DNA of 64,000 nucleotides, from positions 3 to 64,002 of the forward strand of contig CAKKRH010000001.1 of the NCBI GenBank assembly GCA_919902675.1, in the 5' to 3' direction. The notes under the pieces are model-generated. The model saw only the letters and a program-made list of their open reading frames with translations. It was not told the origin of the DNA and searched no databases. How positions within the stretch are numbered: the first letter of the stretch is position 1; each line of letters opens with the position of its first letter. The DNA is from Omnitrophica bacterium GWA2_41_15 (GTDB lineage: Bacteria > Omnitrophota > Gorgyraeia > Gygaellales > UBA12090). A program made the position numbers and the translations under genes. This document shows positions 1-64,000 of this stretch, piece after piece.

Positions 1-1
1 G

Positions 2-457
2 GTTGCCTCTACCAGTGGAAATACCGCGGACAGGCTCTTTGAGCTGGCTAAGGCCGAAAAATTTAATATTATCGTGGTTACTCATGATGAAGGAAAAACG
101 GACGAGGAGCGCAGATTTAATGAAGATATCCGCAGAAAACTTCTGGCTAACAATATTACGGTGTATACCCATAATCAGAGCTTTATTTTCCTGCGCAAGG
201 TGATTAGTAAGCTTTTTGGCAGATTTGGCTTTCCCCGCTGGTATGGCCATTTAAGAAAAGCCAAAGAACAATACGGCAGCGGGATAAAGGTTTGTTATAT
301 CATCGCGCAGATGTTGATCGAGGGAAAGGTGTTAAGAGATGCTAAGGTAGTGGCGATTGCCGGTAGTAAAAGCGGGGCGGATAGCTGTGGGATATTTTCC
401 GTTAAGCCGGGTAATAAATGGCCGGTTTTAGAGGAGGTTATTCTAAATCGTTTATAG
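2..457 (+). CDS. pyruvate kinase C-terminal (alpha/beta) domain-like protein, 5' end outside window
   Basis: Frame 2 is open from the window edge (VASTSGNTADRLFELAKAEKFNIIVVTHDEG...). The track ORF 74..457 is only the GTG-internal part. VASTSG, VVTH and AIAGSKSGADS segments resemble stand-alone PK_C-like proteins. Confidence 0.55.
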   Translation, partial: VASTSGNTADRLFELAKAEKFNIIVVTHDEGKTDEERRFNEDIRRKLLANNITVYTHNQSFIFLRKVISKLFGRFGFPRWYGHLRKAKEQYGSGIKVCYIIAQMLIEGKVLRDAKVVAIAGSKSGADSCGIFSVKPGNKWPVLEEVILNRL

Positions 458-469
458 GAGGTTAAAACT

Positions 470-1102
470 ATGTGCGGAATTACGACAAAATGGAAGCAGG
501 CATTTTATGATGAGGTGGAGCCGATAAAGTTAAAAGATCCGCTCGCGGTATTCTTGGGGGCAATTAATGAGAATGAGGAGTTTATTTTTACCTATGAAGA
601 TGCGGTGAAGCTGGCCGGACACTCCTGCCCGGCAGTATCCGGGGCCTATAAGGTTACCGAAAAGGCGCTCAAGGCGCTCTACGGCAGTGAAATCCCAATC
701 AGGGGCGGAATCAGTGTCAAGGTTTTAGGCAGTATAGATAACGGGGCTAACGGGCCTATATCTCAAGTAATCAGCCTGATTACCGGAGCGGCTCCGGAAA
801 CCGGCTTTGCCGGCCTGGGTAATAGTTTTGTCCGTAAGAATAAGCTGATTTTTGATGAGCAGAATGAAGAGGCCAATGCCTTTATTTTTAGCCGGGATGA
901 CAATGGAAAATCAGTGAAGGTAACCTACCATCCGGAGAATGTCCCGGGAGATGAAGATATGCACAATCTTTTTACCAAATGCGTTGTGGGCACTGCCAAT
1001 GAGAAACAGAAAGAGAAATTCAAAGAAATGTGGCAGAAGCGGGTGAAGTGCGTCTTATTTGAAGAGGCAAAAGGCCTCTTTGACATTGAGAAGCTGAATT
1101 AA
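470..1102 (+). CDS. FmdE-like domain protein (hypothetical)
   Basis: 210-aa ORF with a GHSCPAVSGAY motif resembling the GHxCPG core of FmdE-family proteins. RBS GGAGG lies upstream. Confidence 0.35.
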   Translation: MCGITTKWKQAFYDEVEPIKLKDPLAVFLGAINENEEFIFTYEDAVKLAGHSCPAVSGAYKVTEKALKALYGSEIPIRGGISVKVLGSIDNGANGPISQVISLITGAAPETGFAGLGNSFVRKNKLIFDEQNEEANAFIFSRDDNGKSVKVTYHPENVPGDEDMHNLFTKCVVGTANEKQKEKFKEMWQKRVKCVLFEEAKGLFDIEKLN

Positions 1103-1104
1103 CA

Positions 1105-1479
1105 ATGAGTTGGAGCTGTCAGTATGAGGTTAAAGGTTCTTGTAAAAGGTTAAAACGGGATTGCCGGCCGGGGATGAAGGGCTGTGTCCTGGATCAAAAG
1201 GCGGAGTTTATCAGTTTTGAAACAGATGAAAAGGAGGTGCAGGCTATGGCGGAAAAAGTAGAAATCCTGGATTTGCGGCAGATGCCGCCGTTTCAGAGGC
1301 ATGAAAAGATATTCCAGACCTGGGACGCCTTAAAGCCCGGTGAGGCCTTAAAAATTATCAATGACCACGACCCCAAGCCATTATGGTATCAGTTTGAGGT
1401 GGAATATAAGGATAAGTATGCCTGGGAGTACGAACAGAAAGGCCCCAAGGATTGGATTGTAAAAATAAGCAAGAAATAA
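1105..1479 (+). CDS. DUF2249-like protein with Cys-rich N-terminus
   Basis: C-terminal DLRQMPPFQRHEKIFQTWDALKPGEALKIINDHDPKPLWYQFE matches the remembered DUF2249 pattern. The N-terminus carries 5 Cys. Confidence 0.5.
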   Translation: MSWSCQYEVKGSCKRLKRDCRPGMKGCVLDQKAEFISFETDEKEVQAMAEKVEILDLRQMPPFQRHEKIFQTWDALKPGEALKIINDHDPKPLWYQFEVEYKDKYAWEYEQKGPKDWIVKISKK

Positions 1480-2288
1480 GGTCGGCACTGGGCGCGTTTT
1501 ACTCCGCTGTCCCTAAACAGCACGGGGCCTGGATAGTGCTTATTGCCTGTTTTATCATCGGTTCCTGCGCGGGGGTAAGGTTTGGCCTGGAGTCAGTGAT
1601 TCTTTTGGTTTCGGTTATTGCCGCTTTCCTGGCCAGAGCCGCTCTGGGCCTGGGTTTGAGTCTTCCTGGAGAAGAAAAGGAAAGAAAAGGCTTGATTGCC
1701 TGGGTTATGTTTTACTCCGGGATGCTTTTGGTAAGCGGGATCTGGCTGGTAGCAGGGTATAAGCTATGGATTCTGGGGCTTATGGGTATTATCGGCTTGG
1801 GCCTGGCGGCATTTAGCCTGGTTTTAGAGAAAGTTAAAAAGGATATGACCCTATCAGGACAAATCATCAATATCATTGGACTTAGCTTGACTGCCCCGGC
1901 CGCGGAATATTGCGCCTCAGGTTCGTATTCGCCAAACACGCTTGGGGTATGGCTGGTCTGTGTTCTTTTTTTTCTGGGAAGCGTATTCTATGTGCGCTTT
2001 CTGGTGAGAAGGCGCCTTGAAGTAGCAGGGAAATTCGGCCAACGGCTGCGGGCAGGTTTTACTTCTCTGGTCTTTCATTTAAGCGCGTTGCTTGCGGTAA
2101 CGGCTTTAAGTAAATTTAGGGTGATTCCGTTATCCGCCCCGCTTGCCCTTGTTCCGGCCGCCTCTAAGGCGTTATGGCCGATAATCCGGCGCAGCCGAAA
2201 TTCCTATCCGGTCAAGCATATCGGCCGCTTAGAGCTTATCCATACCCTGGTTTTTTCGATTATTACGGTATTGGTTTTCACGGATTAA
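1452..2288 (+). CDS. YwiC-like polytopic membrane protein
   Basis: Multi-TM ORF with a PKQHGAWIVL N-terminal motif typical of YwiC-like proteins. The true start is probably downstream of the annotated overlap. Confidence 0.4.
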   Translation: MDCKNKQEIRSALGAFYSAVPKQHGAWIVLIACFIIGSCAGVRFGLESVILLVSVIAAFLARAALGLGLSLPGEEKERKGLIAWVMFYSGMLLVSGIWLVAGYKLWILGLMGIIGLGLAAFSLVLEKVKKDMTLSGQIINIIGLSLTAPAAEYCASGSYSPNTLGVWLVCVLFFLGSVFYVRFLVRRRLEVAGKFGQRLRAGFTSLVFHLSALLAVTALSKFRVIPLSAPLALVPAASKALWPIIRRSRNSYPVKHIGRLELIHTLVFSIITVLVFTD

Positions 2289-2309
2289 TAACAGAAAAGG
2301 AAGGCAAAA

Positions 2310-3515
2310 GTGAAACGTATAAATTTTGACCATCTGGCAGCCAGTCCGATCTTACCTGAGGTTCGAGAGGCGATGCTGCCATTTTTAGGCGGGGATTTCG
2401 GTAATCCTTTAAGCCGGCATTTCTTCGGGGAAAGGCCCAGAAAAGCCTTAGAAGAAGCCCGCGCCTCTACCGCCGGATTGATTAACGCGGCTTCGCCGGA
2501 AGAAATTATCTTTACCAGCTGCGGCAGTGAGTCTAATAATCTGGCAATTAAAGGCGCCTCAGGCGCCTGCGCCAAAAAAGGAAAGCATATTATTGCCAGC
2601 CCTATTGAGCATCACTCGGTGAGCCACCCATTAAAAAACCTGGAAAAGCAGGGTTACCGCATTTCCTGGCTTAAACCCGATGAAAAGGGCGGCATTAACC
2701 CGCGGGAGGCGTTATCCTTTATTAAGGAAGATACCATTTTAATTACCGTAACTTCCGCCTCAAACGAAATCGGGACCCTGGAGCCGATTAAGGAAATCGG
2801 CCGTATCGCCAGGGAAAAGGGGGTTGTTTTTCATACTGACGCGGTGGCCTGCGCCGGGCAGATACCCTTGGATGTTAAAGAGCTGAATGTGGACCTCTTG
2901 AGTCTGGCCGGAAATGTCTTTTACGGGCCATTAGGTTCCGGAGCCTTATATATAAGGAAGGGGGTAAGGATAGCGCCTCTAATAGAAGGTGGAATTCAGG
3001 AACGGTCCTTAAGGGCGGGGACGCATAATCTGGCCAACCTGGCAGGGATGGGTGTCGCGGCCAGGTTGGCCAAGGAAGAACTGCCTGAGCGCCAAAGACA
3101 TTTACTTAGCTTAAGAGAAAGGCTTATCACCGGAGTCTTGGAAAAGGTGCCTGATTGTTTTTTGACCGGAGAAAGGGATAGGCGCCTTCCCGGCCACGCC
3201 AGCTTCTGCGTTAAGTTTATTGAAGGAGAATCAATCCTTTTGCATTTGAATATGTTGGGCCTTGCCGCGACCAGCGGCTCAACCTGCTCATCGGAGGCGC
3301 TTAAGGTTTCCTCGGTCTTAGAGGCTATCGGGGTTGATCCTATCTGGGCCCAAGGTTCGCTGGTTTTTAGTTTAGGCATAGACAATACTCCGGAAGATAT
3401 AGAGGTGTTCTTGAAGGAGTTTCCCGGGGTAATTCAGAATTTACGGCTGATGTCGCCTTTGTTTGGCGAAGACATAGAGAAATTTCGCCAAATGAAGCAT
3501 CATCATGAACATTAA
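2310..3515 (+). CDS. cysteine desulfurase (NifS/IscS class V aminotransferase)
   Basis: 401 aa with end-to-end resemblance to NifS/IscS (FTSCGSESNN, SPIEHHSV, ATSGSTCSS active-site Cys loop). Confidence 0.85.
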   Translation: MKRINFDHLAASPILPEVREAMLPFLGGDFGNPLSRHFFGERPRKALEEARASTAGLINAASPEEIIFTSCGSESNNLAIKGASGACAKKGKHIIASPIEHHSVSHPLKNLEKQGYRISWLKPDEKGGINPREALSFIKEDTILITVTSASNEIGTLEPIKEIGRIAREKGVVFHTDAVACAGQIPLDVKELNVDLLSLAGNVFYGPLGSGALYIRKGVRIAPLIEGGIQERSLRAGTHNLANLAGMGVAARLAKEELPERQRHLLSLRERLITGVLEKVPDCFLTGERDRRLPGHASFCVKFIEGESILLHLNMLGLAATSGSTCSSEALKVSSVLEAIGVDPIWAQGSLVFSLGIDNTPEDIEVFLKEFPGVIQNLRLMSPLFGEDIEKFRQMKHHHEH

Positions 3516-3547
3516 CATATCGGCAGGTTAAAAGGAGGGTTAAGATA

Positions 3548-3766
3548 ATGAAAGAAAAAGTAGAAAAGGCTTTGGAGAGCATTCGCCCGGCTTTACAGGC
3601 AGACGGGGGAGATATACAATTAGTAAGCATTGAAGATGGAGTGGTTAAGGTGCGCCTTGAGGGTGCCTGCGGAGTCTGCCCTATGTCCAGCATGACTATG
3701 AGCCAGGGGGTGGAGCAGGCGGTGAAGAAGGCAGTGCCGGAAATAAAAAAGGTCATCGCGGTTTAA
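3548..3766 (+). CDS. NifU C-terminal domain (Nfu-type) Fe-S scaffold/carrier
   Basis: 72 aa with RPALQADGGD and GACGVCPMS (CxxC) motifs. Confidence 0.8.
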   Translation: MKEKVEKALESIRPALQADGGDIQLVSIEDGVVKVRLEGACGVCPMSSMTMSQGVEQAVKKAVPEIKKVIAV

Positions 3767-3814
3767 CCTGCCGGGGTAAACTCGCCGCAAGGAAAACAAA
3801 AATAAAAAATTTTC

Positions 3815-3872
3815 TTGACAAGTAATTATAGTGTGTTATTCTATTATTGATAACAGTAACTATTATTAATAA
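3815..3872 (+). promoter_or_regulatory. sigma70-like promoter plus two TTATTNATAA palindromes (candidate Fur/PerR operator)
   Basis: TTGACA 3815-3820, 16-nt spacer, TGtTATTCT extended -10 ending at 3842. TTATTGATAA at 3844-3853 and the perfect palindrome TTATTAATAA at 3863-3872 lie just before the fur-family start. Confidence 0.4.
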
Positions 3873-3873
3873 G

Positions 3874-4284
3874 ATGAAGACAAAAACCATAAGAAGAAAC
3901 ACGAGGCAAAGGCAGGTCATATTGGATGAGCTCTGTAAGGTCAAGACTCATCCCAGCGCGGATACCCTTTTTAAGATGGTCAGGAAGAAAATTCCCGATA
4001 TCAGCTACGGAACGGTATACCGCAACCTGAATCTGCTCAAGGAAGAAAATAAGGTATTGGAACTCAGCTTCGGCAAGCACAGCTGTCGTTATGACGGCAC
4101 AGTCAAAGAACACTTTCATTTCTTTTGCCTGGAATGTAAGAATGTTTTTGATGTGGAGGAAGCCGACATAGGGCAATTGGATAGAAAGATAGCTGATAAG
4201 ATGAATTTTAGGGTGGAGTATCACCGCTTGGAGTTTTTTGGATACTGCGATAGTTGCAAGGCCAAGGCAGCCGCGCGTATTTAA
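3874..4284 (+). CDS. Fur family transcriptional repressor (PerR-like by context)
   Basis: RNTRQRQVILDEL, HPSADTLF and two CxxC pairs (CLECK, CDSCK). ATG 3874 is preferred over the track TTG 3847. Confidence 0.8.
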   Translation: MKTKTIRRNTRQRQVILDELCKVKTHPSADTLFKMVRKKIPDISYGTVYRNLNLLKEENKVLELSFGKHSCRYDGTVKEHFHFFCLECKNVFDVEEADIGQLDRKIADKMNFRVEYHRLEFFGYCDSCKAKAAARI

Positions 4285-4314
4285 GGGAGCTTGAAAGAGA
4301 AAGGAGCTTGTGTA

Positions 4315-4533
4315 ATGGTAAAAGTGAAAACCTTTACTAATGAATTAAAGATTTTCCGCGCGATTAATGAGTTGAATGAATTGGATAAAAAGGCCAATGA
4401 TTTTATTAGAGAAAATAGTATCAAAAAGGTGATATCGGTAAGCGATACCTGCACGACTGATGATACCGGAGCGACTATCGGGATTATCCGGACGGTTGCG
4501 TATGAGGAAAATATTAAAGGGAGAAAACAATAG
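4315..4533 (+). CDS. small hypothetical protein (Cse60-like)
   Basis: MVKVKTF... ORF with AAAGGAG RBS. Loose resemblance to small Cse60/DUF2758-type proteins. Confidence 0.35.
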   Translation: MVKVKTFTNELKIFRAINELNELDKKANDFIRENSIKKVISVSDTCTTDDTGATIGIIRTVAYEENIKGRKQ

Positions 4534-4544
4534 GAGGAATAAAA

Positions 4545-5159
4545 ATGGAAGAGATAAAAGTTTTAAGCATAGGGCAGAAGGTTCCGGATTTTGAGATAAA
4601 CGTCTATTTCACCGAGAAAAAAGATTTTGGAAAGATAAGGTTTTCCGATATCTCCAAGAAAGGGAATTGGCTTGTTCTTTTCTTTTATCCGGCCGACTAC
4701 ACCTTTGTCTGCCCAACGGAGCTGGCCGATGCGGGCAGTATATATCCGGAGCTTAAAAAAGAGGGTATTGAGCTGGTTTCTATCTCTACCGATACCCATT
4801 TTGTGCATTATGCCTGGACAGGTTCAGAAAAACTTCTTGCGGATATAAAATATCCGATGGGCTCTGACCCTACCCATAACCTTTCCAGGGCTTTCGGGGT
4901 TTATGATGAGGAATCCGGCCTTTCTTTAAGAGGGACATTTATAATTGATCCCGACGGAAGACTTTTGGCCAGCGAGGTCAATTATTTCCCGGTGGGCAGG
5001 AATGCCGATGAGTTGTTAAGGAAAATCAAGGCCTTTAAGTATGTGCGGGAGAACCCGGCTAATGTTTGCCCGGCTAAATGGAGCCCGGGAAAGAAAACTT
5101 TAACTCCAGGCAAAGACTTAGTCGGCAAGGTCGGTGAAAGACTGGCCGCGGGAGTCTAG
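4545..5159 (+). CDS. peroxiredoxin (AhpC/Prx1-type 2-Cys)
   Basis: FFYPADYTFVCPTELA peroxidatic Cys motif and a C-terminal VCPAKW resolving Cys. Confidence 0.9.
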   Translation: MEEIKVLSIGQKVPDFEINVYFTEKKDFGKIRFSDISKKGNWLVLFFYPADYTFVCPTELADAGSIYPELKKEGIELVSISTDTHFVHYAWTGSEKLLADIKYPMGSDPTHNLSRAFGVYDEESGLSLRGTFIIDPDGRLLASEVNYFPVGRNADELLRKIKAFKYVRENPANVCPAKWSPGKKTLTPGKDLVGKVGERLAAGV

Positions 5160-5162
5160 TTA

Positions 5163-5218
5163 GTTTGCGGTTCACAGTCGACAGTTCAGAGTTGATGGTT
5201 GATAGTTCGCGGATAGCG
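5163..5218. repeat. degenerate heptanucleotide tandem array (8 units, GTTNANN type)
   Basis: GTTTGCG GTTCACA GTCGACA GTTCAGA GTTGATG GTTGATA GTTCGCG GATAGCG read directly after the peroxiredoxin stop. Confidence 0.7.
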
Positions 5219-5255
5219 GCGAAAAGAATTACTATTCGCGCGTGATTTAAATATT

Positions 5256-5311
5256 ATTTTGACAATGGGCTGGCTACGCGCTTAAGCCATGGTTGGCCCA
5301 TTGTCAAAATT
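5256..5311. promoter_or_regulatory. 15-bp perfect inverted repeat with 26-nt spacer, each arm containing TTGACA
   Basis: ATTTTGACAATGGGC (5256-5270) and GCCCATTGTCAAAAT (5297-5311). An inner TGGCT/AGCCA pairing is also present. Confidence 0.5.
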
Positions 5312-5322
5312 ATGAGGGTAAA

Positions 5323-5706
5323 ATGTTAAAAAGATTCTTTTTATATGTATTTCGCTGGCAATTAAGCACGCCAATATTATGGCTGGTAGTGCATAAACTG
5401 GGTGTAGGCTTAAGTGCCACTATTATTGCCAATTTGATCGGCGCGGGGATATTTTTCTGGGTGGATATATTTATTTTTGGCGGCCGTAAGAGCAAGAAAT
5501 CCGAAGGTATTGAGCTTTGGCATCTTAAGGAGGACGGCCGTTGCGGGGCTTGCGGAAAAAAAGACAGCCTTTGGCGTCTGGTAAAGACCGCCAACTATGA
5601 CCGCAGCGGCTCTAAGGCTGTTTTCTTGTGCCCGGATTGTTCTCGGGAAAAACTCGCCGAGTTAAAAAATAAGGGCATAGAAACAGCTTACCAGCAGGCG
5701 AGGTAA
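5323..5706 (+). CDS. hypothetical membrane protein with C-terminal zinc ribbon
   Basis: MLKRFFLYVF... with two predicted TM helices, then CGACG...CPDC. ATG 5323 with GAGGG RBS is preferred over track start 5293, which lies inside the inverted repeat. Confidence 0.45.
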   Translation: MLKRFFLYVFRWQLSTPILWLVVHKLGVGLSATIIANLIGAGIFFWVDIFIFGGRKSKKSEGIELWHLKEDGRCGACGKKDSLWRLVKTANYDRSGSKAVFLCPDCSREKLAELKNKGIETAYQQAR

Positions 5707-5708
5707 AG

Positions 5709-5948
5709 ATGAATAATGATTTTACTTGTTCGCTGTTAGTAGATACAAGCGGATTAGGGCTAAAGAAGCAGGAAGAAATTATTTCAGACAGGGTTAAATC
5801 CATGAACAGCGGAGAGAGTATCTGTTTTATTACCGATAACCGGGATTTCTCCGCCACAATCTCTTTTTTGTGTAAGGATATCAATGCCGGATTATCTGGA
5901 TTCACCGAATACGGCGATATGTATATGTTTGTTCTGGGTAAGCACTGA
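5709..5948 (+). CDS. hypothetical small protein
   Basis: 79-aa ORF translationally adjacent to the previous gene. No confident family. Confidence 0.3.
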   Translation: MNNDFTCSLLVDTSGLGLKKQEEIISDRVKSMNSGESICFITDNRDFSATISFLCKDINAGLSGFTEYGDMYMFVLGKH

Positions 5949-5975
5949 CTATAAGTAACGGTTTTTACCGTTGAT

Positions 5976-6749
5976 TTGGCCTTAAATTCTGCTATACTTA
6001 AATCTATGGTAGAAAAGACCCAAAGCTCGGTAGCCTCCCGGCTTAAATCCTGGCATGGGGAGGCCTGGCATACGCCCAAAGGAAGAATAATCCGGGATAT
6101 AGTCTATGCCCTGGACGCGGGTCTGGTTACTACGGTCTCTTTTGTGGCCGGGGCCTCGGCCTCTTTAGCGGTAAGAGAGAAGATAATCCTGGCTGGATTA
6201 ATCCAGATAGCTTCTGGCGTTTTGGCGATATTTTTCGGAGCGTATATTTCCACCAAGGCCCAGAAGCATTTTTTTGAAAGCCAGATTGAAAGAGAAAAGA
6301 AAGAAATAGAGGAAATGCCTCAGAAGGAAACCGCTGAAGTCAGGGAGATTTTCAGCGAAATGGGTTTTACTACAGAAGAGCAGGAAATCGCGGTTAAAAG
6401 GATTACTTCAGACAAGAAGCGCTGGCTTAAGTTTATGATTCAGGAAGAAATAGGTATTAGTCCGGAAAGCATTGATAATCCCCTGGAAATAGGTTTTGTT
6501 TCCAGCGTGTCTTTTTTTCTGGGAACGCTTCCGGCAATCGCGCCATTTTTTTTGGTAAATAATGTGTCTCTGGCCTTGTCCTTATCCGCGGTTTCGGTGC
6601 TTTTGTTTCTTTTTATCCTGGGAGCTGGGAAGACTAAATTCACTAAGGCGCATTGGTTTCTAAGCGGAATAGAAACTTTATTTCTCGGGGCCATATCCTG
6701 CGGCGCTGGGTTTTTATTGGGAAAGATTGCCGTCGCCTATTTCCATTAA
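5976..6749 (+). CDS. VIT1/CCC1 family iron (Fe2+/Mn2+) transporter
   Basis: DIVYALDAGLVTTVSFVAGAS N-terminal block, a central acidic helix region and C-terminal TM helices typical of VIT family. Confidence 0.7.
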   Translation: MALNSAILKSMVEKTQSSVASRLKSWHGEAWHTPKGRIIRDIVYALDAGLVTTVSFVAGASASLAVREKIILAGLIQIASGVLAIFFGAYISTKAQKHFFESQIEREKKEIEEMPQKETAEVREIFSEMGFTTEEQEIAVKRITSDKKRWLKFMIQEEIGISPESIDNPLEIGFVSSVSFFLGTLPAIAPFFLVNNVSLALSLSAVSVLLFLFILGAGKTKFTKAHWFLSGIETLFLGAISCGAGFLLGKIAVAYFH

Positions 6750-6795
6750 CTGTAACCGGAATTCCTCTCTTTGAGGCCGCGCGAGAACTTAAGAA

Positions 6796-7647
6796 ATGGA
6801 TAGAAAAATAACCTTTAAAGGCAATTCTTTAACTCTGGTTGGAAGAGGCATTAAGGCCGGCAATGCCGCTCCTTATTTCAGGGTAGTTGCCCAGGACTTA
6901 AAAGAGATTGGCCTCTCGGATTTTAGGAGCAAGGTTAAGCTTATTACCAGCTTTCCTTCAATAGATACCCCGGTGTGCGACCTGCAGGTTAAAGAGTTTA
7001 ATAGGAGGGCTGTGGGGCTGTCTTCGGATATCGTGATTATGGGAATAAGTAAAGACTTGCCTTTTGCCCAGGCCAGATTCTGCCAGGCCAATGATATTAA
7101 GAATATCTTAACTTTCTCGGATTATAAGTTTTCCTCTTTTGGCATTAATTATGGACTGCTGATAAAAGAGCTTAATCTTTTAGCCAGGGCGATAATTATC
7201 GTTGATAAAAATGACGTTCTCCGCTATATCCAAATAGTTGAAGAATTAACCACTGCCCCGGATTATAACGATGCCTTAAATAATTTAGAGCTGGTATTTA
7301 AAAACCCTCAAGGTGAAATTCAGACAGAACTTCCCGCTAAATGTAAGGCCTGCGAGGCAGGCGTCCCGGCTTTGGTCAAAGAAAAAATCGAAAAACTGCT
7401 GGCTAAATATCGGGGATGGGAGCTGATTGAGGATAAAAGAATAGTCAAAGAGTTTAAATTCAAGGATTTTACGGAAGCCAAGTATTTCCTGGATTTAGTT
7501 TCGGTTATCGCCCAAGAGCAAGGGCATCATCCCAATCTAACCTTAATTTACAACAAGCTTAAAATCACTCTAACCACCCATAGCTCAGGCGGCTTGACCG
7601 AAAACGATTTTATAATGGCTAAGATTATCGATGAGCTCCAAGGATGA
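6796..7647 (+). CDS. tpx: thiol peroxidase (Tpx) fused to pterin-4a-carbinolamine dehydratase (PCD/DCoH) domain
   Basis: Residues 1-165 align by eye with E. coli Tpx (SFPSIDTPVC, DLPFAQARFC, TTAPDYNDAL). Residues ~190-283 carry the PCD signature (GWEL...FKFKDFTEAKYFLDLV...GHHPNLTLIYNKLKITLTTH). Confidence 0.85.
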   Translation: MDRKITFKGNSLTLVGRGIKAGNAAPYFRVVAQDLKEIGLSDFRSKVKLITSFPSIDTPVCDLQVKEFNRRAVGLSSDIVIMGISKDLPFAQARFCQANDIKNILTFSDYKFSSFGINYGLLIKELNLLARAIIIVDKNDVLRYIQIVEELTTAPDYNDALNNLELVFKNPQGEIQTELPAKCKACEAGVPALVKEKIEKLLAKYRGWELIEDKRIVKEFKFKDFTEAKYFLDLVSVIAQEQGHHPNLTLIYNKLKITLTTHSSGGLTENDFIMAKIIDELQG

Positions 7648-7648
7648 T

Positions 7649-8158
7649 ATGAAAAAAGCGGCCGTATTAGTCGAAGACCAGTATCAGGTGCTGGAGGTCT
7701 GGTATCCTTATTTACGCCTGCGCGAAGAAGGCATAGAAACTGTCTTAGCCGGCACTGGCGCAAAAAAAGAATATAAGAGCAAGGAAGGCTATCCGGTTCA
7801 AGAGGATGTTCCTATAGATAAGATAAAGGTTGAGGATTTTAGCGCTGTGATTATTCCCGGAGGCTATGCCCCGGATATCCTGCGCCGTTATCCCAAGATA
7901 AATAGCTTTGTCCGGGATATGGATAGGACTGGGAAGATAGTGGCTTCCATTTGTCACGGCGGCTGGGTTTTGGCTTCCGCCGGAATACTAAAAGGAAGGA
8001 AGATAACCGCTTTCTCGGCCATCAAAGATGATATGGTCAACGCCGGAGCTGAGTTCTTTGACAGGGAAGTGGTGGTTGACGGGAATCTGATTACCTCGCG
8101 CAATCCCTATGACTTGCCAGCTTTCTGCCGGGAAATCATCAGAAAGATGAAAACTTAA
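7649..8158 (+). CDS. DJ-1/PfpI family protein
   Basis: AVIIPGG, the ICHGGWVLASAGIL nucleophile elbow, and TSRNPYDLPAF. Confidence 0.85.
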   Translation: MKKAAVLVEDQYQVLEVWYPYLRLREEGIETVLAGTGAKKEYKSKEGYPVQEDVPIDKIKVEDFSAVIIPGGYAPDILRRYPKINSFVRDMDRTGKIVASICHGGWVLASAGILKGRKITAFSAIKDDMVNAGAEFFDREVVVDGNLITSRNPYDLPAFCREIIRKMKT

Positions 8159-8171
8159 GGAGGGTTTACCT

Positions 8172-8585
8172 ATGGTCTGGATGGAATGGACTCAGGAATA
8201 CAGCGTTAATATCGCGGGAATAGATGATCAGCATAAAAAACTTATCGGGATTATTAATGAAGTTCACGAGGCTCTCTCTATTGAAGGCAGTAAAAAAGAG
8301 GCAATCAACAAAGTAATTAATGAGCTCTATGATTATACTAAATATCATTTTAGCGCCGAAGAAGAATTGATGCGTAAATTTTCTTACCCTCAGTATATCA
8401 ATCATAAATCAGCCCATGACAATTTTATAATGAAAGTAGTGGAGTTTCAGGATGAATTTCGTAAGGGGCGCATCCTGGTTTTGAACGTGGAGTTAAGCCA
8501 GTTCTTGAGGGATTGGCTGTTTAACCATATCTTAACCGTGGATAAGCTTTATTCGTCATTTTTTAACCAGCAGGGGGTCAAATAA
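8172..8585 (+). CDS. hemerythrin (bacteriohemerythrin)
   Basis: EWTQEYSVNIAGIDDQHKKL, HFSAEEELM, H...H and WLFNHI iron-ligand pattern. Confidence 0.85.
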   Translation: MVWMEWTQEYSVNIAGIDDQHKKLIGIINEVHEALSIEGSKKEAINKVINELYDYTKYHFSAEEELMRKFSYPQYINHKSAHDNFIMKVVEFQDEFRKGRILVLNVELSQFLRDWLFNHILTVDKLYSSFFNQQGVK

Positions 8586-8779
8586 TGAGCGCCTCAGATG
8601 CCGCAAAACAGGAATTAGCGCTTAAGCTCAGCCAATTGGAAGAGTTTAAGAAAAAACTGCCTTCCTACAAAGACAGGCAGTGCGGGGTGATTAAGCATAA
8701 TGACAGCGTGGAGCTGTGGGAGAAAATAGAGGAGTTGGAGGCGGAGATTGAAGATTTGAAACATAAGGAGGATAAATAA
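8585..8779 (+). CDS. hypothetical coiled-coil protein
   Basis: 64-aa charged ORF, start overlapping the hemerythrin stop. No family recognised. Confidence 0.3.
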   Translation: MSASDAAKQELALKLSQLEEFKKKLPSYKDRQCGVIKHNDSVELWEKIEELEAEIEDLKHKEDK

Positions 8780-8780
8780 T

Positions 8781-9176
8781 ATGGCAGAATTAAAAGAGTT
8801 GTATCAGAGCGCGGATTGGAAGAAGGAAAAGCATGTCCCGGTGATTGAGGCACCGCCAAAAGCAAAAAAAGGCGAGTGGATCGCGCTTACCGTAAGCGTA
8901 GGCAAGGAAATTCCCCATCCCAATACCACCGCCCACCATATCCGCTGGATAGAGGTGTATTTCCAGGCCAAGGGAGAAAAGTTCCCATATCAAGTGGCCA
9001 GGGCCGAATTTGTGGCTCACGGCGAGTCAGCCCAGGGCGCGGATACCAGCACTATATTTACTCATCCGGAAGCCGTTTTTAAGTTTAAGAGCGATAAGCC
9101 CGGTACTATTTTTACCTCTTCCTATTGCAATATTCACGGCCTATGGCAAGGCGCCAAAGATATTGAAATAGAATAG
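8781..9176 (+). CDS. superoxide reductase (1Fe-SOR / neelaredoxin type)
   Basis: EKHVPVIE, HPNTTAHHIRWIE, CNIHGLW ligand motifs. Confidence 0.85.
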   Translation: MAELKELYQSADWKKEKHVPVIEAPPKAKKGEWIALTVSVGKEIPHPNTTAHHIRWIEVYFQAKGEKFPYQVARAEFVAHGESAQGADTSTIFTHPEAVFKFKSDKPGTIFTSSYCNIHGLWQGAKDIEIE

Positions 9177-9189
9177 GTTACGGTTAAAA

Positions 9190-9252
9190 TTAGGGACACA
9201 CCCCATTTTCTCAGAAGCAAAACAAAAAAAGGGATGTGTCCCTAATTATTTC
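9190..9252 (+). terminator. long hairpin, probable terminator of the stress operon
   Basis: TTAGGGACACA (9190-9200) pairs with TGTGTCCCTAA (9235-9245). The stem extends through CCC/GGG and T/A runs and is followed by TTATTTCT. Confidence 0.5.
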
Positions 9253-9290
9253 TGCGTCCTTCCTCAAGTTAGGAAGTTATATGAAAAAAC

Positions 9291-9318
9291 TTGACAATTT
9301 TTGGATATATATTATACT
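9291..9318 (+). promoter_or_regulatory. sigma70-like promoter
   Basis: TTGACA 9291-9296, 16-nt spacer, TATACT 9313-9318. It lies about 190 nt upstream of the 982-aa ORF. Confidence 0.45.
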
Positions 9319-9505
9319 TTATATAATAATTTAAAATCATCTGTTTATGGCTGATTTATTTTTTGCTGAATAAGGTTCAGCGAAATGCCACGGAAATACT
9401 CCAGCCGGATTTGATTTTTTCTGCCTTAGGCAGGAGAGGTTAAGTCCGGCGTTTTATTTGTGTAAAGCGTAATATGCAATCTGAAGAATTCAGGAGGGAC
9501 TTAAG

Positions 9506-12454
9506 ATGATCCGTAAAATAATTAATTTAATCTTAATCTTGGGGTTGTTGTTCCAGCAGACAGGTTTCAGCTATGCCGCCGGAGAGCTGAACATAGCCAA
9601 TTACCTTAGCCAGGCGCGTAGCGCGATAGTCACGCCGGACCAATTCCGCCCTCCGCAGTTAAGGTTTATCTCCTATGACACTAAAAGCAACGATTTCAAG
9701 CTATTTTTAGACTCCCCAGCTCCTGAACTCCTAAACTCCCAAAACCCTTTGAACTCTCCAACTCCCAAACTTAACGACTCTACCCAGGAACTCTTTAACT
9801 ACTTCCTGACCGGTCTGGCCTTACCCAATGACACCTTCTGGGTGAACCTAAGGCCGGATGCCCCGGATAATATCATAGACCCGCTTTTAGAGAAGACTGA
9901 GATCGGTAAAATCTTCTTAGAGGCCGACCTGCAGTTAAAGAAGGACACCGCAAGCTACACCTCGCCCCAGAACCCGCAAGGCAGACAATATTGGGATAAG
10001 CTGTATAAGAAGGCCGGAGAGTTGTTTGGTAGTGAGAACATCACCATCCCCACCATCACCCGGCCCTGGATAGTGCCTAATGAAGTGATTGTGAGAGAGA
10101 CCGAGGATTCGGCGTATATCTACAAAGCCACCCTCAAAGTGATGCTGGAAGAGGACTATCTAAAAAACTATCAGCAATCCAATCCAAACCACCAACCTCT
10201 AACCTCCAACTATAGTTTCTCCGGCCCCAGGATGAAAGAGTTGAATCAGTATTCCACCCAGCTGATCAAGGAAACTATTATTCCTCAACTGACCAAAGAG
10301 GTCAATTCCTCAAAGAGATACGCCAAGCTAAGGCAGGTCTATTATTCCTTAGTCCTTTCCCGCTGGTTTAAGCAGAAATACAGTCGCGGGTCTGCGGTCT
10401 CGGGTCCCCAGTCAGCAGGACAAGATACTTCTTATGTCAAGCTTATAAATTCCAGGGATTTAACTAATCTTGCTTCCCATGAGCCTTGTGATAAGCAGGC
10501 CTACTTCCAGGCCTACCAGAAGTCCTTTAAAGACGGGGAATATAATCTCCAAGAGACCCTACCCACCCCCATCGGCCAGAGTATCCGCAGTTATGTCAGC
10601 GGAGGGATAGTTGCGAGCCCTATAACTTTTGCAGGGATAAATGCGGAAGAGAATATTGGAGTAACAAAGGCATTGACTGGCCAACCTCCGGCCACTACCG
10701 CCTCGCCGCTGGATATTGACGAGATAGTAAAAAATATTGGCGATATGTTTACAGGAAGAGGACTTAGAACAGCAAACCTTCTTGGCGTGAAATATCCGGA
10801 AAAACTTTCTGAAGAAATAAAAGTACTTATTAAAGACTATTATGCCAACCCCGATGATGCTGTTAAATTTAGCAAGGCAAGTAAGGCATTGAGGGAAGTT
10901 GTTAAAGTAGAAGGATATGATCAAGAGTCTAAGGAAATAATAGAAAAAGGAATAACATGGTCGATAATCGCTACTGGCGAATTAGTGAATTATTATCAGA
11001 AAAGTATCCCTCTGGGCTTAGAACTCATTTCAAAGTTAGAGGGTACATTAGATAAAAAAATTATATTTACAACTCAAAAAGGGCGTGAAGCATATAAAGA
11101 TGAATTTGGTAATGCTCAACGAGAACTTAAAAAGTATGTGGCGGTTGAGAAGGCGGGGGGATTTCTAGAAGAAATTATGGATAGAGGGGAGGACATATAT
11201 ATTTTAAAATATAAATTTATGGAAGCAGAAGCTAAATTTTCCGCCGGCTCGCCGCTGAATGGCGAAGCGTTAGAAGTTGAATTAGTAAAATTACCAAAGA
11301 CCGAAAAACTGCTAAGCGATTTAATCAAAATTTTCTCTAAGGTGGATAAGAGCGCTCAATTGGGACCTCAAATAGCTATTTTAATAGCAGAGATGCTCAC
11401 AGAGAGTGGGGTGACTCCCTTTCCCGGTGAAAGTCCTAATGTATATTTAATGCGCGGAGCTGTTATGAAATCCGTAACCACTTTTTTTTCTAGCAAAAAA
11501 TTATACAATTTATATTCCAAGGATAGATTTTCTATAACAGAAGTCTTAGATAAGATTAAAGAAGGGCTACTGTTAGAAAAGTCGACAAATATTCCAGGGA
11601 GAAAGATATCAGAGGAAACTAAAAAGTACATCATTGCGCTCATAGATTTATATATTGAGGCAGTAGATAATGCAAAAAATGCTATTGAGAAGCAAGGAGA
11701 AACTTCCGTCGCCTCGCCACTGACATTAGAAAAAATGAAAAGTATAGTTTTTGAACAGGCGGGCATTCTTAAGGACCAATATAGTTCTTCCAATAACGAA
11801 AGAAATGAAATTGAAAATATGGTTGCAAATGTCCCGAACATGAGAACAAAAAAAGAATTGAAGGAATTTGTGCTTACTGAGATGATTTCCGGTATAAACA
11901 GTTACATAAAAAAAAGAAATTCAGAAAGCGAAGAGGAATTGCGATCAAGAAACTTTGAGGCTTATAAAGAAATCTATCGTAAAGTAATGTTATTGATTTC
12001 AGTGAAGGAAGCATTGGTATTATTAACTAAAGGATATGCTAATCATTCTGGCGCAGCCTCGCCGGCTAAAGGAGTTTCTTCGTCTCTACAGACAAAACGC
12101 GGCGGTATTGACTTTACCGATCGGGCTTTGCAGATTAAGCTGGAGCGGGTGGGGAGCTTTGCGGATTTAAAAATGATGTTGCCGGGGATAAGCAATGTGG
12201 AGGCAATTGACCTGGATAATGAGTTTAAGCAGATCCAGGCGATGGTTAGCTCTAGCATTCGTCCTTCGGATACCCGGATCCTGGAATTCGCCGCGGCCTG
12301 CTATTACCGGGGCGAGTTTGACTACAGGCTCACCCAGGTAAGCTCCTGTATCAAAGCGGCCCACCTTGCCGATGAGCTCTTGGGCCGGGAAAGCTCGCAG
12401 GCCCTGCGCCTGGCCACCATACTGCCGGACGCGCCGTATGGTGGAAGAATTTGA
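9506..12454 (+). CDS. large secreted protein of unknown function
   Basis: 982-aa ORF with a signal peptide (MIRKIINLILILGLLFQQTGFSYAAG) and GGAGGG RBS. It has low-complexity P/N/S tracts, a K/E-rich AT-rich middle and a GGIDF-containing C-terminal domain. Confidence 0.6.
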   Translation: MIRKIINLILILGLLFQQTGFSYAAGELNIANYLSQARSAIVTPDQFRPPQLRFISYDTKSNDFKLFLDSPAPELLNSQNPLNSPTPKLNDSTQELFNYFLTGLALPNDTFWVNLRPDAPDNIIDPLLEKTEIGKIFLEADLQLKKDTASYTSPQNPQGRQYWDKLYKKAGELFGSENITIPTITRPWIVPNEVIVRETEDSAYIYKATLKVMLEEDYLKNYQQSNPNHQPLTSNYSFSGPRMKELNQYSTQLIKETIIPQLTKEVNSSKRYAKLRQVYYSLVLSRWFKQKYSRGSAVSGPQSAGQDTSYVKLINSRDLTNLASHEPCDKQAYFQAYQKSFKDGEYNLQETLPTPIGQSIRSYVSGGIVASPITFAGINAEENIGVTKALTGQPPATTASPLDIDEIVKNIGDMFTGRGLRTANLLGVKYPEKLSEEIKVLIKDYYANPDDAVKFSKASKALREVVKVEGYDQESKEIIEKGITWSIIATGELVNYYQKSIPLGLELISKLEGTLDKKIIFTTQKGREAYKDEFGNAQRELKKYVAVEKAGGFLEEIMDRGEDIYILKYKFMEAEAKFSAGSPLNGEALEVELVKLPKTEKLLSDLIKIFSKVDKSAQLGPQIAILIAEMLTESGVTPFPGESPNVYLMRGAVMKSVTTFFSSKKLYNLYSKDRFSITEVLDKIKEGLLLEKSTNIPGRKISEETKKYIIALIDLYIEAVDNAKNAIEKQGETSVASPLTLEKMKSIVFEQAGILKDQYSSSNNERNEIENMVANVPNMRTKKELKEFVLTEMISGINSYIKKRNSESEEELRSRNFEAYKEIYRKVMLLISVKEALVLLTKGYANHSGAASPAKGVSSSLQTKRGGIDFTDRALQIKLERVGSFADLKMMLPGISNVEAIDLDNEFKQIQAMVSSSIRPSDTRILEFAAACYYRGEFDYRLTQVSSCIKAAHLADELLGRESSQALRLATILPDAPYGGRI

Positions 12455-12488
12455 ATTAGAATGGAATTAGAAAGTTAGATATTCCAAC

Positions 12489-12517
12489 TTGACATACTTT
12501 CTAACTTATGGTATATT
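12489..12517 (+). promoter_or_regulatory. sigma70-like promoter
   Basis: TTGACA 12489-12494, 17-nt spacer, TATATT 12512-12517. Confidence 0.5.
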
Positions 12518-12538
12518 TGTCTTGGAGGTGAAGCAATA

Positions 12539-12802
12539 ATGACAATCACAAAGCTTAAAGCAAAGAATCAGTTAACTATTCCCAGCGCGATAGTCAGGCG
12601 CCTGCGTTTAAAGCCGCAGGAGTTGTTCGCGATAGACATAGAGGATAATTTCATAAAATTAATCCCGGTTAAAATGGAACCGCGTTATACCGCGGAGGAA
12701 TTGAGAGCCGTTGATAATATCGTAAGCAAGGAAAAGGGCAGGGCCAAGGTTTTAAGCCCGGGAAAAGACTTTTCCGGATACATTAAGAAAATTGCCGGAT
12801 GA
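12539..12802 (+). CDS. AbrB/MazE/SpoVT-type antitoxin
   Basis: N-terminal KAKNQLTIPSAIVRRLRLKPQELF swapped-hairpin motif. 4-nt ATGA overlap with the downstream toxin. Confidence 0.7.
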   Translation: MTITKLKAKNQLTIPSAIVRRLRLKPQELFAIDIEDNFIKLIPVKMEPRYTAEELRAVDNIVSKEKGRAKVLSPGKDFSGYIKKIAG

Positions 12803-13080
12803 AGAGAGTCTTAATACTGCCGTCTTTTGAGCGTTCGCTTAAAAGATTGACTCCCAAAGATAGAAATAAACTTTCGCGCAGTCTTGAGGCCTTTAACTCT
12901 TTTCTGTTTTCCGGCGACCTTCCTCCAGGATTAGGATTCAAAAAAATAAACCATGATAAGTATGAGTTTAGAGTTGACATAAGGTTGAGGGTTATTGTGA
13001 AGGCGGAAAACGACGATTATTGTTTGGTATTGGTTGGAAATCATAACGAGGTAAAAATGTATTTGCGTGATTTTAGATAA
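12799..13080 (+). CDS. RelE/ParE (YafQ-like) superfamily toxin
   Basis: 93 aa with FERSLKRLTPKDRNKL, KYEFRVDIRLRVI and LVGNHNEV, typical of RelE/ParE-fold toxins. Confidence 0.65.
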   Translation: MKRVLILPSFERSLKRLTPKDRNKLSRSLEAFNSFLFSGDLPPGLGFKKINHDKYEFRVDIRLRVIVKAENDDYCLVLVGNHNEVKMYLRDFR

Positions 13081-13088
13081 GAATTTTC

Positions 13089-13116
13089 TTGACATATTTT
13101 TTTTGTCTTGTATACT
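13089..13116 (+). promoter_or_regulatory. sigma70-like promoter of the sulfur cluster
   Basis: TTGACA 13089-13094, 16-nt spacer, TATACT 13111-13116. Confidence 0.5.
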
Positions 13117-13143
13117 CTACTATGTTAATGGAGATTATAGATT

Positions 13144-13584
13144 ATGCGGATAACTTATAGAGGGGATTATGCCCTGCGGGCGGTGCTGGATTTGGCAGCG
13201 CATTATAACCAGGGGGTGGTAACTATCCACCAGCTGGCCAAGAGGGCGGACGCCCCGGTGAAGTTTCTGGAGCAGGTGCTCTTGGACCTGAAGAAAGGAG
13301 GGTTTGTTGAGAGTAAGCGCGGCACAAACGGAGGGTATCTTTTATCCCGGCATCCTAAAAATATAAAGATGGGCGAGGTGGTCAGGTTCATAGATGGGCC
13401 GATTGAGCCGATTGCCTGTGTTGAGGAGCGCTATTCCGGCTGTAAGAGCATGCCGGCGTGTGTGTTAAGGAAGGTGTGCAAGGAGGTGGCCGTGGCTACC
13501 TCTAATATAGTGGATAAGGTAACATTTGAGGATTTAGCCAGCCAGGCCAAAACAGGGAAAAAGGAAGCGGTGTATTCTATTTAA
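13144..13584 (+). CDS. Rrf2 family transcriptional regulator (IscR/CymR-like, Cys-cluster type)
   Basis: MRITYRGDYALRAVLDLA wHTH N-terminus, GGYLLSR, and a CVEERYSGCKSMPAC cysteine triad. Confidence 0.85.
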   Translation: MRITYRGDYALRAVLDLAAHYNQGVVTIHQLAKRADAPVKFLEQVLLDLKKGGFVESKRGTNGGYLLSRHPKNIKMGEVVRFIDGPIEPIACVEERYSGCKSMPACVLRKVCKEVAVATSNIVDKVTFEDLASQAKTGKKEAVYSI

Positions 13585-13599
13585 GGAGGAGAAAGAGAA

Positions 13600-14334
13600 A
13601 TGAGTCTGTTGAACAATAAAGATGATTTAAAGGATTTGGTGGAAAAACTTAATTTTAAGGAGAAGGTGGATAGGTCGCTTGAGCTGATCAAAGAGGCATA
13701 TCAGAAATACGGCGATAGTATGGTAGTGGCTAACAGCTTAGGCAAGGATTCGGTCTGCGTCTGGGATTTGGCAATGAAGGTCAGCCCGAAAATCCGGGGG
13801 TTTATTGTTACTACCCGTTTTAAGCCGGCAGAGACCATCAAATTTATGAATGATGAAGTCCGTAAGTACCCCCAGCTTAAAATTTATAAGAATGATGTCA
13901 AAATTGCCGATAAGCTTTATGAGACCGATCCGGATAAATGCTGCGATCTTTTAAAAGTGGAGCCGGTCAGCCGGGCCATTGAGGAGATGCAGGTCAAATG
14001 CTGGGTTACCGGACTGCGCTGCACTGAGGGCCGCACCCGCACCGATTATAAAGAAGTTGAGGAGCGGGATAAGGGCCTGGTTAAACTTAATCCTATACTA
14101 ATTTGGAAGGAAAGAGAAGTCTGGCAGTATCTGGCAATTTACGGAGTCAGGGTTAATCTTTTATACGCCGAGGGATACCGTTCCTTAGGCTGTGCCCCTT
14201 GCACCAAGATTACCAGCGACGATAACGAACGGGCCGGACGCTGGCTGGGCACCAGTAAATGCGGCGGAGAATGCGGAATACACACCCGCCCCTTAAAGAA
14301 GGTGCGTTCAGATGACGCTTTGCAGTTAATATAA
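13600..14334 (+). CDS. cysH: phosphoadenosine/adenosine phosphosulfate reductase (CysH family)
   Basis: PP-loop-like SLGKDSVCV, LGCAPCT, and a C-terminal ECGIH catalytic motif. Confidence 0.8.
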   Translation: MSLLNNKDDLKDLVEKLNFKEKVDRSLELIKEAYQKYGDSMVVANSLGKDSVCVWDLAMKVSPKIRGFIVTTRFKPAETIKFMNDEVRKYPQLKIYKNDVKIADKLYETDPDKCCDLLKVEPVSRAIEEMQVKCWVTGLRCTEGRTRTDYKEVEERDKGLVKLNPILIWKEREVWQYLAIYGVRVNLLYAEGYRSLGCAPCTKITSDDNERAGRWLGTSKCGGECGIHTRPLKKVRSDDALQLI

Positions 14335-14342
14335 CGATTGAT

Positions 14343-15185
14343 ATGGGTTTAAAAGTTGAAAACCTGAGCAAGTCTTTCTGGCGTAAAGATGTGGGGAATA
14401 TCCCCGTCCTTGAGGATGTTAGTTTTGAGCTTAAGGACGGGGAATTTGCCTGCGTGCTTGGGCCTTCAGGGTGCGGTAAATCCACCCTGCTCAATATTGC
14501 CGGGGGCCTGGTTAAGCCGGATAAGGGCAGTGTCTGTGTTGACGGTTCCCGCGTGAGCGAACCCTCGCCGGAGCGGGTGATTATTTTTCAGGAGCCCACG
14601 CTTTTTCCCTGGATGACGGTTCTTGAGAATGTGCTTTTTGCTTTAAAGACTAAACCGATCAAGAAGCCGGATAAACAGGATATTGCCATTTCTTTCTTAA
14701 GGAAGGTGCACCTGGGGAAGTTTATTAACGCCCATCCCCATGAGCTTTCCGCGGGAATGAAACAGCGGGTGGCTATTGCCCGGGCCCTGGCCATGGAGCC
14801 GAAAATACTGCTTATGGATGAGCCGCTCAGTCTGGTTGATGACCAGACCCGTTTTATGCTTCACTATGAAATCCAGCAGATTTTTAAAGAGACCAAAAAG
14901 ACTGTTTTGTTTGTTACCAGTTCGGTGGAAGAGGCAGTATGCCTGGCGGATAGATTATTTGTTTTTTCCGCCCGGCCGGGAAAGATTTTATTTGAACAAA
15001 AAATAGGCTTTTCTCATCCCAGGAGAGAAACCGATCCCCAGTTGGTATTCTTGCAGGATAACATCAGCACTATATTGGAGAGAGAATTTGAAAAGACAGC
15101 CAAAGAGGAGATGGACATTGAATACGTTCTTACGAAGAGCGGCGTTTTGGTTCCTTTTGATCGTAATCTGGGAAGCAATATTTAG
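14343..15185 (+). CDS. ABC transporter ATP-binding protein (NitT/TauT, sulfonate/nitrate/taurine type)
   Basis: Walker A GPSGCGKST, signature LSAGMKQR, Walker B LLMDEP. Confidence 0.85.
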   Translation: MGLKVENLSKSFWRKDVGNIPVLEDVSFELKDGEFACVLGPSGCGKSTLLNIAGGLVKPDKGSVCVDGSRVSEPSPERVIIFQEPTLFPWMTVLENVLFALKTKPIKKPDKQDIAISFLRKVHLGKFINAHPHELSAGMKQRVAIARALAMEPKILLMDEPLSLVDDQTRFMLHYEIQQIFKETKKTVLFVTSSVEEAVCLADRLFVFSARPGKILFEQKIGFSHPRRETDPQLVFLQDNISTILEREFEKTAKEEMDIEYVLTKSGVLVPFDRNLGSNI

Positions 15186-15873
15186 GTTTAACGTATTTCC
15201 GGCCCGTAATTTTCCTTCCTTGTGTATGGTATTGGGAAAATTCGCCGAAGGATTTATCTCCGGAGAATATTTATTATCCCTTAAGACCAGCCTGTTGAGA
15301 ATCGGTATCGGATACAGCCTGGCAATTATTTTAGGTATTTTCTTAGGGTTAGCCATGGGCCTGGTGAAGTTTATTGACGAGGGTGTAAGCGGGATACTCC
15401 TGGGCCTGCAGTCAATGGGACACGCGGCCTGGGTGCCTTTCGCGGTTTTATTCTTTGGGGAAAATGAACTGGCGGTTATTTTTATTGTCCAGATAAGCGC
15501 GATGATTGTAATTACCCTGAATACCGAAAGCGGGATAAAGTTTGTTTCACCCCAGCTCATAAACCAGGCGCGCATCAGCGGGATAAAGGGGGTAAGCCTG
15601 TTTCGGGAGGTGGTGTTGCCGGCGGCAGTGCCTTCAATAATTACCGGGATGCGCTTAGGCTGGGCTTTTTCCTGGCGGGGATTGGTTACGGCGGAGATTT
15701 TGGTTTCGGGCTTGGGTATCGGCCACATCCTTATGCGGGCCAAGGAGCAGAAAGATATGGCCTATGTTATGGCGACAATGCTTTTGATTGCCTCTATTTC
15801 TATTATTGTGGACAATCTGATTTTTAAGAACCTAGAGAACAGCGTGCGTCGGCGCTGGGGAATAGCAAAGTAA
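15088..15873 (+). CDS. ABC transporter permease (SsuC/TauC-like)
   Basis: Six-TM BPD-transporter-like ORF. The track start overlaps the ATPase by 98 nt. A TTG at about 15118 behind AGGAGA is a more likely start. Confidence 0.75.
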   Translation: MKRQPKRRWTLNTFLRRAAFWFLLIVIWEAIFRFNVFPARNFPSLCMVLGKFAEGFISGEYLLSLKTSLLRIGIGYSLAIILGIFLGLAMGLVKFIDEGVSGILLGLQSMGHAAWVPFAVLFFGENELAVIFIVQISAMIVITLNTESGIKFVSPQLINQARISGIKGVSLFREVVLPAAVPSIITGMRLGWAFSWRGLVTAEILVSGLGIGHILMRAKEQKDMAYVMATMLLIASISIIVDNLIFKNLENSVRRRWGIAK

Positions 15874-15875
15874 AC

Positions 15876-15903
15876 CCAAAATCAAAATGCGAAAATCAAA
15901 ATT
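15876..15903. repeat. heptanucleotide array (CAAAATN x4)
   Basis: CCAAAAT CAAAATG CGAAAAT CAAAATT spanning the permease/JAMM junction and the first JAMM codons. Confidence 0.55.
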
Positions 15904-16306
15904 ATGGGTAAAAAGGGAGATTTACGATGAGCTTCTCCGGCACTGTCTGAGAGAGCCGGCAAAGGAGTCCTGCGGCATACTGGCCGGCCGCTCCGGCAGG
16001 ATAGAGAGGATTTTTCCCTTAGCCAATATCTCTGATACTCCCAAACTTTGTTATATGATTGACCCTAAGGAACAACTTTCAGTTTTTAAGGAACTGCGCG
16101 AGGATAATTTGGAGTTAACAGCGATATATCACTCCCATGTGGATGTTCAGGCTTACCCGTCAAAAAAAGATGTGGAGCTGGCTTTTTATCCGGAGAGTTC
16201 TTATGTTATAATTTCCCTAAGCAAACAAAAACCGCCTGAGACGCGCTCCTTTAGGATCATCGAGGGCAAGATTGAGGAAGAAGAATTAGAAATAGTTAGT
16301 AATTGA
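15887..16306 (+). CDS. JAMM/MPN+ (Mov34) metalloprotease, Mec/QbsD/HcyD-like
   Basis: ESCGIL (catalytic Glu) and HSHVDVQAYPSKKD (HxHx7Sx2D JAMM motif). Confidence 0.8.
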   Translation: MRKSKLWVKREIYDELLRHCLREPAKESCGILAGRSGRIERIFPLANISDTPKLCYMIDPKEQLSVFKELREDNLELTAIYHSHVDVQAYPSKKDVELAFYPESSYVIISLSKQKPPETRSFRIIEGKIEEEELEIVSN

Positions 16307-16309
16307 TTT

Positions 16310-17326
16310 ATGTATAAATTAAAGAGACTACGCGTGAGTAAAGCAATGAGAGATTTGACGGCTCAAGTCAACTTGGGCATTCACAATCTGGTTATGCCTT
16401 ATTTTGTCCGCGAGGGCAAAAAGATAAGACAGCCCATAGAGGCGATGCCCGGGGTTTTTCGTTTTTCGCGGGATGAATTATTGAAAGAAGTTGAACAGTT
16501 AAGGCTTGCCGGTGTCCATTCGCTTATCCTCTTTGGCCTGCCCGGGGAAAAAGATGATGCCGGTCTAAAGGCCTATTCTGAAAACGGGGTTATTCAAAAA
16601 GCGGTCCGGGCCTTAAAGAAAAATTTTGGCGATGAACTGGCAATAATTACCGATGTCTGTTTGTGCGGCTATACTAAGCATGGGCATTGCGGCATCTTAA
16701 AAAGGCAAAAGGCAAAAGGCAAAAGGCAAAAAGAATTTTCTATTGATAATGATGAGACGCTAAAGGTTTTGGTTAAGATTGCCCTTTCTCACGCCCGGGC
16801 TGGGGCGGATATTGTGGCTCCCAGCAGTATGATGGACGGCCAGGTTCAGGCCATTCGCCAAGAGCTGGATAAAAATGGTTTTAGCGAAACCGCGATTATG
16901 GGCTATTCCGCTAAGTTTGCCTCTAACTTTTACGGGCCTTTCAGGGAGGCCGCCGGTTCCGGGATGAAATTCGGTGATCGAAAAAGCTATCAAATGGACT
17001 TTAGAAATTCGGATGAGGCTTTAAGGGAAATTGAGGCGGATATTCAGGAAGGCGCGGATATACTGATGGTCAAGCCGGCGCTGGCCTATCTGGATATAAT
17101 CGCTAAAGCCAAAGAAAGATTCGCCGTTCCTTTAGCCGCGTTTAATGTCAGCGGGGAGTATAGTATGGTAAAAACATACTGTAAGTCCACAGTCCACAGT
17201 CCACAGTCCACAGGAATAGAAAAAGAGCTGGCTTTGGAGATTTTGACCGCGATAAAAAGAGCCGGCGCAGACATAATTATTACTTATTACGCGAAAGAAG
17301 CGGCTGGATGGCTGAAGAAAACCTAA
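16310..17326 (+). CDS. hemB: porphobilinogen synthase (delta-aminolevulinate dehydratase)
   Basis: CLCGYTKHGHCG zinc site, ADIVAPSSMMDGQV, VKPA active-site Lys, NVSGEYSM, KRAGADIIITYYA. Confidence 0.9.
   Translation: MYKLKRLRVSKAMRDLTAQVNLGIHNLVMPYFVREGKKIRQPIEAMPGVFRFSRDELLKEVEQLRLAGVHSLILFGLPGEKDDAGLKAYSENGVIQKAVRALKKNFGDELAIITDVCLCGYTKHGHCGILKRQKAKGKRQKEFSIDNDETLKVLVKIALSHARAGADIVAPSSMMDGQVQAIRQELDKNGFSETAIMGYSAKFASNFYGPFREAAGSGMKFGDRKSYQMDFRNSDEALREIEADIQEGADILMVKPALAYLDIIAKAKERFAVPLAAFNVSGEYSMVKTYCKSTVHSPQSTGIEKELALEILTAIKRAGADIIITYYAKEAAGWLKKT
16704..16731 (+). repeat. (GGCAAAA)x4 heptanucleotide array inside hemB
   Basis: GGC recurs at 16704, 16711, 16718 and 16725. The array is translated as KRQKAKGKRQK directly after the HGHCGIL zinc-site motif. 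Confidence 0.85.
17184..17212 (+). repeat. (AGTCCAC)x4 heptanucleotide array inside hemB
   Basis: GTCCACA at 17185, 17192, 17199 and 17206. The array is translated as KSTVHSPQST between NVSGEYSMVK and EKELALEIL. Confidence 0.85.
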
Positions 17327-18546
17327 CAAACTACAAATTACAAACTACAAACTACCACCTTTTTCGCGAAGCAAAAAAGGTTATCCCCGGCGGAGTAAAT
17401 AGCCCGGTGCGCTCGTTTAAGGCGGTGGGAGGCGCTCCGGTTTTTATCAAAAAGGCCTCCGGCTCAAAATTTCTCGCTGAAGACGGTAAAACCTATATAG
17501 ATTACTGTATGTCCTGGGGGGCGTTATTATTAGGCCATGCTCACTCTGAGGTTGTATCCGGGGTAAAAAAGGCGGTTGAAAAAGGCACCAGCTACGGCGC
17601 GGCTACCAAGGCCGAGACCGAATTCGCCAAGATTATTACTCGAGCCATTCCTTCCTGCGAGCTGGCGCGTTTGGTCTCATCAGGTACTGAAGCGGCGATG
17701 TCGGCAATCCGGGTTGCCCGGGGTTATACCAGGAAAAATAAAATCATTAAGTTTAAGGAATGTTATCACGGCCACAGCGATTATTTCTTATCGGGAAAAA
17801 GCGCCGGCATCCCGGAAAATATAAGCCGGGATGTCTATAGTCTTGATTATAATAACTTAGAGCAAGCGGAAGAAGCCTTAGAAAAAGATAAGGATATTGC
17901 CTGCGTGATTGTTGAACCGATCGCGGCCAATACCGGTTTGATCCTGCCTTTAAAAAGTTTCTTAGAAGGCCTGCGCAAGCTGACCTTAAAGCATAAAGCC
18001 CTGCTTATTTTTGATGAGGTGATTACCGGCTTTCGTTTTTGTTTTGGAGGCGTCCAGAATATCTTTGGGATTATCCCGGATTTGACCTGTTTAGGCAAGA
18101 TTATTGGCGGGGGTTTTCCTTTGGCCTGCTTTGGGGGAAAAAAAGAAATTATGCGCCACCTTGCTCCACTGGGAAGCGTTTATCAGGCCGGCACATTATC
18201 CGGAAACCCGGTCGCGGTCCAGGCCGGGCTTAAAACTTTAGAAATTATCAAAAAGCCCGGTTTTTATAAAAGGCTCAATGAAAAAGCCGGGTCTTTTTAT
18301 AAAAAAATAGACGGAATAATTGAAAATAAGAAAACGAATATTGTCTTAAACCGTTTTGGGGCGATGTTTCATTTCAGTTTTAAAGATAAAAAACAGTTCA
18401 GCGGATTTTTTCATAATCTATTAGCCCAAGGGATTTATCTTTCGCCGGCAGGCGATGAGGTGTGTTTTGTCTCGGCGGCGCATACGGATAAAGATTTTGA
18501 AATAACTTTAAAAGCATTGAATCATTTAAAAGAGAGGTTGGTATGA
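17308..18546 (+). CDS. hemL: glutamate-1-semialdehyde 2,1-aminomutase
   Basis: LFREAKKVIPGGVNSPVRSF, FDEVITGFR, LGKIIGGGFP (PLP Lys). Confidence 0.9.
   Translation: MAEENLTNYKLQTTNYHLFREAKKVIPGGVNSPVRSFKAVGGAPVFIKKASGSKFLAEDGKTYIDYCMSWGALLLGHAHSEVVSGVKKAVEKGTSYGAATKAETEFAKIITRAIPSCELARLVSSGTEAAMSAIRVARGYTRKNKIIKFKECYHGHSDYFLSGKSAGIPENISRDVYSLDYNNLEQAEEALEKDKDIACVIVEPIAANTGLILPLKSFLEGLRKLTLKHKALLIFDEVITGFRFCFGGVQNIFGIIPDLTCLGKIIGGGFPLACFGGKKEIMRHLAPLGSVYQAGTLSGNPVAVQAGLKTLEIIKKPGFYKRLNEKAGSFYKKIDGIIENKKTNIVLNRFGAMFHFSFKDKKQFSGFFHNLLAQGIYLSPAGDEVCFVSAAHTDKDFEITLKALNHLKERLV
17327..17354 (+). repeat. (CAAAYTA)x4 heptanucleotide array at hemB stop / hemL N-terminus
   Basis: CAAACTA CAAATTA CAAACTA CAAACTA, translated as the NLTNYKLQTTNYH extension of HemL. 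Confidence 0.8.
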
Positions 18547-18803
18547 TTACTATCGTCCTTAACGGAAAGAAAGAAGAATTGGAAAAAGAATTGACGGTTT
18601 TGGAATTATTAAAGAAGAAAAATATCCGCCCGGAAGTGGTGACAGTGGAATTAAACGAGAAAATCCTTGGCCGTCAGGAATTTGAGCAGACAATTATCCG
18701 GAATAATGATAAAATAGAGTTTGTTTATTTTATGGGAGGCGGCGGTTCGACTCAGCTGCCTTCGGCAGTTTTGCTCACCGTTGTAGAGTCGAAGGAGAGG
18801 TGA
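18543..18803 (+). CDS. ThiS-like sulfur-carrier (ubiquitin-fold) protein with 18-aa extension after the GG motif
   Basis: 68-aa ThiS-like core ending FVYFMGGGG, followed by STQLPSAVLLTVVESKER. ATGA overlap with hemL. Confidence 0.65.
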   Translation: MITIVLNGKKEELEKELTVLELLKKKNIRPEVVTVELNEKILGRQEFEQTIIRNNDKIEFVYFMGGGGSTQLPSAVLLTVVESKER

Positions 18804-18804
18804 T

Positions 18805-19737
18805 ATGCCATTTTCAGATAAAGTTGCCAATAATGTCTTAGAGCTTATTTGTAATACCCCGATTATCCGGCTTAACCGCTTGCCGGATAAGGATTCGGCG
18901 GTTATCTATGCCAAGTTAGAACAGTTTAATCCCGGAGGCTCGGTTAAAGACCGGATATGTTTGTCTATGATCCAGGAAGCTGAAAAAGAAGGCCTGCTTA
19001 AAAGCGGCTCAACCATAATTGAGCCGACCTCCGGTAACACCGGCATAGGCCTGGCAATGGTGGGAGCGGTAAAGGGTTGCCGGGTAATTCTGACTATGCC
19101 TGAGACTATGTCTATAGAGAGGATATATATCCTGAAATCTTTGGGCGCGGAAGTAGTGCTTACCCCGGGGATAGAGGGAATGAGCGGGGCAATCAAAAAG
19201 GCGGAGGAGCTTCTGAAGAATACCCCGAATAGCTTTATGCCGCAGCAATTTAAGAACAAGGCTAATCCCAAAATACACCGCGAAACCACCGCCAGGGAAA
19301 TCTTGAATGTTCTGGGAAATAAAATAGACGCCTTTGTATGCGGCGTAGGCACCGGCGGGACTATTACCGGTGTGGGGGAGGCCTTAAAAGAAAAGAATCC
19401 TAGGATAAGAGTTATCGCGGTTGAACCGGAGGCCTCGGCGGTCCTTTCCGGAGAAAAGCCGGGCGCGCATAAAATCCAGGGGATAGGCGCGGGATTTGTT
19501 CCTGAGATATTAAACCGCGAAGTTATTGACCGGATTATCAAGGTTTCAGATAACGATGCTTTTAAGACGGCCAGAAGATTAGCCAAAGAAGAAGGATTAT
19601 TCGTGGGGTTATCCAGCGGGGCCGCGGCCTGGGCCGCCTTAAAAATAGCCCAGGACTTAGGAAAAAATAAAACCGTAGTTACCATATTTCCGGATACCGG
19701 GGAAAGATACGGGAGTATGCAGCAATACTTTGAGTGA
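18805..19737 (+). CDS. cysK: cysteine synthase (O-acetylserine/O-phosphoserine sulfhydrylase, CysK/CysM family)
   Basis: NPGGSVKDR PLP-Lys motif, TSGNTG, GVGTGGTITG. Confidence 0.9.
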   Translation: MPFSDKVANNVLELICNTPIIRLNRLPDKDSAVIYAKLEQFNPGGSVKDRICLSMIQEAEKEGLLKSGSTIIEPTSGNTGIGLAMVGAVKGCRVILTMPETMSIERIYILKSLGAEVVLTPGIEGMSGAIKKAEELLKNTPNSFMPQQFKNKANPKIHRETTAREILNVLGNKIDAFVCGVGTGGTITGVGEALKEKNPRIRVIAVEPEASAVLSGEKPGAHKIQGIGAGFVPEILNREVIDRIIKVSDNDAFKTARRLAKEEGLFVGLSSGAAAWAALKIAQDLGKNKTVVTIFPDTGERYGSMQQYFE

Positions 19738-19744
19738 GAATAAA

Positions 19745-22102
19745 ATGTTTAAACTGCCTAACGAAGTAAAAGAGAGCATAAAAAATTACCGTAGTTCTTT
19801 GGAAGACCTGCTTAGCGGAAAAATCAGCCCGGCGCGCTTTACCGGCGTGCGGGTGCCCTGGGGGCTTTACAGCCATCGCGGGGGCAAGGTCTTTATGAGC
19901 CGCGTCCGGATTCCCGCAGGGCAGGTCAGCGCCGAACAGCTTAAGGCCATCGCGCGCTGCGCCCGCGCCTATGGGAATGGGATCACTCATATCACCACCA
20001 GGCAGGATATCCAAATCCATGAAGTAAAGATTGAAGATACGATTAAGGTTATTGAGTATCTGAAGGATTTTGAGCTTTCTCCCCGGGGCGGAGGAAGCAA
20101 TACCGTGAGGAATGTTACCGCTTGTGTTTTCTCCGGGATATGTCCGGATGAGGTCTTTGATACCGCCGGATACGCCATTTCTCTCACTGAATACCTTCTG
20201 GCCCAGGACAGTTCCTTTAACCTGCCGCGTAAATTCAAGGTTGCTTTCTCCGGATGCGCTAAGGACTGCGCGGCGATAGTGGTTAATGATGTCGGACTCT
20301 TAGCTAAAATAAAAGACGGGCAAAAAGGTTTTCAGGTTTTTGTCGGCGGAGGAATGGGCGCGGAGTCGCTTACCGGGCATCTCTTGGAGGAGTTTATCTC
20401 CGAGGCTGAGTTAGGTTATTGCGTCAGCGCCGTCAAAAATGTGTATTCCAAGCAAGGCGACCGCCGGAATAAGCACCATAACCGCTTAAGGTTTTTGATT
20501 AAAGATAACGGTATGGATGTTTTTAAGAAATGGTATCAGGAGGAGTTAAGAGTATTGAAAGAGGCCGAATACATCAACTTGAGGAATATTGAACCGGCGT
20601 CTCCTCAAGTCTCTGGCGGGGATATCCCTAAGGTGGAGGATAAAGACTTTAATGAATTTATAAAATACAATCTTATTGAACAGAAACAAAGCGGTTTAGT
20701 GATTGTGGAATTAAGGATTCCCCGGGGTGACCTTCCCGCGGATAGGCTGGAGAAAATCGCCGCGTTGGAAAATTATTTTCCCGGCCTGGAATACCGGGCT
20801 TCCCAGAATCAAAATCTTTGCCTTTGTAATATCCGAAAGTCCGATACCCATGAGTTGTTTTTAAAGCTGAAAGATATTTTAGAGGATTTTATCTATCCGG
20901 ACAGCCTCCAGGATGTGGTCTGCTGTAAGGGCGCGCTTACCTGTAATCTCGGCCTATGTAATTCACCGGCTTTGACCGAGGAGCTGGAGAAGCTGATAAG
21001 AGATAATTTTATCGCAAAGGCAGTGCTGAAAAAGATAAATATCAAGATAAACGGCTGTCCTAATGCCTGCGGCCAGCATCCCCTGGGGCTTATTTCCCTG
21101 CACGGAATGGTGCGCCGGGTAGGCGGGCATCCGGTTCCCTTTTATAAACTGCTTTTAGGAGGCAGGAAAGGCATTACCCTGACCCGCCTGGCTAAAGACA
21201 CCAAACTGATGATACCGGCTAAGAACTTGTTATTGTTCTTTAAGGACTTCCTGGATAAAATAAACAGCCAGATTGATGAAAATACGGATATCTATAGTTA
21301 TTTTGATGAACAGGCGGAAAGCGCGGCCAGAGAGATTACCCAGCGCTACGGCTATGTTCCGGCTTATTCGGAGAATAAGGATTATTACATTGATTGGGGC
21401 AGAAGCGAAGAGTTTTCCCTGGAGGGTATGGGGCCGGGTGAGTGCGGCTCAGGGGTTATGGATATGATTGATACGGATTTAAGCGATGCCAAAATTCATC
21501 TGGAAGCCGCGCGCGAAGATAATTATTCTGTCCAGGAAATAAAGAAGGCTTTATTCTTCAGCGCCCGGGCCCTTTTGGTGGTGCGCGGAGCTGACCCCCG
21601 GGATGAATTAAGCGCCTTAAATGATTTTGTGGAAAAGTTTGTCCGGGCAGGATTGGCTGATGGCAAATTTTCCCGGCTTAAAGAAGTATATGTCTCTTTA
21701 TCTGAAGGCCTAAGCCCTAAAGAGAAGGAAGAGAAATTTTTATACGCCCAGGAATATCTGGAACACATAAAAGAAGTATATAAAAATATGGACCCCCAGT
21801 TTAATTTTCCTAAATATTCCGCCCCTGTCTCTCAACAGGAGGTAAAAGTAGAAGTTGAGCCATCGGAAGTTAAATCTCCGGTTTTGGATTTAAAGGGGGT
21901 ACGTTGCCCGATGAATTATGTCCAGGCGAAATTATACTTAGAGAATATCAAGATCGGCGAGACGGTTGAGATATGTTTAGACGAGGGTGAGCCGATCCAG
22001 AATGTCCCGGTCAGCCTTAAAAACGACGGCCAGGAGATCTTAGGGATTACAAGAATAGAGAATTATTATAAGGTGCTGGTAAAAAAATTAGTTGATAGTT
22101 GA
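19745..22102 (+). CDS. assimilatory-type sulfite reductase (NIR_SIR siroheme/4Fe-4S) fused to C-terminal TusA/SirA-like domain
   Basis: TACVFSGIC...SGCAKDC and CCKGALTCNLGLC...NGCPNAC cluster motifs. C-terminal LDLKGVRCPMNYVQAKL...GETVEICLDEGEP is TusA-like. ATG 19745 is preferred over track GTG 19730. Confidence 0.75.
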   Translation: MFKLPNEVKESIKNYRSSLEDLLSGKISPARFTGVRVPWGLYSHRGGKVFMSRVRIPAGQVSAEQLKAIARCARAYGNGITHITTRQDIQIHEVKIEDTIKVIEYLKDFELSPRGGGSNTVRNVTACVFSGICPDEVFDTAGYAISLTEYLLAQDSSFNLPRKFKVAFSGCAKDCAAIVVNDVGLLAKIKDGQKGFQVFVGGGMGAESLTGHLLEEFISEAELGYCVSAVKNVYSKQGDRRNKHHNRLRFLIKDNGMDVFKKWYQEELRVLKEAEYINLRNIEPASPQVSGGDIPKVEDKDFNEFIKYNLIEQKQSGLVIVELRIPRGDLPADRLEKIAALENYFPGLEYRASQNQNLCLCNIRKSDTHELFLKLKDILEDFIYPDSLQDVVCCKGALTCNLGLCNSPALTEELEKLIRDNFIAKAVLKKINIKINGCPNACGQHPLGLISLHGMVRRVGGHPVPFYKLLLGGRKGITLTRLAKDTKLMIPAKNLLLFFKDFLDKINSQIDENTDIYSYFDEQAESAAREITQRYGYVPAYSENKDYYIDWGRSEEFSLEGMGPGECGSGVMDMIDTDLSDAKIHLEAAREDNYSVQEIKKALFFSARALLVVRGADPRDELSALNDFVEKFVRAGLADGKFSRLKEVYVSLSEGLSPKEKEEKFLYAQEYLEHIKEVYKNMDPQFNFPKYSAPVSQQEVKVEVEPSEVKSPVLDLKGVRCPMNYVQAKLYLENIKIGETVEICLDEGEPIQNVPVSLKNDGQEILGITRIENYYKVLVKKLVDS

Positions 22103-22117
22103 TAGTTTATGGTTTAT
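22090..22117. repeat. heptanucleotide array (GTTGATA GTTGATA GTTTATG GTTTATA)
   Basis: Read directly across the sulfite reductase stop codon. Confidence 0.75.
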
Positions 22118-22144
22118 AGCAAACCTAAACTAAAGGAGCAGGCT

Positions 22145-23419
22145 ATGAGCTATGTGTTAGGTTTAAAATGCCGGGAATGTGGCCGGGAATACCCTAAGGA
22201 TGTTTTGTTTGTCTGCGAGTATTGCTTTGGCTCTTTAGAAGTAAATTATGATTACAAAGCTATCAAGAAAAACCTGACCAAAGAAACTCTCTTGGGCCGT
22301 CCCAAAAATATGTGGCGCTATAAGGAGCTCCTGCCCATTGATAAAGACCCGGCAGTCGGGCTAGATTCAGGATATACTCCTTTGATTAAGGCGAATAATT
22401 TGGCCAGGGTTTTGGGAGTGAGAGAGCTTTATCTCAAAGACGATTCCGTAAATCATCCAACCTTGTCTTTTAAAGACAGGGTGGTCTCCGTGGCTATCTC
22501 CAAGGCCAGGGAATTTGGTTTTGACACCGTGGCCTGCGCCTCAACCGGCAATCTGGCTAATTCCGTCTCGGCCCAGGCCGCATCCTGCGGGCTAAAGGCT
22601 TATATTTTTATTCCGGCTGACCTGGAAACAGGTAAGGTGGTAGCCTCGCAGATTTATAATCCCAACCTTATCGGTATTGAAGGAAACTATGATGAGGTTA
22701 ACCGTCTTTGTTCGGAGATTGCCTCCAGATACCGCTGGGCCTTTGTGAACATCAATATCCGTCCCTTTTACGCCGAGGGCTCCAAGTCAATGGGGTATGA
22801 GATTGCCGAGCAATTGGATTGGAAATTGCCCAAACATATTGTGGTGCCGTCAGCAGGCGGCTCGTTGATTACTAAGCTTTGGAAGAGCTTTAAGGAATTG
22901 AAAGAGCTGGGATTTCTGGAGAAGGCGGATACTAAGGTTTACTGCGCCCAGGGCCAGGGCTGCGCCCCGATAGTTACCGCGATCAAGGAAAAGTCCGAGG
23001 TAATTCGGCCGGTTAAGCCCAAGACTATTGCCAAGAGCCTGGCGATCGGAAATCCCGCCGACGGATATTATGCCGTAGACACGGTGAGAAAATCCGGCGG
23101 TTTTGCTGAGGAGGCCTCTGACGAAGAAATTGTAGAGGCAATAAAATTATTAGCCAAAACCGAAGGAATTTTCACCGAGACCGCCGGAGGGGTTACTTTG
23201 GCGGCAGCCAAGAAGCTAATCGAGCAGGGGATTATTCCTAAAGACGAGTCAATTGTCATCTGCATTACCGGAAACGGCCTTAAGACCCTGGAAGTGGTTA
23301 CTAAGTCTTTGCCCAGGCTGGTGAAAATCAAACCAAACTTAGCCAGTTTTGAAGAGCATATTAAAAACGGCGCGCACCAGAAGATTTCCGAGAACAAGGT
23401 TATTGAGTATTATATTTAA
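22145..23419 (+). CDS. threonine synthase-like PLP enzyme with N-terminal zinc ribbon (MetM-like candidate)
   Basis: CRECG...CEYC zinc ribbon, HPTLSFKDR PLP-Lys motif, ASTGNLANS. ATG 22145 behind AAGGAG is preferred over track start 22109, which lies in the heptad array. Confidence 0.8.
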   Translation: MSYVLGLKCRECGREYPKDVLFVCEYCFGSLEVNYDYKAIKKNLTKETLLGRPKNMWRYKELLPIDKDPAVGLDSGYTPLIKANNLARVLGVRELYLKDDSVNHPTLSFKDRVVSVAISKAREFGFDTVACASTGNLANSVSAQAASCGLKAYIFIPADLETGKVVASQIYNPNLIGIEGNYDEVNRLCSEIASRYRWAFVNINIRPFYAEGSKSMGYEIAEQLDWKLPKHIVVPSAGGSLITKLWKSFKELKELGFLEKADTKVYCAQGQGCAPIVTAIKEKSEVIRPVKPKTIAKSLAIGNPADGYYAVDTVRKSGGFAEEASDEEIVEAIKLLAKTEGIFTETAGGVTLAAAKKLIEQGIIPKDESIVICITGNGLKTLEVVTKSLPRLVKIKPNLASFEEHIKNGAHQKISENKVIEYYI

Positions 23420-23430
23420 GGAGGAAAGAA

Positions 23431-23718
23431 ATGATGGCAAAAGTTAAGGTGAGGATTCCGGCGCCCCTGCAGAAGATTACCCAGAATAAACAGGAGGTAA
23501 TTGCTGAGGCAAAGAATATCAAAGAGCTGATTCTGGATTTAGAGAAACAGTTTCCGGGGATGAAAGACCGCCTGCTGGATGAAAGCGGGAAGATTCGGCG
23601 TTTTATTAATTTCTATGTTAATGATGAGGATATTCGTTTTCTGAAACAGGACGAAACCCAGTTAGTTGAGGGAAGTGAAGTTTCCATAATTCCCGCTATT
23701 GCCGGCGGCCTAAAATAG
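23431..23718 (+). CDS. MoaD/CysO-like sulfur-carrier protein with GG followed by 2 extra residues (LK)
   Basis: 95-aa beta-grasp-like ORF ending SIIPAIAGG-LK. GGAGG RBS. Confidence 0.65.
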   Translation: MMAKVKVRIPAPLQKITQNKQEVIAEAKNIKELILDLEKQFPGMKDRLLDESGKIRRFINFYVNDEDIRFLKQDETQLVEGSEVSIIPAIAGGLK

Positions 23719-23740
23719 TTTATAACTAAGAGGAAAAAAG

Positions 23741-24565
23741 ATGGCGTTAACTAATGAGCAGATTGACCGGTATTCCCGGCAGATAATTTTACCAAATGTC
23801 GGGGGTAAGGGCCAGGATAAGATTCTTAAAAGCAAAGTTTTGGTTATCGGAACCGGCGGCCTGGGGGCGCCCTGCAGTTTTTATCTGGCCGCCGCCGGGG
23901 TGGGAAAAATCGGTTTAGTGGATTCGGATAAGGTTGAGTTGAATAACCTGCAAAGACAGATTGTGCATACTACTTTGGATGTAGGCATACCCAAGGTTGA
24001 ATCCGGGAAGAAACGGTTGAACGCCTTAAATCCGGATACCGAGGTAGTTACCTATAATTTAAGGTTAGATTCCGGTAATATTCTGGATGTGATTAAAGAT
24101 TACGATATCGTGGTGGACGGCTCGGATAATTTCCCCACCCGTTATTTAGTCAATGATGCCTGCGTGATTGCTAAAAAACCTTTAGTGCATGCCGGAATTT
24201 TTCGTTACGACGGCCAGATTATGACTATCCTGCCGGGGAAAGGCCCTTGTTACCGCTGCCTGTTCCCGGAGCCGCCTCCGGCCGGGGCTGTGCCCAGTTG
24301 TCAGGAGGGAGGGATACTCGGGGCAGTGGCCGGGGTTTTGGGAGTGCTCCAGGCCAATGAGGCCCTGAAATTTATCCTGCAAAGCGGAGAGCTTTTATCC
24401 GGAAGGCTGTTGATATTTAACGCCTCAGATGCTTCTTTTAGGACAGTTAAAGTGCCTAAGGATAAAGATTGTCCGGTTTGCTCAGAACATCCCACAGTTA
24501 CCAAATTAATTGATTATCAGGAATTCTGCAGTTTGAAGCAGAATAAGGATTGCAGTATAAAATAG
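23741..24565 (+). CDS. ThiF/MoeB/HesA family E1-like adenylyltransferase (no rhodanese domain)
   Basis: RYSRQIILPNVG, GTGGLGAP nucleotide loop, DNFPTRY, CYRC and CPVC zinc pairs. Confidence 0.85.
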   Translation: MALTNEQIDRYSRQIILPNVGGKGQDKILKSKVLVIGTGGLGAPCSFYLAAAGVGKIGLVDSDKVELNNLQRQIVHTTLDVGIPKVESGKKRLNALNPDTEVVTYNLRLDSGNILDVIKDYDIVVDGSDNFPTRYLVNDACVIAKKPLVHAGIFRYDGQIMTILPGKGPCYRCLFPEPPPAGAVPSCQEGGILGAVAGVLGVLQANEALKFILQSGELLSGRLLIFNASDASFRTVKVPKDKDCPVCSEHPTVTKLIDYQEFCSLKQNKDCSIK

Positions 24566-24571
24566 GAGATA

Positions 24572-24814
24572 ATGATGGCAAAAAGAATAATAAAGCTTAC
24601 TTTCCCCAAGGATCTGATTAAAGAACCTTTAACCTTCACTATGGCTAAGAAATATAATATTATGCCCAATATCCGCCGGGCCAAGGTTACCGAGAGCGTG
24701 GGGGAGCTGGTTCTGGAGTTAGACGGCCAGGAGCAGGATTTGGATAAGGGCGTTGAGTTTTTGAAGAAGTCAGGGGTAATTGTGGAATCTATCGTCGGAG
24801 ATGTAATCGGGTAG
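24572..24814 (+). CDS. NIL domain protein
   Basis: 80 aa. The IIKLTFPKDLIKEPLTFTMAKKYNIMPNIRRAKV pattern resembles the NIL domain of MetN C-termini and methanogen homocysteine-synthesis partners. Confidence 0.6.
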   Translation: MMAKRIIKLTFPKDLIKEPLTFTMAKKYNIMPNIRRAKVTESVGELVLELDGQEQDLDKGVEFLKKSGVIVESIVGDVIG

Positions 24815-24837
24815 GGGCGAACGGACCTTCGCCCCTA
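24812..24837 (+). terminator. GC-rich hairpin at operon end
   Basis: TAGGGGCGAA cggacc TTCGCCCCTA, a 10-bp perfect stem that includes the stop codon. No T-run follows. Confidence 0.4.
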
Positions 24838-24852
24838 GCGTGAATTACTAAA

Positions 24853-25575
24853 ATGAATCTATACGGCAGAAATTCGATTTTTGAGCGTTTAAAGATAAAT
24901 CCTAAAAGCATAAAAAGGATACTTCTTGAAGAGGGTAAAGATTTAAGCAGTATCAGGCGCCTCTCTAAGTCTAATGGTATCCCTTTTAATTGTTTTCCTC
25001 AAGCCAGATTTGATAAGTTCTCCCGGAATATCCGTTCCCAGGGCGTGATTGCCGAAGTGGAGGAATTTCAATATGCCAACCTGGAGGATATACTTGATCC
25101 GGAAAAAGTAAAGCCCCCAATCATCTTATTTCTGGATAACCTAAACGACCCGCAAAATTTAGGGGCGATACTGCGAACCTGCGGCTGTTTTGGAGGATTC
25201 GCGGTAGTGCTTCCTAAACATGATTCGGTGGAGGTAACTGAGGCGGCTTTAAGGGTAGCCTCCGGCACGGAAAATTATGTTCCGGTGGCCAAGGTTAACG
25301 GTTTATTGCCGGCAGTTATTTTGGCCAAGGAGCGCGGTTTTTGGATTGGCGGGGCGATGACCACCGGAGGCCAGGACATTGCCTCAGTCAGATTAAACTT
25401 TCCCTTAGGCCTGATAATCGGCTCCGAGGCCAAAGGCATCCGGCAGTCTTTGACCAAGGAGTTGGATTTCGGGCTTTCCATCCCTATGCACACCGGAGGC
25501 TTGTCCTTTAACGCCGCCACAGCCGCCGCGATATTCGCTTACGAAGCCATACGCCAGAAAAGAAAACAAAGTTAA
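24853..25575 (+). CDS. rlmB: SpoU/TrmH family RNA 2'-O-methyltransferase (RlmB-like)
   Basis: LDNLNDPQNLGAILRTC, IIGSEAKGI, LSFNAATAAAI motifs. Confidence 0.8.
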   Translation: MNLYGRNSIFERLKINPKSIKRILLEEGKDLSSIRRLSKSNGIPFNCFPQARFDKFSRNIRSQGVIAEVEEFQYANLEDILDPEKVKPPIILFLDNLNDPQNLGAILRTCGCFGGFAVVLPKHDSVEVTEAALRVASGTENYVPVAKVNGLLPAVILAKERGFWIGGAMTTGGQDIASVRLNFPLGLIIGSEAKGIRQSLTKELDFGLSIPMHTGGLSFNAATAAAIFAYEAIRQKRKQS

Positions 25576-25639
25576 TCCGTCGGCACCACCATCTTAGCGC
25601 TTCCGCTGTTTTTATTATTAGATTATATGCAAATGTAGC

Positions 25640-25657
25640 GGTGCGATTTATCGCACC
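25640..25657. repeat. small hairpin repeat TGTAGCGG-YGCGATTTATCGCRC (copy 1)
   Basis: GGTGCGA ttta TCGCACC. A near-identical copy lies at 38198-38213. Confidence 0.6.
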
Positions 25658-25675
25658 CCACGAGCGGATTCTCAA

Positions 25676-26734
25676 ATGAAAAGCGAAGTCTATTTTATCC
25701 CGCTTAATTCTAAAGATATCCGGGAAAGAGTTTCGGCTTTAGAGAAACTCAATGACCGGCTCAGCCCGTTTTTAACCTATAAAAAAGATGAGCTGGTCCC
25801 GGTCAAGCTTACTATCGGGGATTCAACCTGCGTCTATAATATCAATCCCCAATTAGTTAAGGTAATCAGCGCGGGAATAAAAAAACGCTCCGCCAAGCCC
25901 TTTATTTTTGACACCTCGGTTATCTACAGCGGCAGGCGCCAGAATGCCTTTGACCATCTCACCTTGGCCCAAGACAAAGGATTTGGTTATGTTAAGGCGG
26001 GCGCGCCCTTTATAATTGCCGACGGCCTCCTGGGCCAGGACGGACGAGTTTATGAAACCGGTTCCCCGATTATCCCCAAGATTAAGGTCCCTTCCTTTGT
26101 GGGAATGTTGGACAGCCTGGTGGTCTTGACCCATGCCACCGGGCATATCGTTTCCGTATACGGAGGAGCGATCAAGAATGTGGCGATGGGGATGTCCTGC
26201 CGGGCCACTAAGCAACTTCAACATTCTTCGCTTAAACCCAGTGTCATCGCGAAAAAATGCTCCTCCTGCGGCTGTTGTATCGCCGTCTGCCCGGCCGGAG
26301 CCATTACCTATGATAAGGACAATAAGGCCCTGATAAACCAGGGGCTTTGCGTAGGCTGTGCCGAGTGTATCTGCGCCTGTAATTTTGACGCGGTCTACAT
26401 CAACTGGAAAGAAGACCCCCGCGTATTCTGCCGCCGGATGGCTGATACCGCCAAAACTATCCTCTCTAAATTCAAAAACAAAATCTTTATCACCTTCGCC
26501 CTGGATATCACCAAAGAATGCGACTGCATATCCACCAAAGATGAGAAAATGATTTCCCAGGATATCGGAATTTTGGCCTCTACCGATATCTTAAGCCTGG
26601 ATAAGGCAGTGGTAGACTTGATCAATCAGGACCAGCACCGCCATTTCAAAGACGCCGGGGTATACGAAGATATGTTCAGCTACGCCTCATCCCAAGGGCT
26701 GGGAAATTTAGAATATAACCTGATAAAAGTATAA
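25676..26734 (+). CDS. DUF362 domain protein with inserted 2x[4Fe-4S] ferredoxin motif
   Basis: N-terminal VYFIPL...VPVKLTIGD DUF362-like pattern. CSSCGCCIAVCP and CVGCAECICAC ferredoxin motifs. Confidence 0.65.
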   Translation: MKSEVYFIPLNSKDIRERVSALEKLNDRLSPFLTYKKDELVPVKLTIGDSTCVYNINPQLVKVISAGIKKRSAKPFIFDTSVIYSGRRQNAFDHLTLAQDKGFGYVKAGAPFIIADGLLGQDGRVYETGSPIIPKIKVPSFVGMLDSLVVLTHATGHIVSVYGGAIKNVAMGMSCRATKQLQHSSLKPSVIAKKCSSCGCCIAVCPAGAITYDKDNKALINQGLCVGCAECICACNFDAVYINWKEDPRVFCRRMADTAKTILSKFKNKIFITFALDITKECDCISTKDEKMISQDIGILASTDILSLDKAVVDLINQDQHRHFKDAGVYEDMFSYASSQGLGNLEYNLIKV

Positions 26735-26792
26735 GTGTCTTTTGTTCGTAGATAGGTTGGGTAGCCGGTTAATGGGATAACGGAAGATCTCA

Positions 26793-26862
26793 CTTTGGAT
26801 AGGCGGGACATTCTTGTCGTGCCGCCGTCGGGGCGGGGTTAGAAAACCCCATCTATCCAAAG
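26793..26862. repeat. Y-shaped double-hairpin repeat element (copy A, degenerate)
   Basis: CTTTGGATAG...CTATCCAAAG outer stem enclosing GGCGGGAC/GTC..GCCGCC and GGGGTT/AACCCC hairpins. Homologous to 42604-42666. Confidence 0.7.
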
Positions 26863-26909
26863 TCTCTCGTAGTAACTTTTACCCCATTTCTATGTTAGAG
26901 AAAATAGTA

Positions 26910-26954
26910 TTGACAGCAGTTTCTATTTTTGTTATATTGCTCCACAAAAGGAGC
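26910..26954 (+). promoter_or_regulatory. sigma70-like promoter plus small dyad
   Basis: TTGACA 26910-26915, 17-nt spacer, TATATT 26933-26938. GCTCC-N6-GGAGC dyad at 26939-26954. Confidence 0.5.
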
Positions 26955-26975
26955 ACGAGTTTAATTTATTGAGCA

Positions 26976-27542
26976 ATGATCAATCCATATCTTATTTCTA
27001 CTAATCATCAGAAAGTTTTAAGCTTCTTCGTCCTTCATCCGGGCGCGTCTTTTTATGAGAGGGAAATCGCGCGTAAGAGCGGCTTGAGCCCAAGTTCAAC
27101 CCACTATGTTTTGACGCGTCTTTATCGGGCGGGCGTGATTAACCGAAATCAAAATGGCCGGATGTATTTTTATTTTGTTGATGCGACAAACCCTTATCTT
27201 AAAGAGTTTAAGGGCTTGGCTAATTTGCTTTTAATTGAGCCTTTGGTGGAAAAGTTGAAAGGATTAAGCCATAAAATAGTCCTCTTTGGCAGCTGGGCAG
27301 AGGGAAGCGATAATAAGGATAGCGATATAGATCTATTTATTGTCAGTTTTGAAAAAGAAAAGGCGCTATCAGTAATCAATAAATTCTCTTATTCCGCTAA
27401 ACTCTGTAATCGCAAGGTCCAGCCGATTATCAAGTCTCCGGAAGAGCTTTTAAGAAAAGGTAAAGAAAAAAGCGTATTCTTTGAGCAAGTAGAGAAAGGG
27501 AAAGTCCTCTGGGAAAGGGAGATTAATGACGATATCCTTTAA
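26976..27542 (+). CDS. wHTH-fused minimal nucleotidyltransferase (MNT-type antitoxin)
   Basis: N-terminal wHTH (YEREIARKSGLSPSSTHYVLTRL) followed by the GSWAEGSDNKDSDIDLFIV NTase motif. Confidence 0.7.
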   Translation: MINPYLISTNHQKVLSFFVLHPGASFYEREIARKSGLSPSSTHYVLTRLYRAGVINRNQNGRMYFYFVDATNPYLKEFKGLANLLLIEPLVEKLKGLSHKIVLFGSWAEGSDNKDSDIDLFIVSFEKEKALSVINKFSYSAKLCNRKVQPIIKSPEELLRKGKEKSVFFEQVEKGKVLWEREINDDIL

Positions 27543-27966
27543 AGATTGCCTGGAGAAGAAAAGGATTTTTCGTTTTGAACCGGCAAAACAATTAGTCGAC
27601 TTTGAAATTAAAGACGCGGAAAGTGATTTGCGCTCTGCCCAGGAAGAATTCTCGGCATCCGGCTTTAAATGGGCCACCATCAAGGGTTATTATTCTATGT
27701 TTCACTGCGCGCGGGCGTTACTTTATTCTCGCGGCTATCGCGAGAAGGGCCATTATTGTCTTTACCTGGCGCTAAAGGAATTTTTCGTCCAAGAGAAAAA
27801 ATTAGACCCTAAGTTAGCCGAGGACTTTAATAATTCTATGATTCTTCGAGAAGACGCTGATTACCGGAGACATTTTTCCCGGGAGGGAGCTCAAGCGGTC
27901 ATTGAAAGCGCTAAGATATTCCTCAAAGCCGCGAAAGCGATACTTCCGAAAAAGGAAGGGAAATAA
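27526..27966 (+). CDS. HEPN domain protein (toxin partner of MNT)
   Basis: HEPN-like helices and an REDADYRR (RxxxxH-like region) motif. 17-nt overlap with the NTase gene. Confidence 0.7.
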   Translation: MTISFKDCLEKKRIFRFEPAKQLVDFEIKDAESDLRSAQEEFSASGFKWATIKGYYSMFHCARALLYSRGYREKGHYCLYLALKEFFVQEKKLDPKLAEDFNNSMILREDADYRRHFSREGAQAVIESAKIFLKAAKAILPKKEGK

Positions 27967-28237
27967 CGCGTCCGCAATTATTCTTGCCACGGCAATGCTC
28001 CGACTAATTTTTTCTCGTTTCATTAACGCGATTCTTTGATATTTAAGCATTGGCAACTCTTTTCCACCGCTATTATAGCAGATTAAGAATAATGTAGGAA
28101 TAATGGGGTCAGAGTGAATCTAGGATGACAGAATCGTGAGAGAAATGGAGAGAATGCTTAAAAATTAGGCTTAATCTCCTTGATGGGTGTGTACCCGGGG
28201 GAAAATTACTAATTGCTAGAAAGGTAAAAATAATATT

Positions 28238-29104
28238 ATGATACAACTTTTGATGGGAATCATAATTCTTGCAATTGGTGCTGTCTGTATGTGGATGGGT
28301 GGAAAAATGGCTGAAAAAGGTTTGGAGAAATTGTGCAATCAGACTAAAACTATTGAGCACGCGAATGAATCGATAGGATTTGACATAAAAGCAAAAAGGT
28401 CAGAAATTGAAGATAATACAGCAATGGACAACAAAATAGGTTTTAAAGTAAAAATGGAAGATTCCACTTTTAAAAGAAATACTTCAAAAGGCACTCTAAC
28501 TGATAAAAAAGGACAAGCAACAGAAACTAAGAATATGGAGATAGTAAAAACAAATAATCAAAATGACAAAAAGGGCAAAATAATCGGAAACTTAATAATA
28601 AATTGTAATGTTGGAGTTAGTGGCAGTTTTGACGATACTGAAATAAAGCATAACTTAACCGATAGTGATGTGTTAAATAAAAAAAGTGTAGTAGAAAAAA
28701 TTAATATTTTAGACAACAATTTGTTAAATTTTGAGAAAATAAAAGATAGTAAATCAATATTCGAGCAATCTAGTTTTTATCAGACTACTTCCGAAAGCTA
28801 TGGAGCCTATGGAGAATGGGAAAAAGCTATAACTTATGCCTATAAATCGTTTGAGTTGTATCTTAAAATCCCATTAGGAGATAACCCATTCATTAAAACA
28901 GAAAAAGATAAAGAGGATGCCGCCTTATTTCTATGTGCAAAGCTTAACTTTTATGCAAATACTGTTAGAAAAGAGAGCGGCAAAAATTACATTTATTTTT
29001 TAAATGAATTACTAAAATTAGCAAAAAGAAATAACAGTACCAAAGGAATAAAAATATTGGAAGAAAGAATAGCTTTAGAAAAATCGGGAGATTTAAAAAA
29101 ATAA
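28238..29104 (+). CDS. hypothetical membrane-anchored protein, AT-rich gene
   Basis: 288-aa ORF with one N-terminal TM helix and a K/N/I-rich composition. The DNA is visibly more AT-rich than its surroundings. Confidence 0.45.
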   Translation: MIQLLMGIIILAIGAVCMWMGGKMAEKGLEKLCNQTKTIEHANESIGFDIKAKRSEIEDNTAMDNKIGFKVKMEDSTFKRNTSKGTLTDKKGQATETKNMEIVKTNNQNDKKGKIIGNLIINCNVGVSGSFDDTEIKHNLTDSDVLNKKSVVEKINILDNNLLNFEKIKDSKSIFEQSSFYQTTSESYGAYGEWEKAITYAYKSFELYLKIPLGDNPFIKTEKDKEDAALFLCAKLNFYANTVRKESGKNYIYFLNELLKLAKRNNSTKGIKILEERIALEKSGDLKK

Positions 29105-29234
29105 GAGTTATGGAGTTATCCCCTGGACGTTAGACATCAATTGACAGCGTGCCAAGATAAGCTCTTTGTAAACTAATTGAATAGAAGGTATCTGTAATTT
29201 AACAGTGCACTAGTATGGCTAGTGATTAGGGCGG

Positions 29235-30575
29235 TTAAGAAGTGAAGGTGAAATCTTTGATATAAAGGCTTGGGGCGTAGATTGAACCTAAGGTTTCTAA
29301 GTGGTCGGCAATGAGTTTTCTTTCCTTGGAGATATGTGTAATCCGCGAGAAGGCTTCAAGTATGCATTCGGTAAAGCGCATATCTTTCAGGGCGGACTTT
29401 ATTTTCCCTTCTTCAATCAGAAACGTCCCGTCGCGGGTCATCCCGGTCATCAGTGCCCGCGGGGTATCCAGAAAGCCGTTGATATAGTGAAAACGGGTGA
29501 TCAGGATTGCTTTCTTGGTTGATTTTATTATCTTTTCTTCAGGCAGTGTTCCGCCTTCCATCACCAGATTCTGCCCCAAGGGACCGTCAACATCATCGGG
29601 AAAGTTGGCGTGGCCGCTGGATCTGGTTTTGAGAATCTTCGCGTAATAGCTGTCGCGTAAGGGTTGTCCGGCAATGCCTTTTTTAATCAGGTATGTTTTC
29701 TCGCGGCTTAGGCCTTCAAAATCAAAAGGCAGAATAAAGGTATTCTTGTCCTTACCGTAATCATAAATACTTACGCGATTTCCGCAGACGCGTTTTCCCG
29801 CCTTATTATAGAGAAAGCTGGTTTCTCCGGCTACGGATTTGGCCCCAAAGCCGATATAATTAAGCCAATGAACAAGCTCTGCCACCGCCGCCGGCTCTAA
29901 AATTACGTCGTAACGGCCCGGCTCAAGGCCCGTCTTTTTAAGCCCCAAGAGGCATTTTTTAATCGCTCTCCCGGCAATTTCCTCAGGCCTTAATTTTTCA
30001 ATATCATAATCCGTGTTCCCGGCGTAGGCGCTTGATTCTCCTCGCGCGGCGATAAGCTTTATCCCGGCAAAGGAATAATCCTGATAATTCATTTTTCCTT
30101 CCGGCGAGATAACTGCCAGCTGGGTGAGGCCGTTATGAAAATTACCCGAAAAACTTACTTTCATATTTTCTGCGCCGGTAAATATTTTCCGCAGTATTTT
30201 CGCGCGCTCGGCGCTTGAGGCGCGGACGGTTTTTTTAAAATTGACTCCGGTTAATGCCTTAAGCGGTTTAAATGAAACAATAGCCTTATTTTCCCGAATG
30301 TCTATTTTTATCTTTGCCATATGCAGGGCCTTTTTAAAGGTTTCTTTAAGGTTTTGCTCATCCAGGGAATTGGTTGAGGCCAGCCCCATACGGCCGTCTA
30401 AAAGCACCTTGAAATAGATAATTTGATTTTCATCGCTTAGGTGCTGGTGGATTTGCGAGTTGGCGAAACGGCTTACCTCAAGGCCGGCGCGAAAGTATAC
30501 CACCCCGACTTTATCCGCTTCTTTGGTTTTTGTAAAGGGCTTTAATCTTCTCTTAAGATATTCTGGAGTAATCAT
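29235..30575 (-). CDS. pmbA: TldE/PmbA family metallopeptidase subunit
   Basis: 446 aa of PmbA_TldD family architecture. 4-nt overlap with upstream tldD on the minus strand. Confidence 0.8.
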   Translation of the reverse strand: MITPEYLKRRLKPFTKTKEADKVGVVYFRAGLEVSRFANSQIHQHLSDENQIIYFKVLLDGRMGLASTNSLDEQNLKETFKKALHMAKIKIDIRENKAIVSFKPLKALTGVNFKKTVRASSAERAKILRKIFTGAENMKVSFSGNFHNGLTQLAVISPEGKMNYQDYSFAGIKLIAARGESSAYAGNTDYDIEKLRPEEIAGRAIKKCLLGLKKTGLEPGRYDVILEPAAVAELVHWLNYIGFGAKSVAGETSFLYNKAGKRVCGNRVSIYDYGKDKNTFILPFDFEGLSREKTYLIKKGIAGQPLRDSYYAKILKTRSSGHANFPDDVDGPLGQNLVMEGGTLPEEKIIKSTKKAILITRFHYINGFLDTPRALMTGMTRDGTFLIEEGKIKSALKDMRFTECILEAFSRITHISKERKLIADHLETLGSIYAPSLYIKDFTFTS

Positions 30576-32053
30576 CGTTTTATCCCCACGGTGATTTTCT
30601 CAAAACGAGCCGGGCTGGTAAGGTGCCCGACATGCATTGCCTGGCCGGGCTCGCCCTTGCCGCAGGTGGGGATTCCCCAGAGATACGCGGAGTCCTTATT
30701 CGCCACGCCGCTGCAGTTATTCCAGAAATAGGCGGTTGTGGAAGCATATACCGGATTTTTGTAGGCGCGGCCTAATTTTCCGTTTTTGATTTCCCAGGCG
30801 ATCTCGGTGCCGAATTGAAAGTTCAGGCGCAGGTCATCAATACTCCAGCTTTTGTTGGTGCATAGGTATAGGCCGTTCTTGGTATCGGCGATGAGTTCAA
30901 AAAGGCTGGGCCTGCCCGGCTCTAAGTTTATATTGGTCATTCGGATGAGAGGGATATGGTTCCATGAGTCAGCGCGCATACAGCCGTTGCTTTCCTCTTT
31001 AACGGCAAGAGCGGTTTCTCTGGAAGTAAGATAGCCGCAAAATATGCCCTGTTTGACCAGTTCTATTTTTTGGGCCTTTATCCCTTCGTCATCATAGGCA
31101 AAGCTTCCCACTCCGCCGGGCAGGGTCGCGTCAGCGTTGATATTTACGTGTTTTGAGCCATAGCGGAATTTGCCGTATTTTTCTATAGTTAAGAAACTCC
31201 CCCCGGCATAACTAAGTTCAGCGCCGAGCACGCGGTCTAATTCTACCGGGTGTCCGCAGGATTCATGGACTTGGAGCGCTGTTTGGTAGCTGTCTAATAT
31301 AATAGTGTTTTTACCCACAGGGCAATCGGGGGCGCCTAAAAGCATAATTGCCTCATCGCGCGCGCGCGGGGCGTTTGCGGGGAAATTAAGCTCTTTGATG
31401 TATTCATAGCCTGACTGACGAATCTGCGAGTGGTGTGAAATGGGAAAGGAACGCTTTTGTATATGAGATCCTTCAGAGGCAGTTACTTCAAAAAAACCGC
31501 CGCTTTCAATAACGGATTGCTCAATTTCCGAGCCTTCGGTATTCACGAAGAATTTATCGGTTTTATAGAAATCAAGGGTAGACTGAGCGAATTTTATTTT
31601 TGGCGATTGCAGGAGTATCTCATTGGCGCGGAAGAGATAATGTAGTTTAGTTTCGGCTGAGACCTCAAAGGGGTTTATTTCATAATTAGAGGCATGGCTT
31701 ATGTGTGATGCCGGATGTGAGGGGAATACGGCTTTTATTTTATTGACAGTGCTTGAGGCCCGGGCAATCTCAAGGGCGAGTTTTATGTTTTTTTCAATTT
31801 CTTTCTCGCTAAAGACGCTCCCGCAGGCAAAGCCCCAGGCGCCGTTATAGAGCGCGCGGATGCCGTAGCCTTCGTCAATATGATGGGAGAGGTTTTCCAC
31901 GCTCCGGTTAAATACCGAGATGTTCTCATGCTGTTTTCTTACCCAGCGGATGTCCGCGTAGAGAGCGCCCTTTGATTTAAGTTTATGTATCATCGCGCGC
32001 AGGATGTTTTTCTTCATACGCGCTACTATAACACCCCGGGGAGCGCGCCGCAA
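30572..32053 (-). CDS. tldD: TldD family metallopeptidase
   Basis: HESCGHPVELDR metal-binding motif and GGSF, GxC motifs. The start may be the internal MKKNIL near 32017. Confidence 0.85.
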   Translation of the reverse strand: MRRAPRGVIVARMKKNILRAMIHKLKSKGALYADIRWVRKQHENISVFNRSVENLSHHIDEGYGIRALYNGAWGFACGSVFSEKEIEKNIKLALEIARASSTVNKIKAVFPSHPASHISHASNYEINPFEVSAETKLHYLFRANEILLQSPKIKFAQSTLDFYKTDKFFVNTEGSEIEQSVIESGGFFEVTASEGSHIQKRSFPISHHSQIRQSGYEYIKELNFPANAPRARDEAIMLLGAPDCPVGKNTIILDSYQTALQVHESCGHPVELDRVLGAELSYAGGSFLTIEKYGKFRYGSKHVNINADATLPGGVGSFAYDDEGIKAQKIELVKQGIFCGYLTSRETALAVKEESNGCMRADSWNHIPLIRMTNINLEPGRPSLFELIADTKNGLYLCTNKSWSIDDLRLNFQFGTEIAWEIKNGKLGRAYKNPVYASTTAYFWNNCSGVANKDSAYLWGIPTCGKGEPGQAMHVGHLTSPARFEKITVGIKR

Positions 32054-32095
32054 TAGATTTTGCGTTTTTTAAGGTTGTATATTATAATATTTCCT

Positions 32096-33496
32096 ATGAG
32101 AAAGCAGATAGTTCAAAAGCTAAGCCGCTATTTTAATTCCCTCAAGGCGCGAGAAATAAGGGACCTTTCGCTGGCCCTTAATCAGGAAATCCGGCGCCTG
32201 AATATCCACTATTTGAATGACTCAGGAAGCAAGCGCGACATCAAATTGGTGCTTCGGCCCTGGTTTATTAAACCTAAAGAGCTTGCCTTCTTTCACCGGC
32301 TTATCTATGCCTTTAAGGCGGCTAACCATAAGCTTTTCGCGCTGTATCTTGCCGATGCGAGGATCCGGGAAATAATGCCTTTACGGCGCCAGGAATGGAA
32401 GTGGTTTCAGCTGATTAATAAGCGCAGGCTCCAGAGGCATCAGGTGGTTTTTGGCAGGTGGGATACCAATGTCTCTTTTGATGAGCGGGAGAATATTACC
32501 GATATAAAATTCTTGGAAACCAACACCGTGGGAATCGGTGGGATTCATTATATCCCCGTGGTTTCTGAGGCCATAAAGAAGCTTTTAAAAACAGGCTTTG
32601 AGAAAACCATACATCCGTATTCTTTGAGATTTCAGGCAGACCCCAGGCAGCTTTTGGCCGAAGAAATCAAGCTTCATGCCCGGCGCATCGGCAGAAAGGG
32701 CCTTAATGTGGCATTCCTGGAAAACCGCGACTACGCCGGAGGCACGGTTGAAATCCCGGAGCTAAGCAAATATTTCCTAAAGTTAGGAATTAACGCCCTT
32801 GCCGCTGACCCCCGCCAGTTACACCTTAAAGGAAAGGAAATTTATTGCCGCGATACAAGAATAGACATAATGTATCGGGATTCGGAACTGCAGGAGTTAA
32901 TTGATATAGAAAGAAAAGGCCACAATATGGAGGTGCTTAAGCAGGCCTTTATCAATAATCAGGTTATTTCCTCCATAGAAGGAGAGCTTGACCACAAGAG
33001 CGGATTTGAGATATTCAGCTCTCCGGAATTTTCGCGCCTTTTTACCGCTCAGGAAAGGGCCTTGTTTAAAAAATACATCCCCTGGACTCGCCTTTTAAAA
33101 GATAGGAAAACCACGGATACCCAGTCGCGCATAGTTGACCTTGTGCCTTATGTGATAAAGCATAAAGACGCCCTGACTATTAAGCCCAACCGCGCCTACG
33201 GCGGGAAAGGGGTGGTTATCGGCCACACGGTGAGCAAGAATAAATGGCAGGAGTATATCGTCAAGGCCTTATCCGCCAGGGATGAGTATGTAGCGCAGAG
33301 CTTTGTCAACATCCGCGAAGAAACATTTCCCTGGTTTACTCCGGATGGCCGCGTAGCCTTTGATAAGTTTTATTCGGTTTCAGGTTTTGTGGTCAATCAT
33401 CATTCCACCGCGGTCTTAGGCAGGTTCTCTAAAGAGATGGTAGTAAACGTGGCCCGTAAAGGCGGGATTATCCCGACATTGGTGCTTGAGGCATGA
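32096..33496 (+). CDS. ATP-grasp-like protein (circularly permuted ATP-grasp / glutathionylspermidine-synthase-like), putative amide ligase
   Basis: FGRWDTNVSF...IKFLETNTVGIGG resembles the R-x-D...LE-x-N core of pre-ATP-grasp ligases. C-terminal KPNRAYGGKGVVIG is also consistent. This is a remembered motif only. Confidence 0.4.
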   Translation: MRKQIVQKLSRYFNSLKAREIRDLSLALNQEIRRLNIHYLNDSGSKRDIKLVLRPWFIKPKELAFFHRLIYAFKAANHKLFALYLADARIREIMPLRRQEWKWFQLINKRRLQRHQVVFGRWDTNVSFDERENITDIKFLETNTVGIGGIHYIPVVSEAIKKLLKTGFEKTIHPYSLRFQADPRQLLAEEIKLHARRIGRKGLNVAFLENRDYAGGTVEIPELSKYFLKLGINALAADPRQLHLKGKEIYCRDTRIDIMYRDSELQELIDIERKGHNMEVLKQAFINNQVISSIEGELDHKSGFEIFSSPEFSRLFTAQERALFKKYIPWTRLLKDRKTTDTQSRIVDLVPYVIKHKDALTIKPNRAYGGKGVVIGHTVSKNKWQEYIVKALSARDEYVAQSFVNIREETFPWFTPDGRVAFDKFYSVSGFVVNHHSTAVLGRFSKEMVVNVARKGGIIPTLVLEA

Positions 33497-33559
33497 TATC
33501 GTCTAGCACATCCGGCGCATAATCTTGTTGCAAAGAGGAATAAATTATGACGAATCTCC

Positions 33560-33640
33560 TTGACAAATCTGAATAAATATTGTATATTTTAATACAGATA
33601 GTTGTATAATAACATACAATAGATTGTATATATAAATTTG
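33560..33640 (+). promoter_or_regulatory. sigma70-like promoter followed by TTGTATA repeats
   Basis: TTGACA 33560-33565, 17-nt spacer, TATATT 33583-33588. TTGTATA occurs three times downstream, plus the inverted ATACAA. Confidence 0.45.
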
Positions 33641-33648
33641 CAGGCGAG

Positions 33649-34221
33649 ATGGAATACCGCATTGATAAAGATGGGCTGTTGAATAGGTTGAGCGCCTGGA
33701 ATGATTATCTTAAAAGAAGGGTGCGCCTAATTGCCTGCGGAGGCACCGCCCTTACTCTGCTTAATATAAAGGATTCTACTAAAGATATTGATCTGCTTGT
33801 CCCTGATATCAAGGAATACGAATATTTAGTAAAGGTTTTAAAACAATTAGGTCATAAGCCAGTCAGCGGCTGGGGTTTGAGCCGGGATGACGGATTTATC
33901 TTTGACTTATTCAGAGGCAAGGTAATCCATACTACGGAGTTATTGGATTCGCCGTTAAAGAAGGATAAGTATATCCCAATTAAGGAGTTTAGCCGTATTT
34001 ATTTAGGCGTCTTGAATTGCTATGATTTAATCATCAGTAAATTATTCAGGGCAACAGCGGTTGACCTTGAAGATTGCCTGCTTTTATTTAAAAACAGGCA
34101 TAGGGAAATAAGCCTGGACTATTTAGAGAGCCGCTTCTATGAAACTGCTTCTTATGATGTTTCTGAGGATAGGGTTATTAAAAACTGGAAGCATTTCTTG
34201 AAACTTATTAAAAAAGAGTAA
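33649..34221 (+). CDS. nucleotidyltransferase-fold protein (DUF6036-like)
   Basis: IACGGTALTLLNIKDSTKDIDLLV resembles a GG...DxD NTase-fold motif. Confidence 0.45.
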   Translation: MEYRIDKDGLLNRLSAWNDYLKRRVRLIACGGTALTLLNIKDSTKDIDLLVPDIKEYEYLVKVLKQLGHKPVSGWGLSRDDGFIFDLFRGKVIHTTELLDSPLKKDKYIPIKEFSRIYLGVLNCYDLIISKLFRATAVDLEDCLLLFKNRHREISLDYLESRFYETASYDVSEDRVIKNWKHFLKLIKKE

Positions 34222-34230
34222 ATAAAGCGA

Positions 34231-34902
34231 TTGATGAGCGAAAATCTTCTTAAGGAGTTGAGTGAATTAGGATTCCCTTTATTTAAAAGGGAAGAAAAGT
34301 CCCGCGCTGACTCTGTTTTGGCGCGCCTTGCCAAAAGTGGCGATTCCCGGCTCTGGGAGGGTTTTCCAGTGGTTTTGGCCAATAGCGTTGAAAAAGGCCT
34401 GCTTAATTACGAAAATGTCCTGCGTCAACTTAAACGAGCTTCTGATAAGTCAAAACTCAACGCCTTATTGGCAATGTCTTTGGCATTATATGAGGTTTTG
34501 GGTTTAAAATTTTCCTGGACAAAAAAGCTGTTAAATTCACTTTCCCCCCGGGAAAAGAAAGATTTTGATGATTTTAAAGAGAATCTGAAACGCGATTGCC
34601 TATTTACGGTTGCCGGGAGGGAAATGTCTGTCCAGCGGCTCAAAACAACTTTTAGTAATTATTTCTGGAAAAACCAAAGCGGCCTCAATGAATTGCTTTT
34701 GGTAAAGGAAGAATTAGGAGTGGAATACGCGTTATCCCAGGTATTTTCGCCGAAACAAAAAGAATTGTTTTTAAAGAAGTTAAAGAGCGAGAAGCTTACC
34801 AAGACAGAAAAAGAATACTTTTCCCGCTCGGTAAAAAAGAAGGCTCTGGCATTAGCCAATCCCGAACTGCACCGCCTTGCGCGAAAACTATTAGAAGCCT
34901 AA
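34231..34902 (+). CDS. hypothetical protein (partner of NTase-fold gene)
   Basis: 223-aa helical K/E-rich ORF 10 nt after the NTase gene. No family recognised. Confidence 0.35.
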   Translation: MMSENLLKELSELGFPLFKREEKSRADSVLARLAKSGDSRLWEGFPVVLANSVEKGLLNYENVLRQLKRASDKSKLNALLAMSLALYEVLGLKFSWTKKLLNSLSPREKKDFDDFKENLKRDCLFTVAGREMSVQRLKTTFSNYFWKNQSGLNELLLVKEELGVEYALSQVFSPKQKELFLKKLKSEKLTKTEKEYFSRSVKKKALALANPELHRLARKLLEA

Positions 34903-35077
34903 TGAAAAATAGGGGTTAGCGTAAATTCAGGTTGGCAGAATTGTGTGGGGAATGGAGAGAAGGCTTAGAAAACAGGTTGTGCCTCCATATCCTGATTGTT
35001 TTGACTCTGAGAATTATTGAAAGAAGCGAGAAAAATGTTTAGCGATCAATATGAAAATTCAATAAGATGTATTTTCC

Positions 35078-35305
35078 TTGATGCCGAATCAGCATAAGAA
35101 CCACAGGGTTAATCATTTGCGTGGTATTATAGCCGCGCGCAAGGGGTTTCGCTTTATGAGAGTGAATTGGAACAAGGTATATGTAGGGAAAGTATCGAAG
35201 AATGATGAGGGTTTCGCCAGGATGTCCCCGGCAGAAATGGTCTCTTTTATGTGGGAGCTTACGGCGGAAGTCTGGTCACTAAGAAAATCGCCTTATGTTG
35301 AATGA
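35078..35305 (+). CDS. small hypothetical protein (possible remnant)
   Basis: ORF ending ...FARMSPAEMVSFMWELTAEVWSLRKSPYVE. Its stop overlaps the fragment that follows (ATGTTGAATGA). Confidence 0.25.
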   Translation: MMPNQHKNHRVNHLRGIIAARKGFRFMRVNWNKVYVGKVSKNDEGFARMSPAEMVSFMWELTAEVWSLRKSPYVE

Positions 35306-35387
35306 AGACTACAAAGAGATATTACAAACCTTATTAAGCAATAAGGCGAAATTCCTCGTTGCCGTCCCGCCGTTTTTGTATGTTCTG
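35295..35387 (+). pseudogene. 5' fragment of a nucleotidyltransferase-type gene
   Basis: MLNEDYKEILQTLLSNKAKFLVAV looks like the N-terminus of small NTase proteins, but the frame ends after 30 codons. Confidence 0.35.
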
Positions 35388-35439
35388 CGGTAGTTGTGGG
35401 CAGGAAAGATATTATGAACGCGCCAAAACAGGGACAGCG

Positions 35440-36132
35440 ATGATTGCTTTTCTTAATTTAATTTTTTTGTTTATCTTAACACCTTCATTTATTTTTGCCC
35501 AAGAGCAGCAGATTGGGGGAAAAATTATTGAACACAATCTGCTCGATAATAAATATTTCTTGTCGACCCCTGAAAATTATATGCAAAATCACGGCCAACA
35601 AGACAAATATCCTTTAATTATAGGTCTGCATGGTTTTGGCGGACAGGCAAAAGGTTTTTTGTCTTTATGGTTTTATCCGGCCAAAGGAAGGGGATATTTT
35701 ATCGCGTGTCCCCAAATAGAGTATCGAACAGACAGGCGTTTAAATGAGAATTTTGTAAAGGATATGTTAAATCAAATAACAAAGGAATACCCTATAGATC
35801 AGCGTAGGATATTTCTAACAGGACATTCAGCGGGGGCACACTTTTCTTATTATTTATATTTAAAGAATTCCCTTTTATTTACGGCGAGCGCCCCTGTCAG
35901 CGGTATGTTGAGGGATTGGGTTGTTCCTTATATGCATAACGCAAAAGGTTTAAAGTTTTATCTTATCCAAGGCACAAAAGATAGCACTAATACAATGTCA
36001 GAGTTTGAAGGAACGTTATCTATATTAAAGGCAAATAAGGCGGATGTGATTTATGAAACATACGAAGGCGGCCATGAATATCCAAGGAATATAAGCGATA
36101 AAATTATTGATTGGTTTGATACATTTAAATGA
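35440..36132 (+). CDS. secreted alpha/beta hydrolase (esterase/dienelactone-hydrolase-like)
   Basis: Signal peptide MIAFLNLIFLFILTPSFIFAQ, GLHGFGG oxyanion region, and the TGHSAGA nucleophile elbow. Confidence 0.65.
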   Translation: MIAFLNLIFLFILTPSFIFAQEQQIGGKIIEHNLLDNKYFLSTPENYMQNHGQQDKYPLIIGLHGFGGQAKGFLSLWFYPAKGRGYFIACPQIEYRTDRRLNENFVKDMLNQITKEYPIDQRRIFLTGHSAGAHFSYYLYLKNSLLFTASAPVSGMLRDWVVPYMHNAKGLKFYLIQGTKDSTNTMSEFEGTLSILKANKADVIYETYEGGHEYPRNISDKIIDWFDTFK

Positions 36133-36171
36133 AAAGATATTATTGGTTCACTACTTTGAAACGCGCGAGGT

Positions 36172-36888
36172 ATGAAAGATTTTGAGGTTATTTTTGGTAT
36201 TCCTAAGCAAGAAGTAAAAAAGACCTGCGTGTTGATGCCTTTTCTCTTAAAAGAGGCCTTGAGGGAATTTAAGATAGGCCGTTTTTCAAGAGGAAAATTA
36301 TACGGCGCGGGTAATGGCCGGGATTTTACTCTAATTCATAGCGGTCCGGGTCCGGCTTTGACCGGGGATGTTGTATTGTATTTGAAAGATGCTGGCTGTA
36401 AAAACCTGATTCTCTTTGGTTCCTGCGGATTATTGGCAGAGAATAACGGCCTGGGTATAGGAAGTTTAGTCAGCCCGTCAAAGGTCTATTCTTTAGAAAG
36501 TTTCAGCCGGATGCTGGCTAACCAGGATATTGCTTCGGATGTTTATTATCCGGATAAAAAACTCTTAGAGGATTGGATTTCTGCCGCCGGAAGCTCAATA
36601 AAACAAATAACCTGCGCCACAGTCTCTTCCTTGAAATTAGAGGAGGAAAGAAAAGACATCTGGCTTAATCAGGGCATAGAGGCAGTGGATATGGAGTGTT
36701 CCGCCTTTTTTTCCGCCGCCAGCCACAGCGGCCTTAAGGCTATGGCTGTTTTCTATGTTACCGATATAATTGGGGTTAAGCCTTTCTATCAGGAGATAGG
36801 ATTAAAAGATAAAGCTAAAATCTCTCTGGCCAGAAAGATGGCCGCTGGTCTCTTATGCAAGTTTATTCAAGAGAATCTTCTCGCCTAA
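36172..36888 (+). CDS. nucleoside phosphorylase superfamily (PNP_UDP_1) protein
   Basis: HSGPGPALTGDVV, FGSCGLL, VDMECSAFF motifs resemble MTA/SAH nucleosidase and purine phosphorylase folds. Confidence 0.55.
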   Translation: MKDFEVIFGIPKQEVKKTCVLMPFLLKEALREFKIGRFSRGKLYGAGNGRDFTLIHSGPGPALTGDVVLYLKDAGCKNLILFGSCGLLAENNGLGIGSLVSPSKVYSLESFSRMLANQDIASDVYYPDKKLLEDWISAAGSSIKQITCATVSSLKLEEERKDIWLNQGIEAVDMECSAFFSAASHSGLKAMAVFYVTDIIGVKPFYQEIGLKDKAKISLARKMAAGLLCKFIQENLLA

Positions 36889-38195
36889 AGTCCGCCGAGG
36901 CATTGGTAAGAGAGAATTTCCCGCGATTCGGGGTGAACAAGAAACAGGAAATCACCCGCCTGCTTTATGAAATCTCCAAGCGCGAAGGGATTTTGCCGGT
37001 GGAGATCCTTGGGCCGCAAGATTTATCCGCGTCTTACCCGTGGATTAAGAAAACCCTCTTACAACGTCGTTATCCCTTAACTTATCAGGATCAGCCCAGC
37101 CTAAAAACCTATCTGCCTAAGCTCCGATTCCAGGCCTATCCGCTCAATAGCACTTTAGCGAAGAATAAAAAGTTTTATCCAAAAAAAGTTTTTATAGAGA
37201 AGTCGGTTATTTCCTCAGCCCTGGCCGCAAGGTTTAAGGGTTTTTTCCCTAAGGCTGATTTTGAGGAGATAGGGTCATTCAAAGAATACCGGGCGCAGAA
37301 TAAGGATTCCGGGATAGCCGATTACAATAAAAGACAGGAAACGGTCTTTATCGTCCGGGAAAACTACGACTTCTTCAAGAAATGCCCCTGCACCAAGTGC
37401 GCCTCGGCCTGCGGCTATCATATTTTTAACCTGGGCTTCGGCTGTATCTATGAATGCGTTTATTGTTACCTCCAGGAATACACCAATACCCCGGGGATAA
37501 TCCTGCCGGCGAATATCGGGGATTTTTTTAACGCCTTTAACGCTTATAAGAAAGAAGGTATGCGTATCGGAAGCGGCGAGTTTACCGATTCTCTGGCTTT
37601 GGACAGCTGGACCGGATATTCCCTTGAGCTGATAGATTTTTTCAATAAACACCCCCAGGTTACTTTTGAATTTAAGACCAAGAGCATAGAAATAGATAAC
37701 CTGCTTAGAACAAAACATGCCGGCAATATCGTAGTTTCCTGGTCGCTGAATCCCCAGAGGGTGATTGATGAGAACGAGTTTTTCTCCTCATCGCTTGAGG
37801 AAAGGCTGGCGGCGGCAAAAAGGTGTGTCGCCCGCGGATACAAAGTGGGTTTTCATTTTGATCCGATTATTTATTTCTCCGGCTGGCAGGATGAATACGC
37901 GCGGTTGATGGAGTCCTTATTTGCCGGGATAAAACCAAAAGATATTGCCTGGATAAGCTTAGGCACCTTGCGCTTTCGTCCGGAATTAAAGACGGTGATA
38001 GAGAGCCGTTTTCCGAATAATAAAATCCTTGATGAAGAGCTTTTATTGGGGTATGATAATAAATTAAGGTATTCGGATAAGATACGTTATAGCGTATATA
38101 GCTATATGATTAGCGCCATACGCGGTTATTCAAATGATATTGAACTGTACCTGTGTATGGAAGACAAAAATATGCGTTTGGATTTTAATTTGTAG
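36855..38195 (+). CDS. spore-photoproduct-lyase family radical SAM protein with about 105-aa N-terminal extension
   Basis: GCIYECVYCYLQ (CxxxCxxC). FYPKKVFIEKSV matches the usual SPL-family N-terminus but sits about 105 aa into the ORF. Confidence 0.65.
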   Translation: MQVYSRESSRLKSAEALVRENFPRFGVNKKQEITRLLYEISKREGILPVEILGPQDLSASYPWIKKTLLQRRYPLTYQDQPSLKTYLPKLRFQAYPLNSTLAKNKKFYPKKVFIEKSVISSALAARFKGFFPKADFEEIGSFKEYRAQNKDSGIADYNKRQETVFIVRENYDFFKKCPCTKCASACGYHIFNLGFGCIYECVYCYLQEYTNTPGIILPANIGDFFNAFNAYKKEGMRIGSGEFTDSLALDSWTGYSLELIDFFNKHPQVTFEFKTKSIEIDNLLRTKHAGNIVVSWSLNPQRVIDENEFFSSSLEERLAAAKRCVARGYKVGFHFDPIIYFSGWQDEYARLMESLFAGIKPKDIAWISLGTLRFRPELKTVIESRFPNNKILDEELLLGYDNKLRYSDKIRYSVYSYMISAIRGYSNDIELYLCMEDKNMRLDFNL

Positions 38196-38197
38196 CG

Positions 38198-38213
38198 GCG
38201 CGATTTATCGCGC
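38198..38213. repeat. small hairpin repeat TGTAGCGG-YGCGATTTATCGCRC (copy 2)
   Basis: GCGCGA ttta TCGCGC. It differs from copy 1 by a paired T-A to C-G change in the stem. Confidence 0.6.
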
Positions 38214-38224
38214 GGGGAGGCGAT

Positions 38225-38446
38225 ATGCGAGATAAGGTTTTAAAAGCGTTAGAAAAGGTAAAAACAATGCTTTCCGCCGACGGTGGTTCCGCCGAGCTGG
38301 TGGATGTAACTGCCGACGGCATAGTCAAGATAAGGCTGACCGGAGCCTGCGGGGGATGTCCGATGAGTTCAATGACCCTGAAGATGGGCGTGGAGCGGAT
38401 AATCAAGCAGGAAGTTCCGGAAGTAAAGAGCGTGGTGGCGGTTTAG
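38225..38446 (+). CDS. NifU C-terminal domain (Nfu-type) protein, second copy
   Basis: LSADGGSAELV and GACGGCPMS. Paralog of 3548..3766. Confidence 0.8.
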   Translation: MRDKVLKALEKVKTMLSADGGSAELVDVTADGIVKIRLTGACGGCPMSSMTLKMGVERIIKQEVPEVKSVVAV

Positions 38447-38623
38447 CCTATTCTTAAAATTGTCAGTTAATACTATAACCCCATATCTTAAGATAATTTT
38501 TTGTTATCAATGAGGTGTGGGGTTATTTTGTTAAAAAGAAGAATAGTGCTGTTTGCGCGTAATCATTTTATTAGATAAAATCAGAGAGGTATTTCTGTTA
38601 TAGGTTGAGGGGAGGCAGGGGAT

Positions 38624-39928
38624 ATGTTAAATAAAAGCGTTTTTGGATTTATGACGGTAGTTTTATCGTTAGGTATAGTTATTACTACTCCGGGAAAAAG
38701 TCCGGCTCAAGGTAATTCGCCGCCTAAATTATTCGATGCCGTTAAAGAGGATGTTAATAATCAGCCGACAAGTAAGGATAATCTGCAGGCGCGCCATCAT
38801 GTTTTGAGAATTTTATCCGGGATTCTTCTTAAGGAAACCGGCAGGGAGGACTTTGATAAGGTTTTTTCCCGGGAGAAAAATGATAAAATTATGGCCCTTA
38901 GCGAAGCCGGTAATTTTAAAGAGGCGGGAGAAATGATTGATTCCGCGCTCTTAGGATTATGCCGGTTAGGGGAAAAGACCTGGCTTGCGGATATCCGCAA
39001 GGTTAGTTTTGTGAGCCTGGAGGGGGTGAAAGTGGTTGGCTATCTTTTTATTCCCCCAAAACCGGTAAAAGCGGCTTTTATCTTTGGTCATGGGGGTTTC
39101 GGCTATAAGGAGAATTGGATTGACCTGATCAGGGAGATATCAAACAAGGCAAATGTTTACGCCTTGGCCATAGATTTCCAGGGCTGTGGCGAAAGCCAGG
39201 GTTATACCAAATGGCAGGGCCGGATCAAGGATTTCAGTTACGCGATAGATTATTTAGAAAAGGAATTCGGATTAACTAAGTTCGCTGTCGGCGGACACAG
39301 CGGCGGCGGGGCGTATCCGGCGGCCTGCGCGGCAATTAACGATGTCAGGATCTCGGCGCTTACGCTTTGGGATTGTCCCTTTGATTTCTACGATATGCAT
39401 ATAATTGAAGGGGCAACGGATCCCGGAGGAAATCCGGCTCCGCTGGTAGAGAGGACATATCTGGCGAATAAAGATAAAATATTGGTTCCCACAGAGGTCT
39501 TTAAATTCAGGGATATCCCCGGGCATTTAAACGAAATCTATGATGAGATTGAGGGAATTCTTAAAAACTACCGCCACCCCGCCAAGATGCTCGGGGAAGC
39601 CCAGAAGAAAAGGAAATTGGCGGTCTTACATATCATTGCCGAGGATGTGCTTAAGCCGATAGGGGATAATCGTATGGGCGAAACCTATTTTCTTCCTTTT
39701 GAAGATACCCAAGGAAGCCGTAAGCGTTTTCTGAACCGTCCTCTGGCGTTTTTTGCTTCCGGACTTTTTAATCGTCCGCAAGGGGCATGGAAGGAGTGGG
39801 AGGCGGATTTGTCTGAGCCGAAAAAATTTGTGATTATTGAGAACACCACCCACGGCTTTGAACCTCCGGGGAGAAACCAGGCCATAGAAGAAACCATATC
39901 CTGGCTTAAGCTTTATCTGGCTGCTTAG
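38624..39928 (+). CDS. secreted alpha/beta hydrolase
   Basis: Signal peptide, GHGGFG oxyanion region, and the GGHSGGG nucleophile elbow. Confidence 0.6.
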   Translation: MLNKSVFGFMTVVLSLGIVITTPGKSPAQGNSPPKLFDAVKEDVNNQPTSKDNLQARHHVLRILSGILLKETGREDFDKVFSREKNDKIMALSEAGNFKEAGEMIDSALLGLCRLGEKTWLADIRKVSFVSLEGVKVVGYLFIPPKPVKAAFIFGHGGFGYKENWIDLIREISNKANVYALAIDFQGCGESQGYTKWQGRIKDFSYAIDYLEKEFGLTKFAVGGHSGGGAYPAACAAINDVRISALTLWDCPFDFYDMHIIEGATDPGGNPAPLVERTYLANKDKILVPTEVFKFRDIPGHLNEIYDEIEGILKNYRHPAKMLGEAQKKRKLAVLHIIAEDVLKPIGDNRMGETYFLPFEDTQGSRKRFLNRPLAFFASGLFNRPQGAWKEWEADLSEPKKFVIIENTTHGFEPPGRNQAIEETISWLKLYLAA

Positions 39929-39968
39929 AAATTAGGTAAAATCATACATGTCCAAATTATGACATTGT

Positions 39969-40076
39969 CTCCGACGGGAATGCTATTTTGAGATTCGATT
40001 TTTAAAGTGTCATTGCGAGGCACGAAGTGCCGAAGCAATCCCGTCGGAGAGATTGCTTCGCTTCGCTCGCAATGAC
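39969..40076. repeat. nested inverted-repeat element (GTCATTGCGAG...CTCGCAATGAC type)
   Basis: CTCCGACGGGA/TCCCGTCGGAG (39969-79 / 40040-50), GTCATTGCGAG/CTCGCAATGAC (40009-19 / 40066-76), GAAGCAATC/GATTGCTTC (40032-40 / 40051-59). Confidence 0.65.
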
Positions 40077-40106
40077 GCTAATTTGGACAGCAATGAGGTA
40101 AAATCT

Positions 40107-40628
40107 ATGGAAGTTAAGATTGTCCGCAGTCCCAGGCGCAGGAGAACCGTCAGCGCCAGGTTGGTAAAGGATGTGCTTCTGGTGAATGCCCCGGTATTTA
40201 TGCCTGAGGCGCGTCTGGAAAAGATGGTGGCTAATTTTAAGGAGAGATTTCAGCGTAAAAGGCTGAAAGATGAGTTAAGCCGGAAGGAAAATTTGATCTC
40301 CGTTGCTCAAAGACTGAATGAGAAGTATTTTGAGAATAAGCTGAGTGTCAAGGTGATAGAGTATTCTATTAACCAGAACAGCAAATTTGGCTGCTGTAAT
40401 TACCGGACAGGGCATATCCGCATCTCGCATAGGTTGAGCCTGATGCCGGCCTGGGTGCGGGACTATGTGATAGTCCATGAGATGGCTCATCTGATTGAGC
40501 CGAATCACAGCCAGTCCTTCTGGGATATTGTGAAGCGCTACGAACTCTATGAAAGGGCCAAAGGCTATCTTATGGCTGTGGGGTTAGAGCGCGAGGGCCA
40601 GCCCGATGACGATTTAAACGATGAGTGA
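40107..40628 (+). CDS. M48/YgjP-like (DUF45) metallopeptidase
   Basis: VIVHEMAHLIEPNHSQSFW HExxH motif. ATG 40107 behind GAGG is preferred, because the track N-terminus MLRFARNDA... is translated repeat. Confidence 0.75.
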   Translation: MEVKIVRSPRRRRTVSARLVKDVLLVNAPVFMPEARLEKMVANFKERFQRKRLKDELSRKENLISVAQRLNEKYFENKLSVKVIEYSINQNSKFGCCNYRTGHIRISHRLSLMPAWVRDYVIVHEMAHLIEPNHSQSFWDIVKRYELYERAKGYLMAVGLEREGQPDDDLNDE

Positions 40629-41037
40629 TTTTGGGGTAAGCCTGGAAAAAGAAGACGCCTTGCGTCAAAAGATGGCCCGTTTAGGCATTCACAAACAGGA
40701 CATTATTGAGAGTTTTATTCGCTCCAAGGGCCCGGGCGGGCAGAATGTGAATAAGACCTCAACCTGCGTATACCTGAAACATATCCCCACCGGCACAGAA
40801 GTAAAGTGCCAAAAAGAAAGGACCCAGGTTTTAAACCGCTATATCGCCCGCAAGATTCTGGTAAATAAGATTGAAACTCTGGTCTTGGGAAAATTATCCG
40901 AAGAGCAAAAGCGTATTGAAAAACTACGCCGTCAGAAGCGCAAGCGTTCAAAAAGGGCCAAGATAAAAGTGCTGGAGGCCAAGCGCAGGCAGGGCCAGAT
41001 AAAGGCCCTGCGCGCCCCGGTGCGGGAGATTGGATGA
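40621..41037 (+). CDS. RF-1 domain protein (ArfB-like peptidyl-tRNA hydrolase / release-factor-like)
   Basis: SKGPGGQNVNKTST GGQ motif and a basic C-terminal tail. Confidence 0.75.
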   Translation: MSDFGVSLEKEDALRQKMARLGIHKQDIIESFIRSKGPGGQNVNKTSTCVYLKHIPTGTEVKCQKERTQVLNRYIARKILVNKIETLVLGKLSEEQKRIEKLRRQKRKRSKRAKIKVLEAKRRQGQIKALRAPVREIG

Positions 41038-41054
41038 ATAAGAATCCGGAATTG

Positions 41055-41063
41055 TGGTATAAT
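41055..41063 (+). promoter_or_regulatory. extended -10 promoter element
   Basis: TGgTATAAT (TG at 41055-56, TATAAT at 41058-63), about 60 nt upstream of azoR. Confidence 0.4.
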
Positions 41064-41121
41064 ATTTTAAAAGTAAATCGAAATAAGGTATATACGGGAA
41101 TAAAAGTCCAGGAGGCGGAAT

Positions 41122-41751
41122 ATGAAAAAGTTATTACATATCGTTGCCACTCCCAGGGGTGAGGACTCTCGGACTCTTAAGGTAAGCAGGGTCTTTTTAG
41201 AGGCCTTTATCAGAAAGAATCCCGATTGCGAAATTGACGAATTGAATCTGGCCGCGGAAAATCTTTCCAGCCTTAGCCTGAAGATGATTTCCGGTAAATA
41301 CGTTTTATTGGGCGGCAAAGAACTGGATGATAAGCTCAAAGAGGCCTGGAAGCCCATTGAGCGCCAGATCGAGCGTTTTTTGTCCGCTGAGGGATACTTG
41401 ATCAGCGCCCCGATGTGGAATTTTAGCATTCCCTATTCCTTAAAGCACTATATTGACCTGATTATCCAGCCAAAATATCTCTTTCGCTATACGGACAAAG
41501 GTGTTGAGGGTTTAGCCAAAAATAAAAAGATGGCGGTCATCACCAGCCGGGGAGGCGACTACAGCCCGGGGAGCGCTTTTAACAGTTATGATTTTCAGGA
41601 GCCGTATCTGCGCGCCGTATTCGGATTTGTGGGGATAAGCGATATTACCTTTATCAATGCCCAGCCGATGGACGCGTTAGGTGTAGAGGCGCAAAATGAA
41701 AAGATTGAGCAAGCTAAAGCATTAGCCGGAAAAATGGCGGAAGGTTTTTAA
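41122..41751 (+). CDS. azoR: FMN-dependent NADH-azoreductase
   Basis: MKKLLHIVATPRGEDS, ISAPMWNFSIP, ITSRGG motifs. Confidence 0.8.
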   Translation: MKKLLHIVATPRGEDSRTLKVSRVFLEAFIRKNPDCEIDELNLAAENLSSLSLKMISGKYVLLGGKELDDKLKEAWKPIERQIERFLSAEGYLISAPMWNFSIPYSLKHYIDLIIQPKYLFRYTDKGVEGLAKNKKMAVITSRGGDYSPGSAFNSYDFQEPYLRAVFGFVGISDITFINAQPMDALGVEAQNEKIEQAKALAGKMAEGF

Positions 41752-41910
41752 CCCGGAATTTGCAATAGTAATGGCATTCGCCGCCAAATAAGGGCGCATC
41801 TTCGTCAGAAAAAAGCGCTTACATACTAAAAGTATGCGCGCACTTTTTTCTGCCAAATCTGCATCCTTCTTTGGAGTCTCGGTGCCGCATTCCTATTGCA
41901 AAATCCGGGT
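41751..41910. repeat. 160-bp imperfect palindrome (MITE-like / long hairpin)
   Basis: ACCCGGAATTTGCAATAG at the left end pairs with CTATTGCAAAATCCGGGT at the right end. Inner CAGAAAAAAG...CTTTTTTCTG and the centre AGTATG region continue the dyad. Confidence 0.65.
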
Positions 41911-41929
41911 TTAACGAAAGGAGACAAAA

Positions 41930-42544
41930 ATGCAGGATGAAATGGATATTTTAAAAGAGGTGGGAACCATTGCCGCGGCCCACGGCGGAATCGCCCTGTC
42001 CGAGATTTTGGATAGAAGGATAAATCTGATTATCCCCTCGGTGGATATGGTTTCCTGCTCCCAGATGTCTAACAAATTAGGCAAGGGAAAATTAGGTATC
42101 GCGGTCATCTTTAAACTGCTTACCGGACTTAAAGGGGACGCGGTGTTTATTTTGGATGAGCAAAATGCCTTTAAACTGATAAGTATGTCTCATAAAACTA
42201 AAAATGACGAGAGAAGCCCGGCTGTCCTTACTGAGGTAGGCTTATCAACGCTGAAGGAAATAGGTAACATTGTTACCGGCGCCTACTTAAGCGCCATAGG
42301 CATAATGCTTAAGAAGGTGATCTTGACCTATCCTCCGACTCTGATTTCGGGAACCGTGGATGAGGTTTTTAATTTAGCCCTTTCTTCTTCAAAATCCGAC
42401 GATTACGCCCTGCTTATTGAGGCGATATTTGAAGAAGAGAATGAAAAGATAGAAGGCGGATTTTACCTGATAATATCCCAGGAATCCGCCGGGGATATTA
42501 AGAAGGCCTGCAAGCAAATGTTGGAAGACATAAACAAGAAGTAA
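41930..42544 (+). CDS. CheC/CheX-like chemotaxis phosphatase family protein
   Basis: DILKEVGTIAAAHGGIALSEIL and LKEIGNIVTGAYLSAI duplicated CheC-type motifs. Confidence 0.5.
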   Translation: MQDEMDILKEVGTIAAAHGGIALSEILDRRINLIIPSVDMVSCSQMSNKLGKGKLGIAVIFKLLTGLKGDAVFILDEQNAFKLISMSHKTKNDERSPAVLTEVGLSTLKEIGNIVTGAYLSAIGIMLKKVILTYPPTLISGTVDEVFNLALSSSKSDDYALLIEAIFEEENEKIEGGFYLIISQESAGDIKKACKQMLEDINKK

Positions 42545-42603
42545 ATCTTTAGCGCTCAAGAGGTAATACGTCAGTCATCGGGGGTATTTTTCTTCTCTGA
42601 TTC

Positions 42604-42666
42604 GGATAGGCGGGACATTCTTGTCCCGCCAGCTTCGGAGGCGGGGTTGGAAAACCCCGCCTATCC
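42604..42666. repeat. Y-shaped double-hairpin repeat element (copy B, intact)
   Basis: GGATA/TATCC outer stem, GGCGGGAC-attctt-GTCCCGCC, linker AGCTTCGGA, GGCGGGGTT-ggaa-AACCCCGCC. Confidence 0.75.
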
Positions 42667-42726
42667 AGAATTTTACAATGATTTTCCCCTATTCACTGAC
42701 CGGTTACCTCAAGAGGCAGATTTTAC

Positions 42727-42756
42727 TTGACATAGGGTGGGGGGGTATGGTATATT
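42727..42756 (+). promoter_or_regulatory. sigma70-like promoter with G-tract candidate CsoR operator in the spacer
   Basis: TTGACA 42727-42732, spacer TAGGGTGGGGGGTATGG, TATATT 42751-42756. The G-rich ...GGGGGGTAT resembles remembered CsoR operator cores. Confidence 0.45.
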
Positions 42757-42801
42757 TGAGTTAGGGAGTTCGGGGAGTTTAAGAGTTAGAGGGTTAAGCA
42801 G

Positions 42802-43086
42802 ATGGCCGCTAAAACTACACATATAGAGCAGATCGCTTTTTTAAAGAAGATAGAGGGGCAGGTGCGCGGGGTGCAGAAGATGATTGAGGAGGGGCGCTAC
42901 TGCGTGGATATTATTACCCAGGTGCATTCGGTCATTGGCGCGCTTTACCGGGTGGAAGACCAGATACTTAAGAAGCATCTTGACCACTGCGTGGCCAATG
43001 CCCTGAAAGGAAGTTCCGAAAAAGAAAAACAGGAAAAAATCAATGAGATTATGGAGTTGATTTCCAGGTTCAGGAAAACCGGATAA
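42802..43086 (+). CDS. csoR: CsoR/RcnR family metal-sensing repressor
   Basis: RYCVDIITQVHSVIGAL and LDHC give the C-H-C ligand pattern. Confidence 0.8.
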   Translation: MAAKTTHIEQIAFLKKIEGQVRGVQKMIEEGRYCVDIITQVHSVIGALYRVEDQILKKHLDHCVANALKGSSEKEKQEKINEIMELISRFRKTG

Positions 43087-43090
43087 GAAA

Positions 43091-44401
43091 ATGCAAAAGT
43101 CAAAAGTCAAAAGTCAAAATGGCAAGTCAAAAATAAAAATCGGTAAAACAATTCTAACGTGGGGCCTATTAGTGTGGGCATTAATGCTTGGAGTTGGAAT
43201 TAACGCCGTTTATCCGCAAGATGAGGTATTGAATTTAGATATGCTGATCAAGGAGGCCGAGGCCAATAATCCCGAAATCCTGGCCGCCAAGAAGCGCTTG
43301 GAGGCGGCTAAGGCCCGCATTCCCCAGGCCAAGGCCTGGGAAGACCCTAAAGTCGGTATCTCTGTAGAAAAGATACCCAAGGGAAGCCTAAAATTAGACC
43401 GGACCATGGCTGAGGACAGGATGCTTTCGGTGTCTCAAGCCTTTCCTTTATCCGGGAGGCTTTCTCTGAAAGGTAAGATTGCGGTGGTTGAATCCCAGAT
43501 ATCCGCCAGCGAATATAAAGGAATAGAGCTTGAGGTCATTAATGAAGTGAAAAAGGCCTATTATAGCCTGTTTCTGAATTATGAGGAGAGCGAGTTAAAG
43601 AAAAACAGCGTCCAACTGCTTGAAGATTCCTCCCGGGTCGCCGAAGCCAAGTACGGCTTGGGCAAGCTTGGGCAGGGTGAGGTTCTGAAACTGCATTTAG
43701 AGATAGCCAGGATGAATAATGATATAGCCAGCCTTAAAGAGGAAAGAAAGGCCCAAGAGACTGAATTAAATACCTTGTTAAACCGGCCCGCGCAGGCGCC
43801 CCTGGGATTGTTTGTCTTAGAAGAAGACGCATCCTTTAAGGCGGATATGGAGGCCTTTTATCAGCTGGCCCTTAAAAACCAGCCGGAACTATCAACCTTT
43901 GCTTATGCCATAGAGAAAAATCAATACGCTAAGAAGCTGGCTAAGAGGAGCGCATTCCCGGATTTGATGGCCGAGATAGGCTTGAGGGGGATAACTGCCG
44001 GGGGCATAGGCCCCTGGGATTTGGCTATGGCAATAAGCTTGCCTTTTTGGTTCTGGACCAAACAGCGCTATGAGATAAAAGAGGCGGTATTTAATCTGGA
44101 GGAGGCTAAGAGCGCCTATGAGGCGATGCGCAATAAGATGTTTGCCCAGGTGAGGGATATTGTCAGTAAAATAGAGATTGCCAAAAATAAAATGAACCTC
44201 TCTAAAACCAATCTTATGCCCATATTAGAAAGTTCTATCTCTTCATCCCTGGCCGCCTTTAGGGCGGGAAGATATGATTTTATGATGCTGATAGATAACG
44301 AAAGGATGTATATTGAGGCCAAGTTGGACTATTACCGCGCGCTGGCGGAATATCACATCAATCTGGCGGACTTGGAAAGGGCTACAGGAGGAAAAATATG
44401 A
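43091..44401 (+). CDS. TolC/CusC-type outer membrane efflux protein
   Basis: 436 aa with duplicated OEP-type coiled-coil repeats. The N-terminus MQKSKVKSQNGKSK is encoded by a (CAAAAGT)n heptad array at 43094-43121. Confidence 0.8.
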   Translation: MQKSKVKSQNGKSKIKIGKTILTWGLLVWALMLGVGINAVYPQDEVLNLDMLIKEAEANNPEILAAKKRLEAAKARIPQAKAWEDPKVGISVEKIPKGSLKLDRTMAEDRMLSVSQAFPLSGRLSLKGKIAVVESQISASEYKGIELEVINEVKKAYYSLFLNYEESELKKNSVQLLEDSSRVAEAKYGLGKLGQGEVLKLHLEIARMNNDIASLKEERKAQETELNTLLNRPAQAPLGLFVLEEDASFKADMEAFYQLALKNQPELSTFAYAIEKNQYAKKLAKRSAFPDLMAEIGLRGITAGGIGPWDLAMAISLPFWFWTKQRYEIKEAVFNLEEAKSAYEAMRNKMFAQVRDIVSKIEIAKNKMNLSKTNLMPILESSISSSLAAFRAGRYDFMMLIDNERMYIEAKLDYYRALAEYHINLADLERATGGKI

Positions 44402-45648
44402 TACCGAGGATTTTCTTTATAATATCTTTATCATTTCTCATTTCTAATTTCTCATTCTTCATTCCTTATTCTTTTTCCCAGCACGAAGCTCATCAAAAGC
44501 AGGAGAAGCCGGTATATTACTGCCCGATGCATCCTTCCTATACCTCGGATAAACCCGGAGACTGCCCTATTTGCAATATGAAACTTGTTCTTAAAGAGGA
44601 GGTTCGGGAAAAGGCCAAGGAAGATTCTTCTCTAACAGCTAAAGGCGGATTAAGCCCGGCTAAGGAAAAGGATTTGCAGGAGGTCTGTGTTGAACACAAC
44701 TGCACGATGGAAGGCTGTCCGATGCATGTGCGGGTGAATATCAAGCCCGGAGAAAGGCTGATTTGTCCGGTCTGCGGTGAGGTGATTTCTACAGCCGCGG
44801 GTAAGGTGGTAGAAATCGGCAAGGCCTCGGTAAGGCCGTTTCGTCCGGTAATGGTCAGCGCTAAAAAACAGCAGTTAATCGGGGTCCGGACCGAGGAAGT
44901 TAAAAGAATGCCTTTATCTAAAACTATCCGGGCCGCCGGCAGGATAGCCTATGATCCGGAGCTGGCTATTGCCCAGGAGGAATTTATCCAGGCCTTAAAA
45001 AATGAAGAAAATCTAAAAAGTTCATCGCTCGCGGAAAGGGCCGAGAGCCTGACCGGGGCCTCCCGGCGCAGGCTTAAGCTTTTAGGGATGAGTGATGAAC
45101 AGATTGATACAATTAAAGAAAAAAAGAGCGCCCAAACTAACCTTTATCTGCCGGAGAAAGGGGAAAACCTTTGGGCTTATTTATCTATTTATGAATATGA
45201 GATAGGCATGATTAAAATAGGCCTACCGGTGGAGATTGAGGCGGTGGCCTATCCGGGAGAGATGTTTAAGGGAGAAGTAGTGGCTATAAGCCCGGTCCTG
45301 GATGCCGTAAGCCGCACCAATCAAGCGCGGGTGGAGATTAAAGACCCGGCAGGTAAACTTAAGCCGGAGATGTTTGTTAATGCCCAAATCCAGGCGGACT
45401 TAGGCGTAAAAATAGCGCTTAAGGATTCCGCGGTCATTGATACCGGATTAAGGAAGATTGTCTATTTGTCTTTAGAGGATGATACCCTGGAGGCCAGGGA
45501 GGTGCGCCTGGGCCAGAAGGTAGAGGATTATTATGAGGTCCTTGAGGGTTTAGAGGAAGGGGATATTGTGGTAACCAGCGGTAATTTCCTGATTGATTCG
45601 GAGAGTAAACTCAAGTCGGCATTAGAGGGCGCACAGCATAAACATTAA
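44398..45648 (+). CDS. RND efflux periplasmic adaptor (CusB-like) with N-terminal metal-binding zinc-ribbon modules
   Basis: YYCPMHPSYTSDKPGDCPICNMKL and CPMH...CPVCG modules, followed by HlyD/MFP barrel-sandwich sequence. Confidence 0.8.
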   Translation: MIPRIFFIISLSFLISNFSFFIPYSFSQHEAHQKQEKPVYYCPMHPSYTSDKPGDCPICNMKLVLKEEVREKAKEDSSLTAKGGLSPAKEKDLQEVCVEHNCTMEGCPMHVRVNIKPGERLICPVCGEVISTAAGKVVEIGKASVRPFRPVMVSAKKQQLIGVRTEEVKRMPLSKTIRAAGRIAYDPELAIAQEEFIQALKNEENLKSSSLAERAESLTGASRRRLKLLGMSDEQIDTIKEKKSAQTNLYLPEKGENLWAYLSIYEYEIGMIKIGLPVEIEAVAYPGEMFKGEVVAISPVLDAVSRTNQARVEIKDPAGKLKPEMFVNAQIQADLGVKIALKDSAVIDTGLRKIVYLSLEDDTLEAREVRLGQKVEDYYEVLEGLEEGDIVVTSGNFLIDSESKLKSALEGAQHKH

Positions 45649-48600
45649 TGAGAAGCTTTATTGAAAAGGTCATAGAATATTGCGCCAGGAATAAGTTTAT
45701 TGTCTTTATTCTGGCAACAGCCGCGGTCCTGGCCGGGGTTTTGGCTTTAAAGAGCCTGCCTTTGGATGCCCTGCCTGACCTTTCAGATACCCAGGTAATC
45801 ATTTATTCCCGTTGGGACCGCTCCCCGGATATCCTGGAGGACCAGGTAACCTATCCGATAGTAACCGCCTTATTGGGCGCGCCTAAGGTCAAGGCCATCC
45901 GGGGATTTTCGGATTTCGGCTATTCCTATGTGTATGTCATTTTCCAGGATGGAACCGATATCTATTGGGCCAGGAGCCGGGTCTTAGAGTATCTTTCTAA
46001 AATCACCTCTCGTCTTCCCGAGGGGGTGCGCACGGAATTGGGCCCGGATGCCACTGGTGTGGGCTGGGTCTTTCAATACGCCTTGGTGGATGAAACCGGC
46101 CAGAACTCTTTAGCTGACCTGCGCACTTTCCAGGATTGGTACCTGCGTTATTACCTGCAAAGCGTTCCGGGCGTGGCGGAGGTAGCCACTGTGGGCGGGT
46201 TCCTCCGGCAGTATCAGGTTAATATTGACCCCAACAAACTCCTGATTTACAACATTCCCATTACCGAGGTGGCAGAGGCCATTCGTAAAGGCAATAATGA
46301 TGTGGGCGGCCGGTTATTGGAATTTTCCGGGACTGAATATATGGTTCGGGGCCGGGGCTATGCCAAATCGGTTAAAGACCTGGAAGAAATTGTAGTAGGA
46401 GTGGATGCCAAAAGTGGAATTCCTATTTTGGTAAAGAATATCGCCAGCGTTTCCTTAGGCCCGGATATCCGCCGGGGAGTGGCGGAATTAGACGGCAAAG
46501 GGGACTGCGTAGGCGGGATTGTGGTAATGCGCCACGGTGAAAGCGCCTTAGCAGTGATTAAAAGAGTCAAAGAAAAACTGAAAGAAATAGAGCCGGCGCT
46601 GCCTGCCGGAGTAAAGATTGTTACCGCCTATGACCGCACTGAGTTGATCAATAAATCAATTGATACTATCAGTGAGGTCTTGATTGAGGATTTCCTGATT
46701 GTCGGGGCGATGATTATCTTTTTCCTCCTGCATATTCCCTCGGCAATGATGCCGATAATACTTCTCCCCGCGGGAGCCTTGATTGCCTTTATCCCGATGC
46801 TGGGGATGCGCCTGACTGTGAATATTATGTCCATAATGGGCATAGTCCTGGCTATCGGGGATATGGTGGATGTGGGGGTGGTTTTGGTTGAAAATGTCCA
46901 TTCCAAGTTATGCGACCTGCGGGACGGGAAAATCAGCGGTGAGCGCGCTCAAATTATGATTGAGGCGATGAAAGAGGTGGGCCCGCCGATATTTTCATCG
47001 CTGATGGTTACGGTTATCGGTTTTCTTCCCCTTTTTAGTTTGGTCGGCCAGGAAGGCCGGCTCTTTCGGCCAATGGCCGCGACCCAGATATTTTCGGTTT
47101 TCTTCGGGGCAGTGCTTTCAATTACTTTGATCCCGGCCTTGATTATGGTATTTTTGCGTAAGACTAAACCCCGATCATTGGAGGAACATTTTGCCTCGCG
47201 TTTCTTAACCAAATGCCATAAAAGAGTTCTTGCCTGGGCATTCAGGGGGCGTAAGGCGGTGATTTTGATATTAATTGTCCTCCTGGCTGTAACTGTCCCG
47301 GTTTTTATGAAATTAGGCTCGGAGTTTATGCCGCCTTTATACGAAGGAAGTATTCTTTATATGCCTACTACACTTCCGGGGCTGTCGGTTACCGAGGCCT
47401 CTAAACTGCTCCAGGCCCAGGATAAGATCTTAAAGAGTTTCCCGGAGGTAGAAAGGGTCTTTGGTAAGGCTGGACGGGCCGAGACCTCTACTGACCCGGC
47501 TCCTTTTTCAATGATGGAGACCACGGTAATACTTAAACCAAAAAGTGAGTGGAGAAAGGTTCCGCTGTTTGGGAAAACTCTGCCTTTTCTTAAACGGCCG
47601 ATGAGCTTTGAAGAGTTGACTTCCGATATGGATGCCCAAATGCAGTTTCCCGGCTCAACCAATGCCTGGACTATGCCGATTAAGGCCCGGATTGATATGT
47701 TGACTACCGGGGTGCGCACCCCGGTAGGGATAAAAATCTTCGGCGCGGACTTAAAAGAGATTGAGAAGACCGGCGAGCATATTGAAATGGTTTTAAAAGA
47801 TGTCCCGGGCACCCGTAGTATCTACGCCGAGCGCACTGCCGGAGGATACTTTGTGGATTTTGACTTAAAGCGGGAGCAGTTGGCCCGTTACGGCTTGAGC
47901 ATAGAGGAAGCCGAAATGGTGATAATGTCGGCAGTGGGGGGAGAAAATATCACTACTATCATTGCCGGCCGGGAGCGCTATCCGGTAAACCTGCGTTATG
48001 CCCGGGAACTGCGCGATGACTTGGATAAGTTAAGGCGGGTGTTAGTCCCCACCAAAAGCGGAGCCCAGGTGCCTTTAGAGCAATTGGCGGATATCAAGGT
48101 AAGCTTAGGCCCGTCAATGATCCGCAATGAAAATGGGATGCTTTCCGGATATGTCTATGTGGATATGGCCGGCCGGGACATTGGCAGTTATGTCAAGGAT
48201 GCCAAAAAGGCGGTGCGGGAAAAGGTGAAACTGCCTCCCGGATATTCCCTGGCCTGGAGCGGGCAGTATGAATATATGGAGCGGGTCCGGCAAAGATTGA
48301 CTATTTTTATTCCGGCCACACTTTTGATTATTTTTCTTTTATATTATTTTAATTTCAAGTCGGTTATTTCCACGGTTTTTATTATGCTGGCGATGCCTTT
48401 TACCGCTATTGGAGCGGCCTGGAGCATCAGGCTTTTGGGTTTTAATAAATCCATCGCCGTCTATGCCGGGATGATGGAGGTTATCGGCATAGGCGCGGCC
48501 TTATGCGCTCTTGTTGTTACCTTTATTACCGCCGCCTATGACAAACGCAAAAATGAGGGTAAAATTAAGGCTAAAGAAGATATTTACGCGGCCATTATCG

Positions 48601-48827
48601 AAGGGGCTTCCCGGGCCCTTCGTCCGGCAATGATGACCTGCTCCGCGGATATCCTGGGGCTTATGCCGGCAATGTGGGCCAGCGGCATCGGCGGGGAGTT
48701 CTTAAAGCGTTATACCACCCCAATAATTTTTGGGCTGGTTACGGCCTTAGCCTTATCTTTGATTGTGATACCGGTTTTTTATGTAATCTGGAAGGTGGAT
48801 TTCGCGAGGAGAGATGTTAATGGCTAA
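45648..48827 (+). CDS. cusA: CusA/CzcA family heavy-metal efflux RND pump
   Basis: 1059 aa with a 12-TM RND architecture and N-terminus IEKVIEYCARNKFIVF...LPDLSDTQVII, typical of the HME-RND family. Confidence 0.9.
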   Translation: MRSFIEKVIEYCARNKFIVFILATAAVLAGVLALKSLPLDALPDLSDTQVIIYSRWDRSPDILEDQVTYPIVTALLGAPKVKAIRGFSDFGYSYVYVIFQDGTDIYWARSRVLEYLSKITSRLPEGVRTELGPDATGVGWVFQYALVDETGQNSLADLRTFQDWYLRYYLQSVPGVAEVATVGGFLRQYQVNIDPNKLLIYNIPITEVAEAIRKGNNDVGGRLLEFSGTEYMVRGRGYAKSVKDLEEIVVGVDAKSGIPILVKNIASVSLGPDIRRGVAELDGKGDCVGGIVVMRHGESALAVIKRVKEKLKEIEPALPAGVKIVTAYDRTELINKSIDTISEVLIEDFLIVGAMIIFFLLHIPSAMMPIILLPAGALIAFIPMLGMRLTVNIMSIMGIVLAIGDMVDVGVVLVENVHSKLCDLRDGKISGERAQIMIEAMKEVGPPIFSSLMVTVIGFLPLFSLVGQEGRLFRPMAATQIFSVFFGAVLSITLIPALIMVFLRKTKPRSLEEHFASRFLTKCHKRVLAWAFRGRKAVILILIVLLAVTVPVFMKLGSEFMPPLYEGSILYMPTTLPGLSVTEASKLLQAQDKILKSFPEVERVFGKAGRAETSTDPAPFSMMETTVILKPKSEWRKVPLFGKTLPFLKRPMSFEELTSDMDAQMQFPGSTNAWTMPIKARIDMLTTGVRTPVGIKIFGADLKEIEKTGEHIEMVLKDVPGTRSIYAERTAGGYFVDFDLKREQLARYGLSIEEAEMVIMSAVGGENITTIIAGRERYPVNLRYARELRDDLDKLRRVLVPTKSGAQVPLEQLADIKVSLGPSMIRNENGMLSGYVYVDMAGRDIGSYVKDAKKAVREKVKLPPGYSLAWSGQYEYMERVRQRLTIFIPATLLIIFLLYYFNFKSVISTVFIMLAMPFTAIGAAWSIRLLGFNKSIAVYAGMMEVIGIGAALCALVVTFITAAYDKRKNEGKIKAKEDIYAAIIEGASRALRPAMMTCSADILGLMPAMWASGIGGEFLKRYTTPIIFGLVTALALSLIVIPVFYVIWKVDFARRDVNG

Positions 48828-51528
48828 GGAGTGGTGGCATCTTAATATTAATGAGACAGCGCAAGCCTTAGGAGCGAATTCGTCTCTTGGGTTGGCAGCA
48901 TCTGAGGCTCAGACAAGGCTTCAGAAATTCGGCCCTAATCAACTGAAAGAGAAAAAGCCGATAAGCCCTTTGAGTATTTTCTTAAGCCAATTTCAGAATT
49001 TTATTGTCTGGATTTTAATTGCCGCGGCTTTGGTTTCCGGATTTCTTAAGGAATGGGTTGACGCGTGTGCCATTATTGTTATTGTTATTCTTAATGCTAT
49101 CTTAGGTTTTGTTCAGGAATACCGGGCGGAAAAGTCGCTTGCCGCGTTAAAAAAATTATCTTCGCCGGCTTCGAAGGTTATCAGGGACGGCCAGCACAAC
49201 ATTATTGCCTCGCAGGAGCTTGTTCCGGGAGATTTGATTGCCTTGGAGGCTGGGGATAATGTGCCGGCAGACAGCCGCATGGTCTGGCTTACGGCTAATT
49301 TTTCGGCCCAAGAGGCCAGCCTCACAGGAGAATCTACGCCGGTAGCAAAGATAAATGCTTCGTTAGAAGAAAAAGAAATCCCTCTGGCAGAGCGCGCCAA
49401 TATGGTCTATATGGGGACTTCAGTTGCCGCGGGTAAAGCCAGGGCGCTGGTTTGTGAAACCGGCATGCGGACAGAATTAGGCAAAATCGCCGGGATGATT
49501 CAGGATGTCCAGGAAGAGACCACGCCATTACAGAAAAAGTTAGAGGAGTTCGGGAAATGGATAGTTTACTTGTGTTTTATCCTGGTAGGCCTGGTATTTC
49601 TGTTAGAGTGGCTGCGCGGCGGAAAACTTATTGAGGTATTTCTTACCGCGGTAAGCCTGGCAGTCGCGGCTATACCCGAAGGGCTTCCAGCGGTAGTAAC
49701 CATTGCCTTAGCTCTTGGGGTTCAGCGGATGGTCAGGCGTCATACCCTTATTCGAAAACTGCCTTCAGTTGAAACCTTAGGCTGCACCACAGTGATTTGC
49801 TCGGATAAGACAGGCACGCTTACCAAGAATGAAATGACGGTGCAGGCGGTTTCCGCGGACAGCGCCTTATTTAAGGTAACCGGTGTCGGTTATGAACCAA
49901 AGGGAGAATTTTTATTTAATGAAAAGGCGGTGAATACGGCTGATTATCCCGGCTTACATACGGCGTTACGTTGCGCGGTATTGTGTAACGGCGCGGAACT
50001 ACAAAAGAATAATGGCAATTATAAAATTGTCGGTGACCCTACCGAAGGAGCGCTTTTGAGCGCGGCCGCGAAAGCCGGTTTATGGAAAGAAAAGCTTGAA
50101 GAAGAGTTTCCTTTCGCGCAAGAAATCCCTTTTGACTCAGAGCGCAAGAAAATGACCATCGTGCGAAAAGATAAAGAAAGGTTAGTTGCCTTTGTTAAAG
50201 GAGCTCCGGATATTTTGCTTGGTGATTGCGTGGCAATTGAAGAAAAAGGCAGCGTGCGCGCGCTTACCGAAGAGGATAGGAAAAAAATACTTTCCGTAAA
50301 CAGTGATTTGGCTGACTCCGCGCTGAGGGTTTTGGCAGTTGCCTATCGCAGGCTGGATACGCCGCCGCGAGCTTATGAGGCAGCGCTTATTGAGCGTGAG
50401 CTTACCTTCGCCGGATTGATTGCCATGATTGATCCTCCGAGAGAAGAAGTGAAAAAAGCGATTGCCGAATGCGCGCTGGCAGGGATAAAAAGCGTGATGA
50501 TTACCGGTGACCACAAGAATACCGCGGTAGCCATTGCTAAAGAATTAGGGTTCTTTAAAGAGGGTTCTTTGGCTTTGACCGGAGAAGAATTGGACAGGCT
50601 CAGTGATGAGCAGTTTGCCCAGGTGGTAGAGAGGATTCCTGTGTATGCCAGGGTTTCTCCTGAACATAAACTACGTATTGTCAGGGCCTGGCGCTCAAAA
50701 GGCGAAATCGCGGCCATGACCGGTGACGGCGTCAACGATGCCCCGGCGGTTAAAGAGGCGGACATTGGGGTGGCAATGGGGATTACCGGGACCGATGTAA
50801 CCAAAGAAGTATCGGATATGGTGATTACCGACGATAATTTTGCTTCAATCGTGGCGGCGGTAGAAGAGGGAAGGGGTATCTACGACAACATTAAGAAATT
50901 CGTGCACTATCTTTTATCCTGTAATGCCGGGGAAATACTGGTGATGTTTGTTTCTTCGCTGGTGGGGCTTCCTGTCCCGCTTTTACCTATCCATATCCTT
51001 TGGATTAACCTGGTTACCGACGGTTTTCCTGCCTTAGCCTTAGGAATTGATCCCGTAAGCCCGAATATTATGCAGAGGACTCCTCGTAAAATCAATGAAA
51101 AGGTGGTTACTAAACAGAGGGCATTTTTGATGCTCGCGCAAGGAGCGTTTATTGCCTTTTGCAGTTTATTGGCCTTTACCTTTGTGCTGTTTATTGAAAA
51201 AGAAGGCATTGAGCGGGCGCGCACCGCGGCATTCATTGTCCTTTCTTGTTCGCAACTATTCCATTCCTATAATTGCCGCAGTATCAGCGTATCATTGTTT
51301 AAAATAGGGATATTCACCAATAAAAAGCTTATCCTGGCCACCGGAGTATCGTTCTTCCTGCAGATGGCGGTGGTTTATGTTCCGTTCTTGCAGAAGGTAT
51401 TTAAAACCGAGGCCTTGGGTATATTTGATTGGGTTTTAGTGGTCGGCATTTCATCGTTTCCGCTTTGGGCGATGGAGGTAGTAAAGCTTATCAATAAAAA
51501 GAAAGATTTCTTAAAGGGGCTTTATTGA
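48814..51528 (+). CDS. P2-type (SERCA/PMCA-like) cation-transporting ATPase
   Basis: CSDKTGTLT, PEGLPAVVT, TGDGVNDAPA and a Cation_ATPase_N-like N-terminus. No HMA domain or CPx motif. 14-nt overlap with cusA. Confidence 0.85.
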   Translation: MLMAKEWWHLNINETAQALGANSSLGLAASEAQTRLQKFGPNQLKEKKPISPLSIFLSQFQNFIVWILIAAALVSGFLKEWVDACAIIVIVILNAILGFVQEYRAEKSLAALKKLSSPASKVIRDGQHNIIASQELVPGDLIALEAGDNVPADSRMVWLTANFSAQEASLTGESTPVAKINASLEEKEIPLAERANMVYMGTSVAAGKARALVCETGMRTELGKIAGMIQDVQEETTPLQKKLEEFGKWIVYLCFILVGLVFLLEWLRGGKLIEVFLTAVSLAVAAIPEGLPAVVTIALALGVQRMVRRHTLIRKLPSVETLGCTTVICSDKTGTLTKNEMTVQAVSADSALFKVTGVGYEPKGEFLFNEKAVNTADYPGLHTALRCAVLCNGAELQKNNGNYKIVGDPTEGALLSAAAKAGLWKEKLEEEFPFAQEIPFDSERKKMTIVRKDKERLVAFVKGAPDILLGDCVAIEEKGSVRALTEEDRKKILSVNSDLADSALRVLAVAYRRLDTPPRAYEAALIERELTFAGLIAMIDPPREEVKKAIAECALAGIKSVMITGDHKNTAVAIAKELGFFKEGSLALTGEELDRLSDEQFAQVVERIPVYARVSPEHKLRIVRAWRSKGEIAAMTGDGVNDAPAVKEADIGVAMGITGTDVTKEVSDMVITDDNFASIVAAVEEGRGIYDNIKKFVHYLLSCNAGEILVMFVSSLVGLPVPLLPIHILWINLVTDGFPALALGIDPVSPNIMQRTPRKINEKVVTKQRAFLMLAQGAFIAFCSLLAFTFVLFIEKEGIERARTAAFIVLSCSQLFHSYNCRSISVSLFKIGIFTNKKLILATGVSFFLQMAVVYVPFLQKVFKTEALGIFDWVLVVGISSFPLWAMEVVKLINKKKDFLKGLY

Positions 51529-51556
51529 ATAAAACCAAGAAATTGAGCGGGCATCT

Positions 51557-52852
51557 ATGATGAGTTTCACAGAAACAAAAACAATCGCGCTTTTAATCTT
51601 TATCACCGCGTATATCCTTTTTGTTTTCTTACCAAAGAAAAGAACGCTTATTGCTGTTATAGGCGCCTTGCTTTTGGTTTTGTTAGGGGTGATGAGCCCT
51701 AAGGAGGCATTTTTTGCCATTAATTGGAATGTGATGGGGATATTTGTAGGGACATTGGTAGTCGCGGATATTTTTATGGAAAGCCGCGTTCCCGCCTATA
51801 TCGCGGAGATAATCGTGGATAAGGCCAAGAATACCGCCTGGTCTATACTTCTGATTTGCGCGCTTGCCGGTTTTATCTCGGCGTTTGTGGAAAACGTGGC
51901 CACGGTCTTGATTGTCGCGCCTATCGCCTTATCCTTAGCCAAAAAACTAAAAATAAACCCGGCTAATATGATGATAGCTATTGCTATTTCCAGTAACTTG
52001 CAGGGATGCGCGACCTTAATCGGTGACCCACCCAGCATGCTCTTGGGCGGTTTTGCCAAGATGACCTTTTGGGATTTCTTTCTTTATAAAGGACGGCCCA
52101 GTATCTTTTTCGCGGTGGAGTTAGGGGCCATCACTTCTTTTTTTGTGTTATATTTTATTTTTAGGAACCTTAAGGAAAAAACTAAGCTTGTTCCGGTTGA
52201 AAAAGTGCGCTCATGGGTTCCTACAATACTTTTAGTAAGCCTCGTTGTCTTGCTGGCGCTGTCTTCTTTTCTTGACACGGGCTTTTCCTATGCCGCGGGC
52301 ATTATTTGTATGGTGTTTGGCATAATCGCAATCTTATGGGAAAAATTTATCAATAAGGGTTCTGTTATTGAGGGAATAAAGTCTTTGGACTGGGAAACTA
52401 CCTTGTTTTTAGCAGGGATTTTCATTTTGGTAGGCAGTATCAGTTCAACCGGATGGATTGAGGCTATCTCCGGTTTCCTCTCCGGGCAGATAGGGGAAAA
52501 TATATTCTTAGGCTATACCGTGATAGTCTTTATTTCAGTTTTACTTTCGGCTTTTATTGACAATGTTCCGTTTTTGGCGGCAATGCTGCCGGTGGCGGTA
52601 TCAATGTCCAATAAGCTTGGAATCAATCCATCGCTCTTTCTTTTTGGCCTGCTTATCGGAGCGAGCTTAGGTGGGAATATTACTCCAATTGGGGCATCAG
52701 CCAATATTGTTGCCTGCGGCCTGCTGAAAAAAGAAGGCTATGAGGTAAAATTTTCTCATTTTGTAAAAATAGGACTGCCTTTTACCCTGGCGGCAGTTAT
52801 CCCGGCTTATCTTTTGATATGGTTTGTTTGGAGCTCCCGCCTCGTAAGATAA
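51557..52852 (+). CDS. ArsB/NhaD (CitMHS/SLC13-like) permease
   Basis: 431-aa polytopic protein with internal duplication and motifs such as FVENVATVLIV and IDNVPF. Confidence 0.55.
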   Translation: MMSFTETKTIALLIFITAYILFVFLPKKRTLIAVIGALLLVLLGVMSPKEAFFAINWNVMGIFVGTLVVADIFMESRVPAYIAEIIVDKAKNTAWSILLICALAGFISAFVENVATVLIVAPIALSLAKKLKINPANMMIAIAISSNLQGCATLIGDPPSMLLGGFAKMTFWDFFLYKGRPSIFFAVELGAITSFFVLYFIFRNLKEKTKLVPVEKVRSWVPTILLVSLVVLLALSSFLDTGFSYAAGIICMVFGIIAILWEKFINKGSVIEGIKSLDWETTLFLAGIFILVGSISSTGWIEAISGFLSGQIGENIFLGYTVIVFISVLLSAFIDNVPFLAAMLPVAVSMSNKLGINPSLFLFGLLIGASLGGNITPIGASANIVACGLLKKEGYEVKFSHFVKIGLPFTLAAVIPAYLLIWFVWSSRLVR

Positions 52853-52924
52853 GGCAAAATTTTCTTCGATAAGTCCCTTCCTTAATTGGTACAGGAAGGA
52901 CTATCCTCTGGATAATTTTGCCTT
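52851..52924. other. composite hairpin after permease stop
   Basis: AAGGCAAAATT (52851-61) pairs with AATTTTGCCTT (52914-24). An inner GTCCCTTCCT/AGGAAGGAC hairpin is present. Confidence 0.5.
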
Positions 52925-52956
52925 ACTCGGCGGGATTAATTCGCAGACGCTTCGCT

Positions 52957-52993
52957 ATAACTTATATCGCACTTTTCGTGCGATATAAGTTAT
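52957..52993. promoter_or_regulatory. perfect 16-bp inverted repeat (N5 spacer) upstream of DUF1622 gene
   Basis: ATAACTTATATCGCAC ttttc GTGCGATATAAGTTAT, ending 23 nt before ATG 53017. Confidence 0.5.
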
Positions 52994-53016
52994 CTGCTCA
53001 TTAAGGAGGAAATAAA

Positions 53017-53352
53017 ATGGACATTTTCCATGCCCTTATTAATGCCATAGCTTTTAGTTTAAACATTATTGGCGCTTTAATTGTTCTGCGGGGCGTGGTA
53101 ATCGCGTTAGGAGAATTCTTAAAAAAAGAATTCTCCGGGAAAAAAGATGTCGTCGGGCTTCATGAGTCTATCCGTATTACCTTAGGCAGCTATCTGGTGT
53201 TGGCGTTAGAGTTTTTTATTGCCGGCGATATTATCAAAACCATTATTACTCCTACATGGGAAAGCTTGGCTGTCCTGGGGGCGATAGTGGTGATCAGGAC
53301 GATATTGAGTTATTTTCTAACTAAGGAGGTGAGAAAATATGGCGTGCAATAG
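53017..53352 (+). CDS. DUF1622-like small membrane protein
   Basis: 111 aa. LALEFFIAGDIIKTI and IVVIRTILSYFL match the remembered DUF1622 pattern. Confidence 0.5.
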   Translation: MDIFHALINAIAFSLNIIGALIVLRGVVIALGEFLKKEFSGKKDVVGLHESIRITLGSYLVLALEFFIAGDIIKTIITPTWESLAVLGAIVVIRTILSYFLTKEVRKYGVQ

Positions 53353-53405
53353 TATACGTTGGATGATCAGACCTGTGGCCCATTGCAAAGAGGGCTGTTA
53401 GCTTT

Positions 53406-53458
53406 GCCTCGCCATCCGTTAAATATGTCAATGTTTACGGATGGCGGGGCTGTTTTTT
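53406..53458 (+). terminator. intrinsic terminator
   Basis: GCCTCGCCATCCGT (53406-19) pairs with ACGGATGGCGGGGC (53437-50). The 14-bp stem has one G-U pair and is followed by TGTTTTTT. Confidence 0.7.
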
Positions 53459-53476
53459 AAAATAAGGAGGAGAGAG

Positions 53477-53860
53477 ATGAAAAGAATTGTTGCTTTTCAG
53501 GTAATAGGTATTTTTGTCTTGGCTTCGGCCGGCGTTTCCCAGGCGATGCCGCATTGCGGGATGGAGATGCGAATGGCCCAGGCTGAAGGTGTTAAAGAAA
53601 CCGCTGACATAACCCAAAAAGCGGTTGATGTTGGGAATAAGATTTGTCCGGTGGGAGGAGAAAAGATTGATGAGAAAATGAAGGCGACCTATGAATATGA
53701 AGGGAAAATCTATAACTTCTGCTGCGCGATGTGTATTGATGATTTTAAAAAAGATCCCCAAAAATACATCAAGAAAATAGAGGAAGAAAAAGCGAAAGAA
53801 CCAGCGGCAGAAAACACCCAGCACCGGCAGGAAGAAGGCCATGGCCATATACACGATTGA
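53477..53860 (+). CDS. secreted YHS/TRASH-domain metal-binding protein with His-rich tail
   Basis: Signal peptide MKRIVAFQVIGIFVLASAGVSQA, CPVGGEKI...YNFCCAMC YHS-like motif, C-terminal HRQEEGHGHIHD. ATG 53477 behind AGGAGG lies after the terminator. Confidence 0.65.
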   Translation: MKRIVAFQVIGIFVLASAGVSQAMPHCGMEMRMAQAEGVKETADITQKAVDVGNKICPVGGEKIDEKMKATYEYEGKIYNFCCAMCIDDFKKDPQKYIKKIEEEKAKEPAAENTQHRQEEGHGHIHD

Positions 53861-53881
53861 TTCTTGAAAGGAGACAGTTTG

Positions 53882-54928
53882 ATGAAGAGGATTATGTTGT
53901 TCTTTTTAGCCGCGGGTTTTATATGCAGCGCGGTATTTGCCCAGGATGTTGGCGCCTTAAGGACGGAAATTCATTCTAAACTCCGGGACAAGCGCTGTAA
54001 TATGCCTTTATCTGAGTGCAATTGCCCGGAGGCCAAAGAGATGAAGGGTTATATTGACGCCCTGCTGGAAACCGGGACGCCCAAGGATGAGATTTATTAC
54101 AAAGTGGCCAAGAAGTTTTCTTTGAAGACGATCCTGGATAAGGATGTAAAAAAAGAGATGGAAAAGCGATTAACTACTGAGGCTGGTTCAAAAATGCCAC
54201 AGATAGTTTTAGAAACTACCTCGTTTAACTTTGGTGAAGTGAATAAAACCCAAGGCAAGGTGAGCACGGTATTTAAACTACGGAATAAGGGAAGCGCGGA
54301 TTTGGTAATCACTAATCTTCGGGCCTCCTGCGTCTGCACCACTATTTCTTTAGCCGTGGATAAGCAAAAGAGCCCTTATTTTGACAATAAGGGCGCGCCC
54401 AAAGATTGGAAAATGGAATTAAAGCCGAATCAGGCCGGCGAGCTGGAGGTGGTCTTGGATTTGGCGCATAAAGCCATCAACGCGGGAGATTTGACCCGGG
54501 AAGTAGATATTATCAGTAACGACCCGTTATATCCTGAAACCTCAGTCAGGGTAGAGGCCAAGGTTATCGCTGTTGAAAATCCTCAAAAAAATGAAAATAC
54601 GCCTTTTTCCGGCAGTCTGGAAAATGGAGTAAGGGTTGTTGAGCTAAAAGCTTCTCAATATAAGTTCGCGCCTGACCCGATTGTAGTAAAAAAAGGCGAG
54701 CGGGTCCGTCTGGTGGCCAAGAGTTTAGATGTGGGTCATGGTATTTCCATCCCGGAATTTAACCTGAATCTGGCGATTCCCACCGGCAAAGAGTCCACAG
54801 GTGAGTTTATCGCGGATAAAGAAGGAACCTTTACCTCTTACTGCAGTGTCTACTGCGGCACCGGCCACGGCAAGATGCAAGGGAAGCTGATTGTGCTAGT
54901 GGGGTCAGACCCGGACAATAGACATTAA
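53882..54928 (+). CDS. secreted CcmH-like / DUF1573 / cupredoxin three-domain protein
   Basis: RCNMPLSECNCPEAKEMKGYI (CcmH-like), FNFGEVNK...NLRASCVCTT (DUF1573), H...CSVYCGTGHGKM (CuA-like Cx3Cx3Hx2M). Confidence 0.65.
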   Translation: MKRIMLFFLAAGFICSAVFAQDVGALRTEIHSKLRDKRCNMPLSECNCPEAKEMKGYIDALLETGTPKDEIYYKVAKKFSLKTILDKDVKKEMEKRLTTEAGSKMPQIVLETTSFNFGEVNKTQGKVSTVFKLRNKGSADLVITNLRASCVCTTISLAVDKQKSPYFDNKGAPKDWKMELKPNQAGELEVVLDLAHKAINAGDLTREVDIISNDPLYPETSVRVEAKVIAVENPQKNENTPFSGSLENGVRVVELKASQYKFAPDPIVVKKGERVRLVAKSLDVGHGISIPEFNLNLAIPTGKESTGEFIADKEGTFTSYCSVYCGTGHGKMQGKLIVLVGSDPDNRH

Positions 54929-55078
54929 GTAATGAAAGATTAAAAATAAATTTATAATATGCATAATTACCGTCGTTTTTGCCTAATGCCTTTATTGATA
55001 GGAAGTTACCGAATAATTAGGGCGTAATATGCGGTTATAATGGTGAGCGGGTAAAGAAACAAAAGCTTTAATTTTCTA

Positions 55079-55125
55079 TTGACAGATGAATAAAAATATT
55101 ATACAATTGAATAGTAATGCTATTC
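55079..55125 (+). promoter_or_regulatory. sigma70-like promoter plus small dyad
   Basis: TTGACA 55079-55084, 17-nt spacer, TACAAT 55102-55107. GAATAG-taatg-CTATTC dyad at 55109-55125. Confidence 0.5.
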
Positions 55126-55180
55126 AGCAGGCCAGCAGGCCGTGGTTTGGTTTCCAATAGCCAGAGCCGTTAGGAGTGTT

Positions 55181-55777
55181 ATGCTAAGCGCGATCATTTC
55201 TTCTAAAACTAAACGTAAGCTTTTAACCTTATTACTTACCAACCCTAAACGCAGATTTTATGTGAGGGAGATTTCCAGGGGCATTGAAGAAAACATCAAC
55301 TCTGTCCGGTGTGAGCTGAGGAAGCTGGCCTCTATTGGATTAGTATCTTCAGAAAAAGAGGCAAATCTATTGTATTATAAAATAAACCCGGGTTGCCCGC
55401 TTTATAAAGAGCTGAAGAATCTTATATACAAAACCGAAGCCTTCGGCCCATACCTTAAAGAAATATCAAATTTTTCTAAGGATATTCAGATCGCCTTTAT
55501 TTATGGCTCCACGGCTTATAACCAGGAGCGGGAAAAGAGCGATATTGATCTTTTTGTCCTGGGGGATACAGATGGAGAGAAACTCCATAGATATATCTTC
55601 GAACTTGAAGAGAAAATCGGTCGGGAGATCAATACTGTTTATATGACTCTTAGCGAATTTAAAGACAAAATCAAAAGAAAGAACGCGTTTTTAAAGAGAG
55701 TTCTTTCTGGAGAGAAGATATTCATAAGAGGAGATGAGGATGCTTTATCGGGAATTACTAAAGGAAAAGAAGATTAA
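55181..55777 (+). CDS. wHTH-fused minimal nucleotidyltransferase (MNT-type antitoxin), second copy
   Basis: FYVREISRGIEENINSVRCELRKL wHTH followed by the GSTAYNQEREKSDIDLFVLG NTase motif. Paralog of 26976..27542. Confidence 0.7.
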   Translation: MLSAIISSKTKRKLLTLLLTNPKRRFYVREISRGIEENINSVRCELRKLASIGLVSSEKEANLLYYKINPGCPLYKELKNLIYKTEAFGPYLKEISNFSKDIQIAFIYGSTAYNQEREKSDIDLFVLGDTDGEKLHRYIFELEEKIGREINTVYMTLSEFKDKIKRKNAFLKRVLSGEKIFIRGDEDALSGITKGKED

Positions 55778-56162
55778 AGTTCATCAAGCTTCACCTGAAG
55801 AAATTAAAGATATTATTGAAATAGCTGACAGGGATTTAAGTTTTGCTAAAGAAGCTATGGCGCATAATTGGGATTGGGCTTTTACTATTACTTATAACGC
55901 GGCTCTGAGTGCTTCACGGGCATATATGTATAAAATAGGTTATCGTCCATCGTCTGCCGAGAGCCATAAGACAGTATGGAGTTTTATGTTATTAGCTTTG
56001 CCTGAAGGTCAGCACGATCGTATCCATTTCTTTAATCATATGCGTGTCAAACGAAATAAGAATCTCTATGACCACGCAGGCCTTATCTCTGAGACAGAAG
56101 GCAAGCAGATAATTAATTCGGCTGAAAAACATATTGTGGTAATTAAAAAACTTCTCTTATAG
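55734..56162 (+). CDS. HEPN domain protein, second copy
   Basis: HEPN-like helical protein overlapping the NTase gene by 44 nt. RVKRNKNLY region. Confidence 0.65.
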   Translation: MRMLYRELLKEKKIKVHQASPEEIKDIIEIADRDLSFAKEAMAHNWDWAFTITYNAALSASRAYMYKIGYRPSSAESHKTVWSFMLLALPEGQHDRIHFFNHMRVKRNKNLYDHAGLISETEGKQIINSAEKHIVVIKKLLL

Positions 56163-56261
56163 AGTAAGCGGCCACATTTAGAGAATAGAGAGAATAGGAG
56201 AATAGGGGTCAGAGTGGTTTTATTGGCCGTCTCCTTTTCGCGTGATATATTGAGGATTTAA

Positions 56262-56855
56262 TTGTCAGTCCACGCCTTACAGAAACATTCTATATCAAAA
56301 AAAGAGATAAGCGTTTTGCCTCTCAAACATTATACCGGCTCTATCCATCTGATAGATTCGGACGCGAAGATGAGAGCGGCCGCGCGGTCTCTGGGCAGAG
56401 AGAAGGTCTTGGGTTTTGATACGGAGACCAGGCCCGCTTTTAAGAAGGGCGAATCTTATCCACCGTCTCTCATCCAGCTTGCCGCCGCGGACGGGGTATA
56501 CATATTCCAGATAAGGCGTATTAATTCTCATAAAGCGCTTGCCGGTATTTTGGCCGATCGGAATGTGCTGAAAGCCGGTATTGGAGTATCGGAGGATATA
56601 AAAAAACTGAACGATATATTGCCCTTTGAGCCGTCAGGTTTTATCGGATTGGCAGGCCTGGCGGCTAGGGCCGGAATAAAGAACGCGGGTATCCGCGGCC
56701 TGGCGGCACTGCTATTCGGTTTTAGGATATCCAAACAGACGCAGTGCTCCCGCTGGGACGCGCCGGCGCTTACGCGCGCGCAGATAGTTTACGCGGCTAC
56801 CGACGCCTGGATATGCAGAGAGATATATTTCGCCTTGTTCGAGAAAAAGGGGTAA
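56262..56855 (+). CDS. DEDD 3'-5' exonuclease domain protein (RNase D / WRN-exo-like)
   Basis: LGFDTETRP (ExoI), a NVLKAGIGVSEDIKKL (ExoII-like) region, and YAATDAW (ExoIII). Confidence 0.7.
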   Translation: MSVHALQKHSISKKEISVLPLKHYTGSIHLIDSDAKMRAAARSLGREKVLGFDTETRPAFKKGESYPPSLIQLAAADGVYIFQIRRINSHKALAGILADRNVLKAGIGVSEDIKKLNDILPFEPSGFIGLAGLAARAGIKNAGIRGLAALLFGFRISKQTQCSRWDAPALTRAQIVYAATDAWICREIYFALFEKKG

Positions 56856-56874
56856 GCCTTTGAAATCCGAAAAG

Positions 56875-56892
56875 ATTATTCTAAATATCTCC
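56875..56892 (+). repeat. 18-bp direct repeat identical to the copA 5' end (left copy)
   Basis: ATTATTCTAAATATCTCC, identical to 62932-62949. The flanks are also similar (GAAA.. before, CC.GGGA after). Confidence 0.75.
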
Positions 56893-56900
56893 TGGGAAAA

Positions 56901-57004
56901 GATAGGGTCAAACCTCAAAACTCCAAAATAGCCATTAACGCTGGAATTGGTAAGAGATTAGATAAATTGTAAGTTTGAGGTTTGACCTTATCAGTGACCC
57001 TATC
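56901..57004. other. nested inverted repeats adjacent to the left direct repeat
   Basis: GATAGGGTCA (56901-10) / TGACCCTATC (56995-57004), and GGTCAAACCTCAAA (56906-19) / TTTGAGGTTTGACC (56974-87). Confidence 0.6.
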
Positions 57005-57144
57005 AACATTCTATGAAATCCCAGACGCGAAGAATATCTATAACAATATGAGCAATAAAGAGATATTAAAAAAGAAGGTTTTTGTCCGTACTTTCGGCTG
57101 GCCAGTGGCAGGATTATAGTAATGCGATGAGGAGCTTGGCCGAG

Positions 57145-57714
57145 GCTATATTAGGCTAGAGGCGATAGATAAAAGGCTATAGGCGATAGGCAATGGGCTA
57201 TAGAAAAACCTATAGCCTCTCGCCTATAGCCTATAGCCTGGAGTGAAACTCATGGGCAAAGGGTTTGAGCAATTACAGGTTTGGCAGAAAGCGAAAGACA
57301 TTGCGGTTTTGATTTACAAGGTCACGGCTGATGGGAAAATCGCTAAGGACTTCAGCTTGCGCGATCAAATGCGGCGCTCGGCTATAAGCATAGCCAGCAA
57401 TATCGCTGAAGGCGACGAAAGAGATACAGACAAGAAATCGGTACGATTTTTCTTTATTGCAAAAGGTTCACTTGCGGAATTACGGACTCAGCTCAGGATC
57501 GCACTGGAAGTCAATTTCTTGGATAAAGATGAATTTGCCAAGATCAAACAGGATTGTTTGGAAATTGGCAAGATGTTGGGCGGATTAATAAAGCATAGAA
57601 TAGGCGATAGGCAATAGGCGATAGGACGGGAAAATCCTATAGGCTATGGCGTGATGTCTCTCGCTTTTTTTATTACCTATAGCCTATCGCCTCGCGTCTA
57701 TAGCCTAATATAGG
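57145..57714 (+). mobile_element. inverted-repeat-bounded four-helix-bundle gene module (rRNA-IVS-like)
   Basis: The left flank CTATATTAGGCTA..GGCGATAG is the reverse complement of the right flank CTATCGCC..TAGCCTAATATAG (57676-57714). ATAGGCN heptad arrays fill both flanks. Confidence 0.5.
57252..57617 (+). CDS. four-helix-bundle protein (23S rRNA intervening-sequence protein family)
   Basis: FEQLQVWQKAKDIAVLIYKV, RDQMRRSAISIASNIAEG, AKGSLAELRTQL. Confidence 0.75.
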   Translation: MGKGFEQLQVWQKAKDIAVLIYKVTADGKIAKDFSLRDQMRRSAISIASNIAEGDERDTDKKSVRFFFIAKGSLAELRTQLRIALEVNFLDKDEFAKIKQDCLEIGKMLGGLIKHRIGDRQ

Positions 57715-57780
57715 GTCGGGCGAGGCGCGGTTGTCAGTGATTGTGGTCAAAAAAATCGATGTCAATGTCAATTCAATCGA

Positions 57781-57856
57781 GGCAATAGGCGATAGGCTTT
57801 TGGCGATAGGATTAATAACCTATAGCCTATGACCTATCGCCTATTGCCTTTTTTAG
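57781..57856 (+). terminator. long heptad-built hairpin with T-run
   Basis: GGCAATAGGCGATAGG...CCTATCGCCTATTGCC (outer 16 bp perfect) followed by TTTTTT. Confidence 0.6.
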
Positions 57857-58006
57857 GCATCAATGGTCAAACTGGCTAAAATAAGCGCCCAGCGTCGGAA
57901 GACAGGCGATTTTAGGGGTGTTTTAGGGGCGTCTGGAGAGGTCAAAAATAGGCGTTTTGATGGACATCTATGGACATCATTTTGTCTACAGCGAGAGTGA
58001 TTATTC

Positions 58007-58090
58007 TTGACTCTCAGGCGTTTCATGGTAAAATGTCCACTAATTGGAAATGTCCACTAAATAGTGGACATTTAGGAGTAGTGGACATTT
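58007..58090 (+). promoter_or_regulatory. promoter plus four-copy 12-mer operator array
   Basis: TTGACT 58007-12, 16-nt spacer, TAAAAT 58029-34. AAATGTCCACTA at 58031 and 58048, with its complement TAGTGGACATTT at 58062 and 58079. Confidence 0.6.
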
Positions 58091-58093
58091 AAT

Positions 58094-58822
58094 ATGCCTT
58101 GGCTTTTCAGACAGTCAAGTAATGGATCGCATGAAGGAGTTACTACGATGAAAATACTTTCAGGAGATAAGGCGAACATAATCATTCGCGCCATGCTATC
58201 TCAACCCGATAGGAAATGGGTCGCTAGGGATTTCGAGAAAGAATTTGGCGTGGGACGCGCGCGCGCGGCAAAAGTACTATCAGAACTGCGCGCCAAGGGG
58301 TTTGTCGGAGGGGTTCGGTCTGGCAGGCTCGCGCATAGCATATTGCAAAATAAAGAAGAACTTCTTGAGGAATGGCTTAAAGTCTATAAGTTTGAGCTTA
58401 ACGAAGCCCATCTTTATTACTCAACCCGAGAGGATATTCTTCCCCGGCTAAAGGAATATTTTGCAGGGAAGAAAGATCCCAATCAATACGCCCTGACGCT
58501 TCATACCGGAGCCAATCTCATTACCAGCTACGTGAACACGCAGACAATATATTGTTACCTGCCGGTAGAGAATTTCAAGAGCGCTTCATTGGACCTGCGG
58601 CAGGTTCTTGATCTGAAGGAATTAAAAACGGGCGGCAATTTTTATTTAATAAACCCGTATTATAGAAGCGCCACTTTTTTCAATACTCAGATAATCAAAG
58701 GCTACAATGTTGTTTCGGATCTCCAGCTTTATTTGGATCTGTATCATTTCCCGCAGAGGGGCCGAGACCACGCCGAGTATTTACTTAAAACATTAAAAGA
58801 GGAAGGAAAACCAATTGCTTAA
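58094..58822 (+). CDS. wHTH protein, AbiEi-like antitoxin candidate
   Basis: wHTH region DFEKEFGVGRARAAKVLSELRAKGFV. Positioned upstream of, and overlapping, an NTase-fold gene. Confidence 0.5.
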   Translation: MPWLFRQSSNGSHEGVTTMKILSGDKANIIIRAMLSQPDRKWVARDFEKEFGVGRARAAKVLSELRAKGFVGGVRSGRLAHSILQNKEELLEEWLKVYKFELNEAHLYYSTREDILPRLKEYFAGKKDPNQYALTLHTGANLITSYVNTQTIYCYLPVENFKSASLDLRQVLDLKELKTGGNFYLINPYYRSATFFNTQIIKGYNVVSDLQLYLDLYHFPQRGRDHAEYLLKTLKEEGKPIA

Positions 58823-59606
58823 AGAATTCCCGGGAGAAAAACTCCTCATCAAAGTCATAGATGATCTGGCTGATTTTTTGCCGTATCTTGTTCTGGTAGG
58901 CGGTTGGGTGCCGTACATCTATGCCAGACATATGTGGAAAGACGTTCCCAATATGGCAGTGACTACTGGAGATATTGATTTTGGTGTCGGTGATCATGAT
59001 TTTAACGGCAAGGATACGGTTGCTTCTCGGGTGCAACGATTGGGATATGGAGAGCGCCACGTTTCAATGGATCGACCATATCCGTTCGTTCCTATTGCGA
59101 AAGACGCAACCGGTGAGACAAAAACCGAAGTTGAGTTTATAACTGACCCCAAGGTTTCCCGGAAAGTCATCAATAAAATCGTTGGCAAAGAGATCAAGAT
59201 CAATGAAATCCAGCATTTCAGTTTATTGCTTGGTTCTGTCATGCCGGTAAAAATGAACGGCAAAAGCATCCAGATACCGACAGAATCGATGTTTGTTTTT
59301 CATAAACTGTTGACGTTTGTGGATCGGGAAAATAAAGCTAAACTCAGGAAAGATCTTTATTACGTTTACTATATGATCAGATTCAGCCCGACAAAGGCAC
59401 AGCTTTGTGACGATGTGGTCGGCCTTATCAAAAAACTTAAAGAAGGCAAACAAGTCAAAGAGAATCTCAAAGAGTATTTTAGCAGTGTTGATTCAAAGGG
59501 GCCTTTATTTGTCGAACAGGAAAACGGCCCGGACGCTTATGTCGCGAATGTGAGAGAAGACGCGTTTGAGAAATTTAGCGACATTAGGCGAAGGGTTGAG
59601 GGATGA
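58815..59606 (+). CDS. nucleotidyltransferase-fold protein (GSU2403/AbiEii-like toxin candidate)
   Basis: LVLVGGWVPYIY and TGDIDFGVGD NTase motifs. 8-nt overlap with the upstream wHTH gene. Confidence 0.6.
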   Translation: MLKEFPGEKLLIKVIDDLADFLPYLVLVGGWVPYIYARHMWKDVPNMAVTTGDIDFGVGDHDFNGKDTVASRVQRLGYGERHVSMDRPYPFVPIAKDATGETKTEVEFITDPKVSRKVINKIVGKEIKINEIQHFSLLLGSVMPVKMNGKSIQIPTESMFVFHKLLTFVDRENKAKLRKDLYYVYYMIRFSPTKAQLCDDVVGLIKKLKEGKQVKENLKEYFSSVDSKGPLFVEQENGPDAYVANVREDAFEKFSDIRRRVEG

Positions 59607-59848
59607 AAACCTTCGCTATCGGCGACATCCACGGCGCCTATAAGGCGATGATGCAGTGCTTTGAGCGCTCAAAGTTCGATTATAAGAAAGACCGAACATT
59701 ACAACCAATTCATGTTTGCAATGTTTGGAATATCGATACCGGTGCTGGATGGTCAGGCAAGCTCACGATCATAGATGTTGATACAAAGGAATATTGGCAG
59801 TCGGATTTGACGCCGGACTTATACGGCGGAACGCCGGATAAATTATAA
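59603..59848 (+). pseudogene. internally deleted metallophosphoesterase (Ser/Thr phosphatase-like)
   Basis: N-terminal FAIGDIHG joins directly to C-terminal NIDTGAGWSGKLTIIDV. The GDxxDRG, GNHE and HGH blocks are absent, leaving 81 aa. Confidence 0.55.
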
Positions 59849-59884
59849 ATTGTGGCAGATTTTTTGAAATGAGGAGTATTTTTT

Positions 59885-60352
59885 ATGCCAATGATTAAAT
59901 GTACTGACGAGCAGGCTTATTTAATCGAATTATGTTTAGACACTATGTGCAGAGCCACTATGGGTCAATTAACGCATGTTATCGAATCTATGGAGCAGAT
60001 TAGGGGAAAATTATTTAAAGTGAAATGCCCGGATGGGGAGGTTAGGAGTTTTTATTCGCTTGGGACATACATTGAAGAGATGATAAAACCAATCCTTTTC
60101 CCGGAGCTGGCTTCTAACGCAAGCTACGGAGTCGGGCAAAAGGCCATTGGAAACGGGCAGGTGCTGTACGAGATGGTAAAGGTTTTGCAAAATTACAGAG
60201 CTGAAAAAGAGAATCATTCTAAGCACTCGGTTACTTGGCACAAACCTTTACATTACAGTAAAAAACCATTGATTGAGGTTATGAGCTTGCAAAACGAGAA
60301 GAAGCCGATTAAGCGGCGTGTCGCAGTTAAGGAGAAGAGCAGGAAGAAATAA
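59885..60352 (+). CDS. hypothetical protein
   Basis: 155-aa ORF with GAGGAG RBS and a basic C-terminal tail. No family recognised. Confidence 0.4.
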   Translation: MPMIKCTDEQAYLIELCLDTMCRATMGQLTHVIESMEQIRGKLFKVKCPDGEVRSFYSLGTYIEEMIKPILFPELASNASYGVGQKAIGNGQVLYEMVKVLQNYRAEKENHSKHSVTWHKPLHYSKKPLIEVMSLQNEKKPIKRRVAVKEKSRKK

Positions 60353-60401
60353 GCGGCTTTAGGCGAAACAGTTTTTTAAGCGAAGAACAGAGAAGAGAAG
60401 A

Positions 60402-60848
60402 ATGGCGAAGGAAAGAAAAATCACAGGTATAAGGTCTTGGCCGGAGGATGACAGGCCGAGAGAAAAACTCCTCAAAAAGGGCGCGGGAGCTTTGAGTAAT
60501 TCCGAGCTTCTGGCCATTCTTCTTCGCACCGGAACGCAGGGCACCAGCGCAATTGACCTCGCCCGCAAAATCTTAAAGAAATTCAGCACATTCCGCAATA
60601 TGGCCCACACCGACGCCCGGGACTGGAAAGAGTTCAAGGGTTTAGGCGGGGCCAAGATCGCCCATATTCAGGCCGCGCTTGAAATCGGGCGGCGCTATCG
60701 ACAGGACGATGTGTCCACCGGGAAGCAGAAAATCGCCTCTGCAAAAGATATTGTGGATATCGTCATGCCTCAGCTTCGGGACCTTAAATATCAAAAAATA
60801 TCAAAAGACGCTCTATATAATTCAAATATCAAAAGACGCTCTATATAA
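60402..60848 (+). pseudogene. radC: radC (UPF0758) truncated before the JAB/MPN domain
   Basis: RSWPEDDRPREKLLKKGAGALSNSELLAILLRTGTQG and HhH KGLGGAKIAHIQAALEIGRR are intact. Homology stops at MPQLRDLK (~60785), where the repeat tract begins. No HNHPSG motif is present. Confidence 0.7.
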
Positions 60849-60852
60849 TTCA
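60798..60852 (+). repeat. 28-nt tandem duplication of the left end of the 127-bp repeat
   Basis: ATATCAAAAGACGCTCTATATAATTCA at 60798-60824 and 60826-60852, with a further partial ATATCAAAA at about 60788. Confidence 0.8.
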
Positions 60853-60954
60853 TTGCGTTGCAATAGGTTGCAAAACAATTCCATGGAATACATAAAGTAT
60901 AATTGTTTTGTAATTCATTCAGCGTGATAAGGTTAGATAAAGCGTCTTGTGAGT
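60828..60954 (+). repeat. 127-bp perfect direct repeat, copy 1
   Basis: Identical base for base to 62253-62379. Internal dyads AAGACGCT/AGCGTCTT and CAAAACAATT/AATTGTTTTG. Confidence 0.9.
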
Positions 60955-60957
60955 GTA

Positions 60958-61063
60958 CGGGGTAAAGCTTCTGCCGCTCATAATGAGCAAGAGAACCTTT
61001 ACCCCGCGGCGGCTCGGACACGACAGCCGAAGGTCTTTATAAAGACCTTCGGCTGGCCGGTGG
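60958..61063 (+). repeat. hairpin element A (GGGGTAAAG stem plus 26-nt perfect palindrome)
   Basis: GGGGTAAAG (60959-67) / CTTTACCCC (60997-61005). CCGAAGGTCTTTATAAAGACCTTCGG at 61027-61052. A 51-bp core is identical to 62819-62869. Confidence 0.8.
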
Positions 61064-61176
61064 TTCCGTTTCCACAGGACTATGTTGTCTTTTCTGGAGT
61101 ACGCATATGAAGATGAGCTTAATAAGGTATCTACTTATATACCAAAAGGTTAATATAAATAGAATGGGATTAAGCT

Positions 61177-62184
61177 ATGAAAAATAAGATTACTGAAATA
61201 CCGTCAAAGGGCGAAATTATCATTTACCGGACCAAAGACAAGAAAATCCAGCTTGAAGTTAAATTGGAGCAGGAAACGGTTTGGCTTTCTCAGAAACAAA
61301 TTGCCGACTTGTTTATTAAAGATATCCGTACGATTAATGAGCATATACAAAACATATTCAAAGAAAAGGAGTTAAAGAAAAATTCAGTTATCCGGAATTT
61401 CCGGATAACTGCCGCTGATGGTAAAAGCTACGAGACAAATTTCTATAATCTCGATGTAATTATTTCAGTTGGGTACCGTATAAAATCCCAGAACGGCACA
61501 CGGTTCCGTATTTGGGCTACGAATGTACTAAGAAGGCATCTTATAGATGGCTATACATTGAATGAAAAGCGCTTAAAGGAGCAAACTCTAAAACTTCAGG
61601 CCTTGCAACGGGCAGTAAAGCTTATTGGCAGCATGAAGGATCGTAAACAACTTGAATATAAAGAGGCCATGGGATTGCTTGAAGTTATCAGCGATTATAA
61701 TTACGCACTAGGCCTCTTGGATGATTATGATTACAAGCGGCTCAAGGTGTCGCATACTTCTAAAGAAGAGAAATTCATATTAAGCCAGGAAGCCGCATTG
61801 AGGGCGGTTGAAAAGTTAAAAGAAAAAATTGGCTGCTCTGACCTTTTTGGCGTGATGCGCGATAAATCTTTTGAAAGCTCAATTTCTTCAATTTATCAGA
61901 CATTCAGTGGAAGGGACTTGTACCCAAGCGTTGAGGAGAAAGCGGCTAATCTTCTTTACTTTATTGTCAAGAACCATTCGTTTGTTGATGGTAATAAGCG
62001 GATCGCTGCCTCAATATTTTTATGGTTTTTAGGGAAAAATGGTATCTTGTATAAAGAAGATGGTTCAAAGCGCATTGCCGATAATGCTTTAGTCTCCTTG
62101 ACTTTAATAACTGCTGAAAGCAAGCCCAGCGAGCGCAACGTTATCGTTACTCTGGTTGTGAATCTGATAAACAGGAATAATTAA
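61177..62184 (+). CDS. RhuM-like N-terminal domain fused to Fic/Doc domain protein
   Basis: N-terminus ...ETVWLSQKQIADLF...NLDVIISVGYRIKS..GTRFRIWAT is RhuM-like. The C-terminal HSFVDGNKRIAA is the Fic/Doc HxFxDGNKR motif. Confidence 0.8.
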   Translation: MKNKITEIPSKGEIIIYRTKDKKIQLEVKLEQETVWLSQKQIADLFIKDIRTINEHIQNIFKEKELKKNSVIRNFRITAADGKSYETNFYNLDVIISVGYRIKSQNGTRFRIWATNVLRRHLIDGYTLNEKRLKEQTLKLQALQRAVKLIGSMKDRKQLEYKEAMGLLEVISDYNYALGLLDDYDYKRLKVSHTSKEEKFILSQEAALRAVEKLKEKIGCSDLFGVMRDKSFESSISSIYQTFSGRDLYPSVEEKAANLLYFIVKNHSFVDGNKRIAASIFLWFLGKNGILYKEDGSKRIADNALVSLTLITAESKPSERNVIVTLVVNLINRNN

Positions 62185-62252
62185 CAATAAGGACACAGTT
62201 CCAGTGTAATTATAGTTATCGTATAGATATAAAATAAAACGGCCCCAGTAAG

Positions 62253-62379
62253 ATCAAAAGACGCTCTATATAATTCATTGCGTTGCAATAGGTTGCAAAA
62301 CAATTCCATGGAATACATAAAGTATAATTGTTTTGTAATTCATTCAGCGTGATAAGGTTAGATAAAGCGTCTTGTGAGT
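62253..62379 (+). repeat. 127-bp perfect direct repeat, copy 2
   Basis: Identical to 60828-60954 and 1425 bp downstream of it. Confidence 0.9.
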
Positions 62380-62414
62380 TTCTTTTGTGAGTTAAGCGTC
62401 CTGAGGATATTTGC

Positions 62415-62669
62415 ATGACGCATCGGGCAGAGGACGCGGACCCAAATGTGCCTTGGAATTTCTGCGGACATGTCCATGAAAAATATAAGGTGAAACGATT
62501 AAGCGAGAATTCTTTGGTTGTGAATCTCTGCGTCAAGGTGTGGAATTATTATCCGGTTTCATTTGAAGAGATTGGTTCCGCTGTCTCCGCGTTCTTGAAG
62601 GAAGAAAAGAAAGCCTGTGCCCAAAGGGACAAACGGGACATGAACAGGACAAACGCGACAAAGGCGTAA
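62415..62669 (+). pseudogene. 3' fragment of a metallophosphoesterase gene
   Basis: FCGHVHEKYKV...VVNLCVKVWNYYPVSFEEI resembles the C-terminal third of calcineurin-like phosphoesterases. No N-terminal metal motifs are present. It starts just after repeat copy 2. Confidence 0.45.
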
Positions 62670-62731
62670 TTGGCTCAGATAAAAAGCTTATGAATGATTC
62701 TAACAAGGAAAGTAAAAATATATCCGAAGGC

Positions 62732-62787
62732 CAAACGTGCGGGCTGCCAAGTCCGGCTGCAAACGTGCGGGCTGCCAAGTCCGGCCG
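62732..62787 (+). repeat. 28-nt tandem direct repeat (2 units)
   Basis: CAAACGTGCGGGCTGCCAAGTCCGGCTG followed by the same unit with one T-to-C change. Confidence 0.8.
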
Positions 62788-62796
62788 CCAAGCATG

Positions 62797-62878
62797 CGGG
62801 GTAAAGCTTGCTGCTCAACCTTTACCCCGCGGCGGCTCGGACACGACAGCCGAAGGTCTTTATAAAGACTTTTGGCTG
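62797..62878 (+). repeat. hairpin element B (shorter copy of element A)
   Basis: GGGGTAAAG (62798-806) / CTTTACCCC (62820-28) with a 13-nt loop. The palindrome is degraded to ...AAAGACTTTTGG. Confidence 0.8.
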
Positions 62879-62922
62879 ACGAATGTCTGTGATTCGCCGG
62901 CAGGGGAAAATAGGATAGGTTG

Positions 62923-64000
62923 ATGGAAAGAATTATTCTAAATATCTCCGGGATGCATTGCGCTTCTTGCGCGGGGAATATTGAGGGCGCGCTGAAGAAT
63001 GCCGCAGGCGTCCAAGGTGCCCGGGTGAATTTTGCCTTGGAGAAGGCGGAGATTGAGTTTGATCCGCGGGTGTTAAGGGCCAAAGATGCCATTACCGTAA
63101 TAGAAAAGGCAGGGTATAAAGCCTTTATTCCCGAAGAAGGTATTGATCGGGAAAGGGAATCGCGGGAAAAAGAGGTCCGAAGCCTTAAAATACGTTTTAT
63201 TATTGCCGCTATTTTATCCGGAATTTTAATGTATGTGGCAATGGGGCATTGTCTGGGGTTGTGCCTGGCGCATTGTATCACCCAGAATAGCCCGCTTATC
63301 CAGTTTATCCTGGCCAGCGCCGTGCTGGCCGCGGGCGGGCAATTCTTCAGCCGGGGGCTAAGAGCGGTCTTTAAAAACCGCCAGGCCTCAATGGATACCC
63401 TGGTGGCATTAGGGGTAGGTAGCGCCTATCTTTACAGCGTATTTGTAAGCCTGGCTATTTGGAGAGGTAATGCCGCTTTCAGCTCAAATGACCTTTACTA
63501 TGAGGTGGCTGCTTTTTTGATTACCTTTATCCTCTTAGGTAAATACCTGGAGGCCATTACCAAACGCAAGACCTCTCAGGCCATTCGCAGGCTCTGGGGT
63601 CTGCGGCCAAAGACCGCCCTGGTGATCCAGCAGGGCCGGGAAATAGAGGCGCGGCTTGAGGATTTAAGGGTGGGCGATTTGATCGCGATTAAGCCCGGAG
63701 GGAGGATCCCGGTTGACGGTGAGATTATTGAAGGCTATTCCAGCGTGGATGAATCGGTGATAACCGGGGAGAGCATCCCGGTGGAAAAGAATGCCGGGGA
63801 CGCGGTGATTGCCGGATCTATCAATAAGCACGGGGCCTTTACCTTTAGGGCCCAAAAGGTAGGCCGGGAAACTACTCTCGCCCAAATCATAAAATTAGTG
63901 GAAGATGCCCAAATGTCCAAGGCCCCTATCCAGGAGCTGGCGGATAAAGTTGCCTCCATTTTTGTCCCGGTAGTCTTAGTCATTGCCTTTTTGGCCTTTT
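62923..64000 (+). CDS. copA: copper-translocating P1B-type ATPase, 3' end outside window
   Basis: Open frame from ATG 62923 to the window edge. HMA domain ILNISGMHCASCAGNIEGAL, and an actuator region DESVITGESIPVEK in frame at about 63745. Confidence 0.9.
   Translation, partial: MERIILNISGMHCASCAGNIEGALKNAAGVQGARVNFALEKAEIEFDPRVLRAKDAITVIEKAGYKAFIPEEGIDRERESREKEVRSLKIRFIIAAILSGILMYVAMGHCLGLCLAHCITQNSPLIQFILASAVLAAGGQFFSRGLRAVFKNRQASMDTLVALGVGSAYLYSVFVSLAIWRGNAAFSSNDLYYEVAAFLITFILLGKYLEAITKRKTSQAIRRLWGLRPKTALVIQQGREIEARLEDLRVGDLIAIKPGGRIPVDGEIIEGYSSVDESVITGESIPVEKNAGDAVIAGSINKHGAFTFRAQKVGRETTLAQIIKLVEDAQMSKAPIQELADKVASIFVPVVLVIAFLAF
62932..62949 (+). repeat. 18-bp direct repeat (right copy, inside copA codons 4-9)
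   Basis: ATTATTCTAAATATCTCC, identical to 56875-56892. Confidence 0.75.

Follow-up and report, generated by a model that had tools for sequence, protein, structure and literature searches.

Short tandem arrays of heptanucleotides are scattered along the 64,000-nucleotide stretch of DNA analysed here (the window), and a preliminary description likened them to the short tandemly repeated repetitive (STRR) elements of heterocystous cyanobacteria. Why should such arrays occur in a genome in which nothing else looks cyanobacterial? Did one repeat sequence spread from site to site, or did each array originate where it now lies? Heptanucleotide repeats have, to our knowledge, been reported piecemeal for 35 years, from cyanobacteria, Beggiatoaceae, Xanthomonas and Geobacter, and we know of no mechanism for them. 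The host, from groundwater, belongs to Candidatus Omnitrophota: the closest homologs of its HemB, exonuclease and peroxiredoxin are found in Candidatus Omnitrophota MAGs, in agreement with the initial impression of a non-cyanobacterial genome.

Excess of period-7 arrays in the window

Tandem periodicity was scanned by 21 self-comparisons, at thresholds of at least 80% and at least 70% match. At 80%, period 7 yielded 9 arrays in the 64-kb window, against 0.0 in shuffled sequence and 0–1 for each of the other periods from 4 to 13. At 70%, period 7 yielded 14 arrays against 0.7 expected, and the other periods 0–4. In all, 13–14 arrays lie scattered over the 64 kb. At the strict threshold their density is 1.4 per 10 kb, some 14 times the 0.10 per 10 kb of our controls, hemB loci of 80 other prokaryotes that total 1.35 Mb and contain 14 period-7 arrays. 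These control loci came from a scan of GTDB genomes with a HemB alignment, the generic patterns of which returned mostly distant taxa. The sample thus comprises 64 kb and scattered loci, and within it the anticipated excess of period 7 over other periods is observed directly, both in the window and in related Omnitrophota loci. The strict 7-nt period first proposed does not hold throughout the relatives, one subclade of which has period 8.

All ten arrays originally listed were recovered by TRF and the period scans, in place or within a few bases. Three others had been absent from that list (44427–44473, TTTCTCA; 10183–10212, AACCTCC; and 57671–57712). The GGCAAAA, AGTCCAC, CAAACTA, AGTTGAT, CAAAAGT and ATAGGCG/CCTATAG arrays are perfect or nearly so. 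Outside the hemB–hemL region and the locus at 57.1–57.9 kb, the arrays are:

5163..5218, no strand assigned: degenerate array GTTNNNN, 8 units, beginning 4 nt past the peroxiredoxin stop (gene 4545–5159)
10183..10212, + strand: weak array AACCTCC x3.4, within a 982-aa ORF (9506–12454)
15876..15903, + strand: weak CAAAAT(N) array, from the ABC-permease stop (15873) to the first JAB codons (start 15887)
22089..22119, + strand: AGTTGAT x4.4, unit 2 of which contains the TGA that ends the sulfite/nitrite-reductase-TusA gene (19730–22102)
43088..43119, + strand: CAAAAGT x3.7–4.6, at the start of the TolC-like OEP gene (43091–44401)
44427..44473, + strand: T-rich TTTCTCA, about 6 units, in the CusB/HlyD-like gene (44398–45648)

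In the array at 5163–5218, GTT is constant in 7–8 units and four positions vary; it was found by the period scan at the 70% threshold and is not reported by TRF. The 982-aa ORF has no family match, and its array reads ...NPNHQPLTSNY.... For 15876–15903, which is partly conserved coding sequence, TRF calls period 6 with indels. The JAB N-terminus MRKSKLW and about three similar units are kept in the related locus L087, which shows the array to be old and partly coding.

Could the arrays be chance low-complexity sequence, or an artefact of assembly? Those at 15876 and 10183 are weak, and are compatible with chance at the 70% threshold, where 0.7 arrays are expected per window. However, chance does not account for nine arrays at the 80% threshold and at period 7 alone, where shuffles give 0.0; the arrays are identical between independent assemblies, short-read and long-read, and reading frames stay intact across them. 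On the strength of the shuffles, the control loci and the independent assemblies we dismiss this explanation, to which we attach a negligible probability.

Arrays of hemB and hemL and single heptamers in relatives

Where did the units come from? Three arrays in adjacent genes allow a comparison with relatives:

16700..16731, + strand: GGCAAAA x4.6, in frame within hemB (16310–17326)
17184..17213, + strand: AGTCCAC x4.3, in frame within hemB, encoding KSTVHSPQST
17326..17355, + strand: CAAACTA x4.3, from the hemB stop codon onwards, translated as LTNYKLQTTNY, an N-terminal extension of HemL

The first array encodes KRQKAKGKRQK, directly after the HGHCG zinc motif of HemB. At this site the related locus L084 has a single GGCAAAA where the window has four (27 versus 48 nt, exactly +21 nt). 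At the second site L084 has one AGTCGTC, and the window AGTCCAC x4 (24 versus 45 nt, again +21 nt). Seed heptamers and 21-nt inserts are both seen directly in these alignments. Other relatives have other units in the same loops, and period-8 units are gained there as +24 nt, three units as well. The solved ALAD 5lzl has a gap opposite each of the two inserts, and the HemB of the window is still a full-length porphobilinogen synthase (451 bits). HemL is 10–14 aa shorter in L084 and L087, and its profile match begins at residue 13–16. At the C-terminus of the sir-TusA product, L087 has one GGTTGAT (…KKLVD), the window AGTTGAT x4.

As judged from these alignments, each array appears to have been amplified from a heptamer already present at its site, since relatives without the array have one similar heptamer there; seeds that match at 5 of 7 positions (hemB site 2, HemL) could be chance. 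Some units do recur at unrelated sites. ACAGTCC is found at hemB site 2 in the window and at site 1 in L089 and L092, and AACTATC occurs at 5163 and 22090 and also in the HemB of distant lineages, which hints at a sequence preference or at transfer. Calling the arrays a family is apt for a shared process and not for a shared sequence, as the arrays seem to derive from local heptamers. A single mobile sequence family is ruled out by the nine unrelated units together with the local single-copy seeds in relatives.

Placement of arrays relative to reading frames

For eight of the 13 arrays the nearest ORF boundary is no more than 30 nt away, against 2.05 expected; none of 5000 random placements reached eight. 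Clustering at gene boundaries, as proposed at the outset, is thus real overall, but it does not extend to 16704 and 17184, the in-frame inserts inside hemB. Of the arrays with 4.1–4.6 units, five are inside ORFs or overlap them. Placement is compatible with translation throughout: intragenic units are all stop-free in three frames, and stop-containing units (AGTTGAT, ATAGGCG, GTTGATA) are all at ORF ends or beyond. The translated examples named in the preliminary description, the N-terminus of HemL, the signal peptide of the TolC-like protein and the C-terminus of the four-helix-bundle protein including its stop codon, were all borne out. CAAAAGT encodes the positively charged n-region of the TolC-like signal peptide (MQKSKVKSQNGKSK), and TTTCTCA the hydrophobic signal or anchor segment SLSFLISNFSFFIPYSF of the CusB/HlyD-like protein. 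A further candidate extension, MVYSKPK... at 22109, is probably untranslated, as thrC has its conserved start at 22145; past the TGA stop, the array at 22089–22119 is intergenic, upstream of this true start.

Do the arrays then serve as cis-regulatory sites? Bound to the repeated heptamers close to start and stop codons, a ring-shaped protein, or a post-transcriptional regulator of the S1, CspA or CsrA type such as has been proposed for the TAACTGA repeats of Beggiatoaceae, would tune translation or the coupling of adjacent genes. The strong concentration of the arrays at ORF boundaries would suit such a role, as would the arrays directly at the start codons of JAB, hemL, tolC and the four-helix-bundle gene. 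Degenerate arrays hold 3–4 constant positions per unit, much like a spaced motif (GTT at 5163; AACC and CGAAT in L096), and the TAACTGA repeats of Beggiatoaceae offer a precedent (MacGregor 2015, PMC4679880). Yet purifying selection alone predicts the boundary enrichment equally well, and arrays also lie mid-gene, in hemB and in cobA–hemD of L096. Close relatives (L084, L189, L191, L192, L193) lack arrays at the same gene boundaries. In L192 and L193, with peroxiredoxins 96% and 93% identical, the 5163 array is missing, and the peroxiredoxin stop runs directly into the same hairpin and next gene as in the window. Because the 64 kb hold at least nine unrelated units, no single sequence-specific binder fits. 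We consider regulation in cis improbable.

Copy number and stability

As first noted, the arrays have about four units; we measured 4.1–4.6, although intergenic arrays are too few to separate a mode of about four units from the rule imposed by the reading frame. Array length is 30–32 nt at period 7 and at period 8 alike. The window holds no continuum of 2- and 3-copy arrays, and two-copy heptamer tandems are not in excess (6 observed, 5.5 expected).

Array lengths were compared between strains, as the preliminary description had suggested, and copy number did not differ in 11 other contigs (3 + 8) of the population. In L002, L003 and 8 contigs from other samples, substitutions are seen within arrays and no indel in any; the CAAACTA array, for instance, differs between strains by four substitutions. 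In L190 the CusB/HlyD-like array has an equal copy number at 86% nt identity. In comparisons between species, a given site either has the array or lacks it. Stability is thus a direct observation, and it bears on whether the arrays are contingency loci, in which, as in pathogens, frequent slippage alters the copy number and turns genes on or off. The envelope genes (TolC-like, CusB-like) do have tandem repeats at their 5' ends, much like phase-variable genes, and the number of heptamers in Coxiella varies by strain (PMC4990558). Against this stand the absence of indels in the contigs just named and the unchanged CusB array. Moreover, the genes affected are mostly housekeeping genes (hemB, hemL, the thrC neighbourhood), and a gain of one or two units within hemB would inactivate the enzyme. 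Because copy numbers are identical in the other assemblies of the population, the arrays are not phase-variation loci; we dismiss this reading as very improbable.

Inverted arrays bracket a four-helix-bundle gene

At 57.1–57.9 kb, between an exonuclease gene and an AbiEi gene, the arrays take a different form:

about 57153..57239, + strand: inverted array pair, AGGCKAT units followed by CCTATAG units, which folds as a hairpin some 30 bp long
57252..57617, + strand: four-helix-bundle gene, 121 aa, TIGR02436 / PF05635 23S_rRNA_IVP, bAvd-like, with RBS GGAG at 57240
about 57596..57629, + strand: ATAGGCG x3.7, covering the last codons (RIGDRQ) of the four-helix-bundle gene and its TAG stop
57671..57712, + strand: reverse-orientation array CCTATAG / CCTATCG ..., 3' of the four-helix-bundle gene
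57780..57855, + strand: second inverted pair, AGGCAAT AGGCGAT ... / ... CCTATCG CCTATTG, a hairpin followed by TTTTTT

The first hairpin stops 1 nt short of the RBS of the four-helix-bundle gene, and the ATAGGCG array at its end can pair with 57671–57712. Inverted pairs I1–I10 were found in the cassette, with folds of z -5.6, -2.8 and -9.0. The predicted fold of 57153–57239 has -48.3 kcal/mol (z -5.6), and that of 57780–57855 has -44 kcal/mol (z -9.0). With its run of T the latter is terminator-like, although a simple terminator scan did not flag it. RNA structure as a basis for the solitary arrays was rejected: the folds of 5155–5225 (z -0.29, not significant) and of 22080–22150 (z -2.0, unconvincing) are weak, and only the inverted ATAGGCG arrays fold strongly.

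The encoded protein matches Pfam PF05635 at 124.6 bits and NCBIfam TIGR02436 at 121.6 bits, and is identical in 8 other contigs. It is not the Avd of a diversity-generating system (DGR), as the Avd model scores 42 bits, below its cut-off of 80, and the neighbouring called genes include no reverse transcriptase. A phage collection yielded no homolog of it, and an Rfam search of the window returned no RNA family and no rRNA. Comparison with empty sites revealed a 6-kb variable island at the cassette, not a clean indel of cassette size.

Is this architecture peculiar to the window? A single-sequence phmmer search gave 4 four-helix-bundle matches, and an iterated HMM 8 ORFs. All 19 four-helix-bundle genes examined, from cyanobacteria, Riemerella, Gemmatirosa and metagenomes, are bracketed by 7–8-nt arrays. 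Near these genes array density is 4.56 per kb, versus 0.20 per kb in the remainder of the loci. Left and right units match within a cassette, and the unit differs from locus to locus. This architecture and the hairpins are plain from the sequence. A literature search for Omnitrophota with heptanucleotide repeats, and for four-helix-bundle or S23 proteins with heptamers, returned only the Coxiella IVS paper (PMC4990558), and the link between cassette and arrays appears to be undescribed in the searchable literature.

The bracketing raises an alternative to local origin, namely that a small mobile system linked to the four-helix-bundle cassette left the arrays as its ends or footprints. On insertion a cassette would bring border arrays with it, or create them, and solitary arrays and ORF-less hairpins would be remnants of ORF loss or non-autonomous derivatives, as MITEs are of transposons. 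Besides the matched, locus-specific brackets, the cassettes of Nostoc PCC 7120 and Stanieria point this way, as they are homologous up to the downstream array and not past it. So do L095, L096 and L100, where a cassette occupies precisely the junction of hemB and hemL and contributes the HemL N-terminus through its right-hand array; the window has a solitary array at this junction. Cassettes are found inside operons (cas6|cas4, cas10|cmr3) as well as in the variable island of the window, units recur at unrelated sites, and the strain-dependent heptamers of the Coxiella IVS precede an S23p ORF (PMC4990558).

The hemB arrays, however, are exact +21-nt amplifications of a heptamer that is single in relatives, and a 500-nt cassette could not have occupied the interior of hemB. 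The 64 kb contain one four-helix-bundle gene against 9 solitary arrays, and the 21 kb of Fibrobacter locus L058 show 6 arrays without any cassette. The cassettes have no linked transposase, reverse transcriptase or recombinase, and their inverted flanks are not target-site duplications. We therefore regard a mobile origin of the arrays as unlikely. A broader version is slightly less doubtful, though still tentative: 7–8-nt arrays may be integral to widespread, undescribed, tiny selfish cassettes, with a TIGR02436 Avd-like protein in an inverted-array stem, and the STRR-type repeats of cyanobacteria, Bacteroidota, Omnitrophota and others may be their products or landing sites. If so, solitary four-unit arrays and ORF-less hairpins would be by-products, and the oligomeric protein might bind the repeated heptamers in RNA or DNA.

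A probable origin by local amplification, sorted by translation

How, then, did the arrays arise? We think it probable that they are STRR-type heptanucleotide microsatellites made on site, and that selection on translation decides which are retained. A heptamer at the site would be copied repeatedly during replication or repair, in a burst, presumably of slippage, that yields about four units or 30–32 nt. Selection on translation would then sort the products, keeping arrays that lie between genes or at ORF extremities, or that encode parts of signal peptides or enzyme surface loops. At ORF ends, stop-bearing units would supply the stop or come after it, and stop-free units would give N-terminal extensions. 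Within genes the frame would be kept only by three further copies (21 nt) of a stop-free unit; because no other gain keeps the frame, intragenic arrays would have 1 + 3 = 4 units. Once fixed, arrays would be stable and translated, and not switches. The solitary ones probably have no function of their own. Some observations speak against this account. Simple slippage by one unit does not predict a three-unit gain in a single step from one copy, and intermediates with one or two added units would shift the frame of hemB. The 5163 array is absent from a relative at 96% identity yet already degenerate, a poor fit to recent amplification of perfect units and slow decay thereafter.

Inverted arrays, here of ATAGGCG, would form a second class that pairs as long hairpins around a four-helix-bundle gene, an IVS-like cassette. 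Most likely these stems are RNA processing or termination structures. We propose that they act in RNA, and that the inserted gene therefore leaves its neighbours undisturbed.

These results extend heptanucleotide repeats to Omnitrophota. Relatives with and without arrays form before-and-after pairs, one local heptamer becoming four, and the origin of STRR elements becomes testable as a burst-like copying step. On-site amplification would also account for unusual N-terminal extensions, inserts in loops and differences in protein length that appear in the annotations of Omnitrophota MAGs. Should bracketing hold genome-wide, a very abundant four-helix-bundle (S23p/Avd-like) family of unknown function would be tied to repeats.

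Comparison with known repeat systems

How do the arrays relate to known repeats? None of the published units TAACTGA, STRR1–3 (CCCCAGT, TTGGTCA, CAACAGT), GGGACCG, GGGAATC and GACAGAT is tandem in the window, where TAACTGA has 7 single occurrences. TAACTGA repeats are known from marine Beggiatoaceae, some cyanobacteria and Bacteroidetes (MacGregor 2015, PMC4679880). Like our arrays, they consist of 2–6 heptamers upstream of starts or over stops, in an orientation constrained by stop codons, and some are translated at protein ends. Unlike ours, they use a single unit genome-wide, and that paper reports neither inserts in enzyme loops nor a four-helix-bundle link (PMC4679880). In Geobacter metallireducens, 49 copies of an element made of four tandem GGGACCG heptanucleotides lie in and between genes (Aklujkar 2009, PMC2700814). 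Copy number and location are shared with the window; the single consensus at 49 sites, read as a regulatory RNA family, contrasts with our varied and apparently locally derived units. The intergenic GGGAATC arrays of Xanthomonas include 70–75 convergent inverted pairs capable of forming stem-loops (Rehm 2015, PMC4692102). They resemble our inverted array pairs, and their positions are conserved with species-dependent lengths, but they are G-rich, quadruplex-forming, of one unit genome-wide and never translated.

The cassette resembles the intervening sequences (IVS) of 23S rRNA in Coxiella and Leptospira, in which a PF05635 ORF lies within a long stem of flanking inverted repeats; in Coxiella 2–3 tandem heptamers lie immediately 5' of the S23p ORF (PMC4990558). 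It differs in its location between protein-coding genes, and not in helix 25 or 45 of 23S rRNA.

For the arrays, the best-fitting class, as far as it is summarised in two later papers, is that of long SSRs of 5–11 nt in free-living bacteria, for which polymerase slippage and no specific function have been proposed, and of which heptanucleotides are the commonest kind in most genomes surveyed (Mrazek 2007, via PMC4679880, PMC4692102). Going by these summaries, the dominance of period 7 and an array length beyond that predicted by composition are shared, whereas the window shows no length variation between strains and heptamers in genes survive as three-unit gains.

Cyanobacterial STRR elements differ in their hosts, heterocystous cyanobacteria and not Candidatus Omnitrophota, and in reusing a few units (STRR1–3) at many loci; the window has nine canonical units, of which only AACTATC (2 loci) and AGGCGAT (within the cassette) recur, and its arrays are often translated, within or at the ends of housekeeping genes. 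Otherwise the suggested likeness stands in period, size and placement: both are short, dispersed tandem arrays of 7 nt, mostly at gene borders, single or in inverted pairs. It even goes further than was proposed, as inverted arrays on the plasmids of Nostocales (Nostoc, Calothrix and Anabaena) bracket four-helix-bundle (S23p) genes just as they do at 57.1–57.9 kb.

Heptanucleotide arrays in the window

Does the window hold a family of heptanucleotide arrays, as the preliminary description proposed? Periods 4 to 14 were each scanned in sliding windows comprising 21 self-comparisons, and matches were called at 80% and at 70%. Within the window period 7 is indeed in excess: at a match of at least 80% it gives nine arrays, the other periods from 4 to 13 give none or one, and Markov shuffles give none. 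Four arrays at period 14 are the heptamer arrays counted again. At 70%, 14 period-7 arrays compare with 0.7 expected, and the other periods yield 0–4, except 14, the double of 7. The 80% set corresponds to 1.4 period-7 arrays per 10 kb, versus 0.10 per 10 kb (14 arrays in 1.35 Mb) in a control set of 80 hemB loci from other prokaryotes. Tandem Repeats Finder (TRF), run at a low threshold, placed period-7 arrays at 16700, 17184, 17326, 22089, 43094, 44427, 57152, 57209, 57600, 57780 and 57815. The sequences described previously are present at their positions, the array at 15876 being weak. That at 5163-5218, missed by TRF, is real and degenerate: GTT is kept in seven to eight units and the remaining four positions vary. 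Arrays at 44427-44473, 10183-10212 and 57671-57712 had gone unlisted. Artefact as the source of the arrays is effectively excluded.

The nearest homologs of HemB, the 3'-5' exonuclease and the peroxiredoxin all lie in Candidatus Omnitrophota MAGs, so the remark that nothing else here looks cyanobacterial was correct. The window (45% GC) is 99.4–99.7% identical to groundwater-metagenome contigs, one of them 2.155 Mb long; several carry the name prefix 'Hain_H52', presumably the Hainich groundwater site.

Close relatives (67–89% HemB identity; 61 kb) contain six arrays of period 7, eight of period 8 and none of other periods. In a low-GC clade (loci L095, L096 and L100; 28–30% GC), L096 alone has eight period-7 arrays in 21 kb, and in this clade cobA-hemD contains in-frame arrays, the HemL N-terminus is encoded by an array (MNPKTHNPKLITYN) and intergenic arrays occur in inverted orientation. 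Some array-rich loci have 59–68% GC. Long heptamer arrays of the ATCCATT/GATAATT type, up to ~20 units and partly in inverted pairs, also occur in Fibrobacter sp. UBA4309 (L058, 892-965 and 17328-17501), where no four-helix-bundle (4HB) gene lies within 21 kb.

Placement and translation of solitary arrays

Solitary arrays and what they encode
GGCAAAA x4.6: inside hemB (16310-17326), directly past the HGHCG zinc motif; encodes KRQKAKGKRQK
AGTCCAC x4.3: inside hemB, near the C-terminus; encodes KSTVHSPQST
CAAACTA x4.3: hemB/hemL junction, from the hemB stop onward; translated, adding 10 aa to the N-terminus of HemL
AGTTGAT x4.4: sir-TusA/thrC; the sulfite-reductase-TusA gene ends on a stop codon within the array
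CAAAAGT: TolC-like gene; codes the charged n-region of the signal peptide
TTTCTCA, T-rich: CusB-like gene; codes the hydrophobic segment of the protein
5163-5218: 3' of the peroxiredoxin gene, after the stop codon

An ORF boundary is no more than 30 nt away for eight of 13 arrays, versus 2.05 by random placement; none of 5000 random placements reached eight. The claimed clustering at gene boundaries therefore holds overall, but not for the two hemB arrays, which are intragenic. Both are perfect, and HemB with both inserts still scores as a full-length porphobilinogen synthase (451 bits); aligned with a solved ALAD, both fall opposite gaps. Arrays had also been said to be translated as protein termini, and this stands for HemL, the TolC-like protein and the 4HB protein. 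Upstream of thrC, the conserved start is 22145 and the ORF extension is therefore probably unused. Units free of stops in all three frames lie within ORFs in every case, and stop-containing units (AGTTGAT, ATAGGCG, GTTGATA) lie at or past ORF ends in every case. Translation probably acts as a filter that decides which solitary arrays persist. Could the arrays instead be regulatory binding sites? We think this improbable, given the diversity of units, the intragenic arrays and the close relatives that lack arrays at the same boundaries.

Inverted arrays bracket four-helix-bundle genes

The ATAGGCG arrays surround a 4HB gene at 57252-57617 (121 aa; PF05635, 124.6 bits; TIGR02436, 121.6 bits), whose product scores 42 bits against the DGR Avd model, below the cut-off of 80. 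Upstream, a pair of opposed arrays folds into a ~30-bp hairpin (-48 kcal/mol, z -5.6) that stops 1 nt short of the RBS. Array units also make up the final codons and stop of the gene, and a reversed array lying 50 nt downstream can base-pair with them. Another hairpin (-44 kcal/mol, z -9.0), built from a further opposed pair, precedes a run of six T; a simple terminator scan did not flag it.

An iterated HMM recovered five other 4HB genes or remnants in the comparison loci, one from a 68%-GC organism. All five are flanked by 7- or 8-nt arrays whose unit differs per locus, the downstream array usually being the reverse complement of the upstream one. In a tblastn search of 72,556 plasmids, 18 of 22 records were cyanobacterial (15 of these Nostocales), Riemerella was found as well, and a high-GC query added Gemmatirosa; the same bracket is present at 13 of 13 plasmid 4HB genes retrieved.

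Arrays flanking plasmid 4HB genes
Nostoc edaphicum: upstream GTAGGGA x8; downstream TCCCTAC x5
Anabaena 90: upstream CAGGTGA x10; downstream CTGTCAC x4
N. punctiforme: upstream GGGTGTR; downstream CYACACC
Gemmatirosa (75% GC), period 8: upstream GGGCAGGA; downstream CTCCTGCC
Pseudanabaena: arrays in direct, not inverted, orientation

Thus 19 of 19 4HB genes (the TIGR02436/PF05635 family, 'S23 ribosomal protein') are bracketed by arrays of 7–8-nt units, usually in inverted orientation and with a unit that varies from locus to locus (window 57153-57855; loci L095, L096, L100, L139, L145 and L176-L188), although these are partly non-independent, L095 and L096 being one locus and L187 and L188 orthologous. 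They come from Omnitrophota-like metagenome contigs, 11 cyanobacterial plasmids, Riemerella and Gemmatirosa. Array density is 4.56 per kb within 170 nt of 4HB genes and 0.20 per kb in the remainder of those loci. The homologous cassettes of Nostoc PCC 7120 and Stanieria share similarity over a stretch running from ~40 nt 5' of the start codon as far as the downstream array, past which they are unrelated; therefore, the arrays travel with the gene. 4HB genes often sit in operons (cas6/cas4, cas10/cmr3, between RNR subunit genes), and that of the window lies in a 6-kb island missing in a relative. Most likely, the inverted arrays are the stem of a 4HB cassette resembling intervening sequences (IVS). 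By analogy with those of rRNA, the stems probably work at the RNA level, as structures for processing or termination.

The variable island (56856-62925, ~6 kb), between the 3'-5' exonuclease and HMA P-type ATPase genes, contains, besides the 4HB cassette, a truncated RadC-like ORF and an AbiEi/NTP_transf_8 (AbiEii-like) pair. At this site the exonuclease gene adjoins the ATPase gene in locus L189, and L190 and L191 have an AAA_14/DUF4143 gene instead. Several short-read assemblies (L171-L175, ~1-kb contigs with the 4HB gene) end at ~56805 and ~57772, flanking the cassette, a hint that the genome holds further copies of the array sequences on its flanks. Other repeats were noted as follows.

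Further repeats in the window
57960-58090: direct and inverted copies of AAATGTCCACTA / ATGGACATC, immediately 5' of the AbiEi-like gene (58094), overlapping a promoter-like TTGACT-16-TAAAAT (58007-58034); looks like an antitoxin operator
60796-60852: a 28-nt unit (AAATATCAAAAGACGCTCTATATAATTC) present as two perfect tandem copies, at the 3' end of the RadC-like N-terminal fragment (60402-60848); may be an insertion scar or att-like site at the island edge
62622-62800: 9-nt array (CAAACGGGA x4.4) and 28-nt repeat x2.5 (GCCAAACGTGCGGGCTGCCAAGTCCGGC), within 200 nt upstream of the HMA ATPase gene (~62926)
33579-33636: AT-rich 22-nt repeat x2.6 with TTGTATA / TACAAT palindromes, between ORFs 32060-33496 and 33649-34221; possibly an operator

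Solitary arrays probably arose from local seeds

How do solitary arrays arise? When 30 HemB proteins from Omnitrophota (311 to 393 aa) are aligned, hypervariability is confined to the two insert sites; some proteins have no insert and others have different peptides of 7-residue period.

Array sites in relatives and in the window
hemB site 1: array-free L084 (80% aa identity), ATCTTAAAAA GGCAAAA AGAATTTTCT; window, identical flanks, GGCAAAA x4, exactly +21 nt
hemB site 2: L084, one AGTCGTC; window, AGTCCAC x4, exactly +21 nt
sir-TusA C-terminus: relative L087, single GGTTGAT; window, four AGTTGAT-type units

The hemB loops of other lineages carry other units (AGTCCAC, AGAAACC, AGAGAAC and the 8-nt AGTCACAA and AGTCACCA). 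Where the unit has 8 nt, four copies of it are present (32 nt), and site 1 exceeds that of L084 by 24 nt, consistent with three extra units. Because single similar heptamers occupy the relatives' sites, we infer that arrays were amplified from a heptamer or octamer already in place, although seeds matching at 5/7 positions could be chance. Intragenic gains are of three units only, and the roughly four units per array noted earlier are thus one original plus three gained. Two-copy heptamer tandems show no excess (6 versus 5.5 in shuffles) and total length is 30–32 nt at both periods, which together suggest a burst rather than stepwise growth. Such a burst may come from reiterated slippage in one replication or repair event.

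The same hemB loops also hold a 42-nt tandem duplication (site 1, L093) and a 33-nt insert of the palindrome CCGCCAAGGCGG x2 (site 2, L094); in the comparison protein P0002, an insert of ~45 nt is nested within the GGCAAAA array.

Could all arrays belong to the cassette system, as its ends, footprints or non-autonomous derivatives? This is the main rival, and an unlikely one in our judgement: a cassette does sit between hemB and hemL in the low-GC clade, exactly at the position of the window's solitary array, and unrelated sites in some cases share a unit, but the hemB inserts are exact 21-nt amplifications of a local seed. From 64 kb and scattered loci, with few intergenic arrays, we lean towards solitary arrays being STRR-type (short tandemly repeated repetitive) heptanucleotide repeats made in place, filtered by translation, stable once fixed and probably functionless themselves.

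Stability and turnover

Array lengths compared between strains show no difference in unit number. Two same-species short-read contigs have no indels over 11.6 and 13.5 kb, and the hemL array differs between strains by four substitutions at unchanged unit number. Seven short-read contigs with the 4HB gene are identical across the ATAGGCG arrays; an eighth, from a long-read assembly, has nine small differences, which we take to be read errors. A relative 86% identical in nucleotide sequence has a CusB array of equal length. With copy number unchanged across contigs, phase variation is effectively excluded.

Strain differences (99.5% identity) are bunched in short tracts (17260-17357, 13126-13329, 20338-20434) that look like recombination patches. 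One includes the CAAACTA array together with the 3' end of hemB and the beginning of hemL, and alters the HemB C-terminus, YAKEAAGWLKKT versus WAKDAAKWLKNL.

Between species, arrays are gained and lost; none occurs in L084 (21 kb), L189 (20.5 kb) or L191 (15 kb). The 5163 array is missing in two relatives with 96% and 93% identical peroxiredoxin, where the stop codon leads into an intergenic spacer and, in L192, also to the same hairpin and next gene. The array is therefore young. That it is young yet degenerate is not well explained by simple decay of a perfect array.

Comparison with known repeats

We found no earlier report of heptanucleotide repeats in Omnitrophota. Heptanucleotides predominate among long simple sequence repeats (Mrazek 2007, as cited in PMC4679880 and PMC4692102), and the window arrays fit this class. 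They are similar to cyanobacterial STRRs, to the four-heptanucleotide elements within and between genes of Geobacter metallireducens (PMC2700814), to the TAACTGA repeats of Beggiatoaceae (PMC4679880) and to the inverted GGGAATC pairs of Xanthomonas (PMC4692102). None of the published units occurs in tandem within the window, so the STRR resemblance first proposed is a likeness in kind, not membership of the sequence family; the arrays, with their local units, stand outside all four families. Their one-to-four, three-unit rule with local seeds is worth following.

So is the consistent inverted 7–8-nt bracket around 4HB genes. The 4HB family goes unmentioned in the papers on Beggiatoa and Xanthomonas/Nostoc heptamers, and a literature search of incomplete coverage paired heptamer repeats with 4HB/S23p genes in one case only. 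This sole published parallel found for the array-4HB layout is the 23S rRNA intervening sequence of Coxiella, in which two to three tandem heptamers precede the S23p ORF (PMC4990558).

Follow-up and report, generated by a model that had tools for sequence, protein, structure and literature searches.

A single operon of an uncultured groundwater bacterium, Candidatus Omnitrophota, probably uses protein thiocarboxylates to pass reduced sulfur to cysteine as well as to homocysteine, the two branches sharing one E1, one JAMM protease and one sulfite reductase-TusA protein. The preliminary description had proposed that a cysteine-type and a homocysteine-type branch are merged here, and the carrier families, the paralogy of the ThrC-like enzyme, the conserved pairings and the gene fusions in relatives all argue for this reading. 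In the window (the whole stretch of DNA analysed, 64,000 nucleotides), Pfam and NCBIfam place 14 tightly packed genes, all on the + strand, between positions 13089 and 24837. The intergenic gaps range from −19 to +38 nt, and every gene named earlier was recovered in its position and on that strand. In order, the features are:

13089–13116, + strand: sigma-70-like promoter candidate, TTGACA-16-TATACT (consensus match only, 11 of 12 positions)
13144–13584, + strand: Rrf2-family regulator of the Fe-S-binding type (Pfam Rrf2, E = 3.4e-36)
13600–14334, + strand: CysH, thioredoxin-dependent APS-type (phospho)adenylyl-sulfate reductase, product sulfite (PF01507; NF002537, 166 bits, cutoff 154)
14343–15185, + strand: ABC ATPase, Sao/Tau/Ssu/Nrt-like (PF00005)
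15088–15873, + strand: ABC permease, SsuC/TauC/NtrB-like (PF00528; start codon uncertain)
15887–16306, + strand: JAMM/MPN+ metallopeptidase, Prok-JAB (PF14464, E = 1.4e-23)
16310–17326, + strand: hemB, porphobilinogen synthase, sirohaem precursor supply (NF006762, 451 bits, cutoff 297)
17308–18546, + strand: hemL, glutamate-1-semialdehyde aminomutase (NF000818, 524 bits, cutoff 398)
18543–18803, + strand: ThiS-type sulfur carrier, 86 aa (TIGR01683, 71 bits, cutoff 37)
18805–19737, + strand: CysK-type O-acetylserine sulfhydrylase (TIGR01139, 453 bits, cutoff 351)
19730–22102, + strand: NirA/Sir-like sirohaem sulfite reductase fused to TusA, 790 aa (PF01077, PF03460, PF01206)
22109–23419, + strand: MetM-type ThrC paralogue, predicted homocysteine synthase (profiles, scores against solved ThrC structures, carrier adjacency)
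23431–23718, + strand: MoaD/CysO-type sulfur carrier, MetO-like, 95 aa (PF02597)
23741–24565, + strand: MoeB/UbaA-type ThiF-family E1 adenylyltransferase, 274 aa (PF00899, E = 7.6e-83)
24572–24814, + strand: stand-alone NIL-domain protein, 80 aa (PF09383, E = 1.5e-16)
~24811–24838, + strand: GC-rich hairpin that overlaps the stop codon of NIL

The promoter candidate lies 28 nt 5' of the Rrf2 ATG. At the other end, the hairpin that had been described as terminal is indeed present (dG −23.7 kcal/mol, z = −4.7), but it lacks a U tract and is followed by rlmB, whose start lies 38 nt past the NIL gene, so termination at this site is unsupported; a terminator scan did not call it either. The genes sat, cysE, thrB and hemA/hemC/hemD, which the pathway needs, were not found within the 64-kb window.

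The ThiS-like carrier contains FMGGGG, with the glycine run at residues 65–68, followed by a tail of 18–19 aa. Because the 86-aa frame, tail included, is identical in independent assemblies, it is not a frameshift artefact. Its top real solved-structure matches are the ThiS proteins 2k5p and 1tyg. The neighbouring enzyme, for which the choice between CysM and CysK type had been posed as a check, is of the CysK type: the CysM models of NCBIfam score below their cutoffs, CysK proteins lead its solved-structure matches (Geobacillus CysK at 388 bits), and M. tuberculosis CysM is absent among the best 60 of these. The ThiS-like gene lies directly 5' of cysK in all 16 loci that possess it, and in eight of these the two form a single protein. 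The fusion recurs in 120 of the 120 best database matches, with a conserved junction YM-GGG-(S/L/M)PFS, and Met1 of the CysK in the window aligns with the first residue past the GGG of its fused relatives. An independent sample, begun from the ThiS::CysK fusions, leads to the same supercluster.

A doubtful alternative restricts the need for a carrier to the homocysteine branch. CysK would then be a free-sulfide O-acetylserine sulfhydrylase and the ThiS-like protein a carrier for thiamine or another cofactor, the two being paired since cysteine is the usual source of ThiS sulfur; Iyer et al. interpreted ThiS-cysteine synthase linkages in Chlorobi in the same way (PMC1779556). Both proteins pass the corresponding equivalog models (thiS and cysK), a CysK orthologue 71% identical to that of the window stands without a ThiS partner in a related cluster (L001), and in another (L082) the thiamine genes for Thi4, ThiM and ThiE lie directly 3' of the cluster. 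However, the thiazole synthase beside L082 is of the Thi4 type, which is not known to use ThiS, and no thiG, thiH or thiF-type partner was found in the window or in any surveyed cluster. Shared regulation alone is also a poor explanation for a fusion with an invariant GGG junction that spans at least 120 sequence clusters. We therefore prefer a carrier-fed CysK, with the qualification that the enzyme may use free sulfide too, or instead, since it is of the ordinary CysK type and its orthologue in L001 lacks ThiS.

The second carrier is of another family. The MoaD-like protein ends in SIIPAIAGG followed by LK, has M. tuberculosis CysO as its top solved match (3dwg_C, E = 5.6e-17) and is 47% identical to a carrier of Nonomuraea; its AIAGG motif is near-invariant in relatives. 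Both small frames thus belong to beta-grasp carrier families, as had been supposed, one of the ThiS type (TIGR01683) and the other of the CysO type. The E1 has no rhodanese domain: the MoeB, UbaA and MoeZ models cover its E1 core only. The JAMM protein carries the E...HSHx7SxxD motif, and its top solved matches are 2kks and PfJAMM1. The NIL protein is similar to the C-terminal domain of MetN. In relatives the MoaD-like carrier is fused to the E1 (L008, L009, L036) or to NIL (L016, L018, L041). Of the 73 loci that could be assessed, which come from many phyla, 61 have the carrier within 500 nt 3' of the ThrC-like gene, and 49 well-flanked loci contain the E1 in 40 cases, NIL in 34, TusA in 16 and JAB in 15. 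JAB is commoner in loci where the MoaD-like tail is at least 2 aa long (odds ratio 12.6, p = 0.0014, uncorrected for phylogeny).

Carriers, E1 and JAMM could also constitute a ubiquitin-like, SAMPylation-like conjugation system that reversibly modifies and so regulates the sulfur-assimilation enzymes and transfers no sulfur, a reading we consider improbable. The top NCBIfam matches are archaeal: the MoaD-like protein matches SAMP1, the E1 matches the SAMP-activating enzyme UbaA (345 bits) and JAB matches desampylase. SAMP1/HvJAMM1 is also reported to control a metabolic enzyme through conjugation (PMC4443979). Yet all three matches fall below their curated cutoffs, and the nearest relative of the MoaD-like protein, CysO, is a proven sulfur carrier. 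Strict pairing with PLP beta-/gamma-replacement enzymes and a sulfite reductase is the pattern of characterised thiocarboxylate pathways; in archaea, moreover, conjugation and sulfur-carrier functions are not mutually exclusive.

The thiocarboxylate reading predicts that the ThrC-like enzyme is a homocysteine synthase. Its N-terminus is a CxxC-x12-CxxC zinc ribbon, and it scores 172–202 bits against four solved bacterial ThrCs, whereas a canonical ThrC from the same kind of locus (L029), where it co-occurs with a ThrC-like enzyme, scores 423–492 bits against the same four; the canonical protein is 37% identical to the ThrC-like enzyme of the window. The latter shares 50% identity, which extends to the zinc ribbon, with the product of an actinobacterial gene, from Nonomuraea, that has a SAM riboswitch upstream (RF00162, 68.7 bits) and, 3' of it, the gene of a 91-aa carrier with AGG at its C-terminus. 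For S. albulus metM, too, a position 3' of a SAM riboswitch is reported (PMC12172450). These scores, with the MetM/MetO-like arrangement in Nonomuraea, set the enzyme outside the bona fide threonine synthases, the grouping that had been named as fatal to the proposal. We predict that it is of the MetM type, with orthology drawn through the Nonomuraea proxy and not through S. albulus MetM itself. It passes the NCBIfam threonine synthase models (TIGR00260, and PRK08197 at 325 bits with the cutoff at 303), so public annotation would name it threonine synthase. That it is a plain threonine synthase, with the MoaD-like protein and E1 serving molybdopterin synthesis and the clustering coincidental, is hardly credible despite these models, given that it is a paralogue distinct from the canonical enzyme, that its Nonomuraea orthologue stands under a SAM riboswitch, that MetM is commonly misannotated as threonine synthase according to GapMind, that no moaE or other Moco gene occurs in any surveyed cluster, and that its adjacency to the carrier is kept across many phyla. 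Conservation of the two carrier-enzyme pairs, another check proposed at the outset, thus extends across phyla for both, and the gene fusions add support.

The remaining genes include those for sulfite formation and reduction. CysH is of the Fe-S APS-reductase type, since the motifs CC...CxxC and ECGIH are present. The sulfite reductase comprises two NIR_SIR modules, a ~190-aa uncharacterised region and a C-terminal TusA domain; it contains the Cx5C...Cx3C motif twice, and the Cys-Pro of the TusA domain is invariant in relatives. In related clusters the position of hemB and hemL is occupied by hemA-hemC-cobA/hemD-hemB-hemL. The Rrf2 protein has a C-terminal cysteine cluster, and scores below the cutoffs of the CymR and IscR models of NCBIfam; an Rrf2 gene also heads related clusters (L001, L003, L025). 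What had been called an ABC importer is represented by its ATPase and permease, but a substrate-binding protein gene is missing from the cluster; one relative (L016) does possess such a protein, of the NMT1 type. The top NCBIfam matches of the ATPase, SaoA, taurine and nitrate, each fall below their cutoffs, and a gene caller gives the permease 200 aa on an independent assembly.

From sequence and comparative genomics we infer the following steps. CysH would convert APS to sulfite, which the sirohaem sulfite reductase would reduce, hemB and hemL supporting its cofactor. The fused TusA domain would replace the rhodanese domain missing from the E1. JAMM would trim both carriers to Gly-Gly, removing the 18–19 aa of the ThiS type and the Leu-Lys of the CysO/MoaD type. 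The single E1 would adenylate both carriers, and reduced sulfur would convert them to thiocarboxylates. CysK would take sulfur from ThiS-COSH and, with O-acetylserine as the most likely co-substrate, form cysteine; the MoaD-like thiocarboxylate and O-phosphohomoserine would yield homocysteine on the MetM-type paralogue. By analogy with Mec and HcyD, JAMM would free the amino acid from the carrier. NIL would complete the homocysteine module as its third, conserved partner; our best guess, by comparison with the methionine-binding NIL of MetN, is a sensor of methionine or homocysteine, or else an adaptor. The Fe-S-type Rrf2 protein would control the operon.

The combined architecture had been put forward as undescribed, which holds for its wiring and not for its parts. 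A neighbourhood class with ThiS/MoaD, JAB, a rhodanese-less E1, SirA/TusA, PAPS reductase, sulfite reductase and an ABC transporter was described in 2006, and in it the rhodanese-less E1 always occurs with SirA/TusA (Iyer 2006, PMC1779556). The description of MetM/MetO followed in 2024 (Hasebe 2024), and for that pathway the JAMM and E1 steps are assigned to Mec and MoeZ. In contrast to the window cluster, genes of this characterised actinobacterial type have no NIL, TusA, E1 or JAB nearby, so we only infer the roles given to NIL and TusA. Unlike CysO-CysM, the cysteine branch here pairs a ThiS-type carrier with a CysK-type enzyme, and the CysO-type carrier belongs to the homocysteine branch instead of cysteine synthesis. 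The fusions of ThiS to CysK and of the MoaD-like carrier to E1 or NIL in relatives are new here. Many public MAGs share this layout, which is hence not unique to the window: its parts are known, and their wiring is new, widespread and so far unannotated.

The sulfur-assimilation cluster of the window (13089-24837) comprises 14 ORFs, all on the + strand and separated by intergenic gaps of -19 to +38 nt. The Pfam and NCBIfam assignments, in gene order, are as follows.

Features of the sulfur-assimilation cluster (window coordinates)
13089-13116: promoter-like site, TTGACA-16-TATACT
Gene 1, + strand: Rrf2 regulator
Gene 2, + strand: CysH
Gene 3, + strand: ABC ATPase
Gene 4, + strand: permease
Gene 5, 15887-16306, + strand: Prok-JAB (JAMM) peptidase
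Genes 6 and 7, 16310-18546, + strand: hemB and hemL
Gene 8, 18543-18803, + strand: ThiS-family protein, 86 aa
Gene 9, 18805-19737, + strand: CysK
Gene 10, 19730-22102, + strand: sulfite/nitrite-reductase-type protein (Sir), 790 aa, with C-terminal TusA
Gene 11, 22109-23419, + strand: ThrC-family PLP enzyme, 436 aa, with N-terminal CxxC-x12-CxxC
Gene 12, 23431-23718, + strand: MoaD/SAMP1-like protein, 95 aa
Gene 13, 23741-24565, + strand: MoeB/UbaA-type E1, 274 aa, without rhodanese domain
Gene 14, 24572-24814, + strand: NIL-domain protein, 80 aa

The preliminary description had this co-directional run extending from the Rrf2 gene to a terminal hairpin. The genes, their order and a stable hairpin (dG -23.7 kcal/mol, z = -4.7) that overlaps the stop codon of NIL are indeed present. 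Termination at the hairpin is the part that is not established: the structure has no U tract and was not called by a terminator scan, and rlmB lies only 38 nt past NIL. No inverted repeat of the regulator type was found at the promoter, and an Rfam scan of the whole window, S-box and T-box included, returned no family at gathering score. CysH carries the CC...CxxC and ECGIH signature found in Fe-S APS reductases, cysteines cluster at the C-terminus of the Rrf2 protein, and the JAMM motif E...HSHx7SxxD of the peptidase is intact (PF14464, E = 1.4e-23). The ABC ATPase and permease belong to the Sao/Tau/Ssu/Nrt group, and a binding-protein gene is absent from the cluster. Sir keeps the sirohaem/[4Fe-4S]-type cysteine motif Cx5C...Cx3C in both pseudo-halves (residues 132/176 and 399/443); monomeric NirA/SiR enzymes are not known to keep more than one. 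No Pfam family matches the approximately 190 residues that lie between the reductase core of Sir and TusA.

Against four solved bacterial threonine synthases (Aquifex, Bacillus, Thermus and Mycobacterium) the ThrC-like protein scores 172-202 bits, whereas the second ThrC of L029, a related locus from a Nitrospirae MAG, scores 423-492 bits against the same structures and is 37% identical to the window protein. These values rule out a true threonine synthase; by its sequence, the ThrC-like protein is a paralogue of that enzyme, in a clade apart from canonical ThrC. In L029 the canonical thrC (10335-11357; 492 bits to Aquifex ThrC) lies directly 3' of ThrC-like, MoaD-like and NIL genes, so that both paralogues occur in one locus. 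Among annotated records, tblastn recovered a gene of Nonomuraea gerenzanensis whose product is 50% identical to the ThrC-like protein over 420 aa, zinc ribbon included. A SAM riboswitch is located directly 5' of it (RF00162, 68.7 bits; gathering score 44.4), and the 91-aa ORF directly 3' ends in AGG and is 47% identical to the window MoaD-like protein. All three elements (locus L081, 4858-6548) are unannotated in their record, NZ_LT559118.1, an 11.85-Mb replicon entered as 'plasmid I' in PLSDB. In S. albulus, too, metM is reported to lie 3' of a SAM riboswitch (PMC12172450). The pathway of Hasebe et al. (2024), as summarised in a preprint (bioRxiv 10.1101/2024.10.14.618325), involves MetM with MetO as its carrier, Mec as JAMM hydrolase and MoeZ as E1; according to that preprint, MetM is commonly misannotated as threonine synthase. 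The predicted orthology of the window enzyme to S. albulus MetM uses the Nonomuraea pair as a proxy; on this footing, the choice between MetM and true ThrC, which the preliminary description had posed, falls on a MetM-like paralogue.

The two small proteins proposed as sulfur carriers from the first reading do belong to carrier families, and to different subfamilies. The ThiS-like protein passes the ThiS equivalog model TIGR01683 (71 bits, cutoff 37), and its genuine solved matches are ThiS proteins only (2k5p and 1tyg). For the MoaD-like protein, whose gene starts 11 nt 3' of the ThrC-like gene, the closest solved structure is M. tuberculosis CysO (3dwg_C, E = 5.6e-17). Both carriers extend past Gly-Gly: ...FMGGGG is followed by 18 residues in the first, and ...SIIPAIAGG by LK in the second. 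The cysteine synthase, for which CysM and CysK had both been considered, classifies as CysK-type and not as O-phosphoserine-specific CysM. It passes TIGR01139 (453 bits, cutoff 351) and stays below the cutoffs of the CysM models TIGR01138 (cysM; 305 against 394) and NF008735 (286 against 413); CysKs are its best solved matches, and M. tuberculosis CysM is not in the best 60. The cysteine branch, with its ThiS-type carrier and CysK-type enzyme, is hence not a copy of CysO-CysM, and the CysO-type carrier would serve the MetM-type enzyme instead of a cysteine synthase. L001, another related locus, has a CysK orthologue (71% identical) without a ThiS partner. Neither ThiG nor ThiH was found among the scanned window ORFs (most of those of at least 110 aa) or in related clusters; within these sequences, the ThiS-like protein lacks the link to ThiG (and ThiH/ThiO) that marks the thiamine ThiS-ThiF-ThiG system.

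One genome per species was scanned for the ThrC-like protein, which returned 549 relatives; the best 80 loci were kept and searched by tblastn with all window proteins. Represented among these 80 are Omnitrophota, Elusimicrobiota, Saganbacteria, Margulisiibacteriota, Ratteibacteria, Nitrospirota, Methylomirabilota, Binatia, Aquificota and others. A MoaD-like gene is found no more than 500 nt 3' of the ThrC-like gene in 61 of 73 assessable loci; its product has a near-invariant SI(I/V)PAIAGG end, followed by 0 to ~20 variable residues. Of the 49 loci flanked by 3 kb or more at each end, 40 contain an E1, 34 NIL, 31 a CysK-like gene, 16 TusA and 15 JAB. The two-carrier layout is complete in 16 loci (L002-L010, L016-L018, L020, L023, L025 and L036), all with the ThiS-like gene immediately 5' of CysK. 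Both carrier-enzyme pairs of the preliminary description are thus conserved in relatives.

Other arrangements of the same genes were also observed. The Nitrospirota layout is TusA-E1-JAB-ThrC-like-MoaD-NIL. A Binatia-type layout, E1-ThrC-like-MoaD-(divergent CysK-like)-NIL, places one carrier between two PLP enzymes; it is seen in L043-L064 and similar loci of Binatia/'Deltaproteobacteria' MAGs, most of which have no JAB nearby. The CysK-like enzyme of this layout (40-46% identity), tested for likeness to M. tuberculosis CysM, scores about equally against CysK, CysM and M. tuberculosis CysM (200-224 bits). Among the Aquificota, the ThrC-like/MoaD-like pair is present in L065, L070, L072, L077 and other Aquificaceae/Hydrogenothermaceae MAG loci. 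L083 (12243-12958) and L084 (2514-2972), from 'bacterium Unc6' and a related assembly, retain ThiS::CysK, Sir, TusA, MoaD-like, E1 and NIL but have a truncated ThrC-like gene (152 aa) or none; either a decaying homocysteine branch or a fault of assembly could account for this.

ThiS and CysK form a single ORF in 8 of the 16 two-carrier loci (L002 7755-8885, L005, L007, L010, L017, L020, L023 and L036), where ...YYMGGG continues directly into (S/L)PFS... at the junction. As a protein-database query, the ThiS-like protein alone gave 112 matches with almost no full-length fusions, a consequence of word-index limits, and the fused protein was therefore used against a collection of 5.8 billion proteins. 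The best 120 matches (P0113-P0232) are without exception ThiS+PALP proteins of 377-419 aa, nearly all of 377-379 aa, and those with a name are called 'cysteine synthase (A)' only. The fusion junction is conserved as YM-GGG-(S/L/M)PFS. Met1 of the window CysK (MPFSD...) aligns to the residue directly after GGG, so that the window holds a split version of ThiS::CysK; its Gly run and the CysK ATG are separated by the 18-aa tail, a stop codon and a Shine-Dalgarno sequence. A frameshift artefact as the origin of the split, or a sequencing artefact as that of the tail, is excluded by the identical 86-aa ThiS-like protein that an NCBI MAG of Candidatus Omnitrophota has as an annotated gene product and that recurs in independent groundwater assemblies; this identity also assigns the window to Omnitrophota. 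The MoaD-like carrier also occurs in natural fusions.

Fusions of the MoaD-like carrier, through its AGG, in related loci
L008 11262-12340, L009 5583-6650 and L036 11244-12300: MoaD-like::E1
L075 6714-8150 and L079: MoaD-like::E1-rhodanese, Acidobacteriota
L016 11254-11790, L018 11260-11775 and L041 1815-2325: MoaD-like::NIL

In every one of these fusions, ThiS::CysK included, Gly-Gly is internal, so that cleavage would be required before E1 can adenylate the carrier. This gives the JAMM peptidase a clear putative job as the cleaver of Gly-Gly-joined carrier fusions. JAB is commoner in loci where the MoaD-like protein has a tail of at least 2 residues (odds ratio 12.6, p = 0.0014, uncorrected for phylogeny), and this association is no more than suggestive. 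Sampling from two ThiS::CysK fusions recovered the order JAB-hemA-hemC-cobA/hemD-hemB-hemL-ThiS::CysK-Sir-TusA-(ThrC-like)-MoaD-E1-NIL, and L082, a JGI metagenome contig, has an APS/PAPS reductase 5' of the cluster.

Several described systems share parts of this layout. The 'class 4e' neighbourhood of Iyer, Burroughs and Aravind (2006; PMC1779556) consists of ThiS/MoaD, JAB, a rhodanese-less E1, SirA/TusA, PAPS reductase, sulfite reductase and an ABC transporter, every one of which is present in the window cluster, with TusA fused to Sir. It differs in including O-acetylhomoserine sulfhydrylase; ThrC or threonine synthase has 0 occurrences in the paper, which describes no two carriers, ThiS::CysK fusion or NIL. 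The MetM/MetO system of S. albulus is similar in having a ThrC-family PLP enzyme directly followed by a ~90-aa AGG-ended carrier and in its need for a JAMM (Mec) and an E1 (MoeZ), a likeness to which the identities with the riboswitch-controlled Nonomuraea proxy pair (50% and 47%) add. The window operon, however, is headed by an Rrf2 regulator and has no SAM riboswitch, which is probably a feature of actinobacterial regulation and not essential to the family. It also encodes E1, JAMM, TusA and NIL, none of which occurs within 5 kb at the actinobacterial locus (a search for NIL near metM-metO likewise found none), its E1 lacks the rhodanese domain of MoeZ, and it contains a second carrier-enzyme pair.

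The preliminary description had regarded the CysO-CysM-Mec(+MoeZ) system of M. tuberculosis and a Wolinella system as each covering part of the cluster, and both comparisons hold in part. The former likewise has a thiocarboxylated beta-grasp carrier that feeds a PLP cysteine synthase, with a JAMM encoded alongside. Its JAMM has a counterpart here; its CysM-type enzyme and its placing of a CysO-type carrier with the cysteine synthase do not, as the window pairs a ThiS-type carrier with CysK and the CysO-type carrier with the ThrC-like enzyme, and has an E1 without rhodanese domain. Mec and MoeZ also name the JAMM and the E1 that act with CysO/CysM in M. tuberculosis. If these are the same enzymes as in the MetM pathway, a single E1 and a single JAMM serving two carrier branches would already have a precedent, in dispersed form. 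Wolinella succinogenes reportedly synthesizes homocysteine via HcyS-HcyF-HcyD-Sir-MetY, a finding of Krishnamoorthy and Begley (2011), whose paper is ref. 34 of PMC5764234. Shared with it are a carrier C-terminal extension removed by JAMM, a rhodanese-less E1 and a sulfite reductase in the cluster as sulfur source. MetY is not: the putative homocysteine enzyme of the window is a ThrC paralogue, predicted to be of O-phosphohomoserine type, instead of an O-acetylhomoserine sulfhydrylase, no Cys_Met_Meta_PP-family gene was found in the cluster or among the scanned window ORFs (most of at least 110 aa), and there are two carriers against one. The DUF39 plus NIL/ferredoxin route of methanogens and Desulfovibrio (PMC5764234) also ties a NIL protein genetically to homocysteine formation, but the window NIL stands alone (80 aa, without ferredoxin domain), has a ThrC paralogue as partner and is accompanied by no DUF39 protein. 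A NIL+ferredoxin protein of the type used in the DUF39 route is encoded 5' of the cluster in L082 (1-212). The same contig has the thiamine genes Thi4, ThiM and ThiE 3' of the cluster (15482-17738); Thi4-type thiazole synthesis is not known to require ThiS.

The accessory genes vary among relatives. Some contain the whole sirohaem precursor set within the cluster, with hemA, hemC and cobA/hemD between JAB and hemB in L002, L017, L082 and L083. The window cluster has hemB and hemL only, and the other genes were not found among the scanned window ORFs (most of at least 110 aa). The clustering of the whole set in relatives suggests that hemB and hemL of the window supply cofactor for Sir. Uptake and activation modules differ: a PHO4-type permease, ATP sulfurylase with TauE, or an ABC transporter with an NMT1-type binding protein. 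The window, L003, L007, L008, L009, L017 and L022 encode TusA and Sir as one protein; elsewhere TusA has a gene to itself, and its Cys-Pro is invariant throughout. The presence of TusA beside a rhodanese-less E1 agrees with the observation that such E1s in these operons are always accompanied by SirA/TusA (Iyer 2006, PMC1779556). NIL is similar to the C-terminal domain of MetN, a methionine importer.

The rest of the window has features of its own. A 982-aa ORF directly 5' of the cluster (9506-12454) has no Pfam match, and the same is true of ORFs at 28238-29104, 32060-33496, 34231-34902 and 35359-36132. Region 2310-9176 carries a gene run as in oxygen-stressed anaerobes: a cysteine desulfurase-like Aminotran_5 protein, peroxiredoxins (one fused to pterin-4a-carbinolamine dehydratase), VIT1, DJ-1/PfpI, hemerythrin and desulfoferrodoxin. 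The operon is surrounded by several small modules of toxin-antitoxin-like or nucleotidyltransferase type (12539-13080, 26976-27542, 55142-55777 and 58094-59606), with a MazE-like antitoxin just 5' of it, HTH and nucleotidyltransferase proteins, and AbiEi-like with NTP_transf_8.

From this gene content we infer, in all of its steps, a two-branch thiocarboxylate scheme that we consider fairly probable. CysH would convert APS to sulfite and Sir would reduce sulfite, with TusA aiding delivery of the reduced sulfur. JAMM would trim both carriers, and the single E1 would adenylate both on the way to their thiocarboxylates. CysK would then use ThiS-COSH to form cysteine, and the MetM-type enzyme would use MoaD-like-COSH and O-phosphohomoserine to form homocysteine, with products released by JAMM. 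NIL may act as a sensor or adaptor of the homocysteine module. A bolder joint reading, which we think unlikely, is that the whole forms a self-contained relay avoiding free sulfide. Sir would load its fused TusA directly, similar to the loading of DsrC by DsrAB and with both Sir halves keeping Cx5C...Cx3C, and TusA would load both E1-activated carriers. The carriers would be born as Gly-Gly-joined precursors or polyproteins and released by JAMM, and NIL would be the methionine/homocysteine-sensing subunit of a MetM-MetO complex. On this reading bacterial metabolism would have, in the ThiS::CysK, MoaD::E1 and MoaD::NIL precursors and their JAMM 'deubiquitinase', an equivalent of the ubiquitin-fusion precursors of eukaryotes. 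The weakest points of the two-branch scheme itself are the preference of an ordinary-looking CysK for ThiS-COSH, given its partnerless orthologue in L001, the sulfur loading of TusA and the role of NIL.

The class 4e neighbourhood (2006), CysO/CysM/Mec, HcyS/HcyF/HcyD/MetY and MetM/MetO (2024) are established. New relative to those descriptions are the merging of both branches in one operon, the pairing and frequent fusion of a ThiS-type carrier with a CysK-type enzyme, the fusion of the MoaD-like carrier to E1 or NIL, and NIL and TusA as recurring partners of the MetM/MetO pair. No description of the ThiS::CysK fusion, the dual-carrier operon, the carrier-E1/NIL fusions or the NIL/TusA partnership was found in the searchable literature, the coverage of which is incomplete. 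Within that literature, the claim that the combined architecture was undescribed holds for the merged operon and not for its components or neighbourhood class.

In public annotation these genes go under the names 'threonine synthase', 'ThiS' and 'cysteine synthase A', so that automated metabolic reconstruction would probably miss both the predicted homocysteine route and the putative dependence of cysteine formation on a carrier in Omnitrophota, Elusimicrobiota, Margulisiibacteriota, Nitrospirota, Binatia, Aquificota and other lineages. Aquifex aeolicus has no known homocysteine pathway (Price et al. 2018), and the ThrC-like/carrier pair of Aquificaceae MAGs is a direct candidate to fill this gap. 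Beyond the actinobacteria, the MetM/MetO system would include NIL and TusA as conserved but uncharacterised components. Two predictions follow from the natural fusions ThiS::CysK, MoaD::E1 and MoaD::NIL: which partners pair, and that bacterial JAMM peptidases process Gly-Gly-joined ubiquitin-like precursors. The main value of the cluster may thus lie in annotation and in this testable prediction of fusion processing.
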